From Squalus acanthias (taxonomy: Eukaryota), in assembly GCA_030390025.1 (NCBI GenBank), contig CM059432.1:75022001-75086000 (forward strand): DNA of 64,000 bases. Direction: 5' to 3'. Below, piece by piece: positions 1 to 64,000 of this stretch. Below the pieces are notes generated by a model. That model was not told where the DNA came from. It did not search any database and saw only the letters and a program-made list of their open reading frames with translations. A program made the translations under genes and the position numbers. Position 1 is the stretch's first letter; every line of letters begins with the position of its first letter.

Positions 1-677
1 TGGAAAAGGATAGAGGGCTATGGATAGGACTTTAAATTAGTAAAATGGGGGAAGGGATCTGGTGAAAATAACATAAGCCTGAAGATAAAAGAAATAGGAG
101 ATGAGAGTAAAGGTCAGACTAAGGTAAAGAATAAGGGTAACATAAACGGTCGGGGAACAGATACAGTTGTAGAACATAAGTATAAAGTGACTTAAAAATA
201 AAGTGAGTGGAACAATTAATAAAAACAAATTAAAATTGCTGTGCACAGCATCCAAACTAAAATGGGGGACTGGAGGCAATAATCTGTAGTGAGGAGCCAG
301 ATGTAGTAGGGGATAGGGATAACTGAACCATGGCAAAATATAGAACAGGTCTGGCAGTTAAATATTGCAGGATAACACATATTTAGATAGGATAGGGAAG
401 GAAGAAGGGGAGAGGTGGTGTGGTAGCTGTACTAATTAGAGATAACAATGGCTGTAAAAAAAGGGACATAACTAACATTAAGATAGAAACAGAATCCATA
501 TGGATTGAGACAAAGGATAAGAAGGGATCAATCACGTTAATAGGAATATTCTACAGACCACCTAATAGTGGAAGGGAAGTGGAGGAAGAAATATCTAGGC
601 AAATCTGCAAAATGAGTAAAAGACATAGAATAATAATCTTGGGAGATTTCAACTACCCCCAAATAAACTGGCTAGAA
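1..677 (+). mobile_element. CR1 LINE fragment (AP-endonuclease region), left part of a copy split by the 678-3570 insertion
   Basis: ORF 420-683 contains ESIWIE, GIFYRPPNS and ILGDFNYPQINW, which are CR1 APE motifs. Confidence 0.85.
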
Positions 678-3570
678 TCATAGAATGATACAGTACAGAA
701 GAAAGCCATTCGGCCCATTGTGCCTGTGCCAGCTCTTTGGTAGAGCTATCCAATTAATCCCACTCTCCTGCTCTTTCCCCATATCACTGTAAATTTTTCC
801 CTTCAAGTATTTATCCAATTCCCTTTTGAATATTGCTATTGAATCTGCTTCCACCACCTTTTCAGGCAGTGGCATTTCAGATCACAACAACTCGCTGTGT
901 AAAAAAACATTTCCTCGTGTCACCTCTGGTTCTTTTGCCAATCACCTTAAATCTGTGTCCTCTGGTTACCGACCCTTCTGCCAGTGGAAACAGTTTCTCC
1001 TTATTTACTCTATCATGACTTTGAACACCTCTATTAAATCTCCCATTAACCTTCTTTGCTCCAAGGAGACAACCCTAGTCATATACACATCAACCGCACT
1101 ACCCTTATCAACCCTCTCCGTTACTTCATCAAAGAACTCGATCAAGTTAGTCAAACATGATTTGCCTTTAACAAATCCGTGCTGACTTTCATTTAGTAGC
1201 CCATACTTATCCAAATGCCAATTCATTTTGTCCCGGATTATTTCCTCACTATTGACGTTAGGCTGACTGGCCTATAGTTGCTGGGTTTATCCCTCTCCCC
1301 TGTTTTTAAACAGGGGTGTAACATTTGCAATCCTCCCGTCACTGGCACTACCCCCATATCCAAGGAGGATTAGAATATTGTGGCCAGAAGCCTCTGCAAT
1401 TTCCACCCATACTTCCCTCAGTAACCTAGGATGCACCCCATCCAGACCAAGTGACTTTTCTACTTTGAGGACTGCCAACCATTTAAATAACTCTTCTTTA
1501 TCTATTTTTATCCTATCCAATTTTGCTACTGCCTCTCCCTTTACTGCTACATTGGCAGCATCCACTTCTCCAGTGAAGACAGATGCAAAGTACTCATTTA
1601 GTATCTCAGCCATGCCCTCTGCCTACATAGAATATCTCCTTTTTGGTCTCTAATCAGCCCCACTCTTCCTTTTACTATTTATGTGTTTATAAAAAAACTT
1701 TTGGGCTCCCTTTTATGTTAGCTGCTAATCTATTCTCATTTTCTCTTTTTTAGATCTCCTCTGTACTTTCTATGTTCAGCTTAGTTCTCTACTGTATTAT
1801 GAACCATACAATTGTCATAAGCCTCCTTTTTCTGTCTCATTTTAACTCTATATCTTTAGTCATCCAGGGAGCTCCAAGCTTTGGATGTCCTTCCTTTCTC
1901 ATGGGAATATGTCTACTCTGTACCTGAACCATCTCCTCCTTGAAGGCCTCCAATTTGTTCAATTACTGTTTTGCCTACCAATTTTTGATTCCAGTCCACC
2001 TGGGCCAGATCCCTTTTCAACTCACTGAAGTTAGCCCTCCTCCAGTAAATATTTTTAGGCTTGATTGTACCATGTCCTTTTCCATAACTATCCTAAACCG
2101 AATGATATTATGATTCCCCAAATGCTCTCCCACTGAAACATGCTCCACTTGTCCCAGTTCATTGCCCAGAACTAGATCCAGCACTACCTCCTTCCTCATT
2201 GGGCTGGAAACACACAGATCAGGAAAGTTCTCATACATATTTCAGGAATTCCTCCCCTTCTTTGCCTTTACACTGTTACTATCCCAGTCTATAATAAGAT
2301 AATTGAAGTCCCCCATTATCACTACTCTGTAGCTGTTGCATCTTTCTGTAATGCCCGCATATTTGCTCCTCTATCTCCTTCCCACTATTTGCTGGCCTAT
2401 AGTATATACCCAGTAGCATAATAGCTCCTCTATTGTTCCTTAATTCTAACCAAATAGATTCTGACTTTGACCCCTCAACTACATCATCCCTCTCCAGTGC
2501 TATAACAGTTTCTTTGATCAGTACTGCCACCCCCTCCTCCTTTTAATCCTTCCCCATCTTTCCTTAATACCTTGTAGCCAGGAATATTAAGTTCCCAACT
2601 CTCCCCTTCTTTGAGCCAGGTCTCTGTTATTGCCACTATATCATAGTCCCATGTGATAACTTGCGCCTGCAGCTCACCAACCTTATTTAACTACATATAT
2701 TCACTCCAAGCCCATCTTAGACTGCCTCGTATTTTGCCCCTGTCTGATCCCTCCTATTTCTGAACTATTCTTTACTCTAGTGCTATTTGCCTCTCCCAGT
2801 CCTCTGTGCACCTTGTTTCTCCTCTCTAATGTTTCATCCTGTTGTTCATCCCCCAGCCAAATTAATTTAAACAGTACTAGTTAACCTTCCCGTGAGGACA
2901 TTGGTTCCAGCTCTGTTGACGTGCAACCTATCCACCTTGAACAGGTCCCTCCTGCCCCAGAACTGGTCCCAATGCCTCAGGAATCTGAAGCTCTCCCTCC
3001 AGCATCATTTCTCCAGCCACACGTTAACCTGTTTTATCCTACTATTCCTATACTCACTAGCACGTAGCTCCAGGAGTAATCCAGAGATTACTACCTTTGA
3101 GGTCCTGCTTTTTAACTTCCTCCCTAGCTCCTGAAACTCTGACTGCAGGACATCAACGCGTTTCCTTTCTATGTCATTGGATCCCACACAGACCACAACT
3201 TCTGGCTGTTTCCCTTCTCCCCTCAAAATGTTCTGCATCCTCTCAGTGATGTCCTTTACCCTAGCACCAGGGAGGCAACACACCAAGCGGGACGCACAAC
3301 GGTGGTTGCAGAAATGCCTGTCTATCCCGACTATCGAATCCCCACAGTGCAGTGGATGTGCTCTAGACTGCACTCCCCACTGTGTCGTCACTCTCACTGG
3401 TATTCAGCGCTGAAAACCGGTTTGAGAGTGGCACACTCCCGGAGAATTCCTGCACTGCCTGCCTCTTCCCACCCTGCCAGATGACCACCCACTTACTATT
3501 CTCCTGAACTCTCTATAGCTGCGAGGTGACCAACTCCTGGAACATGCACTCCAGGAAATTCTCAGCCTCC
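678..3570 (-). mobile_element. Decayed CR1 LINE with ORF1 esterase, APE, internally deleted RT and 3' tail
   Basis: ORF1 SGNH motifs GDSIV, CCLPGARVKD and VGSND (3005-3397); APE GIYYRP; QHGFVKGKSCLTNL; CR1 3' tail at 678-730. Confidence 0.9.
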
Positions 3571-3575
3571 CATAT

Positions 3576-5285
3576 GAGGTAGGGAACAGGGAAAAGGGAA
3601 TGGAGCTTTTATAGTGTGTCCATTCTTACCCAGTACATAAGAAGCCTAAGAGAGGAATCACTATTGGGTCTAGTAATGGGAAATAAACGATAGTAGATAA
3701 GAGAAGCAAGCATAGGGAAACATTGAGCAACAGTGATCATAACATAATAAGCTTTAAGATAACGATCGAGAAAGACACAAGTAAGACAAAGACCAAATAG
3801 ATTGTGAAAATAGCTCATTTTGAGGGAATGAGAATGGAACTAAAAAACTGGGGAAAAAATTGACAGAATAGCAGTGGGAAATATTTAAAATGGTGATTAA
3901 GAGTTCAGGAGAAATATATTCTTCTAAAAAACAAGAACAAACTAGCCAATAATAAAACACCATGGATGAATAAAGAGATAAGGGTAAAACTGAAACGAAA
4001 GAAAAAGGTATACACACTAAGTACATAGACAATAAAGGAGAGGATGTCAAAAGGGAAAAGGAAGAGATTAGGAAAGTAAAAAAAAAGTTTTAAAAAATTA
4101 GGAAAGCAAAGAGGAACTACGAAATTGAATTATCAAGGCTTGACCAACTTTATTGTATTCTTTGAAGTAACAAAGAGTAGACAAGGCTAATGCAGTAGAT
4201 GTAATATATTTGGATTTTCAAAAGGCCTTCAATAAGTAGACTTATGACTAAGCTCAGAGCATGTGGAGTCAGGAGGGAAGTGGTGTTGCACAGGGATCGT
4301 TGCGGGGATCTCTGTCGTTCACAATTTATATTAATGATTTGGAATTGGGAATCGGAAGTACAATTTCAAAATTTGCGCCGACACCAAATTGGGAGGTACA
4401 GTTAATACAAAGGAAGAATGCGACAAAATACATTAATAAACTTGCAGAATGGGCATGCAATTGACAAATGAATTTCGATATAGATAAGTGTAAGATGGTA
4501 CATTTTGTAAGAAGAATAAGGAGGCCACATACTGCTTGGATAATAAAGGTCTAAATGGAGTAGAGGAGCACTGGGGTACGGATACACAAATCACAAAGCA
4601 GCAATGCAAGTTAATAAGGCCATTAAAAAAAGCAAGCCAAGCACTGGGGTTCATTTCTAGAGGGATAGAATTGAAAAGTAGAGAAGTTATGTTAAACTTG
4701 TATAGAACCGTGGTTAGACCACACTTGGGAGTACTGTGCACAGTTCTGGTCTCTATATTATAAAACGGATATAGAGGCATTGGAGAAGGTGTGCAAAAGA
4801 TTCACAAGGATTATATTAGAACTGAGAGGATATACTCATCAGGAAAGGCTGAACAGATAGGGGCTCTTTTCTCCAGAAAAGAGAAGGCTGAGGGGTGACC
4901 TGATAGAGGTCTTTAAGCTAATGAAAGGGTTTGATAGGGTAGATATAGAGAAAATGTTTCCACTTGTGGGGGTGTCCAAAACTACGGACATAAATATAAG
5001 ATAGTCACTATTAAATGCAATAGGGAATTCAGGAGAAACTTCTTTATCCAAAGAGTGGTAGGAATGTGGAACTCGTTACCACAAGCAGTAGTTGAGGCCA
5101 ACAGCATAGATGCATTTAAGGGGGAGCTAGATAAGCACATGAAGGAGAAAGGAATAGAAGGATAAGGATATGCGGATAGGATTAGATGAAGAGGGGTGAG
5201 AGGAGGTTCGCGTGGAGCATAAACACCGGTATAGACAAGTTGAGCCGAATGGCTTGTTTCTGTGCTGTTGATTCCATGTAACTCT
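3576..5285 (+). mobile_element. Old CR1 LINE, continuation of the 1-677 copy through RT and 3' end
   Basis: Resumes in APE, then degenerate DFQKAF, IYINDL, LYRTVVRPHL, RLRGDLIE and a CR1 3' UTR. Confidence 0.85.
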
Positions 5286-5954
5286 ATCCCTCTCCCATTC
5301 CCCTGTTCCAAACATTGTCCTCCTTTCACTTTTGTCTTGATGCATGGACCGCAGTACTGCTGAATAAGATTTTCTTTTTTAATCTCTGACTTGATTGACA
5401 GGACTGTCACTGCAAGATGTGATATTGGGTGAAACAGATCTGATTAATTGTATAGGATATCCTCTTGTCTTGTATGAAGTCAGCCTGGTCATCAAAAGGA
5501 AGAGGTAGTCTGCAATTTTCACATTTTGCTGTGCTATTCGAGTCAGAAGCAAATGAAGGACTCTGGGGAATTCATCTGCTGTAAAGTTTTTCATCACGTA
5601 CACTTGGTCCAAAGTTGCTGGAGAGAGCTTTTATTGGTTTGGAACAGATGGTGCAAATTTAAGTGAAATACTGTAATTTGTCTAATCTGTGGACATTTTC
5701 TTATGTTTATTAAGACATTAAATTATACAGATTAGTAGCTTTTAGTCAGTTAGCTGGACTGTCATTGTGGGCTAGGAAACTGGTCTCATGCCAAAAACCA
5801 GTGCGAAGCGGACAGCGTGCCTGCAATGCGCGCCCAAAGTTGAAGGCTGAGGCTTGCTGGAAATTGGACCTTGGGTGTCATCTACACAATACCGGTGAGC
5901 TGCGGACGCCAATCAGTATACAGCTCGCTGGTTGGGGCCCTGGAAAATTTGGTG

Positions 5955-6212
5955 AAAGATCCTATGGCACTATTTGAAGAGGAGTAGGGGAGTTCCCCTG
6001 GTGTCCTGGCCAATATTTATCCCTCAACCATCTCTAACAGACTATCGGGTCATTTATCTCATTGCTGTTTGTAGGACCTTGCTGTGTACAAATTAGCTGC
6101 CACATTTCCCTACCTTACAATACTGACTACACTTCAAAATTACTTAATTGGCTGTGAAGCGCTTTGAGATGTCCCATGGCTGCGAAAGGCGCTATATAAA
6201 TGCAAGTTATTT
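5955..6212 (+). mobile_element. Deu-domain SINE (SacSINE1-like), 3' half
   Basis: Colinear with the 42647-43071 copy: atggcactatt..gtcctggccaatatttatccctcaacc..ttgctgtttgt..gaaaggcgctatataaatgcaag. Confidence 0.8.
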
Positions 6213-6885
6213 AGTTTCCTTTTTACATTAACTAATTCCTCACCTGAGGGCTCTTCTAACCACTGTTTTGCACCTGCCTTATAGAATACATTGCAACAAA
6301 TTGCATTCTAGAAATGAAATCCAATTTCTTTGGTATTACAAATTAGCCTAATGGGAAGATCTTTCAGAATCTTTGCTGATTTCTCTGGTCCAACTGGTAT
6401 TTTTACTCTTCCAATCCTTCTGCTCCCAGTCTGCTTTTCTTTTCCATGGAAATTTGGTTCTGTTCATCTCATATCTCATTCCTGCATTTTCAACTATTAC
6501 CCTTACACTCAAACATTTTAAACTGTTGTTAACTCAAATTATTCATCAACTTGAAAGTTCTGGCCTTCAGCTAACGGTCTGGTTCTCTTGCCTCTAAATT
6601 CTCTCTCTACTGAAATTTAAAAAAATATATTGTGTCAGTGAAGTGATTGATATTATTCTAACTGGTACGCAAGGTTTTACACATCACACTTTCTGCTTTT
6701 ATAGATGCTAAATATAACTTTACTGAAAACTGTTAACTATTGTCTGAATGACCCTCCAGCAACTATTCATTTTGGTGTTTTACTGAAACTGTCTTGCAAT
6801 TTCTGTGAAATCACCTTTCCACCTCTTCCATCCCTATAATTTAGCAACTTGAAAATTCTGGTCTTGAGCTCACTGTCTGACTCTC

Positions 6886-7381
6886 AGAGTCATAGAGTCA
6901 TAACGGCACAGAAGGAGGCCATTCGGCCCATCGAGTCCGTGCCGGCTCTCTGTAGAGCAATCCAGTCAGTCCCATTCCCCTGCTCTATCCCCGTAGCCCT
7001 CAAGTGCCTAACCAGTCTCCCCTTGAAAACATTGAGTGTCTCCGCTTCCACCGGCAGCGAGTTCCAGGTCATCACCACTCGCTGCGTAAAAAAGTTTTTC
7101 CTCACGTCCCCCCTGTATCTCTTGCCCAAAACCTTAAACCTGTGTCCCCTCGTCCTTGTACCATCAACTAGTAGGAACAGCCTTTCCCCGTCTAGCCTAT
7201 CCAAACCTGTCATTATCTTGTACACCTCTATCAAATCACCCCTCAATCTCCTTTGCACTAATGAAAACAAATCCAGCTTCTCCAACCTGTCCTTGTAGCT
7301 AAGATTCCCCATCCCCGGAACCATTCTAGTAAATCTCCTCTGCACCCTCTCAAGGGCCTTCACATCCTTCCTAAAGTGTGT
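6886..7381 (-). mobile_element. Young CR1 3' fragment, same subfamily as 18901-22875
   Basis: ORF 6890-7363 has ALERVQRRFTRM, RRLRGDLIEVYKI and FFTQRVV; (TATGACTC)n tail. Confidence 0.92.
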
Positions 7382-8056
7382 TGCCTCTATCTCTCTACTG
7401 CATTAAAAAAATATATTACCATTGCTTCTCTGAATTGTTCTTCCTTGCTCCCCTCCCAAGGTCAAAATAAATCATCTACATGCTCTTTCATGTCCCTGCA
7501 TCCTCAATGTGTTGAAGGATTGAGATGGACTGCGATGCCCCCGTCCTCGCAATCAATTACCCTTTTAATCAACCTGAGCTTGCCATCTTTCTGTATTTAT
7601 ATTACATGTATATTATGTGATGCTTATATTGTCTGGACTATTTTCATTGCTCCAGTGCAAATATCATTGTCCAGTAACAGTAGCAGGCACGACTTCTTCA
7701 TAACTAGATTTCCATATCTACTCAATGAGATACACAAACAGATCTGATCCCTCTCCGCAACTCAGTAATTACCCCAGAAGTGTTATTAGCTTGTTCTAGA
7801 TGCTATTTCCATTTAGACTCTCTTTTTTATCCCTTTGTTTCTCTCTCAGCCTGCCTACTTCTCATTCTCTCTGTTTTGGCCCTTTATTTTTTTTGACCTA
7901 CTGCACTGACCATGGGGAGAGATGAACATCAGGCCAGTAATTTGTCCTTTTTAATTTGAAAGTCAAAAGGTTGAACTTCATGATTTGAGGTACTGATTGA
8001 AATCAGTTATTACAACTTTCAATAAGCTATACAAAGTTTACAAATACATTCCTCAC

Positions 8057-8207
8057 CTAAAAACTGCTGTCTGTTTGCCTGTCGTTTAATTGCTAGCTTC
8101 ACCAGATCTGCAGTTGGATTTGGCATGTCAGCCACTTCTCCATAGGTACTGATTGCTCTTTGAAGTATCTCATTGCTTCGCATCTTCTCTGCCAAATCAT
8201 CCTCTGA
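8057..8207 (-). CDS. ASPH: ASPH coding exon, SEDDLAEKMRSNEILQRAISTYGEVADMPNPTADLVKLAIKRQANRQQFL(G), 151 nt
   Basis: Matches ASPH EDDLAEK..SNE.L..AI.TY.EVA....R..RQQFLG. Acceptor catcTAG; donor TAG|GTGAGG. Confidence 0.96.
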
Positions 8208-8744
8208 CTAGATGAAACCATAAAGTATTATCTGCACAATACAGTATTCAGTTTAATACAAACTCCATTACAAAATAACGCTTCAGAATGCTTTTATGTT
8301 GCTAATTCTCTGCAGCTGGATAGAAACTCACTAAGTGTGTGAGAATATTTTCCTATGAATAAAACCTCCATCCAAAAATACTTTGACAAATCATTGTGAT
8401 TTTCATTTCCTATTAGGTGAGAGATAAATGTTAAGCACATAGAAGCCAGTCTCTGAGCAGTATTTCCGCTCCATTTTCATATATGATTTTATTTAAAAAG
8501 ATACCCTTCTTCATTGATTGCTCCTATAGCAGGCTCCTCACCAACATGCAGCCTTCTCCAGCTCCCCACAATGGTATGGCTTCAGATAATTACAAAACAA
8601 CATAGAAATAACTGAAAGATGTTGTTCATGGCTCTTTGTAACTAAGCAATGAATATACTTGTAACTATACTGATTGCAAGGTTCCTTCTTGGGCAATTTT
8701 TCACCAATTACTATACCTAATCAACTTTTAATATACTGTAGTTA

Positions 8745-8960
8745 TGAAAAGGCATGGTTACTTCGCCTGATTCTTATGCTGGAAACTGTACATGCGTGGA
8801 CATTAGTTAAAGACAGGATTGGACATGACTATGATGCCCCCCACCACTCATCGTCTAGGCTCACATGAAGAATAACCTACTTGGGAGATGTATCAGTGAA
8901 GGACACGTGCTTATTGAATCATACCCCATAATCAGCTACTTAAGAGGGGAGAAAAACTGG
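8745..8960 (+). repeat. Old SINE-like interspersed repeat fragment, related to 44560-44890 on the minus strand
   Basis: Shares gtctaggctcacat..gaagaata..acttggg with the reverse complement of 44590-44640. Confidence 0.45.
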
Positions 8961-9112
8961 AAAAAAATCTGTTCTGTGGCATGGGAAAGAGAAGTTTAAA
9001 AATAACAGATCACACTTCTCCTTAACTATTTTTCAACATTAAAATTGAAGTAAAAAAATAAGAGCCATTGAATCTCTATGCTTGCAGCATAAAGTTTACA
9101 AAGTGTACTTGC

Positions 9113-9199
9113 CTGGGCTTTTCCATATTTAGCTCGGGGACTCTGAGGGTAGCTTCTCAGAAGTTCATTAAATGCCTTGAGCGCTTCTTCAGATTTGCC
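9113..9199 (-). CDS. ASPH: ASPH coding exon, GKSEEALKAFNELLRSYPQSPRAKYGKAQ, 87 nt (TPR region)
   Basis: Matches ASPH GKIEEA...YPQSPRARYGKAQ. Acceptor ccccttTAG; non-canonical donor CAG|GCAAGT; phase 0-0 continuity with both neighbours. Confidence 0.96.
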
Positions 9200-9349
9200 C
9201 TAAAGGGGGAAGCAAGAGAAAGTTTAATGTTAATGTTTTGGAAATGTTTGTAAATCCTGCAAAAAACCCTGTAACTGATATTTCAGAACAAGTTTAAATA
9301 AGGTTTCATAACAACTCAAAGTTGAGCTGCTAAACCATGTTATCTCAAG

Positions 9350-9710
9350 ATAATTACTGTAGAGGAAGGCCATTCAGCCCATCTTAATTCATTTATCTAT
9401 TAGCATCTTACAGTTCCCACTGCAGCATCCAATTGTTTCATAAATGATTCTGTAAATTCATTCCATATGTTGATCACTGTGAAGAATTTCCTGATATCAG
9501 ACCTAACTTGATTTTTTACTGGTTTAAACCTGTGTGCCTTTGTCCTACTTTTGCAAGATACTTTAAAGTAATATTCTGAATTTACCTTTTCCACATCATT
9601 AGCTATCTCGTCTACTTCTATAAGATCACCTCTTCGACACCACCTTTCCAAACTGAAGAGCACAAATTTACCAGACGTTCCTCCAAATGTACACCTCTAA
9701 CACTGGCACA
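9350..9710 (-). mobile_element. Old CR1 3' fragment
   Basis: LFSLE..RRGDLIEV..SRTKAHRFK in ORF 9400-9663. Confidence 0.75.
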
Positions 9711-9714
9711 AATT

Positions 9715-10440
9715 GCTTCGACATCTATCACCAGATCTGGCTCGACTACCCAAAGCTCCACCAGGCCTCATTCCCTTCTCCCAAAATTGCCCACCACCAG
9801 TACAAGGATAATCTCAGGCTTCTCTTCTCCACTACCAACCATCCATCTCCTTAGACCCTCTCCCCAGTTCCTTCCAACCTCACCTCCAACAAGGGCAAGG
9901 AGCTCAGGGACTTTTCTTTTTACTGCTGCCTCTGAAGCTTCACCCTCCCTCCCTCCTCTGCAGGCCCCCACCCTAGCCCTCAACCTCTCTCTCGTTTCTC
10001 TCATCTCCATACGCACGCTCTCAGAGCTTAAACTGCCCACAGGACCCACCTCTTTCTCCTTTGACCCCATTCATACTAAACTGCTGACTTCCCTTCGTGG
10101 TTTCCCATGTTAGCTGACATTGTAAATAGTTCCCTCTCCTCAGGCACTGTTCCCTCCCTTTCAAAACAGTTGTCATCACCTCCCTCCTTAAAAAACCCAA
10201 CCTCGACCTCGCAAACCATGCCCCATCTCTAACATGTTGTGAGCTTCCATCTCAGCCGCAACTCCTTTTTTGAATCTCTCCAAAAAGGTTTCTGCCCCTT
10301 TTGCAGCACTGAAACAGCCCTGAACAAAGTCATGAAAAAATTCTCTGTGACTAAGATCGTGGTGCGTTATCCCTCCTCAACCTTCTTGACCTCTCTGCAG
10401 CCTTAGACATGGTTGATCCGATCATCCTTCTCCCAATGCC
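9715..10440 (+). mobile_element. Decayed L2 LINE ORF2 fragment
   Basis: DPIHTKLL followed by degenerate VITSLLKKP, STETAL and LLDLSAA-D motifs; C/T-rich sense strand typical of L2. Confidence 0.75.
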
Positions 10441-10442
10441 TC

Positions 10443-11480
10443 AACAATTTGTACTTATATATTGCATCCCAAGGTGTTTTACAGATGCATAATTAAACAA
10501 ATGGATGCTGAGACAAAGGAGGCGGTGGCGTTGGAAATAGTAGGAAGGATCAAAAGCTTAGTCATAGGACATAGAAAGGCTAGCAGAATGGGCAGACAAG
10601 TGGCATATTGAATTTAATACACAGAAGTGTGAGGTGATGTATTTTGGCAGAAGGGATAGGGAGAGGCAATATAGACTTAATGGCACAGTTCTAAAGAGTG
10701 TGCAGGGACAGAGGGACCCTGGGGGTTCATGTGCATAGATCTTTGAAGGTGGCAGGACATATTGAGAGAGTAGTTAGCAAAGCATATGGGGTCTTGCTAC
10801 AAGGTTAGGTTGGAGAAGCTGGGGTTGTTCTCCTTGGAGCAAAGGAGGTTGAGGGGAGATTTGATAGAGATGTACAAGATTATGATGGGTTTGGATAAGG
10901 TAGACAGAGAAAGGCTGTTCCCATTAGCTGATGGTACAAGGACTAGGAGACACAGATTTAAAGTTTTGGGCAAGAGATACAGGGGGATGTGAGGAAGAAC
11001 TTTTTTATGCAGCGAGGGATAATAACCTGGAACTCGCTGCCGACGAGGGTGGTGGAAGTGGAGACGATCAATGATTTCAAAAGGAAATTGGATAGGCACT
11101 TGAGGGAAATAAACTTGCAGGACTACGGGGATAGAGTGGGGGAATGGGACTGACTGGATTGCTCTAGAGAGAGCCGGCATGGACTCGATGGGCTGAATGG
11201 CCTCCTTCTGTGCCATAATGACTATGACTCTATATAGGTGGTTTTTAAGGCAGGGCTTAAAAAAGGAGTTGAAGAGGCAGAGGGGTTTAGGGAGGGAATT
11301 CCAGAGCATGGGGCCTAGGGCCCAGGTGGCTGACAGCACAGCCGCCAATAGTGCAGCAAAAGGAACAGGGTAATGCACAAGAGGTCAGAGTCAGAGGAAT
11401 GGAGAGTTTGGGGAGTGGTTGTTGGGCTGGAGAAGGCTACAGAGATGGGAGGAGAAAAGGCCATGAAGAGATTTTATAAG
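10443..11480 (-). mobile_element. L2 3' end, split by a CR1 insertion at about 10569-11233
   Basis: L2 tail (acaatttgtacttatat..catcccaaggtgttttacag) on the left and LWNSLPKPL on the right; atagg occurs at both junctions. Confidence 0.7.
10569..11233 (+). mobile_element. CR1 3' fragment with an internal deletion
   Basis: Closely similar to 20410-20630 and 22430-22870; ends in the (TATGACTC)n tail. Confidence 0.9.
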
Positions 11481-11489
11481 GAGGAGAAG

Positions 11490-12820
11490 GTATCAGAGAA
11501 CTAGGGGGGAAGAGACCAAAATGTGATAAGAGGTACACTGCCACTGGCGGCTTGGGCGGGGCAGGAGCTGGAAAGTATAGCCAGGCAGGGAGGCTTCGGT
11601 AAAGGTCCACGAATTGTCACCTGTAAGGCAAGTTTCAGTTAAAGTCAGGATGTCAATGCAATTGCCGCGGAAAGCAAGTGCCTTGTTTGCGGGTGTATGG
11701 ACATTTGAGGAAGAAAATGCAGCGAGATAGAGAAATTGTTTATCCACTGGGAGAATCCAAGGGAGTAGTGGTTGGTACAGTGAGCAGGATGGGAAGGAGG
11801 TTAGCCCCCAGTGGGTGTGCTGGGCGGGAAAGTCGGTAAAAGAGGATGATGGGATGGTTGGGGTTGGCTTTCATAAGGAGGCGATGTGTGCCTCAATGGG
11901 ATCAGAGTGCAACTGTAGACTTATTCAAGGGGGATTCAAGCCTGAGGTGGTGGCAGGTGAGTAGGAAGGCAAAGGAGCAGTGGTGGGTTGCGATAGGAGT
12001 TTGGGGGGGGGGGACAAAGTACCTGAGAGGAGAGAAATAAAAGGTAGCATGACTGGGTGACAGGAGGGAGTGGAGACTTGAGAGAAGAGCTCCTGAAGGG
12101 GAAAAGGAAAACAAAAAAGGGAGATAGAAGCTTAAGTTCAGAGCAGCCGCCAAAATACGCACATTAATGGACACATTTTTCTCCGTTGTCCAGCTCAGTG
12201 ACAGCCTTCGCTTGGTTACACTCTTGCATATCTGCTCGTGGCCAGAGCATCTCCAGCAATGGCTTTGTTTCTCACCCACATACCATTAACCAATCTATCC
12301 TTGGCCCCCTCTTCTTCTTCGTCTACATGCTGCCCCTTGGCAACATCATCTGCAAACATGGGGTCAGCTTCCACATGCATGCTGACGACACACAGCTTTA
12401 CCTCTCCAACCACCTCCCTTGACCCTTTCACTCCCTCTGTGCTGTCAGACTGCTTACCCAGCATCCAGTCTTGGATGAGCCATAATTTTCTCCAGCTAAA
12501 CATAGAGAAGGCCAAAGCCACCATCACAAACTCCATACCCTTACCACTGACTCCCTCCCGCTCCTCAGCCACCATCTCAGGCTGAACCAGACTGTTCAGA
12601 ACTTTGATGTCCTATTCGACCCTGAGCTGAGCTTCAGGCCCCATATCCTCTCCATCATAAAAACCGTCTACTTCCATGTCCACCACTACCTCAGCCCATC
12701 TAATGCTGTAACCCTCATCTATGCCTTTGTGACCGCCAGGTGCAATTATTTTAATGCTCCCCTTGCTGACCTCCCATCTTCCAGCTTTCTACATTAAAGT
12801 TGCTATATAAGTTGTTGCTG
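11490..12820. mobile_element. L2 LINE fragments (APE on minus at about 11490-11760; RT to 3' end on plus at about 12170-12820)
   Basis: DILTLTET and LPGYTF on minus; QSILGPLFF..YMLPLGNII..HGVSFHMHADDTQLY on plus. Confidence 0.75.
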
Positions 12821-12834
12821 TTTTCATCATCATC

Positions 12835-13380
12835 AATCAACCTAGTGGCTCTTGTCTGCACTGCCTCGAGTTTGAATGTCTCCTTTTTGTCTCGTCAACC
12901 AGAACTGGGTGCAGTACTTAAGATGTAGTCTGACCAGAGCACTGTATAGGTTGATCATTACCTCCTCTGACTTGTATTCTACTGTTTTGGTTATTTAGTG
13001 CAACGTTCTATTGGCTTTGTTAATTGCTGCTCTGCATTAGTTGGACCTGCTTAGCATTGACTATACCAAGACTCCTAAGGTCTCTTTCAATTTCATTCGT
13101 AGTTATTTCAACACCATTCACAAAGTACATGTGTTGCTTATTTTTCCTTCCCAAGTGCAGTACCTTGCACCTCCACATTTAAATTGTATCTGCCATTGAT
13201 CTGCCCAAACTTATTTTGTCCAACTGTTCTGTAATTTTGGAACTGCTTCCTCTGATTGCCCCATCCAGTTTGGTATCACCAAATCAGTTAACTTTGCATT
13301 GAGTTCGAGACCAGGTCATTAATGTAAATGAGAAGCAGCAATGGTCTCAATAGTGAGCCTTGGTGTACTTCAACTCAGTT
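12835..13380 (-). mobile_element. Old CR1 RT fragment
   Basis: The reverse complement shows degenerate INDL, KCKVLHLG and LVRLHLKYCTQFW-like motifs. Confidence 0.6.
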
Positions 13381-14939
13381 AGCTAATGAATTAGACACAA
13401 TTGATAGTTTAAAAAAAAAAAATGGAATAGGCACTTATCTCAAAAAATATTCACACATTGTGGTTAGGCCAATAATGGTTTTAAGTAAGGACGAAAGGAA
13501 TTTGTGAGCAGTTAATACTTTGACTATCTAAAGTCCGTCCAGTAATACAAATGACAATAGACTCCCAACCAAAAACAGCACTGGAATTATAGCTAACCAT
13601 ATCATCCTGACATTTTCAAATAACCAGTTTTAGGATCTTCAAGATTTCAACCAAAATAAGATGAGGATGGATAGATAATTGAATTCATTTGATTACCTTG
13701 AGATCAAGGACTATTTATGCAGAAATTTGCTGAGGGTTAAATTGGTGGGTAAAGTATAATTTGTAGACTTTACACAGTATGTGGAAGAAGCTGGTATGAG
13801 GGGCCAAATCATATTTTCTAGTTGGATGCATGCTTTCTTTTATAAGAGATTTAGTATTCCTTTTCTGGGGAAGTGAAATTTTATTGTGGGCTCTGAAATT
13901 GGTCCAAAAGAGAGACAATGTCAATGGATATCTATAGTCGAGCACCGTTTTAGTCAGATCACGTGGTCAGGTCGAAGCTGCACTTTCCTCCAATTATTGT
14001 TAACATAAAAGTCAACATGAGTATGAAGTGGGGAAACCACTTTATTGCTAACATTAATGAATGGAGAAAAATATTCTCTGGCTTTTCAAAAGGTGGTCAG
14101 GATTTTCTGGACTAATGTTCATCAAAATGCACTTAGGGGCATAATCTATTGTACGATAACAGAATAAGCAAAATGATGTCCCACATTTGGGATATGGATT
14201 AACTTGATTGGAGCTTGAATGGTCCAGAGATAACACAAGTTTAGTTTCATGATAGGAAAAGTAAGGTGGCTTTGATTGTGGCAGGAACATTATAATAGAA
14301 GAAAAGGTTTGTAATCCACTTTTACATCAGATGCTGCGGCTTTGCAGTTATATGCCCCATCAGGTATGGATTGAGCGCTGGTGAGCACTGGAGAAATGGT
14401 ACAATGTCACGCATAATGCTACAATCACACATGGTGACACTGCAATGGCTTATGTGCTGATTCAGAGTGTGGAGCAACAATGATAATTTATATGAGGTAG
14501 TACTTTCATAGAGAGTGAATTCACAAAAAAGATTCTGAAAGCAAGGAAAACTTATACTGTTTTTGAAGGTATCACTGCAATTTGCAGAATCCACAAGAAA
14601 CATCGGAAATTTCTCAGGAACCCTGGTTATAACTGGTGTCCAAAGGTTCTGGAATCACTTCTGTGGCTTCTGATTCTTTTCCAAGTTGGTAATAAAAATG
14701 TCCAACTGTAATGGTTTAGTTATTCAAATAGTAATGAACCAAAGATCCCAACAACTGTGCTGCACCTTCATTAATAAAACTATTGCATGCAAAGAAATTC
14801 CTACAGAATCATACAGTTAAAAGTATTATTGTACATTTCAGTTATCAACTGGTATTGCTAAAATATTGAGCACACATCATCCAAAGTAGAGTTTCATTAC
14901 CTGGTCGACCAGAGACAACATACAGAATTTATAGCTCAC

Positions 14940-15031
14940 CTTTTTGCGTAGCTTTTCAGCAGCATCTAGTTCTGCTTTAATAGTCTTATCGAACTTGTTC
15001 AGGAGCTTTGGTTTCTTTTTCTTAGCTGGAA
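14940..15031 (-). CDS. ASPH: ASPH coding exon, (V)PAKKKKPKLLNKFDKTIKAELDAAEKLRKK, 92 nt
   Basis: Translation matches the ASPH motif KKKKPKLLNKFDKTIKAELDAAEKLRK. Acceptor ctaactttcttctgatTAG has a branch-point-like CTAAC; donor is AAG|GTGAGC. Confidence 0.97.
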
Positions 15032-15134
15032 CTAATCAGAAGAAAGTTAGCAAAATCTGTATGGTGCACATATTCCCAAAAGTAAATGAGTGATATGCCT
15101 CTCAAAAGTAATTATAATTTCTTTGACAAAAGCA

Positions 15135-15316
15135 GGGCTCTGAATTTCCACAGGGGTTCTCATGATGATCTGTCAAAACTTATGCAGGAGATTGCTAGAA
15201 TCTCCAGAGATATGGTATCAACAGCTGAAAATGGCTGTTTATGCTTTTCTCTAGGTATTTTCCACTAATCTTCTGCCCAAATTATGATGGGACAACCCCC
15301 GTGGAAATTTGGGGCC
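15135..15316. mobile_element. Short MITE-like element with imperfect TIRs
   Basis: gggctctgaatttccacagggg at the left versus cccccgtggaaatttggggcc at the right; additional internal arm complementarity. Confidence 0.55.
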
Positions 15317-15341
15317 TATATTCTGGAAAAATAAGGGCCAA

Positions 15342-16225
15342 TTCATAGCATGATTCAACACACAAAGAAGCCATTCAGCCCATCATGCCTGTGCCGGCTC
15401 TTTGAAAGACCTATTCAATTAGTCCAACTCCCCTGCCCTTTCCCCACAGCCCTGCAATTTTTGTCTCCAAGTATTTATCCAATTCTCTTTTGAAAGTTAT
15501 TATTGAATCTATTTCCACCACCCTTTCAGGCAGTGTGTTCCAGATCATAACAACTCGCTGCGTAAATTTTTTTTTTCCTGGTCTCGCTTCTGGTTCTTTT
15601 GTTAATTACCTTCTCCTCTGGTTACCAAGCCTTCTGCCACTGGAAACAGTTTCACCTTATTTACTCTATCAAAACCCTTCACGATTTTGAACACCTCTTA
15701 AATCTCTCCTTAATCTTCTCTGCTCTAAGGAGACCAACCTCAGCTTCTCTAGTCTCTCCACGTAACTGAAGTCCCTCATCCCTGGTACCATTCTAGTAAA
15801 TCTCCTCTGCACCCACTCTAAGGCCTTGACATCCTTCCTGAAGTGTGTGTGCAGAATTGGCCACAATACTCCAGCTGGGGTCTAACCAGTGATTTATAAA
15901 GGTTTAGCATAATTCCCTTGTTGTTGTATTCTATGAATCTGTTTATAAAGCCCAGGATCCCCCGTATGCATTTTTTAAAAACCGTCTTAACATGTTATGC
16001 GACCTCAAAGATTTGTGTCTGTGAACCCCCAGATCTCCCTATTCCTGAAACCCCTTTAAAATTCTACCATTTTATTTACATTCCTACCAAAATGCATCAC
16101 TTCACACTTCGCTGTGTTAAATTTCATCTGCCATGTGTATTCCCATTTCACCAGTCTGTCTATGTCCCCCTGAAGTCTGTTACTATCCTTTTGTGTCATC
16201 TGCTAACTTTGAAATTATGCCATGT
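15342..16225 (-). mobile_element. CR1 3' fragment
   Basis: HFRKDVKALEWVQRRFTRM..EQRRLRRDL, plus a CR1 3' UTR at 15342-15450. Confidence 0.88.
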
Positions 16226-16227
16226 AT

Positions 16228-18900
16228 AATTTAAATTCAGTTAATTAAATAAATCTGGAATAAAAAGCTAGTACCAGTAATGGTGACCATGAAACTATTG
16301 GATTGTCGTAAAAACCCATCTGGTTCACTAATGTCCTTCAGGGAAGGAAATCTGCTGTCCTTACCTGGTCTGGCCTATATGTGACTCCAGACCCACAGCA
16401 TGTGTTTGACTCTTAACTGCCCTCTGAAATGACCTAGCAAGCCACTCAGTTGTAACAAACCGCTACGAAAAACAATAAGAATAAAACTGGACGGACCACC
16501 CAGCATCGACCATGACAACTGCACACTCAGCCCAGTCGACCCTGCAGAGTCCTCCTCACTAACATCTGGGGACTTGTGCCAAAATTGGGAGAGCTGTCCC
16601 ACAGACTAGTCAAGCAACAGCCTGACATAGTCATACTCACAGAATCATACCTTTCAGCCAATGTCCCAAACTCCTCCATCACCATTCCTGGGTATGTCCT
16701 GTCCCACCGGCAGGACCGACCCACCAGGGGTGGCGGCACAGTGGTACACAGTCGGGAGGGAGTGGCCCTGGGAGTCCTCAACATTAACTACAGACCCCAT
16801 GAAGTCTATAATTCAGGTCAAGCATGGGCAAGGAAACCTCCTGCTGATTACCACCTACTGCCCTCCCTCAGCTGATGAATCAGTACTCCTCCATGTTGAA
16901 CACCACTTGGAAGAAGCACTGAGAGTAGCAAGGGCACAGAATGTATTCTGAGTGGGGGACTTCAATGTCCATCACCAAGAGTGGCTCGGTAGCACCACTA
17001 CTGACCGAGCTGGCTGAGTCCAGAAGGACAAAAGTTGCCAGACTGGGCCTGCGGCAGGTGGTGAGAGAACCAACACGAGGGAAAAACATACTTGACCTTG
17101 TCCTCACCAATCTGCTGGTCGCAGATTCATCTATCCATGGCAGCAGTGGTAGCAGTGACCAGTGCACAGTCATTGTGGAGACGAAGTCCCTTCTACACCC
17201 TCCATCGTGTTGTGTGGCACTACCACTGTGCTAAATGGGATGATGTGGAGATGCCGGTGTTGGACTGGGGTGGACAAATGTGAGAAGTCGCACAACACCA
17301 GGTTATAGTCCAACAGCTTTATTTGAAATCACAAGCTTTCGGAGCGCTGCTCAGAACAGATCCAGCAACTCAAAACTGGGCATCCATGAGGCGCTGTGAG
17401 CTATCAGCAGCAGCAGAATTGTATTCCACTGCAATCTGTAACCTCATGGCCCGGCATATCCCTCACTCTACCACTACCATCAAGCCAGGGGACCAACCTT
17501 GGTTCAATAAGGAGTGTAGAAGAGCATGCCAGGAGCAGCACCTTGCATACCTAAAAATGAGCTGCCAACCTGGGGAAGCTGCAACACAGGACTACATGCA
17601 TGCTAAACAGCAGATGCAGCATGCTATAGTAAGAGCCAAGCGATTCCACAATCAACGGATCAGATCTAAGCTCTGCTGTCCTGCCACATCCAGTTGTGAA
17701 TGGTGGTGGACAATTTAACAACTAACGTGAGGAGGAGGATCCAAGAATATTCACATCCACAATGATGGCAGAGCCCAGCACGCAAGTGCAAAAGACAAGG
17801 CTGAAGCGTTTGCAACCATCTTCAGCCAGAAGTGCCAAGTGGATGATCCATATTGGCCTCCTCCTGAGGTTCCCACCATCATAGAAGTCAGTCTTCAGCC
17901 AATTTAATTCACTTAACGTGTTATTAAGAAACGGCTGAGCGCACTGGATACAGCAAAGACGATGGGTCGCGACAGCAACCCAGCTATCGTGCTGAAGACT
18001 TGTGCTCGAGAACTAGCTGTGCCTCTAGCCAAGCTGTTTCAGTACAGCTACAACACTGGCATCTACACGACAATGTGGAAAACTGCCCAGGTATGTCCTG
18101 TCCACAAAAATCAGAACAAATCCAATCCAGCCAATTACCGCCCCATCAGTCTACTCTCAATCATCAGCAAAGTGATGGAAGGTGTTATCGACAGTGCTAT
18201 CAAGCGGCACTTACTCACCAATAACCTGTTCACTGATGCCCAGTTTGGGTTCCGCCAAGACCACTCGGCTCCAGACCTCATTACAGCCTTGGTCCAAACA
18301 TGGACAAAAGAGCTGAATTCCAGAGACGAGGTGAGAGTGACTGCCCTTGACACCAAGGCAGCATTTGGCCAAGTGTGGTATCAAGTAGCCCTAGTAAAAT
18401 TGAAGTCTATGGGAATCAGGGGGAAAGCTCTCCACTGGTTGGAGTCATACCTAGCACAAAGGAAGATGGTTGTGGTTGTTGGACGTCAATCATCTCATCC
18501 CCAGGACATCGCTGCAGGAGTTCCTCAGGGCAGTGTCTGAAGCCCAACCATCTTCAGCAGTTTTATCAATGACCTTCTCTCCATCATAAGGTCAGAAGTG
18601 GGGATGCTCGCTGATGATTGCGCAGTGTTCAGTTCAGTTCCATTCGCAACTCCTCACATAATGAAGCAGTCCGTGCCCGCATGCAGCAAGACCTGGACGA
18701 CATTCAGGCTTGGGCTGATAAGTGGCAAGTAACATTCACACAACACAAGTCCCAGGCAATGACTATCTCCAACAAGTGAGAGTCTAACCACCGCCCCTTG
18801 ACATTCAACGGCATTACCACTGCCGAATCCCCCACCAGCAACATCCTGGGGGGTCACCATTGACCAGAAACTTAACTGGACCAGCCACATAAATACTGTG
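16228..18900 (+). mobile_element. Family-B LINE (single APE-RT ORF, tentatively CR1-Zenon-like), head truncated, interrupted at 18900
   Basis: NIWGLVPKLGEL..PDIVILTES, NYRPISLLS, QFGFR and GVPQGSV. Ends in gccacataaatactgtg, which is where 33372 restarts. Confidence 0.9.
17240..17352 (-). mobile_element. 113-bp Penelope (family 1) terminal fragment inserted in the family-B LINE
   Basis: The reverse complement matches 22140-22254, including the tail gtccaccccagtccaac.ccggcatc.ccacatcat; the host LINE resumes at agaacagatc. Confidence 0.88.
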
Positions 18901-20703
18901 CTCAGAAGAATTTCCTTGACCAGTATGTTCTTGGCCCAACTAGGAAGGAGGCATTGCTGGATCTGGTGCTGGGGAATGAGGTGGGCCAGGTCGAGCAAGT
19001 GTCTGTGGGAGAACACTTGGGTACGAGTGATCACCATATCATAAGGTTTAGATTAGCAATGGAGAGGAGCAAGGAACAATCAAGAGTGGAACTTCTAAAC
19101 TGGAATAGGGCTAACTTCAATGGGATGCAAAAGGATCTAGCCAGGGTAAAATGGAATCAAAGACCGACAGGAAAAACTGTAACAGAACAATGGGTGATCT
19201 TTAAGGAGCAGATGTTCCAGGTACAGGCTAGGTACAATCCAACAAGAGGGAAGGGTAAGGGAACCAAAGCAAGGGAGATAGAGAAGATGATGAAACAAAA
19301 AAAGGTGTATGATGCATGTCAGGTGAATTCTTCAAGGGAGAACCAGACCAAATACAGTAAGTTGAGAGGGGATGTGAAGATGAAAATAAGATTGGCAAAG
19401 AGAGAATATGAGAGCAGCATGGTGGTTAACATAAAAGGGAACCCAAAAATCTTCTACCGGCATGTAAACAGTAAGCGGGTAGTAAGAGGCGGGGTGGGGC
19501 CTATTAGGGACAAAGAAGGTGATCTATGCTTAGAGGCGCAGGGCAAGGCTAGAATACTCAATGTGTACTTTGTATCGGTGTTTACTAAGGAGGTGGATGC
19601 TGACAAAATATCAGTAGAAGTGGAAAAGGTAGAAGCAATGGAAGGGGTGAAAATTGATAGACAGGATGTACTAGAAAGGCTGGGTATGCTTAGAGTGGAT
19701 AAGTCATCTGGTCCAGATGGCTTGCATCCCAGGTTGCTAAGGGAATTGGGGGAGGAGATAGCAGAAGGGCTTGTCATAATTTTCCAATCTTCCCTAGATG
19801 CAGGGGAGGCGGCTGAGGATTGGAAAATGGCAAATGTGACACCGTTGTTCAAGAAAGGGTGCAAGGACAATCCTAGTAACTACAGGCCGGTCAGTTTAAC
19901 ATCAGTGGTGGGTAAAGATTTAGAAACAATAATCAAGGAAAAAATTAACGGGCACTTGGAGAGGTTTAAGCTAATTAAGGAGAGCCAACACGGATTTGTA
20001 AAAGGCAGACGGTGTTTGACTAATCTAATTGAATTTTTTGATGAAGTAACAGGGAGGATTGATGAAGGAAATGTTGTCTACATGGATTTTAGGAAGGCGT
20101 TTGACAAAGTACCACATAGAAGGCTGGTTAACAAAATTGAGGCTCATGGAATAGGTGGGTCAGTGGCAGCTTGGATAAGGAATTGGCTTAAGGACAGAAA
20201 ACAGCGAGTTGCGGTAAATGGCTGTTTTTCAGACTGGAGAATGGTAGACAGTGGTGTTCCCCAAGGGTCAGTGCTGGGGTCACTGCTTTTTTTGATATAT
20301 ATAAATGACCTGGATATTGGAATACAGAGTAGAATTTCTAAATTTGCCGATGACACCAAACTTGGGGGTGTTGCAAACAGTGAGAATGATACCAATCGAC
20401 TGCAACAGGACACAGAAAGGCTAGCAGAATGGGCAGACAAGTGGCAGATGGAATTTAATACAGAGAAGTGCGAGATGATGCATTCTGGCAGAAGGAACAG
20501 GGAGAGGCAATATACACTTAATGGCACAGTTTTAAAGAGTGTGCAGGGACAGAGGGACCTGGGAGTTAATGTGCATAGGTCCCCGAAGGTGGCAGGACAT
20601 ACTGAGAGAGTGGTTAGCAAAGCATATGGGATCTTGGGCTTCATAAATAGAAAAATGAGAAGTCGCACAACACCAGGTTATAGTCCAACAGATTTATTTA
20701 ATT

Positions 20704-20741
20704 TTACAAGCTTTCGGAGCTGTCGCTCCTTCGTCAGGTAA
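20704..20741 (-). ncRNA. Minimal type I hammerhead ribozyme in the Penelope pseudo-LTR
   Basis: The minus strand reads UUAC-CUGACGA-A-GGAGC-GACA-GCUCC-GAAA-GCUU-GUAA: full core, 4-bp stem I, 5-bp stem II and palindromic stem III (AAGCUU). Confidence 0.85.
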
Positions 20742-20984
20742 GTTAGCAATGAGAGAATCTCCCAGAATTCACAATTTAAACCCAGACAAAATCTATTCAC
20801 ATTATTCGCTACAACAAAGAGCACAGCCAAGACAATGAGATGTGTCCCAGGGGGTCCAACGTGTCAAACCACCTGCTGGCTGCATATCCTGTCAATTTGT
20901 GTTCTTGTGTTAGCCTTTTTAAAAAAGAAAAACCAAAAAAAAAAAAAAAAAAAACCACCTGGAAAGACCGGCCATGATGTCAAG

Positions 20985-22017
20985 TCACGTTCTGTATCGT
21001 GACATGAACCCGATATCGCGATTGAGGCCATCCTCATGAGTGCGGAACTTGGCTATCAGTTTCTGCTCTATGATTTTGCGCTGTCATGTATCTCGAAGGC
21101 CGCCTTGGAGAACGCTTACCCGCAGATCCGAGGCTGAATGCCCCTGGCTGCTGAAGTGTTCCCCGACTGGGAGGCAACCCTCCTGCCTGGCGATTGTTGC
21201 GCGGTGTCCGTTCATACGTTGTCTCAGTGTCTGCATGGTCTCGCCGATGTACCATGCTCTGGAGCATCCTTTACTGCAACGTATCAGGTAGACAACGTTG
21301 GCCGAGTCACATGAGTATGTACCGTGTACCTGGTGGGTAGTGTCCTCACGTGTAATGATGGTATCTGTGTCCATGATTTGGCATGTCTTGCAGAGGTTGC
21401 CGTGGCAGGGTTGTGTGGTGTCTTGGTTGCTGTTCTCCTGAAAGATGGGTAATCTGCTGCGAACGATGGTACTTTTGAGGTTAGGCGGCTGCTTGAAGGC
21501 GAGTAGTGGAGGCGTGGGGATGGCCTTAGCAAGGTGTTCGTCGTCATCGATGACATGTTGAAGGCTGCGAAGAACATGGCGTAGTTTTTCCGCTCCGGGG
21601 AAGTACTGGACGACGTAGGGTACTCTGTTGGTTGTGTCCCGTGTTCGTCTTCTGAGGAGGTCTATGCGGTTTTTCGCTGTGGCCCGTCGGAACTGTCGAT
21701 CGACGAGTCGAGCGTCATATCCCGTTCTTACGAGAGCGTCTTTCAGTGTCCGTAGGTGTCCATCGCGTTCCTCCTCGTCTGAGCAGATCCTGTGTATTCG
21801 CAGGGCTGGTCCATAGGGGATGGCTTCTTTAACGTGGTTAGGGTGGAAGCTGGAGAAGTGGAGCATCGTGAGGTTGTCCGTGGGCTTGCGGTAGAGTGAA
21901 GTGCTGAGGCGTCCGTCTTTGATGGAGATTCGTGTGTCCAAGAATGAAACCGATTCTGAGGAGTAGTCCATGGTGAGTTTGATGGTGGGATGGAACCTGT
22001 TGATGCTATCGTGTAGT
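20985..22017 (-). pseudogene. Penelope polyprotein C-terminus (RT thumb plus GIY-YIG endonuclease), one premature stop
   Basis: FHPTIKLT, SFLDT, LYRKPTD, CxxxxCxxC, VVYLIRC..WYIGET..RMNGHR..PVGEHF. After the TGA at 21084-21086 the frame continues QRKIIEQKLIAKFRTHEDGLN to a stop at 20985-20987. Confidence 0.93.
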
Positions 22018-22127
22018 CCTGGGACACATCTCATTGTCTTGGCTGTGCTCTTTGTTGTAGCGAATAATGTGAATAGATTTTGTCTGGGTTTAAATTGTGA
22101 ATTCTGGGAGATTCTCTCATTGCTAAC

Positions 22128-22165
22128 TTACCTGACGAAGGAGCGACAGCTCCGAAAGCTTGTAA
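22128..22165 (+). ncRNA. Minimal type I hammerhead ribozyme (inverted copy)
   Basis: ttac ctgacga a ggagc gaca gctcc gaaa gctt gtaa; predicted cleavage after CUU at 22161. Confidence 0.85.
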
Positions 22166-22875
22166 AATTAAATAAATCTGTTGGACTATAACCTGGTGTT
22201 GTGCGACTTCTCATTTTTGTCCACCCCAGTCCAACGCCGGCATCGCCACATCATGACCTTCATAAATAGAGGTATTGAGTACAAAAGTAGAGAAGTTATG
22301 CTGAACCTTTATAAAGCGCTGGTTAGGCCACAACTGGAGTACTGCATCCAGTTCTGGTCACCACACTTTAGGAAGGACGTGAAGGCCCTTGAGAGGGTGC
22401 AGAGGAGATTTACCAGAATGGTTCCGAGAATGGGGGATCTTGGTTACAAGGATAGGTTGGAGAAGCTGGATTTGTTTTCATTAGAGCAAAAGAGGTTGAG
22501 GGGTGAATTGATAGAGGTGTACAAGATTATGACGGGTTTGGATAGGCTAGACGGGGAAAGGCTGTTCCCACTAGTTGATGGTACAAGGACTAGGGGACAC
22601 AGATTTAAGGTTTTGGGCAAGAGATACAAGGGGGACGTGAGGAAAAACTTTTTTACGCAGCGAGTGGTGAGGACCTGGAACTCGCTGCCGACGGAAGTGG
22701 TGGAAGGGGAGACACTCAATGTTTTCAAGGGGAGACTGGATAGGCACTTGAGGGAAATAAACTTGCAGGGCTACGGGGATAGAGCGGGGGAATGGGACTG
22801 ACTGGATTGCTCTACAGAGAGCTGGCACGGACTTGATAGGCCAAATGGCCTCCTTCTGTGCCGTTATGACTCGAT

Positions 22876-23766
22876 GTGGGAGAAATTCAGTATCGCCCCA
22901 TTTGGGGCGCAATTATCGGCCGGGCGCAAAGATTAGCGCCTGGCACTAATTATCGCCTCCGACTGCAAACTTGACTTTTATCGCCCCTGGAGGTGATTGG
23001 GGCGCTAAATCAGGCGCTTCACACCTGTCTTAAGGCGCAAAGGCCGAGGAGCGAGGCGCTACCTCAGAGCGCTGGCGAAGCTCATGTGATGTCAGTCAGC
23101 AATGGAACACACACACAATGGCGCCGGCCAGTTCTTAAAGGGAAGGGTTGATCTTGCTTTCCATCCACATCCTGCTCATTGCAGCCTTGAATCTCGGCCT
23201 GGAGAGACCTGTACATCAAATCTGCAGGAAAGAACAATGGAGAGACCCAGGGAAAGAGCTCAGAGTGCAGCCCCCACAATCTCTTCTAAATCGATACAAA
23301 GAAGGGCAAATCAAAATAGACCTGCAAAGTGCTGCTCAGTACCCAAACCTCCCTTCACACAGCGTTGAATCTCTCCAGAAATCTCTCTCTCTCTCTCTGA
23401 CTGCGTGGTTCAAAAATGTCACCAACAATAAAAGGCAGGAAGCGGTCGCCTTTAAATAGCGCTCCCCCAGTCCCTTCCTGACTGCAAAATGCTCCCCTCA
23501 ACCTGTCGTTGCTAGCGGCAGGCGGTAAGGCAGGGGGCGCCACTCAATATCCACTCCGGGGCGCTACCGGGGCGTTGCGCACTCGACTGATGTCACGGTC
23601 TGCCGGCGCAGGAGATCGTGGCGGTAGTATTTAGTGCCGGCGCAAAATGTCTAGTTAATTTCGCGAGCGGCGTAAACATCGCCCCGCCCGGGCGCTAGTT
23701 GCTTTGCGCCCCATTAGCGCCCTCTTAAGACGCTAACGGGAGGCGCAGCCAACTGAATTTTCCCCC
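22876..23766. mobile_element. Non-autonomous PIF/Harbinger-like DNA transposon (891 bp) inserted in the CR1 tail
   Basis: Imperfect TIRs gtgggagaaattcagt and actgaattttccccc; 3-bp flanks gat/tat inside the (tatgactc)n tail; CpG-rich subterminal ggcgc/gcgcc repeats. Confidence 0.75.
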
Positions 23767-23776
23767 TATGACTCTA

Positions 23777-25857
23777 AAGGATCATCTGGAGAAGAGTGGT
23801 CATAATATGATAAGTATTTCACTCTCAAACCCAATGTGAAATTCTAAGTCGAAAACGAGAGTCTTAAACTTAAATAAAGCCAATTACGTAGGTATGAGGA
23901 GCGAACTGGCTACTGTAGATTGGGAAATTAGATTAAAAGGTCTTACAGTAGATAAGCAGTGGCAGACATTTAAAGAAATATTCCAAAATTCTCAATGAAT
24001 ATACATTCAATTGAGAAATAAAAACTCCACGGGAAAGGTGATCCATCCGTGGCTAACTAAAGAAGTTAAGGATAGTACTAGATTAAAAGAGGCTTATAAT
24101 GTTGCGAAGAATAGCAGTAAGCCTGAGGATTGGGACAGCTTTAGAAACCAGCAAAGGATGACCAAAAAATTGATAAAAAGGAGAAAACAGAATGAGAGTA
24201 AACTAGCAAGAAATATAAGAACAAATCGTAAGAGCTTCTACAAGTATGTAAAAAGGAAGAGGGTAGCAAAAGTCGCTCAGAGACTGAGACAGGAGAAAAG
24301 TACTAGAGAAACTAATGGGACTAAAAGCCGACAAATCCCCTGGACCTGATGGCCTAAATCCTAGGCTTCTAAAATTGGTGGCTGCAGAGATAGTGGATGC
24401 ATTGGTTGTGACCTTCCAAAAATCCATTGATTCTAGAAGGGTCCCAGCGGATTGGAAGATCAGCAAATGTAACCCCGCTATTCAAGAAAGGAGGGAGATA
24501 GAAAACAGGGAACTACGGGCCAGTTAGCCTGACATCAGTTGTCGAGAAAATGTTGGAATCCATTATTAAGGAAGTGGTAAAAGGGCATTTAGAAAATCAT
24601 AATTTGATTAGGCAGAGTCAACATGATTTTATGAAAGGGAAATTGTGTTTAGCAAATTTATTAGAGCTTTTTTGAGGATGTAACTAGCAGGGTAGAAAAA
24701 GGGGAACCAGTGGATGTAGTATATTTGCATTTCCAAAAGGCATTTGATCAGGTGCCACAAAAAAGTTAAGGGTCTATGGGGTTGGGGGGTAATATATATT
24801 AGCATGGATAGAGGATTGGTTAATAGACAGAAAACAGTACGGTTAAACGGGTCATTTTCGGGATGGTAGGCTGTAAATGGTAGGGTGCCGCAAAGATCAG
24901 TGTTTGGCCCTCAGCTATTTATAATTTATGTTAATGACTTAGATGAAGGGACCGAGTGCAATGTATCCAAGTTTGTTGATGATAAAAAGCTAGGTGGGAA
25001 TGTAAGCTGTCTGGAGGACACAAAGAGCCTGCAAAGGGATATAGACCAAGTTACGCGAGTGAACAATAAGGTGGCAGATGGAGTATAATGTGGGGAAATG
25101 TGTGGTTATTCACTTTGGTAGGAAGAATAGAATGGTGAGAAACTATTAAATGTTGGTGTTCAGAGAGATTTAGATGTCCTTGTACAGGAAACACAGAGTT
25201 AGCATGCAGGTACAGCAAGCAATTAGTAAGGCAAATGGCATGTTGGCCTTTAATGTAAGGGGTTTGGAGTACAAGAGTAAGGAAGTCTTGCTACAATTGT
25301 ACAGGGCTTTGGTGAGACCACACCTGGAGTACTGTGCACAGTTTTGCTCTCCTCATCTGAGGAAGGATATACTTGCCTTAGAGGCGGTGGAACGAAGGTT
25401 CACTAGATTGATTCGTTGGGTTGTCCTATGAGGCGAGATTGAGCCTATACTCTCTGGCGTTTAGAAGAATGAGAGGTTGAAACATACAAGATTCTGAGGG
25501 GGATTGACAGGGTAGATGTGGAGGTTCTTTCCCCAGGCTGGTGAGTCTAGAACTAGGGGGCATAGTCTCAGGTTAAGGGGTCGGCCATTTAAGACTAAGA
25601 TAAGGAGGAATTTCTTCACTCCGAGGGTTTTGAATCTTTGGAATTCTCTACCCTAAAGGGCTGTGGATGCTGAATCATTGCGTATATTCAAGGCTGAGAT
25701 AGATAGATTTTTGGACTTGAGGGGAATCAAGGGATATGGAAATTGGGCGGGAAAGTATTGAGGTCGAAGATCAGCCATGATCTTATTGAATAGCGGAGCA
25801 GGATCAAGGGGGCGTATGGCCTACTCCTGCTCCTAATTCTTATGTTCTTATTTTCTT
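23777..25857 (+). mobile_element. Older 5'-truncated CR1 LINE
   Basis: KSPGPDG, KFVDDKKL and LYRALVRPHLEYC; 3' tail cctactcctgctcctaattcttatgttctta. Confidence 0.92.
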
Positions 25858-25864
25858 AAATGAC

Positions 25865-26165
25865 TAGATCATCCATTTTAGGCGTTGTTTGAGGAACAAA
25901 TGTTGCCCAGGACACTGGAAGAACTCCCCTGCTCTTCTTCAAAATAGTGCTATGGGATCTTATATGTCCACCTGAGAGGGCAGACATGAACCCAGTTTAA
26001 CGTCTCATTCTACTCATTCTAAAGATGGCATCTCCAACAGTTCTGCACTCCCTCAGTACTGGACGGAAGTGTCAGCCTAGATTATGTGCTCCAGTCTCTG
26101 GAGTGGGGCTTGACCCATGACCTTACGACTCAGAGGTCAGAGTAGTACCACTGAGCCAAGGCTGT
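25865..26165 (-). mobile_element. Deu-domain SINE, 5' half with tRNA-derived head
   Basis: The reverse complement aligns with 42647-42890; head cttggctcagtggtactactctgacctctgagtc. Confidence 0.8.
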
Positions 26166-26624
26166 TACGCAAGAAAGTTGAAGAACTCCCATTTTCACAA
26201 ATTGCATTGAGGAAAACAGTGCTCGAGTTCAAACAAAGCATTTAACTGTTGATTATCATTGATGAGGTCACGGTTTTTTTGGACACCTGTTCCTCTGGAC
26301 TGCTGACAATTTATCTCATCAGGAACTTCGCGTTTGTGTAATTCAACCCAAGAAAACACCAAACTTTGGCCTTGGTCTCCTGATTGATAAGTGACCTTGT
26401 TTTTAGTGAATTGTAGACTGAATTTAAGATATGCATATAAGCTCCCTAGTGGTGTAAAGTTTGGGGGAGGCACAGGAAGCTGGAAATGCTCAGATTGCAA
26501 AATAAAATAAATGAAAATGAACGGAAATAAAAATTGTTAAGAGTGAATATAGGACTCTCAACTGGTGATGTACACCATCTAGTGTGGCACTGAGCCACAG
26601 AGATCAGGAAGTCTAACAATAGCT

Positions 26625-27034
26625 GTCATTTACATACCACCATAGATAAATGTCCTAAGGTGCTTTACAAGGGTGTAAGGGAGAAAAAAAATGAACACCA
26701 AAGGAGGATATATTGGGAAGGGTGATCTAAACTTGGGTCATAAAGGAGAGCGAGGTGGAAAGGTTTAAGAAAGGAATTCCAGACAGTAGAGCCTAGGCAG
26801 CGGAAGGCATGGCCTCCAACGGTGGTGTGAAGGGAGGGGTTGCACAAGAGGTTGGGGGCAGAGTAAGAGAGGTCGAGGGCGGTAGTGGTGGAGGAGGCTA
26901 CAGGGATGAAGAGGGGTGAGGCAATGGTGGGATGAGAAATGTAAATTTGAAGCCATGGAGGACCAGGAGCCAATGTAGGTTAGCAAGGACAAGGGTGATT
27001 AATGAATGGGACTTGGAGCGTGATAGGATATGGG
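26625..27034 (-). mobile_element. L2 3' fragment
   Basis: TVGGHAFRCLGSTVWNSF; similar to 43072-43686. Confidence 0.75.
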
Positions 27035-30000
27035 TGATCGATGCTCAACGCCATGTATCGCCACATGCATGCTCTCGGCCTCTCTCTTCAGCAGCACCGA
27101 CTCACTCTATCTCAAAGCTGTCCTGGACCGCAGTTCCATTTCATCCTTCGCCTCATCCGGCGCTTTAACAAAAAACTTTTTTTTTCTTCCTTTCAGGTGT
27201 CAAGGATCACAAGCTTCAACAACTGTTGGACACCAACGCCCCTCCGGAACCTTCTTGCCCATCACTTACCTCTGACCCCATTCCTTCTTCTAATCTCACC
27301 CCCCTGCTGTGTGTTCACTATCCCCTCTGACCTTCCCCTCTCTGAACCCGAACGATTAGTCCTCAGCAAAGGCCTGAGCTTCATCCCCTTACGCACCACC
27401 ATCTCAATGAATTTTGAGCTCGGCACAACGTTGAGCTCTTTTTCCGTGACCTTTGTTTCTGTGCCCACTTCTTTGGTAAGGAGTCTTCTCCCCACATAGC
27501 TGACCCCTTCTCCCATTTTCAGAATTCTCGTTCTACCTGGACCCCCCTCCCTCTGGCCTCTTACCCTCTCTAGATCTTTCCACTGCGAACTGCCGGCGTG
27601 ACATCAGCCATCTCAATTTTTTTTTATTCGTTTATGGGATCTGGGCGTCGCTGGCAAGGCCAGCATTTATTGCCCATCCCTAATTGCCCTCGAGAAGGTG
27701 GTGGTGAGCCGCCTTCTTGAACCGCTGTAGTCGTGTGGTGAAGGTACTCCCACAGTGCTGTTAGGTAGGGGGTTCCTGGATTTTGACCCAGCGACAATGA
27801 AGGATCGGCGATATACTTCTAAGTCAGGATGGTGTGTGACATGGAGGGGAACTTGGAGGTGGTGGTGTTCCCATGCGCCTGCTGCCCTTGTCCTTCTAGG
27901 TGGAAGAGGTCACGGGTTTGGGAGGTGCTGTCGAAGCAGCCTTGGTAAGTTGCTGCAGTGTATCTTGTAGATGGTACACACTACAACCACGGTATGCCGG
28001 TGGTGGAGGAAGTGAATGTTTAAGGTGGTGGATGGGATGCCAATCAAGTGGGCTGCTTTGTCCTGGATGATGTCGAGCTTCTTGAGTGTTGTTGGAGCTG
28101 CACTCATCCAGGCAAGTGGACAGTATTCCATCACTCTCCTTACTTGTGCCTTGTAGATGGTGGAAAGGCTTTGGGGAGTCAGGAGGCGAGACACTCGCCG
28201 CAGAATACTTAGCCTCTGACCTGCTCTTGTTGCCACAGTATTTATGTGGCTGGTCCAGTTAGGTTTCTGGTCAATGGTGACCCTCAGGATGTTGATGGTG
28301 GGGGATGTGGCGATGGTAATACCGTTGAATGTCATGGGGAGGTGGTTAGACTCTCGTTTGTTGGAGGTAGCCATTGCCTGGCGCTTCTGTCGCGCGAATG
28401 CTACCTGCCACTTATCAGGCCAAGCCTGAACATCGTCCAGGTCTTGTTGCATGCAGGCATGGACTGCTTCATTATCTGAGGAGTTGTGAATGGTGCTGAA
28501 CACTGCAGTCATGAGCGAACATCCCCATTTCTGACTTTATGTTGGAGGGAAGGTCATTGATGAAGCAGCTGAAGATTGTTGGGCCTAGGACACTGCCCTG
28601 AGGAACTCCTGCAGCGATGTCCTGGGGCTGTGATGATTGACCTTCAACCACCACAACCATCTTCATTTGTGCTAGGTGTGACTCCAGCCAGTGGAGCATT
28701 TTCCCCCCGATTCCCAATGACTTCAGTTTTACTAGGGCTCCTTTGATGCCACACTCGGTCAAATGCTGCCTTGATGTCAAGGGCAGTCACTCTCACCTCA
28801 CCTCTGGAATTCAGCTCCTTTGTCCATGTTTGGACCAAGGCTGTAATGAGGTCGGGAGCAGAGTGGTCTTGGCGGAACCCAAACTGGGCATCAGTGAGCA
28901 GGCTATTGGTGAGCAAGTGCCGCTTGATAGCACTGTCGAGACACCTTCCATCACTTTGCTGATGATTGAGAGTAGACTGATGGGGCAGTAATTGGCCGGG
29001 TTGGATTTGTCCTGCTTTTTGTGGACAGGACATACCTGGGCAGTTTTCCACATTGTCGGATAGATGCCAGTGTTGTAGCTGTACTGGAACAGCTTGGCTA
29101 GAGGCACAGCTAGTTCTGGAGCACAATAGCCGGGATGTTGTTGGGGCCCATAGCCTTTGCTGTATCCAGTGCGCTCAGCCATTTCTTGATATCACGTGGA
29201 GTGAATCGAATTGGCTGAAGACTGGCGTCTGTGATGGTGGGGACCTCAGGAGTAGGCCGATATGGATCATCCACTCAGCACTTCTGGCTGAAGATGGTTG
29301 CAAACGCTTCAGCTTTGTCTTTTGCACTCACGTGCTGGGCTCCACCATCATAGAGGATGGGGATATTCATGGAGCCTCCTCCTCACGTTAGTTGTTTAAT
29401 GGTCCACCACCATTCACGACTGGATGTGGCAGGACTGCAGAGCTTTGATCTGATCTGTTGTTTGTGGGATCGCTTAGCCCTGTCTATAGCATGCTTTTTC
29501 CGCTTTTTAGTATGCATGTAGTCCTGTGTTGCAGCTTCCCCAGGTTGGCATCTCATTTTTAGGTACGCCTGGTGCTGCTCCTGGCATGCTCTTCTGCACT
29601 ACTCATTGAACCAGGGTTGGTCCCCTGGCTTGATGGTAATGGTAAAGTGAGGGATATGCCGGGCCATGAGGTTACAGATTGTGGTGGAATACAATTCTGC
29701 TGCTGCTGATGGCCCACAGTGCCTCATGGATGCCCAGTTTTGAGCTGCTAGATCTGTTCTGAATCTATTCCATTTAGCATGGTGGTAGTGCCACACAACA
29801 CGAAGGAGGGTGTCCTCCGTGTGAAGACGGGACTTCGTCTCCACAATGACTGTGCGGTGGTCACTGCTACTAATACTGTCATGGACAGATGCATCTGCGA
29901 CAGGTGGATTGGTGAGGACGAGGTCAAGTAGGTTTTTCCCTCGTGTTGGTTCTCTCACTGTCGCAGGCCCAGACTGGCAGTTATATCCTTCAGGACTCGG

Positions 30001-30615
30001 CCAGCTTGGTCAGTAGTGGTGATGGACACTGAAGTCCTCCACCCAGAGTACATTCTGTGCCCTTGCTACTCTCAGTGCTTCTTCCAAGTGGTGTTCAACA
30101 TGGAGGATTACTGATTCATCAGCTGAGGGAGGGCGGTAGGTGGTAATTAGCAGGATATTTCCTTGCCTATGCTTGACCTGAAGCCATGAGATTTCATGGG
30201 GTCCGGAGTCAATGTTGAGCACTCCCAGGGCCACTTCTTCCCGACTGTATACCACTGTGCTGCCACCCCTGGTGGGTCTGTCCTGCCGGTGGGATAGGAC
30301 ATACTCAGGGATGGTAATGGAGGAGTTTGGGACATTGGTTGAAAGGCATGATTCTGTGAGTATGACTATGTCAGGCTGTTGCTTGACTGGTCTGTGGGAC
30401 AGCTCTCCCAATTTTGGCACAAGTCCCCAGATGTTGGTGAGGAGGACTCTGCAGGGTCGATTGGGCTGGGTGTTTCGTTGCTGTGTGCATAGACAGTGCC
30501 GAGGTTGATGCCGGGTGGTCCGTCCGGTTTCATTCTTATTATTGTGTTTCGTAGCGGTTTGTTACAACTGAGTGGCTTGCTAGGTCATTTCAGAGGGCAG
30601 TTAAGAGTCAACCAC

Positions 30616-31109
30616 TCGAGGAACAGCACCTCATCTTTCGTTTAGGCACGCTACAGCCCTCTGGACTCAATATCGAGTTCAACAATTTTAGATCATAACC
30701 TCAGCTCCAATCACATTTATATTTTATTTTATCCACCCTTTTATTTGTCCCCCCCACCTTTTTTTTCCTCCTAGAAGCTGGCAGCTGTCCTTCATTCTGC
30801 CAGTAGATTTCACACTTCATTCAGCCTTAATCTGTCACATTAACACCACCTCTAGCCTTGCATATCTCTTAATGTCTCTTAATGTCTCTTCATCTCCTCC
30901 TTTGTTCCTTTATCCCCTCCCCCTTTTCCCAGCTTTACCCTGGCCTTAAATCTATTTGATTTCCAGCTCTTCCCAGTTCTGATGAAAGGTCATCGACCTG
31001 AAACGTCAACTCTCTTTCTCTCTCCACGGATGCTGCCTGGCCTGCTGAGTTTTTCCAGCGTTTTCTGTTGTTATTTCGGATTTCCAGCATCTGCAGTATT
31101 TTGCTATCG
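30616..31109 (+). mobile_element. Penelope family-2-type 3' fragment nested in the family-B 5' UTR
   Basis: 14-bp TSD taagagtcaaccac at 30602-30615 and 31110-31123; encodes EEQHLIFRLGTLQPSGLNIEFNNFRS-stop; pseudo-LTR similar to 33170-33340. Confidence 0.92.
30975..31011 (+). ncRNA. Minimal type I hammerhead ribozyme with intact core
   Basis: agtt ctgatga a aggtc atc gacct gaaa cgtc aact: stem I AGUU/AACU, stem II AGGUC/GACCU, palindromic ACGU, GUC cleavage triplet ending at 31007. Confidence 0.88.
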
Positions 31110-33203
31110 TAAGAGTCAACCACGCTGCTGTGGGTCTGGAGTCACATATCGGCCAGACCAGGTAAGGACAGCAGATTTCCTTCCCTAAAGGACATTAGTG
31201 AACCAGATGGGTTTTTACGACAATCCGATAGTTTCATGGTCACCATTACTGATACTAGCTTTTTATTCCAGATTTATTTAATTAACTGAATTTAAATTCC
31301 CCAGCTGCGGTGGTGGGATTTAAACTCACGTCTCTGGATCACTAGCCCAGTGACATTACCACTACGCTACCGTTCCCGTTCCCTCTGCTCCCCTCACCTC
31401 ACTCCAACCTACCTCCCTCTGAACTTGCAGCAATCCGTTCTCTCAGTTCCAACCCCAACATCGTCATTAAACCTGCTGACAAGGGTGGCACTCTTGTTTG
31501 GCGAACCGTTTTCTACCTTGCGGAGGCTGAACGCCAACTCTGATACCTCCTCCTATCTCCCCCTCGACCATGACCCCAGCACCGAACATCAACCCATCGT
31601 TTCCAAGACTGCCACTGTCCTCATCTCCTCTGGAGATCTTCCCTCCACAGCCGCCAACCTCAGTTCCCCAACCCTGCACAGCCCACTTCTACCTCCTTCC
31701 AAAAATCCACAAACAGGACTGCCCTGGTAGACGCATCGTTTCAGCCTGTTCTTGCCCCACGGAACTGATTTCTTCCTATCTTGACACTATTTTTTCTCCC
31801 CTCGTCCAGTCTCTTACCACCTACATCTGCGACTCTTCCGACGCCCTCCGCCACTTTAACAGTTTCCAGTTTCCTGGCCCCAACCGTCTCATTTTCACTA
31901 TGGACATCCAATCCCTCTACACCTCCATCACCCACCAGGATGTCCCGAGGGCGCTCCGCTTCTTCCTTGAACAGAGGCCCAACCAGTCCCCATCCACCAT
32001 AACCCTCCTCCGCCTGGCTGACCTTGTTCTCACATTGCACAACTTCTCCTTTGACTCCACTCACTTCCTCCAAATTAAAGGTGTTGCTATGGGAGCCCGC
32101 ATGTTCCGAGCTATGCCTGTCTTTTCGTGGGATATGTGAACATTCTTTATTCCAGTTCTACTCGGGTCCCCTCCCTCACTTTTTTTCCCCCCGGTACATT
32201 GATGTCTGTATCGGTGCCGTTTCCTGCTCTATCCCTGAACTAGAAAATTTCATTCATTATGCTTCCAATTTCCACCCTTCCCTCACCTTCACATGGTCCA
32301 TCTCCAACTTTTCCCTTCCCTTCCTCAACTTCTCTGTCTCCTTTTCTGGCGATAGGCTATCGAAAACATCCACTATAAGCCCACTAACTCCCACAACTAC
32401 ACTGCCTCCTAATCCGCTTCCTGTAAGGACTCTATTCCATACTCCCAGTTGCTCAGTCTCCTTTGCATCTGTTCGGATGATGCCACTTTCCAAACTAGTG
32501 CTTCCAATATGTCTTCCTTTTTTCCTCAAATCGAAGATTCCCCTCTACCGTGCTTGACATGGCCCTAGACTGTGTCGGTTCCATTTCCCGCACTTCTGCT
32601 CTCATCCCTTCCCATCCCTTCCAGAATCACAATAGCCTCCACATTCAATGGATCATCCTCCGCCATTTTCGCCACCGCATGATCCCACCACCAAACACAT
32701 CTTCCCCTCCCCTCCCCTTTCAGCATTCAGAAAGGACCGCTCCCTCCGCAACACCCTGGTCCACTCCTCAATCACCCCCAACACCCACTCCCCTTCCCAT
32801 GGCACCTTCCCGTGCAAGCGCAGGAGATGCAACACCTGCCCTTTTACCTTCTCCGTTCCCACCGTCCAGGGCCCAAAACACTCCTTCCAGGTGGAACAGC
32901 GAGTTACTTGTACTTCGTGCAATTTAGTATACTGTATTCGCTGCTCACAATGCGGTCTCCTCTACATTGTAGAAACCAACGCAGATTGGGTGACCGCTTT
33001 GCAGAACACCTCAATTCAGTCCGTAAGCGTGACCCCGAGCTACCGGTCACTTCAATTCTCTGTTCCACTCCCACTCTGACCGCTCTGTCATTTAGTCACT
33101 CCTGCCTTCCACCCTATCACAGATCTTCCCTTTTGTTCTTTCCTCCCCTCCCCTTTCCCTGCCCCCACACTTGGTTAAAATCTGATATATCTCTAACTTT
33201 TTC

Positions 33204-33242
33204 CAGTTCGGATGAAAGGTTATCGACCTGAAACGTCAACTG
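33204..33242 (+). ncRNA. Degenerate minimal hammerhead (core U4 to G)
   Basis: cagtt cGgatga a aggtt atc gacct gaaa cgtc aactg. Confidence 0.7.
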
Positions 33243-33371
33243 TGTTTCTCTCTCCACAGATGCTGCCTGACCTGCTGAGTATTTCCAGCATTTTCAGTTT
33301 TTATTTCAGATTTCCAGCATCCACAGTATTTTGCTTTTGTATGGGTAACCTAGGTCTGGTACTTAAATACT

Positions 33372-33996
33372 GCCACATAAATACTGTGGCAACAAGAGCA
33401 GGTCAGAGGCTAGGTATTCTGCGGTGAGTGTCTCACCTCCTAACTCCCCAAAGCCTTTCCACCATCTACAAGGCACAAGTCAGGAGTGTGATGGAATACT
33501 CTCCACTTGCCTGGATGAGTGCAGCTCCAACAACACTCAAGAAGCTCGACACCATCCAGGACAAAGCAGCCCACTTGATTGGCACCCCATCCACCACCTT
33601 AAAGATTCACTCCCTCCACCACCGGCGTACCGTGGCTGCAGTGTGTACCATCTACAAGATGCACTGCAGTAACTCGCCAAGGCTTCTCCGGCAGCACCTC
33701 CCAAACCCGCAACCTCTTCCACCTAGAAGGACAAGGGCAGCAGACACATGGGAACACCACCACCTCCAAGTCACACACCATCCTGACTTAGAAGTATATT
33801 GCCGATCCTTCATCATCGCTGGGTCAAAATCCTGGAACTCCCTCCCTAACAGCACTGTGGGAGTACCTTCACCACACGGACTGCAGCGGTTCAAGGCGGC
33901 GGCTCACCACCACCTTCTCAAGGGCAGTTAGGGATGGGCAATAAATGCTGGCCTTGCCAGCGACGCCCACATCCCATATACGAATAATTAAAAAAA
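33372..33996 (+). mobile_element. Family-B LINE 3' portion, apparent continuation of 16228-18900
   Basis: Starts with the 17-mer that ends the 16228-18900 copy; YKAQVRSVMEYSPLAW..WNSLP; A-rich tail. Confidence 0.92.
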
Positions 33997-36900
33997 TCCC
34001 TCCAAGAGTTTTGCAATATTCCCACAACCCATGACCCCCATTTCCCCAGTACTACCACATTCCAGTATGACACGATGAACAAAACAAGCAATGGATGCAG
34101 TGTTTATATGTACTAGTGCATCTCCCATTGGCCTTGGAGGGGGTACAGTGCAGATTCACCAGAATCATACCAGGCTAAATGATGAGGGCAGGTTGCATCG
34201 ACTAGGCTGGTATTCCCGTGAGTATAGAAGATTGTGGGGTGATATAATAAACCACAGCCCTCACCTGGACTATGCTCTGGGAATGCATCCTCTCCCTTGA
34301 GGTCTGCAGCTTCTCAATCTTCTTATGCAAGGCTCTTGCAGCAGATTGGTGTTTTGTTATACTGTATTTGTATACAGAATGTTTTTTCCACTCTCATAGG
34401 TATAGTATAATACAGGCAAAACTTACTTAGTAATTATTTTTGTAAATAATGAAATTTAAGAATACATTTGCCATCCCTGAGCTTTAACATTAAAAGAGCA
34501 CAAATAATAATGTATTCTGCTCCAAGTTGATGGTGGCATTCTTTTCTACCCTCCAATTTCTTTCTGGCACTCCTCTCTCTCTCTCTCTCTCTCCCCATTG
34601 ATGTTGCTTTTGTTTTCCTCCTCTCCTTAATTCACACTGTATTCTTTTCTCTTCCACCATTTAGGCTGACAGTCTTCACCTGTGCTAAGCACCATTCTAG
34701 AGCTTCAATTTCCTAACTCCAGCACCATTTTGATATCTTAAACTCCACTCCCCCCCCAAACAACATCCTCCCCTCTCTTGCTACTGTATCCGCAAGTGAA
34801 TTCGTGTCACCACACATTGTGGCAGGAATTTTCATGAGATCAGGATTCAATGCAGCAGCAGGAGACAACTGTCGCCAGTGACGGTAGGTTGGCGGGGGGG
34901 GGGGGTGCAAGAGAGCCAAGAGTGGCGGACCATGTTTGCAGGCAGAATAGCCCAACCTCACAGGCTAAATCCACGTAGTTTGCACATCCTTGGCCTCGAG
35001 TATCTGCCCTCTTAGTGGGAGAAGAACATTGAATAGCAAGAGATAGAAAAAAATTGGTACAGAACAGTCAGTGTTAATGTTTATATACGCAATGATTTAC
35101 TCGGAAATAGCTGGTCCTAAAATAAATTAAGTTCTTATATACAATTATTTCACTTATGGTACACACTGCCATGATGGTGATGACAGGATTTGCAGACCAA
35201 ATCCTGCACATCATGAGTCACTTGGACACATGAATCATTTACCAGATGATGAGCACAATCCCTCTGGATGGCTGATTCAGTTTAATTTCTCTCCAGTAAT
35301 TAAACGGACTTACACTGGAGTTACTTCTTAAATCACAGTGGTGTCGTACCACATCTGCATGTGCTGTAACTTTCATTTATTTTGACATGAAAATTAACCA
35401 ACTCTGAAAATCAAAGCTTTATGCAAATCAAAGCTTAATTTGGTGACACACTAAATTAGTTTGGGCTTGTATCAAGGGTGTTTAATTAACTGCTAAAATT
35501 ATACAAGTGCTTAACCCCTTCAGTACTGGACTTTTAAATACTCCAGTATTCCTTTCAGTTAAATTTCAACAACAAACAATCAGAAATCAGCTGATTTGTG
35601 TACATTCAGGCTGAATTGCATGTGACTTATTTAATTAAAACAATTTAAACTGAGAATAATGTACATTCTTTTTCTGAGCTTTCAATTTCAGTGAATAAAC
35701 AGCTTATTGAGAGAAATCATATGAGAAATTACAACCAATAAAGATATTTTTAAAAATTGCAATCTTAGCTTGGATTACAAATATGTCCTTGGTTTCAAAC
35801 AAGGAACAACTCCAGCAAGATTTTGGGGTCATTTCACTTAGAGTAGAAGAAACACAGAGGAGAGAGACAAACTTAGAAATATTAAATAATATTGTTAATT
35901 GCTGTGTTCATTAAGGTAAGGAGAATCAGTGCTGGAGAGTGGGACATTCTCTACTTGGGTGCCCAGAGCTCGCATTAAGTTTTCACAAGCTAAGTGTAGC
36001 ACAGCCAAATGTAGTACTTCTCCTTTTCTGCCTAACAATTACAAGTTTCCCCATCAGATATCCTTATGTTCTCTCTAGCTTTTATATTTACACACAGCTT
36101 CATCTAGATCCTGATGTACACAAGGAGTCTTTTCTCTGTAAGCATGCTGGGCTCCCCTTTTTTCAGAGCTCTATGGAGAACAAACACATGGCAACAGCTC
36201 CCCATGTTTACATTACTAAAACCAGATTCCTACCTCAACATTTTGATGATGCCACTGGGATAAGGGAGCCAGGAATGTTTGTGTTACACAATGCATTCAA
36301 CAAATGGAGGCTGGATTTCCCTGTCAGTTACACTCATGTAGTGTGAATGAGACAACAAATTTATGGACAGTTATGTACATTGTGTTCACATTCATCAGAT
36401 AATGGATTGATACTGTGCATCTTGACATCACATTATACTCATTTGTGCTACTATTTCTGTAAATATAGTCTGATAACTCAGGCTGTAAATCTGCGGTAGT
36501 AGGTACAGCATGTGTGGCCAGTCTATACAGGCTGCAAACAACAGGTCGTTCCAGTTTCGTACAAAACTCAAAGCCCTTGGCTGCAAATGAGAGTTGGCGC
36601 AATATACATGTCTGTACATGCACAGTGGTTTCCTAATTTGAGAAAGCCAGAGGGCCCATTCTGCCTGGCAAGTATAACATATGAATAGTGGCATTAGAGT
36701 GATTGGCAGATTAGATAGCAATCTCCTGCTGAAACCTAAGAGTTAAGAGTTGGAAGCAATTGCAGAAAATTGGAGACATGCCATCTACAGGGAACTGCCC
36801 AAAAAGGAAGGAATCTCTTTAAAATTAATATGATTCTATGATAAATGAGTGCTTCTAAATCAGACCTGAGCATTGATAGCACAAGTGTACGTCTCTTCAA

Positions 36901-37309
36901 TTGAAGCAGCTGAGCTACTGTCAATGCGTGTTGCAATTTAAACTAGGTCTCAAATTTTAAAAGTCGACTTCACAATTTAAGATAAATTAAGGCTACTGTT
37001 ACAATTGTAGCTACTGATCTCTAACCAATATCTGTGCAGCATACTGCCAGCTGCACATCCATAGAGACTGCAAAAAGGTCAGCCACTAAATAGTACTGCT
37101 CTCCAGGCCACAAATTTTTAAACTTTAGAAGACCATCCTCTTAGAACTTTAAAAACACTCCAAACATAGTCTTAATATTCTTGGCTAATCTGATTGGAAC
37201 GTGGCCCAGTGGGCCTCCTGGGAACTTGTAAAATGTGTCTGGAGTTATACTGTAGGCTTTGGAAGTTTAAACCAGTGTGAAGTGGCATCTTGCCAGGGAT
37301 CTTACACTG

Positions 37310-38740
37310 CTACAAGTGCTGAAAAGTGGGATTAGGCTGGATAGCTCTTTGTCAGCCGGCACGGACAAGATGGGCCGAAAGGCCTCCTTCTGTGCTGTAA
37401 ATTTCTATGATTCTATATGATTCACTTTAGTGCACTCAGGTATCATAAGAATAATCTGACATCAAAGTTATACTGCCACTTACCACTGCAGTTTTTTGAG
37501 GATGTAACTGGCAGATTAGATAAGGGAGAACCAGTGGATGTGGTGTATTTGGATTTTCAGAAGGCCTTTGATAAGTCCCACATAAGAGGTTAGTGTGCAA
37601 AAATTAAAGCACATGGGATTGGGGGTAATATACTGGCATGGATTGAAAATTGGTTAACAGACAGGAAATAGAGAGTAGGAATAAATGGTTCTTTTTCAGG
37701 ATGGCAGACGGTGACTAGTGGGGTACCGCAGGGATCAGTGCTTGGGCCCCAGCTATTCACAATATATATCAATGATTTGGATGAGGGAACCAAATGTAAT
37801 ATTTCCAAGTTTGCTGATGACACAAAACTAGGTGGGATTGTGAGTTGTGAGGAGGATGCAAAGAGGCTTCAAGGCGATTTAGATAAGTTGAGTGAGCGGG
37901 CAAGAACATGGCAGATGCAGTATAACGTGGATAAATGTGAAGTTATCCATTTCGGTAGGAAAAACAGAAAGGCAGAGTATTATTTAAATAGTGATAGATT
38001 GGGAAACGTTGATGTACAAGGGGACCTGGGTGTCCTTGTACACCAGTCACTGAAAGCAAACATGCAGGTGCAGCAAGCAGTTAGGAAGGCAAATGGTATG
38101 TTGGCCTTCATTGCAAGAGGATTCGAGTACAGGAGCAAGGATGTCTTACTACAGTTATACAGGGCCTTGGTGAGACCACACCTGGAGTAGTGTGTGCAGT
38201 TTTGGTCTCTTTACCCAAGAAAGGATATACTTGCCATAGAGGGAGTGCAGCGAAGGTTCACCAGACTGATTCCTGGGATGGCAGGACTGTCGTATGAGGA
38301 GCGATTGGGTCGACTAGGCCTGTATTCACTAGAGTTTAGATGAATGAGAGGGGATCTCATTGAAACGTATAAAATTCTGACAGGGTTAGACAGACTGGAT
38401 GCAGGGAGGATGTTTCCCCTGGCTGGGGAGTCTAGAACAAGGGGTCACAGTCTCAGGATATGGGGTAGGACATTTAGGACTGAGATGAGGAGAAATTTCT
38501 TCACTCCGAGGGTGGTGAACCTGTGGAATTCTCTACCACAGAAGGCCATGGAGGCCAAGTCACTGAATATATTTAAGAAGGAAATAGATAGATTTCTAGA
38601 CACAAAAGGGGTCAAGAGAGCGGGAATATGGTATTGAGATAGAGGATCAGCCATGATCATATTGAATGGCGGAGCAGGCTTGAAGGGCCAAATGGCCTAC
38701 TCCTGCTCCTATTTTTCTATGTTTTCTACATGTCTATGTG
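37310..38740 (+). mobile_element. CR1 3' tail (about 37310-37423) and CR1 RT-to-3' fragment (about 37490-38740)
   Basis: GVPQGSVLGPQLF, KFADDTKL, LVRPHLE and MRGDLIETYK; CR1 3' UTRs. Confidence 0.92.
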
Positions 38741-39070
38741 GAGTCTAAACCATTTTCCATCGTTGCAAAAGTAGCAGTATAACTGCAGCCCAATTTTTAA
38801 TACATTTTCTTTCATTCACAAGTTAAACATTGCAAGACTTCGAAAGCAACTTTGTGCCATTTTATTTGCTTTCAAGGAATTTTCTATTGTAATGACTAAT
38901 GTCTTGCAGTGTTCGATGCAGTCAATGAATTTACACACGATGGGTTAGGTAAGCCTCTAAGCTCAAGGAACACAAACCACACACTGGGCAAACACACCAC
39001 CACCAGCTCTGGGAGTCAGTGTTTATAACACAATAAATCAAATAGCACACCTTTGCCCTTATGAAACCCA

Positions 39071-39244
39071 GGGAGTAAATTTCAACTTCGGCACAGCACA
39101 AATCGGGTGTTAGTGGATTGGCCGTCTATCATATACCTCTGCCGATTTTCCCTTCCATTGACTGCAAATCAGGCGGTGTATAATGGGCAGCCGATCTGCT
39201 ACTGCCTGTTTTGTGCCCTGCTGAAATTGAAATATTAGTCCCCC
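39071..39244. mobile_element. Palindromic MITE-like element (about 170 bp)
   Basis: atttcaacttcggcacagcacaaa pairs with tttgtgccctgctgaaattgaaat; inner arms are also partly complementary. Confidence 0.6.
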
Positions 39245-40479
39245 AATTTTTAAAATTTTTTTTTTTTACACTCATGAAAGACACAGATATTATACACCAG
39301 GGGATATTCTCCAGACAAAATCTAATGTCAGCAGCAGTCCTTCTGCATACCGTCCTCCCACAATGTTTTTGTAATCCTTAAATATTACCATCCAGCATCT
39401 TCCTATACTCAAGACACTACGTCACTAAATGGACTTTTAATAAATAATGCACCCTGAGCTTTACAACACAACACAGCTCTGACAGATGAGCTCTCATGAG
39501 CAAAGGTCAGAAGCCACATTGAAGCTGACTGATTTGTTATCTGATAGCTGGCAAATCCTAGGAAGTAAATACAGCTGGAGATCTTCTTGCAAGTAATCAG
39601 ATACTTGTCATACACAGTACCCCCAAAATTAACAGGATCTATAAAGAAACATGCATAATGCAATTGTAGTACAGCCTACATTTTACCTTTGACGGAAATG
39701 TTAAATGAATTTTAGAAACCATACGAACGCTTAGCTTTTGCGATTAGAAAATGTGTACAGTCTTGCATTAAGGAAACTACAAATAGGAAAAGGAATACAT
39801 TTTATGAAACAACAGCATACTCCTGTTAATTTGAAGTCATTTTTCCTCAAATAAAAGTTTGAACTATCCAATAGTTGAAATTAAGCAATTCTAGGTGAAA
39901 CAGCAAAGCAACACAGAATAGGAAAACAAAAAACCCATAAAGCATTAAAGCAACTATTGAACTTCATGTGACTGAAATTTGAGCACAGTACAGGCTGCAC
40001 AACGTAATGTTCAATCATGTTGCAAAACACTCTTGTGATTGCCTACAACACATTTGTCCATCAAGTGTTTAGTTCAGTGAAAACTTCCATCGGGACATCT
40101 GGCTTAGTTGCCAGCCACTTCATCAATTGCACATAATTGGATGCTATGGCTACAGTGGTGGCTGGTTTATTTTCATCCATCTACTCACTGCATCCACTTA
40201 TTTGGGCTTTCTGCTCTCTAGTAGCAGTAACTTCCCACGAAGCATTAACAATATTAGTGTCAGTCAGCAATTAGACATCGGTACTTCCTTATCAACACAA
40301 GAAGCAGTTAGTTATAAATCATATCAGAACCTTAGACCAACATATGTCAACGGTTTCATTATTGCCTGGTCTGTTTATGCATGTGGCCATATACCAGGAA
40401 ATCAATGAACTGCAGGGAAAACATGCAGTATACAGGAAAACTAACGATATGGATAACAGTGCAAACCCAATCCAAGTAT

Positions 40480-40900
40480 GGTGTGGAGACAACTTAGGAA
40501 ACAGAAGGTAGCAACAAATGGGAACTTTTGAGGCTGCAAGAGTCTACAAGCAGAGAGCTCAAGTCAGTCCTGGGACCATTGCTCCTTGTACTGTATATAC
40601 ATCCGCAGACAAGACCATCATAAGCAAAAACACCAAGTTTGCATATAATATCAAGATAGGAAGCTAGGCAACTCATTTGAACAGTAGGTGGCAGGTGCAG
40701 TTCAACGTAAACAATTGTAAAACTGTTAGTATGGGAACAAGAACCAAAAGCAAGAATATATGTTAAATGGAACAGCTGTACAGATCTGGAATAGAAAAGA
40801 TATATGAGGGCTACAATGAATAAATCTATGAATCCATGGCTTAGCTACAGTTTAAAAAAAAAGCAAATATGGTTTTCAATAGCACAGGCATTGAAATACA
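40480..40900 (+). mobile_element. Very old CR1 RT remnant
   Basis: Degenerate SVLGPLL, WQVQFNVNNCK and KKANM motifs. Confidence 0.55.
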
Positions 40901-42621
40901 GAATATCTCAATTTTATCTTAAGAAAACTCAGTAATAAATGTAAAGACACAATGAACAAGTGTGTTGTTCATTACTACTGTCCAACTAGCTCAAAACAAA
41001 AATTAGTTACGCCTTCTTTATACTAGCGAGAGACAACCCTGCAATGTAAATAACGCGATCTTGTCCTTCTGGAGTAGAAATCCTCCTCAAACAGCAGTTT
41101 TATTGGATGTCTGTGACAAGCAGTAGCAAACTAAATGATTCCAGGCAGCATCACGTTTCTCTAGGTCTGTCATCTTAGACCTGGTTGTTGATGGGCTACC
41201 CTACTCTTAGACCAGCTAAAGGCACACTGCTGGTCTGTACAAGCCTTTGACCCCAACTCTGGGGATGGACCTAGCAAGATTATCATGGTTACAAAAAACA
41301 TTTTGAACTAATGTTAGATGTAGTTTTGAACTTCTGAACAACTCTATCCTATTATTAATGGTGATTCAGCAGCAATGGGAGCTCACTAATTACAAATTCA
41401 CTTCCAATGGAAGTGGTTCTTTAATATAAAAGGGTCCATTAAGAGTAACTTCCTGAGATATTTGTTTCCATATTTACCACTCATCTTTGTTGGAGAGACT
41501 GAAACACTTTATATAGAATATACTTTAACTCTAATGGTGACTCTTCAAGTCAGTTATCTTCCACATGCCTTGGACAAATCAAACAATTCAAAGGAGGAAA
41601 GCCACTGTGGACGTATGAAATTTCTAGTCTCTTGCCCTCTGCCACACTGACTTGAAAATCTTTTATGGCATTTGATGTACTAATTGAACCTATTTATATT
41701 GTGCTCTTTTTAGACAATATTTAGTATTTGGACTGTCTCCCGTTATCTTCTTGTATTTAGATTTTCTCTAACTACGCTTTTCCTGTTGTGATACTGAAGT
41801 AATGTTTTATTATTGCACTGTGTTTCTTTACTTATTCTATTTTCCAGGACCATTTTCACACCTTGTGTCTTTTAAGCTGTTTTTGTAGATCCCTGTATAT
41901 CTCCCAAAATTCAGCCCTTCTTTTTCCCTTTATTCTTTATGTATTCTATTTCTTCCTTGAATTTTCATTTGAATTGCCCTATTCATCCATTTCAGGGGGG
42001 TAGTTGTTTAGCTTATATCATTTATCTTGCTTTTTAAACATTATGGTTTTAAATTTGTTTCTTTTTCCCCTTCAAAATACATCATTCAGTAGCATCTTCC
42101 CAGTTAATTTCTTGGTTGTAATTGTGGAGCTAAGCCCTCGTTCCTTGTTAGATTCCACAATAGCAAGTGGCAACCTAGTCTCAAGCTCAATGTCAATGCT
42201 TCTCTATAACTCGCAACTAGCAAGGGCTGAAGAACAGTGAACGTTGCTTTGCCATTAGATTTCTACTTTCCCCTCACAGGAAAGCAGTTCACTTATGCTT
42301 TTTGCCTCCCTCAGACATCCAGCCCGAGGTCAGTTACTCATAGTATTTGGGAATTGTACATCTATAATTTTTACTGCTTCACCACCGGCATGATTTTAAC
42401 GAGCAGCAGTTAGAATTTGACATTGCTTTAATTTTTTTTAAACTATTATTACTGAAGATTAACTACACTCCTCCTTGTATTACTGGACAGTATGAAGAAA
42501 CTGAATTAATTGAACACCCTGGGTTAACACCGAGATCAACTGGCGTTAATTCAGCCCCCTTACACTGAAGAAGCCAGCATCCTAGTGATGTCATCAGGTC
42601 ATACCATTTAAAAAAAACATT

Positions 42622-43686
42622 CAACAACTACTTATATTTATAGCACACTCGCCTGTGAGTCAGAAGGTTGTGGGTTGAAGTCCTACTCCAGGGACTTGAG
42701 CACATAAAGCTAGGCTGACACTCCAGTGCAGTGCTGAAGGAGTGCTGCACTATCGGAGGTGCCGTCTTTCGGACGAGACGTTAAACCAAGGCCCCGTCTG
42801 CTCTCTCAGGTGGACGTAAAAGACCGAATGGCACTATTTCGAAGAAGAGTAGGGGAGTTATCCCCAATGTCCTGGCCAATATGTATCCCTCAACCAAATA
42901 ACAAAAAAAAACCCAGATTATCTGGTCATTATTACTTTGCTGTTTGTGGGACCTTGCTGTGTGCAAATTGGCTGCCGTGTTTCCCATATCAAAAGTACTT
43001 CATTGGCTGTAAAGCGCTTTGAGACGTCCAGTGGTCGTGAAAGGCGCTATATAAATGCAAGTCTTTCTTTCTTATAGCACCTTTAACGTAGTAAAACGTC
43101 CCAAGGCGCTTCACAGGAGTATTATAAAGGCAAAAAATTTGACACCGAGCCACATAAGGAGAAATTAGGGCAGGTGACCAAAAGCTTGGTCAAAGAGGTA
43201 GGTTTTAAGGAGTGTCTTAAAGGAGGAAAGAAGTAGAGAGGCGGAGAGGTTTAGGCAGGGAATTCCAGAGTTTAGAGCCTAGGCGACAGAAGGCACAGCC
43301 ACCAATGGTTGAGCGATTATAGTCAGGGATGCTCAAGGCGGCAGAATTAGAGGAGTGCAGATATCTCGGAGGATTGTGGGGCTGAAGGAGATTACAGAGA
43401 TAGGGAGGGGCGAGACCATGGAGGGATTTGAAAACAAGAATGAGAATTTTGAAATCGAGGCGTTGCTTAACCGGGAGCCAATGTAGGTCAGCGAGCACAG
43501 GGGTGATGGGTGAATAGGACTTGGTGCGGGTTAGGACACGGGCAGCCATGTTTTGGATAACCTCAACTTTACGTAGGGTAGAATGTGGGAGGCCAGCCAG
43601 GAATAGTCAAGTTTAGAGGTAACAAAGGTATGGATGAGGGTTTCAGCAGCGGATGAGCTGAGGCAAGGGCGGAGACGAGCAATATC
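42622..43686 (-). mobile_element. L2 LINE 3' end, split by a SINE
   Basis: ORF 43217-43549 AARVLTRTK..ITPVLADLHWLPV..FKILIL..APPYL..LWNSLP. Confidence 0.9.
42647..43071 (+). mobile_element. Deu-domain SINE (SacSINE1-like), near full length
   Basis: tRNA-derived head remnant (gggttgaagtcc), Deu-like core and L2-derived tail gaaaggcgctatataaatgcaag(tctt)n; 9-bp TSD ttatagcac at 42638-42646 and 43072-43080. Confidence 0.85.
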
Positions 43687-44020
43687 AACAATATTTAAAT
43701 ATATATAAGTTGGCAAAAAAAACAAGTATCTAAGTTAATCATAATTCATTTAATTGATTTTTTTTTTTTTTTTTAAAAGGAAGCCCTGATAGAGATACTG
43801 TTCAATATTAACTGTTTAGAAAAACTATAAAAAATTTAAGAAATAATAAAAAGATTAACTGGGCCAGCCATATCAACAACATGGCTACAAGATCAATGCA
43901 AAGACAGAATACTCCGATGAGTGGCTCACCTCCTGACTCCGCAATGCATCTCCACCATCTACATGGCTCAAGATGAGTGTGCTGAAGACTCACCACTTGC
44001 CTAGGTGGGTGTGGTTGTGA

Positions 44021-44475
44021 CAACACTCAAGAAGCTCAACACCATCAAGGACAAAGCAGTCCACTTGGGCACCACTGCCACTAGACTCAATACCCACTCC
44101 CTCTATCACTGGCACGCTGTGGCTGCATTATGTTCCATCTACAGGATGCACTGCAGCAATTCACTAAACTTACTTTGACAACAACTTCTAACCCTGTGAC
44201 CTCTACCACCAAAGAGGGTAAAAGCAGCAAGATCATGGGAACACCATTACTTCCAAGCCATACTATCCGAACTTAGACATATAATCACTGTTTCTTAGTC
44301 ACTGGGTCAAAATCAGGGAATTCCCCATCAAACATCATTGTGGGAGCATCATCACCACAAGGATTGCAGTGGTTCTGGGAGAAGAGCCAGCACCACCACC
44401 TCAGGGCAATTAGGAATGGGCAATAAATGCAGCCTTGCCAATGTCACCCACATCCCAAGACAATTTAAAAAAAAT
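44021..44475 (+). mobile_element. Old family-B LINE 3' fragment
   Basis: caacactcaagaagctc..ggacaaagcag..gggcaataaatgc..cacatccc plus an A tail; homologous to 33530-33996. Confidence 0.85.
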
Positions 44476-44559
44476 AACTGCCGTATTTTCTAATGTGTGA
44501 TACATATCATTTATCAGCTACCGTCAGCAGCCAGGCAGCGTTAACAGAACAGCAGGAAG

Positions 44560-44890
44560 ACTATGACAAAATGAAAGGCTTCCTGGTACCTTGCCCAAAT
44601 TAGTATTCTTCATGTATGAACCTAGACAGCGAGTGTCACTAGGCAATGTAACTGCGACATTACAGCTGTATCTGATCCTGTTCTTCAGCTAGAATCTTAG
44701 GATATAAATCAGGAGTGGGAACCCTAGCTGACCTTTTTCCCCATCTAGTCCAGTACTCTGAGGCCAATACTAGTGACCCTACTGTTGCCCCAGTCAAGAT
44801 CAACCAACTCAGCACCAACAACAGATATGGGGATTTCTGGTCTAACTGGCTCAGTCTACACTAGATAGTGGCAATTCAGACTACCCTTAA
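44560..44890 (-). repeat. Old SINE-like repeat
   Basis: Similar to 8745-8960 and 26545-26615 in the opposite orientation; family not identified. Confidence 0.4.
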
Positions 44891-45723
44891 CCAGCTAATT
44901 GTGATTTTGTGCAGATGGTTGTCTAAACAATGATTCCCAGTACATACAGAGCTAAATACGGCAGAAAACCTAGCGGAGTATAGAAAGTGCAAGGGTGAAA
45001 TTAAAAAGGAAATTAGGAATTCAAAGAGAGAGCATGAAAAAATATTGGTAAGTAAAATCAAGGAAAACCCAAAAGATGTTTTACATAAACAGCTGGAGGA
45101 TAACTAAGGAAAGAGTCAGGCCTATTAGAGAAGAAAAAGGTAACCTGTGTGTTGAGGCAGAAGATGTGGGTATCATTCTTAATGAATACTTTGCGTCCGT
45201 CTTCACAAAAGAGAGGGACGATGCAGACATTGTAGTTAAGGTGAAGGAGTGTGAAATATTAGATGAGATAAACATAGAGAGAGAGGAAATATTAAGGGGT
45301 TTAGCATCTCTGAAAGCAGATAAATCACCAGGCCCAGATGAAATGTATCCCAGGCTGTTGAGAAGCAAGGAAGGAAAGAGCAGATGCTCTGACCATTATT
45401 TTCCAATCTTCTCTGGCTACAGGTGTGGTGCTGGAGGACTGCTAACGTACCGTCGTTTAAAAAGGGACAAAGGGATATGCTGAGTAATTACAGGCCAGTC
45501 AGCCTAACCTCGGTGGTGGGCAAATTAGTGGAAAAAATTCTAAGGGACAGTATTAACCGTCATTTAGAAAGGCACGGATTAATCAAGGACAGTCAGCATG
45601 GATTGGTTAAGGGAAGGTCATGTCTGACTAACTTGATTGAATTTTTTGAGGTGGTAACAAGGACGGTCGATGAGGGTAGCATGTTTGATGTAGTCTATAT
45701 GGATTTTAACAAGGCTTTTGACA

Positions 45724-47338
45724 AGAATATAAGAATTAGGAGCAGGAGTAGGAGTAAGCCATACGGCCCATCGAGCCTGCTCCGCCATTCAATAAGGTCA
45801 TGGCTGATCTTCGACCTTAACTCCACTTGCCTGCCCGATCTCCATATTGGGCAACACGGTGGCATAGTGGTTAGCACTGGTGCCTCACAGCGCCAGAGAC
45901 CCGGGTTCGAATCTGACCTCGGGTGACTGTCTGTGTGGAGTTTGCACATTCTCCCCGTGTCTGCGTGGGTTTCCTCCGGGTGCTCCGGTTTCCTCCCACA
46001 GTCCAAAAATGTGTGGGTTAGGTTGATTTGGCTATGATAAATTGACCCTTAGAGTTAGGGGGGATTAAATATGTGGGGTTATGGGGATAGGATGGGATAT
46101 GTTAGGGGGAATTAAATACTTGGGGTTACGGGGGTAGGGTGGGATATGTGTACTGTGGGGATTAAAGCAGGGACAGGGTACTGGATTTGGATGATCAGCC
46201 ATGATCGTATTGAATGGCGGAGCAGGCTCGACGCATCCACAGCCCTTTGGGGTAGAGAATTTCAAAAATTCACAACCCTCGGAGTGAAGAAATTCATCCT
46301 CATCTCAGTCTTAAATGGCTGACCCTTATCCTGAGACTATACCTCCTAGATCTAAACTCTCCCACCAAGGGGAAAGAACCTCTCAGCATCTACCCTGTCA
46401 ATCCCCCTCAGAATCTTAGATGTTTCAATCAGATCACCTCTCATTCTTCTAAACTCCAGAGAGTATAGGCCCAATCTATTCAATCTCTCCTCATAGGACA
46501 ACCCATTCATCCCAGGGATCAATCTAGTGAACCTTCGTTGCACTGCCTGTAAGGCATGTATGTCCTTTCTCAGACAAGGAGACCAAAACTCTGCACAGTA
46601 CTCCAGGTGTGGTCTCACCAAAGCCCTGTACAATTGTAGTAAGACTTCCTTACTCCTACACTCCAACCCCCTTGCAATAAAGGACAACATGCCATTGGCC
46701 TTCCTAATTGCTTGCTGTACCTGCATGTTAACTTTGTGTTTCTTGTACGAGGACACCTAAATCTCTCTGAACACCAACATTTAATAGTTTCTCACCACTT
46801 AAAAAATATTCTGTTTTTCTATTCTTCCTAAAAGTGAATAACCTCACATTTCCCCACATTACACTCCATCTGCCACCTTATTGTCCACTCACGTAACCGG
46901 TCTATATCCCTTTGCAGGCTCTGTGTCATCCTCACAGCTTACATTCCCACCTAGCTTTTTATCGTCAACAAACTTCGATACATTGCACTCGGTCCCTTCA
47001 TCTAAGTCATTAACATAAACAGTAAGTAGCTGAGGCCCAAGCACTGATCCTTGCGGCACCCGACTAGTTACAGCCTGCCAACCGGAAAATGACCCTTTAT
47101 CCCTACTCTCTTGTTTTCTGTTCATTAACCAATCCTCTATCCATGCGATATTACCCAAACCCCATGAGCCCTTATCTTGCTTAGCAACCTTTTATGTGGC
47201 ACCTTATTTATTGCCTTTTGGAAATCCAAATATACTACATCCACTGGTTCCCCTTTATCTACCCTGCTAGTTACATCCTCAAAAAACTCTAATAAATTTG
47301 TTAAACATGATTTTCCTTTCAGAAAACCATGCTGACTG
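45724..47338 (-). mobile_element. CR1 3' half, antisense nested insertion
   Basis: QHGFLKGKSCLTNL, VPQGSVLGPQL and LVRPHLEYC; 3' tail at 45724-45800. Confidence 0.9.
45849..46232 (+). mobile_element. HE1-like V-SINE
   Basis: tRNA head with A box tggcatagtgg and B box ggttcgaatc; V-domain ctgtgtggagtttgcacattctccccgtgtctgcgtgggtttcctccgggtgctccggtttcctcccacagtccaaa; CR1-derived tail gatcagccatgatc..gaatggcggagcagg. Confidence 0.9.
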
Positions 47339-48032
47339 GCAGACTCATCAGAAAAGTAAAAGCCCATGGGATCCAAGGACAAGTGGCAAGTTGAATCCAA
47401 AACTGGCTAAGTGACAGGAAAAGGGTAATGGTCGATGGATGTTTTTGTGACTGGAAGACTTTTTCCAGTGGGGTTCTGCAGTGCTCAGTACTAGGTCCCT
47501 TGCTTTTTATGGTATATATCAATGATTTGGACTTCAATGTAGAGGGCATGATTAAGAAGTTTGCAGATGATACAAAAATTGACTGTGGTTGATAGTGAGG
47601 AAGAAAGCTGTCGACTGTAGGAAGATATCAATGGACTGGTCAGGTGGGCAGAAAAGTGGCAAATGGAATTTAATCTGGAGAAGTGTGAGGTAATGCATTT
47701 CGGGAGGGCGAACAAGGCAAGGGAATACACAATAAATGGTAGGATACCGAGAAGTGTAGAGGAACAGAGGGACCTTGGAGTGCATGTCCACAGATGCCTG
47801 AAGGTAGCAGGGCAGGTAGATAAGGTGGTTAAGAAGACATATGGGATACTTTCCTTTATTAGCCGAGGCATCAAATTAAAGAATGGGAGGTTATGCTTGA
47901 ACTGTATAAAACACAAGTTAGGCCACAGCTAGAGTAGTGCGTACAGTTCTGGTCACCACATTACAGGAAAGATGTGATTGCACTAGAGAGGGTACAGAGG
48001 AGATTCATGAGTATGTTGCCAGGACTGGAGTA

Positions 48033-48451
48033 CAGGAAACTTTCGTTTATCCGGCATCGACGGGACCGGCGTGGTGCCGGTTTATCGAAAGTACCGGATA
48101 ACGGAGAGTTATATCTACCGAGGCTATTTTTAACAAAGAGACTCCAGGCAGCACGGGAGAATCAACTCCTGCTACTGCAGTGTTTCGGACTTCCGACAGC
48201 GCCAGGAGGCCGAGTAGTGGCACTTTTGAAAAGTACCCCTACTGACTAAATCGGCGTTCGCGGACTCGGACTCGGGATCGGCAACATTGCCGGTTATTTG
48301 AGAGGAGTTTTCGGAGCACTCGGCATTCGCGGAGACTCGACTGCGACTCGGCAACATTGCCGGTTATTTGAGAGGAGTTTTCGGAGGATAATTTTTGCCG
48401 GTTAAGCGAGAATTCCGGATATTTGGGTGCCGGATAAACGAAAGTTTCCTG
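48033..48451. mobile_element. Tc1/mariner-superfamily (Tigger/pogo-like) MITE, 419 bp
   Basis: Perfect 24-bp TIR caggaaactttcgtttatccggca at 48033-48056 and 48428-48451; TA duplication at both ends. Confidence 0.93.
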
Positions 48452-48686
48452 TATTTTAGTTATGAGTAGATTGATAGAAGGATTAGAGGGGAATTGAGGA
48501 GAAATTTTTTCACCCAGAGGGTGGTGGGGGTCTGGAACTCACTGCCTGAAAGGGTGGTAGAGGCAGAAACCCTCATCGCATTTAAAAAGTACTTGGATAT
48601 GCACCTGAAGTGCCGTAACCGACAAGGCTACAAGACCAAAAGCTGGAAAGTGAGATTAGGCTGGATAGCTCTTTTTCGTTCCAGTC

Positions 48687-51430
48687 GGGAACGGTAGAGT
48701 AGTGGTAATGTCACTGGGCTAGTAATCCAGAGACGTGAGTTCAAATCCCAGCTGGGGAATTTAAATTCAATTAAATAAATCTGGAATAAAAAGCTAGTAA
48801 TGGGAAGGAAATCTGCCATCCTTACCTGGTCTGGCATTTATGTGACTCCAGACCCACAGCAATGTGGTTGACTCTTAACTGCCCTCTGAAATGGCCTAGC
48901 AAGCCACTCAGTTGTAACAAACCGCTACGAAACAAAATAATAAAAATGAAACCGGACGGACCACCCGGCATCGACATCGGCTACGAACATGGCAAATGCA
49001 CACCCAGCACAGTCAACCCTGCAAAGTCTTCCTCACCAACATCTGGGAGAGCTGTCCCACAGACTAGTCAAGCAACAGCCTGACATAGTCATACTCACAG
49101 AATCATACCTTTCAGCCAATGACCTAAACTCCTCCATCACCAGGGGTGGCGGCACGGTAGTATACAGTCGGGAAGGAGTGGCCCTGGGAGTCCTCAACAA
49201 TGACTCCGTACCCCATGAAGTCTCATGGCTTCAGGTCAAGCATGGGCAAGGAAACCTCCTGCTGATTACCACCTACTGCCCTCCCTCAGCTGATGAATCA
49301 GTACTCCTCCATGTTGAATACCACTTGGAAGAAGCACTGAGAGTAGCAAGGGCACAGAATATACTCTGGGTGGGGGACTTCAATGTTCATCACCAAGAGT
49401 GGCGCGGTAGCACCACTGGCTGAGCTGGATGAGTACTGAAGGACATAGCTACCAGACTGGGCCTGCGGCAGGTGGTGAGAGAACCAACACGAGGGAAAAA
49501 CATACTTGACCTTGTCCTCACCATTCTACCTGTCGCAAATACATCTGTCCATGACAGTATTGGTAGCAGTGACCACCGCACAGTCATTGTGGAGATGAAG
49601 TCCCCTCTTCACACCGAGGACACTGTGGCGTGTGACACTACCACTGTGCTAAATGGGATAGATTCAGAACAGATCTAACAGCTCAAAACTGGGCATCCAT
49701 GAGGCGCTGTGGGCCATCAGCAGCAGCAGAATTGTATTCCACCACAATCTGTAACTTCATGGCCCGGCATATCCCTCACTCTACCATTACCATCAAGCCA
49801 GGGGACCAAACCTCGTGCAATAAGGAGTGTAGAAGAGCATGCCAGGAGCAGCACCAGGCGTGCCTAAAAATGAGGTGCCAACCTGGGGAAGCTACAACAC
49901 AGGACTACATGCATGCTAAAAAGCGGAAGCAGCATGCTATAGACAGGGCTAACGGATCAGATCAAAGCTCTGCAGTCCTGCCACATCCAGTCGTGAATGG
50001 TGGTGGACCATTAAACAACGAACGGGAGGAGGCGGCTCCATGAATATCCCCGTCCTCAATGATGGTGGAGCCCAGCACGCAAGTGCAAAAGACAAGGCTG
50101 AAGTGATTGCAACCATCTTCAGCCAGAAGTGCTGAGTGGATGATCCATGTCGGCCTCCTCCTCCTGAAGTCCCCACCATCACAGGAGCCAGTCTTCAGCC
50201 AATTCGATTCACTCCACGTGATATCAAGAAACGTCTGCACGCACTGGATACAGCAAAGGCTATGGGCCTGACAACATCCCGGCTATCGTGCTGAAGACTT
50301 GTGCTCCAGAACTAGCCGCACCTCTAGCCAAGCTGTTCCACTGGCATCTATCAGACAATGTGGAAAACTGCCCAGGTATGTCCTGTCCACAAAAAGCAGG
50401 ACAAATCCAATCCGGCCAATTACCGTCCCATCAGTCTACTCTCAATCATCAGCAAAGTGATGGAAGGTGTCATTGACAGTGCTATCAAGCGGCACTTACT
50501 CACCAATAACCTGCTCACTGATGCCCAGTTTGGGTTCCGCCAAGACCACTTGGCTCCCGACCTCATTACAGCCTTGGTCCAAACATGGACAAAGGAGCTG
50601 AATTCCAGAGGTGAGAGGAGAGTGACTGCCCTTGACATCAAGGCAGCATTTGACCGAGTGTGGCATCAAGGAGCCCTAGTAAAACTGAAGTCAATGGGAA
50701 TCGGGGGGGAAACTCTCCACTGGCTGGAGTCATACCTAGCACAAAGGAAGATGGTTGTGGTGATTGAATGTCAATCATCACAGCCCCAGGATATCACTGC
50801 AGGAGTTCCTCAGGGCAGTGTCCTCGGCCCAACCATCTTCAGCTACTTCATCAATGACCTTCCCTCTAACATAAGGTCAGAAATGGGGATGTTCGCTGAT
50901 GACTGCAGTGTTCAGTGCCATTCACAACTTCTCAGATAATGAAGCAGTCCATGCCCGCATGCAACAAGACCTGGACGATGTTCAGGTTTGGGCTGATAAG
51001 TGGCAGGTAACATTTGCACCACAGAAGTGCCAGCCATTGACTATCTCCAACAAGTGAGAGTCTAACCACCGCCCCTTGACATTCAATGGCATTACCATCG
51101 CCAAATCCCTCACCATCAACATCCTGGGGGTCACCATTGACCAGAAACTTAACCGGACCAGCCACATAAATACTGTGGCAACAAGAGCAGGTCAGAGGCT
51201 AGGTATTCTGTGGCGAGTGTCTCACCTCCTGACTCCCCAACGCCTTTCTACCATCTACAAGGCACAAGTAAGGAGTGTGATGGAATACTCTCCACTTGCC
51301 TGGATGAGTGCAGTTCCAACAACACTCAAGAAGCTCGACACCACCCAGGATAAAGCAGCCCGCTTGATTGGCACCCCATCTACCACCTTAAACATTCACT
51401 CCCTCCACCACCGGCGTACCGTGGCTGCAG
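48687..51430 (+). mobile_element. Family-B LINE with tRNA-like head, 3'-truncated
   Basis: Head gggaacggtagagtagtggtaatgtcactgggctagtaatccagagacgtgagttcaaatccca; APE motifs, then RT LDIKAAFDRVWH, GVPQGSVLGP and MFADD. Confidence 0.92.
48695..48747 (+). promoter_or_regulatory. Putative Pol III type-2 internal promoter (A box and B box) at the family-B 5' end
   Basis: A-box-like TAGAGTAGTGG at 48695-48705 (TAGCGTAGTGG in the 31.3-kb copy) and B box GTTCAAATC at 48739-48747, with tRNA-like spacing. Confidence 0.7.
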
Positions 51431-51649
51431 GTTACTGATGGGTTGAAATGCCTTTTAATACTCTCTAGAGCTTTCTAAATGTTTGTCTCCCACCTTCTGA
51501 CACTTCTGTTTAATTGTCCCCATCTGTTTAAATTTGACTTGCATGCCATTTTCGTCTCCTAGCACCTGGAATTGTGAAGCATTCTGCAAATAAGATTAGA
51601 TACAAAAATTGCGTGCGACTAGCACTTGGAACTGTGGTGGGTCTTAATC

Positions 51650-52810
51650 AAATACGTCCTCAAGACCTCAATCACCAACAGGACTCCCTGCAATTACTTT
51701 CTCATCTTTCTCTTCCTTATTGCCTAACCTGCACCTAACCATCACTACTTTCCTAGAAAAAGTTACCCCAACAAATCTTTGACATGACCCCTCTGCACCA
51801 AATCTGGTCCCCAAATCAGAATGACATCAACACTTCCGTTAAACTACCTAGCCTCTACCCCTTCAATGCTCAGTACCCACCAGATTCCAGACACTCTCCC
51901 ATCCCGTCTGTTCCCCAATACCAAAGCTACCCCTGCAGCCTCAAATCTGCTGGCTGTAAGCTGAAGCAGGACCTGGCAAATGATCTGGCATGGTCATCGC
52001 TGGTGTATCCCAAGGTTCCATCTTCAGCTTTCTCTGTCTCATCATTTACATGTTATCCAGAAACACAGGGTGAGCTTTCACTTATACACTGATAATTATC
52101 AGCTCGACCTTCCCACCACTTCCTCTATCGAGCCTACAGCTATTGCTACCATTTCAAACTGCTTGACGTGAAGGCCTAAATGAGCCAAAACCTTTTCCAA
52201 TTTAATGCTGGAAAAATGAAGCCATCCACTTTGGCTCCAGCTAACATCTATGCACTTCCGGTCATGTGGTGTTGTGGAACCTTGACAGTACTCGACCCAC
52301 ATCCGTTATCACCAAAACTATTTTCTTTCACTTTTGTAATACTGCCTGTCTCTGTCCTCATCTCCCCACCCCATACCGCCAAAACCCTAATCCATGTTTT
52401 TATCACCTCACAGCTGGACTTCTCCACAATTGATCCAGAATGTTGCAACTGGTTTCCTAACCTACACGAAGGCTGGCATCCCCTACCAGTCTGTCTTCTC
52501 CAAGCTCCATGATATCCTCCAACTCTGTCTTATGTGCAGCCTCTAGGACTGGCCTACTTCTTGTTCCTCACTCCCTCCATTCTATTCTATTCTATTGACA
52601 GCTGCTCCTTCAGCCACCCTGTGGAAATACACTTCTGCTTGCCATCTCCCTTCAAAAACCACAAGATCCTCCTCTTTAACCTGTTGCTGCCTCTGGATTC
52701 TCTTTCTTCCCTTCCCTATACCACCTGCTCACCACCCACTATCCAACGCTCTGTAAAAGCACTCATGTCTTGATGTAATTAATGAGTGCTATAGAAAAGC
52801 AAGTAGTTGT
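51650..52810 (+). mobile_element. Very old L2 remnant
   Basis: HRVSFHLYTDNYQL and AKTLIHVFITSQLD; L2 tail ctgtaaaagcact..gtgctatagaaaagcaag. Confidence 0.65.
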
Positions 52811-53839
52811 TGTTTCTGGGAATTGATGCCAAGCTGGTTCAGTGTGCTAGCGTGCTCCTTCATAATGCTATTTTGCATCACAATGCAAACACACGGAACC
52901 AGCTCAGTGCATTTAACAGACCAGAAGATGAGGCAAATCAAAAGATCCATGAAAGATTGCGTGCACTACCATTTCACTTGATGAGCGCTGCTGGAAGAAT
53001 CACGTACTCACTCAAAAAAGGTACCTTTAATGGACGAACTGAGCAGGAATTTGACATTGCGTGAGGGAAGGTGATCACATCAAGTCTTAATCCTCTTTTA
53101 TACTGTGAAAATCAGTTTCTAAGGGCCAGTTCCTGGTGTTTATCCTGCTAAATCCTATTTGTTTATCCTGGCAGAAGACACAGTTTTTCATAAGTCTGCT
53201 GCTGGGATAGGTGTGCCAAATTTACCAGTGTAAATGGTAGAGCTAGTTCAAGAACGCCACTCTCCTAGCGCAAATACAAAAGGAACAGAGGCGGCTCAGT
53301 AATATCAACCGAGGGGTCTGGTGCAGGGCAGATTCCACAGAGTTGGAACAGAAAACAATGGAGAGAAAAAAAAAATCACTGCCTGTTTGGACAGGCTGAG
53401 TTTCTGCTGTGGCTGGTGAAAGCCACCTCTTCTGTTGGGTATCGGAGCCACAGGAGGCAGCAGCACCACCGCCTTATTTAATTTACCACACTGCTGTTGA
53501 TCAGTATGGCAAATAATAGCATCAGGTGCAGCAGTCGTTAAGGCCACTTAGCTTGTCATTTCCACACTGCAAAGTTCTAAAACAGACGTTTGCATAACCT
53601 TCACAAATAAAACAAAGAAGCAAAGGCAGCAACATGAAATCTTTGGTCCTCCATACTTAGCATTATTACATTTATGTTGATCCAACCTCTCTTCACTTTG
53701 TCCACTACTTTGCATGGTAGGATGTAAAATTAAAGCCATGATCTTACTGAATGGCAGAGCAGGCTCGCAGGGCCGTATGCCCTACTCCTATTTCTTTGTT
53801 CTTATGTTAATTATATTTAAAAGAAATATAATTATGGGA

Positions 53840-56800
53840 GTTTGTGGAGAGCATTATGATCCTGGACAACCACGTTTGCAGTAAGTGCCTGCATCTTGAG
53901 GAACTTCAGATCAGAGTTTTTGAGCTGAAATCTGAGGTGCGGACATTGCGGGGCATCAGGGATGGGGAGAGTTACCTGGACACTTTGATCCAAGGGGCAG
54001 TCACACCCCTTAGATTAGGTAGTGGTACAGGTCCGGTTAGTGGTCAGGGACAGGAGGGTGTGACTGCAACTCAGGCAGGTAAGGGGACCCCAGGTGCAGT
54101 GCTGGAGGAGCTTCAGCATTTGCTCTTGTCCAACAGGTATGAGGTTCTTGCTGTGTGGATGAGGGAAAAGCCTGCAGGATGGATGAGCAAGCTGACCATT
54201 GTGCAGGAGGCCATTCAAGTGGAGGGAGTGAAAGGGAATGTAGTTGTGGTAGGGGATAGTATTGTCAGGGGGATAGATATTGTTCTCTGCAGCTGCGACC
54301 GAAAGTTCCGAAGGTTGTGTTGCGTGCCAGGGTTAAAGACATCTCCTCGCGGCTAGAGGAGAACTTGGAGTGGGAGGGAGAGGATTGTTGTTGTGGTCCA
54401 CGTAGGAACCAACAACATAGGTAGAACTAGGAATGAGGTTCTGCTGAGGGAGTTTGAGGAAATAGGATCCAAATTAAAAAGCAGAACCTGAAAAGGTAAT
54501 AATCTCTGGATTGTTTCCTGATCCACGCGCAAATTGGCATAGGGACAAACAGATTAGAGGTTTAAATGCGTGGCTCAAAGAGTGGTGTGGGAGGAAGGGG
54601 TTTCAGTTCATGGGGCACTGGCACCAGTACTGGGGAAAGAGGGAGCTGTTGCGTTGGGACCAGTGTCCTGGCGAACCAGGGCAGTATACAAGGCTTTAAA
54701 TTAAATAAGAGGATTCAGGAAAGAGTAAATTTAAAAACAGCGAGAGAAATGTTAAGGCTCTAGAGCAAAGTAGAGTTCTGGGTAAAAAGAAGCAGAGTGG
54801 GTCAGGAAGGGACAGAGAGAGTAACAAAGGTAATAAGGCATCAGTGACTAAGGTGACATCAGGGAAAAATAGAAATGTCAAAGCTAAAGGCACTATATCT
54901 GAATACGCGAAGCATTCGCAACAAAATAGAAGAATAGCGCAGATAGAAATTAATAGGTTTGATCTAACAGCCATTACAGAGACGTGGTTGCAATGTGACC
55001 AAGGTTGGGAACTAAATATTCCAGGATACTTAACTTTTAGAACAGATAGGCAAAATGGAAAAGGAGGAGGGGTAGCCCTGATAATAAAGGATGGGATAAA
55101 AGACAGTAGAGAGAAAGGATCTTAGCTCCGAAAATCAAGAAGTAGAATCAGTTTGGGTGGAGCTAAGAAACAGCAAGGGGCAGAAAACATTGGTGGGAGT
55201 TGTTTATAGGCCCCCAAACAGTAGTTGTAATGCAGGGCAGAGTATAAATCAGGAAATTAGAGGCGCATGTAACAAAGGTAATACAGTAATCATGGGGGAC
55301 TTTAATCTACATTTGGACTGGGTAAACCAAATTTGCAGTAATAGTGTGGAGGACGAATTCATGGAATGTATGCAAGATAGTTTTCTAGATCAGTATGTTG
55401 AGGAACCAACAAGGGAACAGGCTATTTTAGATCTAGTATTGTTCAACGAGAAAGAGTTAATTAATAACCTTGCAGTAAAGGGGCCTTTAGGGAAGAGTGA
55501 CCATAATATGATTGAATTTTATATTGAGTTTGAAAGTGATTTAGTTAAATCCGAAACTAGGGTCTTAAATCTAAACAAAGCAAACTACATAGGTATGAGG
55601 GGCGAGTTGGCTACGGTAGATTGGCAAACTACATTAAAAAGGTATGACGGTAGACAAGCAATGGCTAGCATTTAAAGAATTAATACATAATTTACAACAA
55701 ATATACATTCCTTTAAGGCACAAAAACCCCAGGAAAAGTAGTCCAACCGTAGCTAACAAGAGAAGTTAAAGATAGTATTAGATCAAAGGAAGAGGCTTAT
55801 AATGTTGCCAAAAAGAGTAGTACGCTGAGGTTTGGGAGGATTTTAGAATTCAGCAAAAGGAGGACCAAGACATTGATAAAGAAAGGGAAAATAGAATGAG
55901 AGTAAACTATTGGGAGGTATAAAAAAAGACTGCAAAAGCTTTTATGTAAAAAGGAAAAGATTAGTGAAAGTAAACGTGGGTCCCTTACAGGCTGAGACAG
56001 GGGAAATTATAATGTGGGATAAGGAAATGGCAGAGAAATTAAATAAATACTTTGGCCGCGATTTTGTAAATGGATGTGGCTTTGGAGCGGGTCAGCTGGT
56101 TTCCGGCTTCCAGTCCCGCCCCCAACTGCTTCCGGCCCTCGGACGTGATTTTACGTCGACTGGCCTAGTGAAGCCCGCCCTGCGGGCTTGCTGGCCAATT
56201 AAGAGGAAGCCGGTCAGATGACGTCATTTGATGACGCATCATCTGCCGGTTTTCTAAAAAGGGACCACGCACAATTTTTCTTTGACAGCTCATTTCTCAG
56301 TGTTTGCAGCACCTCAATGCTGTCAATCACTGTACAAAGGTGAGCTCTTGCACCCAGACTCTCCAATGACTCCCTCCATAGGCTCGAAGAGATGGCAGCT
56401 GCAGAAGCGATCTGTCACTGGTGAGAGAGGTTCTCCCAATGAGGTGGTACTAGACAGCTTATTCAAAAATTGCTACCTACAGAAAAGTGTAAATGCATTA
56501 AAAATGATTTTCCCAACATTTTCTTACCTCTGAAACTTACCAGTGCACCATTGGATCCTTCACACCACTTCTGCAGCTGTCATCAATGCAGAAACAGACT
56601 CACAACACGCCACACTTATCTGGCGTGGTGTCCGGACGTCGGGGAACCCGAGGCAGAAGCGGCAAAATTGAAAAAGAGCCTGTTAACAAGTATCAAGTAC
56701 CTGTTACAGCCAGGTAAGTGGCTTTAATCCTCTTCCTGCCGCTAGGTGTCGGGTCCATGCGCAAATCGGGGACCTGACACTTGGGAAGATTGATTGGAGG

Positions 56801-58615
56801 CGGGTTAACAGCTGGTTTCCTACCCGTCCCGCCTCCAATCCTGCACTCTGAGGACCGGCAAAATTCCGGCCTTTGTGTCTGTCTTCACGGAAGAAGACGC
56901 AAAAAACTTCCCGGAAATAGTGGAGAACCAAGGGTCTAGCAAGAATGAGGAACTGAAAGAAATTAGTATTAGTAAAAAATAGTACTGGAGAAATTAATGG
57001 GACTAAAAGCCGATAAATCCCCTGGACTTGATGGCCTACATGCTAGGGTTTTGAAAGAGGTGGCTACAGAGATAGTGGATGCATTGGTTGTCATTTTCCA
57101 AAATTCCATAGATTCTAGAACGGTTCCCACGGATTGGAAGGTAGCAAGTGTAACCCCACTATTTAAGAAAGGAGGGAGAGAAAAAACGGGGAACTACAGA
57201 CCAGTTAGCCTGACATCAGTTGTAGGGAAAATGCTAGAATCTATTATTAAGGACATGGTAACAGGGCACTTAGAAAATAATAACGGGATTGGGCAGAGTC
57301 AACTCGGATTTATGAAAGGGAAATCATGTTTGACGAATCTGTTATTTTGAGGTTGTAACTAGCAGAATAGATAAGGGGGAAACCAGTGGATGTGGTGTAT
57401 TTGGATTTTCAGAAGCCATTCGATAAGGTGCCACACAAGAGGTTATTAAACAAAATTAGGGCTCATGGGATTGGGGATAATATACAAGCATGGATTGAGG
57501 ATTGGTTAACTGACAGAAAACAGGAGAGTAGGAATAAACGGGTCATTTTCGGGTTGGCAGGCTGTAACTAGTGGGGTACCGCAAGGATCAGTGCTTGGGT
57601 CTCAGCTATTCACAATCTAGATCAATGATTTGGTTGAGGGGACCAAATGTAATACATCCAAATTTACTGATGATACAAAGCTGGGTGGGAATGTAAGTTG
57701 TGAGGAGGATGCAAAGAGGCTTCAAGGGGATATAGACAGGCTAAGTGAGTGGGCAAGAACATGGCAAATGGAATATAATGCAGAGAAATGTGAAGTTATC
57801 CACTTTGGTAGGAAAAATAGAAAAGCAAGAGTATTTTTTAAATGGTGAGAGATTGGGAAATGTTGGTGTTCAGAGGGACCTGGGTGTCCTTGTACACGAA
57901 TCACTGAAAGTTAACATAGGGTACAGCAAGCAATTGGGGAAGCAAATGGTATGTTGGCCTTTATTACAAGAGGATTTGAGTATAAGAGTAAAGACATCTT
58001 ACTGCAATTATATAGGGCCCTGGCGAGACCACACCTGGAGTACGGTGTACAGATTTGGTCTCTTTACTTAAGGAAGGATATACTTGCTATAGAGGGAGTG
58101 CAACAAAGTTTCACCAGACTGGTTCCGGGGATGGGGGGTGGGGGGCGGGGGAAGGGATTGTCCTTTGAGGAGAGATTGAGTAGACTAGGCCTATATTCTC
58201 TGGAGTTTAGAAGAATGAGAGGTGATCTCATTGAAACATACAAAATTCTTACAGGGCTTGACAGGGTAGATACAGGGAGGATGTTTCGCCTGGCTGGGGA
58301 GTCTAGAACCAGGGGTCACAGTCTCAGAATAAGGGGTCGGCCATTTAGGACTGAGATGAGGAGAAATTTCTTCACTCAGCGGGTGGTGAATCTTTGGAAT
58401 TCTCTACCCCAGAGGGCTGTGGAGGCTCAGTCATTGAGCATATTCAAGACAGAGATTGATAGATTTTTTGGATATTAAGGGAATGAAGGGATATGGAGAT
58501 AGTGCAGGTAAGTGGAGTTGAAGTAGAAGATCAGCCATGATCTTATTGAATGGCGGAGCAGGCTTGAAGAGACAAATGGCCTACTCCTGCTCTTATTTCT
58601 GTTCTGATTTTCTTA
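53840..58615 (+). mobile_element. Near full-length decayed CR1 LINE (ORF1 and ORF2) with a nested MITE
   Basis: ORF1 has CSKC, a leucine-zipper-like stretch, LSNRYEVL, GDSIV and HVGTNN; ORF2 has AITETWL, YRPPNS, SDHN, NYRPVSLTS, KFTDDTKL and RMRGDLIE; 3' tail present. Confidence 0.93.
56054..56871. mobile_element. Non-autonomous PIF/Harbinger-like DNA transposon (818 bp)
   Basis: TIRs ggccgcgattttg and caaaattccggcc; 3-bp duplication TTT (56051-56053 and 56872-56874) inside the CR1 KYF..VF coding sequence. Confidence 0.75.
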
Positions 58616-58719
58616 AAAAGTAGCAGTAAGGTTAGGTATTGTATGTAAACGGCAAGTAAACACACTTCTGATAATCAATTCATTTACAAATTGTTGATAC
58701 CACCACTCACACAACAAGC

Positions 58720-59870
58720 ATCTATATAGAAGCTTTAACATAAAAAAAGTCCAGAGGTAGGAGAAAAACCTACACCGCACCAAAGAAGAGATTACGAGGG
58801 ATGACTGAAATCTTGAACATAGAGGTGGGTTATAAGTAAAATCTTAAAGGAGAGGGAGGTGGAGGTGGGTTTGGAAGGGTATTCCAGAGCATGGGGCCTA
58901 AACAGCTGAAGGAATAGCAGTCAATGGTGCAGTAAAGAGAAAGATGCACAAAAGACTGGTATCCGAGGAACAGAAGGAAGGAAAGTGTGAAGGAGGATAG
59001 AGATGGGAAGTGGCAAGGCTGTTGAGGTATTTAAACACAAGGGCGAGAATTTTAAATTTGAGGCGTTGAAAAACTGGGAGCCAACATAGGTCAGCGACTA
59101 CTGGGACAATTCAGGAGCTGAACTTGGCGGGGGATAGGATGCGAGCCCCGAACTGTGAACCAGCTAAAGTTGTTAAGGGTGGAGGATGGGAAGCCAGGAG
59201 AACAAAGTAAGTGAGTCTGGAGATAACAAAGGCATAAATGAGGGCTTCAGCAACTGATGGGCTGAGGTAGGGGTGAAGGTGAGTGATGTTAGAGGTGGAA
59301 GTAGTTTGTGATGGAGAGGATCTGGATTGGAAGCTCAGCTCGAGTCAAATGCTGAGGCTGCAACAGTTTGGTTCAGCCTGGAACAAATGCCAGGGAGGGA
59401 GAAGAAATCAGTGGTGAAGGTATGGAGTTTTTGGCAGGGGCAAAAGATGATGGAATCAGTCTTTCCAAAGCTATGCTGGATGCAATTGATGCTCATTTAA
59501 GACTGGATATTGGACAAGCAGTCTGACAGCAGAGAGGTAGTGGAGGGGTTGAAAGAGATGGTGTTGACATAGATCTGTGTTATTGGTGTACATGTGGAAG
59601 CTGACCACTTGTCTGTGGATGATATTGCCAAGGCAGCAGCATGTAGATGTGAAAGAAGAGGCCAAGGATAGATCATTGGGACACTCCAGGGGCAGGAAAA
59701 GAAGCTATCTTCTGTCACAATTGGATAGTTAAGAGTGGAACTAAGCTAGGCTAGTTCCATAGAGCTGGACAATGGGAGAGGTATTGGAAGAGTATAGTGT
59801 AATCAACTGACAAATGTTGCAGAGAGCTTGAGGAGAATGGAGGGATAATGCACCATGGTCATAGTCACAG
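58720..59870 (-). mobile_element. Old L2 RT-to-3' fragment
   Basis: LGNIIHRQVVSFHMY and LSDCLSNIQS; L2 tail near 58720-58760. Confidence 0.75.
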
Positions 59871-60539
59871 AATGTTTTTGGTGTTGATGGACCTGCTGTA
59901 CATTTCTAGCATATCCTGTTTGAATTCCAAAATTATGAAGTGTTCATATAATGCTATAAAATAGACAATTTAGAGATCCACAAGGTTTTCCCCACAATTA
60001 TATACTAGAGTTTTTTTTTTAAAAGCATCAAGATAAATGCATGTTACAAAGTGTACTTGGCTTTCAAAGTATTTATCCCTAGACTCCCCTCTCTAACCAT
60101 TTAATGGCTTGCTGGAAGAGAGTTGCTGGAAGTAGATATGGTATGGTGTAGTCAGTGGTAATGCTCTTACATATATGCAATGCACAGATGAAAACCACAC
60201 ATTGGTTTTACAATTTTTTTTTTTTTAATTGCCTGGGCCATTTTCCACATCAAACCCAAAATGGGCAACGTCAGTCATTCTTTAATTTACAGTGCCATCT
60301 AGTGTGAAAAGATTGCAAGTTTTGCATCTCCAGGCACCTACAAAATTTCCCTTTTAATGAAATCAAGTTTTCCACCACAAACTAGATTTGCCAAACTGAG
60401 ACAGTCAATAATTATAATCGTGCAGGAGCCCACATCTGTGAAAATCACAAAAGTAATTGCAAAAAAAAAAGGCAACCTGGGAGGTACAATTTTTTCCAGT
60501 TTAGCTCAAGGCAAATCCACTTAATATTTGCATGTGCAT

Positions 60540-60940
60540 ACATAGAAATTGCAACAGGGAAACAGGCCATTCGCCCCAACTAGTCCATGCTGGTGTTTAC
60601 CTTTCACTCGAGCAAATAGTTCTAAGCATATTCACCCAAGCTGTTCCCATAACCCTTTTCCTTCATCCACCTATTCAATCTAATCTTGAAGTTGACATAG
60701 TGTCTGCCTCAACCACTAACCCTGAATGTGAATTCCACTTCCTTACAACTGTATAAATAAAAGTTTCTTGAGCCTTCTGTTCTAAATCTCTTACATTTAA
60801 TCTTGTATCTATGGCCCCTCATTCTTGACCCCCTCAACTACTGGAAACTATCTGCTTCTAACCACTCTACCCCATCCTTTCATAATTTTCAACACTTCTA
60901 TTATATTGCCCCGTAATCTGTGTTGTTTTAACAAAAAAAT
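60540..60940 (-). mobile_element. Old CR1 3' fragment
   Basis: catagaaatt..acaggaaacaggccattc tail and degenerate SRMRGHRYK on minus. Confidence 0.65.
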
Positions 60941-61570
60941 ACTAAATTGCAGCACTTCAATTCACCAAGTAAATTTATTATGCAAACAATTCTCAAGTGG
61001 CTACATGAGAACTATTTTCTGAAATAGTAAACTTCAAGTGACCTTAAATGGTCTAAGAACCTTTTCCAATGTTCAATAATGATTTTAGCGGTGATGCAAC
61101 TTTAAATGCATCCACTTGATATGCTTGCTTCCTGAATACATTTTACCTGGTTCTGGCTTATGACTTTTAGATGTCCCTCCCCTATGTTTCTTCATCACAT
61201 TTCCTTGTTCACCAGGAAGTGAGTGGGGTTGTCGAATTAAAGGCTTCTACAACCACACAAGTGTTATGAGAGCCGCAAACAGCAGGTCTACACCTCAGTG
61301 AAGCCTGGCTGATCCTGAGTGTTCATTCTGTGCACCACTTCCTACTGATACTACAATGTTCAATCTTAACCAATTAAAAGTAGTGAACTGTCTCTCACCC
61401 CATCAGATCAAATCCAAATGGCCATACAAGACTCTGACTGTAACTTTGACCAACTGCATAACTATCTACGTACCAATAAGATGCACATTTTTCAATGTCC
61501 TAAACAACAATTGGTAAATCACCCAAAATAACTGTTGCCACAGGCAGTTAGTGCACAAGATGAAGCTTAC

Positions 61571-61609
61571 CTTTCTCTTCCTTCTTCACTTCAGAGTCAG
61601 ATCTTTTGT
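61571..61609 (-). CDS. ASPH: ASPH 39-nt coding exon, (D)KRSDSEVKKEEK(V), phase 1-1
   Basis: The minus strand reads tcttcCAG|acaaaagatctgactctgaagtgaagaaggaagagaaag|GTAAGC. The last G joins TT of the 14940-15031 exon to give V-PAKKKK in frame. Position matches the short charged exon that precedes the KKKKPKLL exon in ASPH. Confidence 0.75.
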
Positions 61610-64000
61610 CTGGAAGATTACAAAAATTATTGCGTTGGTTAAGGAAATATCCAAAATACACTGATACTGCAGATTGTTGCATAATGTGTTTTTGCTTAAA
61701 TTTGAAATGGCAATCAATGCAGCAAACTGGATTTTAAGTGCTACCTTTTAGTGTCTAATATACTGTGAACAATATTGAGAGCAGCCATTCTTTTAAGTAA
61801 GGGAGTGGTGTACACCCCACTACATTGAGTTTTTAAATAAATTGTTTTTGTAAAATAACAGCATCTCACACATGGGTATGACTTATACACTAGATTTTAC
61901 TGTAAATATTTACCAGTCAGAACTAGGACAAGGAGGTACAAGTTTCCTGGAGTTTGGGGTATACAGATTTCTTTCCCCTCCCCAAACAAAACAGTAGCAA
62001 TAGTTTGGAGGTGGAATATGGGTGGTCCAAGTTTTCTGTTAACTGCGATGGATCCCTCACCACACAGGTAATACTTGAACTGAAAGCTTAGGGGTTACGA
62101 TGAGATTGTGAAATGCAAGTAATTAGTTATGCAAACATTTAAAAGCAAGGCACCTGAATGGATGTTTCATTTTAAAGTTGAGAAATTACTGTGTGTGGCT
62201 AGAATATGTATTAATCACCAGGCCCCATCAGCACAACAGGAGATCAACCACAACATCATATAAAAGTTCTCCAGTTACAGAGCTGGGCCTGAATTTAGTT
62301 GTTGAGAGAAAATTTACCTATTTGATAAAAATTTCAAAGTGACATTTCCTACAGACTTAAAATATAAATGACAGCATAGTATATAAAATAGCATTCATTG
62401 CATGTAGCCAAATAAGCATAAAACTATGCACAGTACAAATCTGAATAAGTAGCTTAGGTTCCGTAAGGTTCACATTGTTTTGTACACAAGAGCTGCAGGT
62501 AGCAATGAAGCTGAACTTGCATTTCTAAAACATTTTTAAACCAGTAAAATACTAAAGTATTTACATCTTCTGTTTAATGGTTACATTTGAGTCAAAGACC
62601 ATGACTACATTTATTGTACCTACATAAAAAACTACAAAGACTCACGTAGGTAATTTTAGGAAATTTTATTGCTGACAAATGACATATCCAAAGACACAAT
62701 GTTACATTAAACAGGTTTGCACCTACACTTTATGCAACAGAATAAAATTACATCAATTGCAAATGCAAGGTATTCATTCCTTTATGCCGACATGGCTTTT
62801 GACAAGTTAAAACTGCTAGCTTAAAGTCAGTTAGTGCACATGTAAACTTTTGACTGTCAAGTCAGCTGTAGAAGAGCCGAGATCCTTGGCCAAAATGAAA
62901 ATGCAATAGGTCATTAAAAGCGACCTTTGCTAACATTGCAGATTAGCAACTTCCCCGATGGGATTTTTAGTGAACCCATCTCAATTCCAAATATCACAAC
63001 CTTTCAAACTTTATGGCTTTTTAAATTTAATACATTGCTTTTAATAAAAATGTGAGTACCATACACTAAGATTATGTTTGTCCATTTTCAGCCACATGGC
63101 TATTTAAAAGGCATATAGACAACAACATATCACAGTTGATAGGTTTTATTGCTAAATCTGACCAACATTTATCACATTTATAATGAGAAATTTCGTTTAG
63201 CTTAAAAAAACACACTTCTTACTGAAAATAGTGTTACAGTTAAAATCTCCCTGCCATTTGTAACCACTTTATACAAACACCAGATTAAACACTCTTCACA
63301 CTGAGGTTCTGTAAGGTTCACTTTGCTTTTCACACATTAGCTACAAGTAGCACTCAAGCTGAATTTGCACTCAATTATAAAAAATCTTTTTCAAATCATT
63401 ACCCCCCCCCCCCAATAAAATTAAGTTAAACGTTTACAACTGTATCTCTGTTAAATGGTTACATTTTGTTCAAATAGAATCTTTAAATTTACTGCATCCA
63501 CTCATTGAAATGTCCGCTCTAATACTGGTTTATTAAAAATAAATCACATTTACACATTACTATGTCTTTCATTTTAATGTATATATTATCTTTGTGTAAC
63601 TTAACTCCTTAGTATTTGAGAGCAGACTTTGTTTGAGAACACACAGTAGACTGATTGGTATCACACTTCCCACTGAATACCTACCACTGCAGTCATTAGT
63701 ATCACATGATTAGTTTATACAGCAAGAACCTTGGCATTGTATCCTACAGAATTCATAAAAGCACACTGGATCTAAAATTGTTAAACTTAAAAAAACCACA
63801 CACACATACAACTTAAAAAAAAAACCTAATGTACTGATGGAAAAATATTCCACATATCCTTAGTGTGTTCCATCACATATCTTCGATCCCAGAGGTCCCA
63901 CACTAATAGTGATTGCTTTAAGAACAAAAATTAAATTTAAAAAAAAGGAATAGTAGTGGAATGTAGAGTGGCCTGGTCCAAATATTTTTGAAGTCTGTGT

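Follow-up and report, generated by a model that had tools for sequence, protein, structure and literature searches.

A Zenon LINE copy and its relatives in the window

The window, a stretch of 64,000 nucleotides from Squalus acanthias, contains a worn full-length member of an abundant elasmobranch Zenon LINE family at 27617..31377 on the minus strand. The element is A-tailed, carries a single ORF and measures 3.3 kb without its nested insert. It matches the family majority at 94% identity over positions 276-3301 and at 90% over positions 1-289. The initial annotation had set its limits at 27617..31383; the true boundary lies at 31377. In sense order it consists of a tRNA-derived head (31300..31377), a 5' UTR (30562..31299), an ORF for an apurinic endonuclease-like domain and a reverse transcriptase (APE-RT; 27680..30561) and a 3' UTR (27617..27679), all on the minus strand. 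The 5' UTR of about 250 nt, common to short derivatives of the family, is split by a host-type repeat at 30616..31109 that matches the host repeat at 67-92% in BLAST and is flanked by a 14-bp target duplication (30602-30615 and 31110-31123). Its label as Penelope-like comes from the initial annotation, and Pfam gave no family match on the fragments.

Further copies lie on the plus strand. The one at 48687..51430 is headed and is cut at family position 2937, with no tail. The copy at 16228..18900 covers family positions 101-2684, therefore lacks the head, and is interrupted near 17242-17350 by about 110 bp of foreign sequence. A 3' piece at 33372..33996 (family positions 2668-3301) is probably its displaced end, a pairing that we infer. 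All three had been assigned to the same family as the minus-strand copy, and the comparison bears this out. A fourth assignment, 44021-44475, needs correction: the piece is an older 3' fragment at 43855..44475, with similarity spanning 43855-44473, and comes from a related subfamily (73% identity). None of the retrieved copies combines the head with a whole ORF, and no consistent target duplication was found around Zenon copies.

The tRNA-derived head is fixed in the family

The head begins at what corresponds to tRNA +1 and is collinear with the host tRNA-Thr(AGT) (alignment z 5.8). On the minus strand it contains an A box, TAGCGTAGTGG, at 31359..31369, which is the majority form among 67 copies, an anticodon-like arm (AGT) at 31334..31350, and a B box at 31316..31327. 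The family form of the B box is GAGTTCAAATCC; the window copy has one mutation and deviates from GGTTCGA. The anticodon-like arm is doubled in 67/71 copies and single in both headed window copies. Rfam matched the tRNA family RF00005 at 31312-31370 with 26 bits (E 0.4), short of the gathering score of 29, and gave zero tRNA matches on five young copies with the doubled arm. ARAGORN called no tRNA in the window or in four headed copies. Folding produced no cloverleaf at minimum free energy (z -0.96 and +0.34), and no acceptor stem was predicted in the head. Because neither a cloverleaf fold nor an ARAGORN tRNA was obtained, the tRNA assignment is based on the alignment and the boxes. The head had been described as cloverleaf-like in two 5'-complete copies. 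Both copies are indeed headed, with A and B boxes and tRNA collinearity, but the cloverleaf is not predicted, and the head sequence quoted in that description merges those of both copies.

Is the head a chance join? Of 29 other copies selected solely by their head, 26 begin at +1, and in 24 the sequence extends 1.1 kb or more into the ORF; a head joined to the ORF in only a few copies, which would have counted against the initial reading, is not what is seen. Selection by the reverse transcriptase frame gave 20 copies: four extend to +1, the other 16 are truncated at dispersed positions, and a different head occurs in none. The headed 5' end is sharp and falls at the mature tRNA +1 position. 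The head therefore belongs to the family as such and was not joined to it by chance. By eye, in the first 400 bases, a head with A and B boxes also opens the published Zenon-1 consensus in five elasmobranchs, three of which have a perfect GGTTCGAATCC box; sharks and rays share the boxes, whereas the sequence separating these varies. In the same span, again by eye, the Zenons of hagfish and coelacanth open without a head of this kind, are T-rich and contain several T4+ runs. An A/B-box regular expression upstream of 139 long ORFs from 160 metagenome and MAG loci gave no match, and ARAGORN on 45 of these loci gave no tRNA.

A single ORF under purifying selection and without an in-frame AUG

The ORF is broken in the window copy. 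In the family majority a single frame, starting at position 330, stays open from stop to stop for 969 codons. Pfam identifies an APE and an RVT_1 domain, and the frame leaves no space for an ORF1, as the initial annotation had proposed. A search of the PDB returned only distant L1 and R2 proteins. Variants shared among copies comprise 23 non-synonymous and 34 synonymous changes, as opposed to 4398 and 1896 among private ones (p 7e-6), and the Zenon ORF is therefore under purifying selection.

There is no in-frame AUG before the endonuclease, and nine AUGs lie upstream. A conserved AUG at 30531..30533 (minus strand) is out of frame with the APE-RT ORF and opens an overlapping frame of 44 codons; it is out of frame in 32/39 copies and, by eye, also occurs in the Zenon-1 heads of five species. 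With nine upstream AUGs and none in frame, translation is hard to explain, whichever polymerase makes the RNA. An ACG start at position 339, present in 39/53 copies, was set aside as the other four species have no ACG there. An apparent frameshifted subfamily was rejected, since it had no linked variants and the queries had selected for the frameshift. The 5' UTR may resemble the Deu domain.

Terminator-like motifs are depleted on the sense strand

On the plus strand, the interval from 27170 to 31701 is devoid of A4+; accordingly, no sense T4+ occurs in the minus-strand copy, nested insert included. The copy at 48687..51430 is likewise free of such runs, and that at 16228..18900 has a single T4, at 18561. 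Two runs in neighbouring CR1s, T6 at 20034 and T7 at 20287, are real. Apart from the nested insert, which it had left out, the initial annotation had made these observations by eye, and they are confirmed. Across BLAST pieces from 60 loci of the same genome (131,629 bases, two copies entered twice), we counted 24 sense T4+ runs vs 651 A4+, 353 G4+ and 387 C4+.

The family majority contains no sense T4. This absence is significant relative to base shuffles (0 observed, 3.8 expected, p=0.018) but not relative to codon shuffles (p 0.12) or dinucleotide shuffles (p 0.24). Terminator-like motifs, defined per PMC3141230, behave differently: one sense motif is present vs 11.7 in base shuffles (p 0.0003), 6.4 in dinucleotide shuffles (p 0.006) and 5.7 in codon shuffles (p 0.01), while antisense motifs are not depleted (41 vs 39.3). 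T3+ runs by themselves do not differ significantly from the dinucleotide null (7 vs 10.5, p 0.11). The significant depletion resides in T3 runs and in terminator-like motifs, and the T4 absence alone is weak. The depletion looked for after the initial annotation holds for the motifs under all three nulls, and for T4 only against base shuffles; none of the sequence-level findings that would have refuted the initial reading was obtained. A wobble T that would create TTT across codons is used at 2/44 sites vs 171/665 elsewhere (p 0.0008), and the depletion is independent of reading frame. Codon tests had the same outcome on a re-seeded majority and on a natural frame of 815 codons.

In comparisons that used an earlier majority sequence with a seed-copy artefact at 580-650, three host retroelements showed no depletion (observed/expected 24/17, 27/21 and 38/35), and private mutations to T formed TT and TTT as opportunity predicts (827:778 and 243:200), so that the T-run depletion is not a mutation bias. 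Two results of the same comparisons speak against the proposed selection: private mutations creating T4 also fell below opportunity (22 vs 37), and an avoidance of T neighbours was not significant among shared variants (13:4 vs 1475:1070, p 0.14). In 138 related ORFs, the ratio averages 0.99 with a minimum of 0.72, compared with 0.19 for Zenon, and none is free of T4. One metagenome/MAG locus (L274) is scarce in T4 (1 vs 8.5) with normal T3; no headed or terminator-free relative was found among the 160 metagenome and MAG loci. Phe is likewise scarce in the amphioxus relative, and U-poor coding could predate the head.

The 3' end and short derivatives

The 3' UTR contains a stem-loop (fold z -3.2 in copy L404) and AATAAA, followed by A9 in the window copy. 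The poly(A) tail of the initial annotation is present in most of the 57 tails listed, although it is short, mostly 5-10 A, and the 48687 copy is tailless. More than one T precedes the A tail in 23 of 46 classified tails (57 listed, 11 unclassified). These T runs may be a trace of Pol III termination. Internal TA5 sites are unchanged, and the T before A tails shows no increase in older copies (rho 0.22 with identity, p 0.06), but TnAm exceeds AmTn in the DNA of this genome generally (101 vs 21). The family also includes derivatives of about 0.4 kb that consist of head, UTR and tail with many different junctions, which show mobilisation in trans. BLAST of UTR and tail against the metagenome and MAG loci gave no meaningful match, and no Zenon relatives were found in viral contigs.

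A possible Pol III-transcribed coding element

Judging from the boxes and the sense-strand depletion, we infer that elasmobranch Zenon is probably transcribed by Pol III. An ancestor of shark and ray Zenons would have exchanged its 5' leader for a tRNA-Thr-like, SINE-type head. TFIIIC would bind the internal A and B boxes, and Pol III would initiate at the first G and transcribe all 3.3 kb, reading through because selection on master copies removed canonical and non-canonical sense T terminators. Transcription might then stop where a T run coincides with the 3' end of the element or follows it. The uncapped RNA may be translated unconventionally, either with a non-AUG start or from the conserved out-of-frame AUG through a -1 frameshift or reinitiation. 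The few APE-RT molecules made would recognise the stem-loop in the 3' UTR and integrate the RNA through target-primed reverse transcription. As the inserted RNA is headed, every full-length copy would have its own promoter, and internal deletion would yield head-UTR-tail SINEs in a single step. We regard this scheme as a whole as fairly likely. The stronger statement, that since before the split of sharks and rays an autonomous retrotransposon has relied on a 3.3-kb Pol III transcript and uncapped translation without an in-frame AUG, possibly with a -1 frameshift, seems to us slightly better than an even guess.

PMC5786205 treats LINEs as transcripts of Pol II, and Zenon may be no exception. 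Its head would then be a fossil, act as an RNA element or mark a boundary bound by TFIIIC, and U would be scarce on the sense strand for reasons such as RNA stability, avoidance of nucleases or silencing, or cryptic polyadenylation. TA is as depleted as TT (0.66, 0.71), and C4+ runs are likewise low under the dinucleotide null (11 vs 18.4, p 0.013), as such a general cause would have it. There is also a precedent in RTE-1_DAn, a LINE with tRNA-like sequence that, in the literature searched, is named only in PMC5786205, where the passage concerned makes no Pol III claim. However, the terminator depletion exceeds the dinucleotide expectation and is strand-specific, and nothing similar is seen in host retroelements or the 138 relatives. 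Pyrimidine tracts (8 vs 7.0) and splice-acceptor-like motifs (5 vs 5.9) are undepleted, AATAAA is retained twice in the 5' UTR, and the boxes are kept across sharks and rays though the spacer differs. We therefore consider Pol II transcription unlikely.

Labour could also be split, such that Pol III RNA is copied but never translated and a few copies supply the protein through capped read-through transcripts made by Pol II. The start codon problem and the trans-mobilised short derivatives would fit. Read-through RNA would face the identical leader, however, and purifying selection in shared variants is easiest to understand if the copied RNA encodes its own protein, making this arrangement distinctly improbable. 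Ribozyme processing occurs in R2 and RTE elements. By analogy with such self-cleaving ribozymes of other ORF1-less LINEs, the head could be a processing signal for RNase P, which would cleave a transcript reading through from the host at +1, in keeping with the sharp 5' end; but no acceptor stem or cloverleaf is predicted and the depletion over 3.3 kb would be left unexplained, and we give this very little credence.

Taken together, a coding element with a tRNA-type promoter that avoids Pol III stops may provide a rare natural protein-coding Pol III RNA. A passage of PMC8223928 states that coding RNA is not among the normal products of Pol III in biology; it also reports that Pol III promoters can drive translated reporters and that deleting a terminator from the ORF helps. 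In the standard split, as given in a section of PMC5786205, LINEs are Pol II-transcribed and coding, and SINEs Pol III-transcribed and non-coding. If our reading is true, a long-lived, abundant vertebrate LINE on Pol III breaks this split, translation from uncapped Pol III RNA has a natural case, and simple internal deletion of a coding element is a one-step route from LINE to SINE. Being compact at 3.3 kb and equipped with a promoter of its own, such an element is also of interest for retrotransposon-based gene insertion.

Comparison with known elements

The initial guess of a CR1-Zenon clade agrees with both the reverse transcriptase tree and a published match. In a FastTree of 69 RT regions, which took in no Repbase or Dfam reference and in which butterfly P0091 was named Zenon by eye, the element clusters with amphioxus, sponge, crustacean and butterfly proteins (inner-node local support 0.80-0.88), and two host CR1-like families lie far off. 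It departs from canonical vertebrate CR1, an esterase ORF1 lineage without a poly(A) tail (PMC13343379). Elasmobranch Zenons have been published as SquAca_Zenon-1, CarCar_Zenon-1, RhiTyp_Zenon-1, ScyCan_Zenon-1 and HypSab_Zenon-1 (Stuart et al. 2026, PMC13343379). Like the window family, they are ORF1-less, A-tailed and 3.2-3.3 kb long, and the first 400 bases of SquAca_Zenon-1 (3314 bp) are, by eye, near-identical to it. The head is present in those consensuses and undiscussed; T depletion and the missing in-frame AUG are unmentioned, and the main text has no occurrence of tRNA, polymerase, Pol III, promoter, terminator or start codon. The family is thus already published, and only what is read here from its head and its T depletion appears to be new.

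Lepidopteran Zenon likewise has about 3.3 kb, a single ORF, a poly(A) end and internally deleted derivatives (PMC6740152), and butterfly P0091 matches the Zenon-1_Hmel RT peptide and shares a clade with shark Zenon. Its derivative, the Persaeus SIDE, is stated to have no tRNA homology or Pol III promoter (Wang et al. 2019, PMC6740152). Unlike shark Zenon, five invertebrate-type relatives with a visible start have an AUG shortly before the endonuclease.

With tRNA-SINEs (SINE2) the element shares a tRNA-derived head with A and B boxes, weak by Rfam and clear both by collinear alignment and by the boxes of the other species; at 3.3 kb it is not short and non-coding, as only its 0.4-kb derivatives are. 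The SacSINE1/Deu-SINEs of cartilaginous fish have a tRNA head, about 0.4-0.46 kb and a LINE-type tail, and occur in sharks and rays (PMC5499810). The tail of SacSINE1 is reported to be of the L2-2_CM type (PMC5499810). In the part of Kojima 2018 (PMC5786205) that treats tRNA-SINEs on bipartite LINEs, a tRNA head is joined to a LINE 5' UTR and a LINE tail, which is the anatomy of the short derivatives, and SINEs are said to be unable to encode protein. The model in that part concerns RTE and Vingi only and has the head added after deletion, whereas in shark Zenon the head sits on the coding element.

Identity and structure of the element

The element at 27617-31377 (minus strand), the finding under study, is a member of the already known Zenon family. 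It lies inside a Penelope-like host repeat and has itself received a nested piece of 494 bp, accompanied by a duplication of 14 bp. In the surrounding 16228-33996, the copy at 16228-18900 and the piece at 33372-33996 look like one split Zenon element, with about 14.5 kb of later insertions between them, among which are the Penelope-like host and the family copy at 27617. At 20651-22254, 201 bp match exactly in inverted orientation (20651-20851 and 22018-22218), and the stretch between these arms has a 347-codon frame without a Pfam family. The host genome is 3.7 Gb, and a near-full-length query returned 25,582 first-look candidates, a figure that is not a copy number. About 210 residues in a shark aldo-keto reductase gene model (P0085) correspond to the ORF of this Zenon family (89% identical), probably through mis-annotation of an intronic copy.

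Combining 88 loci gave a majority sequence of 3301 bases. Its 5' end is a head of about 95 nt, followed by a UTR up to 329 and a single open frame of 969 codons (330-3236); after these come a short 3' UTR, which includes a stem-loop (fold z -3.2), and a short A tail. Frames in natural copies reach 815 codons (L016), 778 codons (L404) and 863 codons with one stop (L091), with endonuclease and RT domains present; head and whole ORF occur together in none of the fetched copies. Among non-CpG variants, those found in 12% of copies or more were compared with private ones. The shared ORF variants are poorer in non-synonymous changes (23:34 non-synonymous to synonymous, against 4398:1896, p 7e-6), indicating that master copies were selected for protein.

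Relatives of the protein, 29-44% identical, mostly of 900-1100 residues and on 3-5 kb contigs, include amphioxus, sponge, crab and butterfly proteins, the last matching Zenon-1_Hmel by eye. The RT tree that the initial annotation called for places the family with these relatives, apart from host CR1s. According to the available part of PMC13343379, Zenon occurs in five elasmobranchs and is ORF1-less and A-tailed; in the portion of its supplement consulted, SquAca_Zenon-1 is, by eye, near-identical to the window family across the first 400 bases.

The tRNA-like head

Searching with one copy's first 215 bases as query produced 40 scored matches, 30 of which were fetched. Among the 29 copies other than the query, whose flanks are unrelated, 26 start at the first head base (+1); the other three start at +2 (two copies) or +6 (one copy). 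At least 1.1 kb of ORF follows in 24 of the 29, two of them across an insertion; of the remaining five, one extends to 633, three end between 259 and 383, and the fifth is a derivative made of head plus tail. The junction of head and ORF is thus a family trait, as originally proposed, and not a property of a few copies. From the RT side, 20 copies with long RT frames were chosen among 150 matches listed; +1 is reached in 4, and the other 16 are truncated at various points.

The Rfam tRNA score of the head is under the cut-off and no cloverleaf is predicted. Over its whole length, the head of the window copy lines up with host tRNA-Thr(AGT) (z 5.8). Thr(AGT), Lys and Cys were the isotypes compared (z 2.9-4.1 for the latter two), and the Thr call is partly circular because that tRNA was fetched by a pattern with an AGT loop. 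The anticodon-like arm is doubled in 67/71 copies. By eye, the second arm varies in stem sequence between species with pairing retained, in the published consensuses from the accessible part of PMC13343379. Position -1, just ahead of the first G, is commonly a C, in many cases within TAAC or TTAC (5' flanks of copies L375, L377, L384-L386, L389-L392 and L397); this could reflect target preference or added bases.

Depletion of terminator motifs

The initial annotation's statements on T runs in the window were exactly borne out. Sense T runs and a motif set, canonical plus non-canonical, from the available text of PMC3141230 were counted; p values are uncorrected for the several features tried. 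Against base shuffles, the whole element has 7 T3+ for 19.7 expected (p 0.0003) and 1 terminator motif for 11.7 (p 0.0003), with nothing unusual in A runs or on the antisense strand. The proposed depletion relative to codon-shuffled controls holds in the ORF for T3+ (5 vs 11.2, p 0.005) and for all motifs (1 vs 5.7, p 0.01), and wobble T building a cross-codon TTT is found at 2/44 vs 171/665 (p 0.0008). Under dinucleotide shuffles all motifs remain low (1 vs 6.4, p 0.006), T3+ gives p 0.11, C4+ runs are likewise low (p 0.013) and pyrimidine tracts are normal. The absence of T4+ itself departs from base shuffles (0 vs 3.8, p 0.018) but not from synonymous (0 vs 1.8, p 0.12) or dinucleotide (p 0.24) shuffles.

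The controls show no such depletion, consistent with the contrast first drawn with CR1s. Two host families that we take to be CR1-like and a host repeat, labelled Penelope-like by the initial annotation, carry terminator motifs at or above expectation. From 160 related loci on metagenome and MAG contigs, 138 whose frame reached 450 codons or more were kept and 22 dropped. The motif ratio in these 138 ORFs averages 0.99 (minimum 0.72), and none is T4-free; the natural copy L016 has a ratio of 0.19. Private Zenon mutations make TT and TTT at the rate of opportunity and T4 below it (22 vs 37). Avoidance of T neighbours by shared variants was not significant (p 0.14).

Among the related loci, L274:2501-4534, a distantly related LINE from a MAG record in which no head was seen, has 1 T4 for 8.5 expected and ordinary T3. 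Animal LINE ORFs turn up in many bacterial and archaeal MAG records (L203-L282), suggesting host contamination.

Transcription and translation

Judged from sequence, Pol III transcription would be the best single explanation for head and terminator depletion together, and we consider it probable. A Pol II element bearing a relic head is unlikely. Processing by RNase P at the tRNA-like head seems very improbable.

A division of labour between polymerases, one for Zenon RNA and another for its protein, is doubtful, more so than the relic head. In frame, no AUG comes before codon 283, which lies past the endonuclease. Nine AUGs fall within the first 400 bases of the majority sequence; one of them, at 358, does not share the ORF's frame in 32/39 copies and starts a 44-codon overlapping frame. 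In the accessible part of PMC13343379, every one of the five published Zenon-1 heads has it, and in the ray consensus it is, by eye, again out of frame. The ORF could be reached from a non-AUG start, through a -1 frameshift close to where the endonuclease codons begin, or by reinitiation; compared by eye, no single upstream frame stood out as conserved. Unlike shark Zenon, the five invertebrate-type relatives with a visible start have an ordinary AUG ahead of the endonuclease.

Short derivatives also exist. An exact UTR-end-to-tail pattern matched 159 times and its control 0 times; the junctions are diverse, one of them recurring, and 2/6 fetched derivatives are complete 0.4-kb head, UTR and tail units. 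Similar joints are bridged in contigs of three other organisms. The 3' tails (e.g. in copies L100, L108 and L407) often have several T, up to T11, then A, at roughly constant total length. Either they preserve the ends of RNA that finished in U, or A-to-T conversion of such tracts is general in this genome.

Comparison with known Zenon elements

The fixed tRNA promoter head, the specific loss of terminator motifs and the AUG-less ORF appear unreported so far. The available portion of the PMC13343379 main text has zero mentions of tRNA, polymerase, promoter or terminator, and full-text searches of openly accessible papers brought up no account of a Pol III-driven LINE.

Short leader motifs, GCCCGAAC ... 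GAGGCTGC, are common to two related loci (L124:350-470 and L203:860-990) and coelacanth LatCha_Zenon-1, which shares another, GAGGCCACTGC, with L123:700-790 (supplement of PMC13343379, in the part available). These non-elasmobranch motifs, whose leaders had no match in an Rfam search, may be a conserved RNA structure, e.g. a ribozyme, swapped for the tRNA head in the shark lineage. Within the first 400 bases given in the consulted part of PMC13343379, Zenon-1 of four other elasmobranchs is, by eye, headed and T4-free, as here, whereas hagfish and coelacanth Zenon are headless and T-rich, unlike the shark family.
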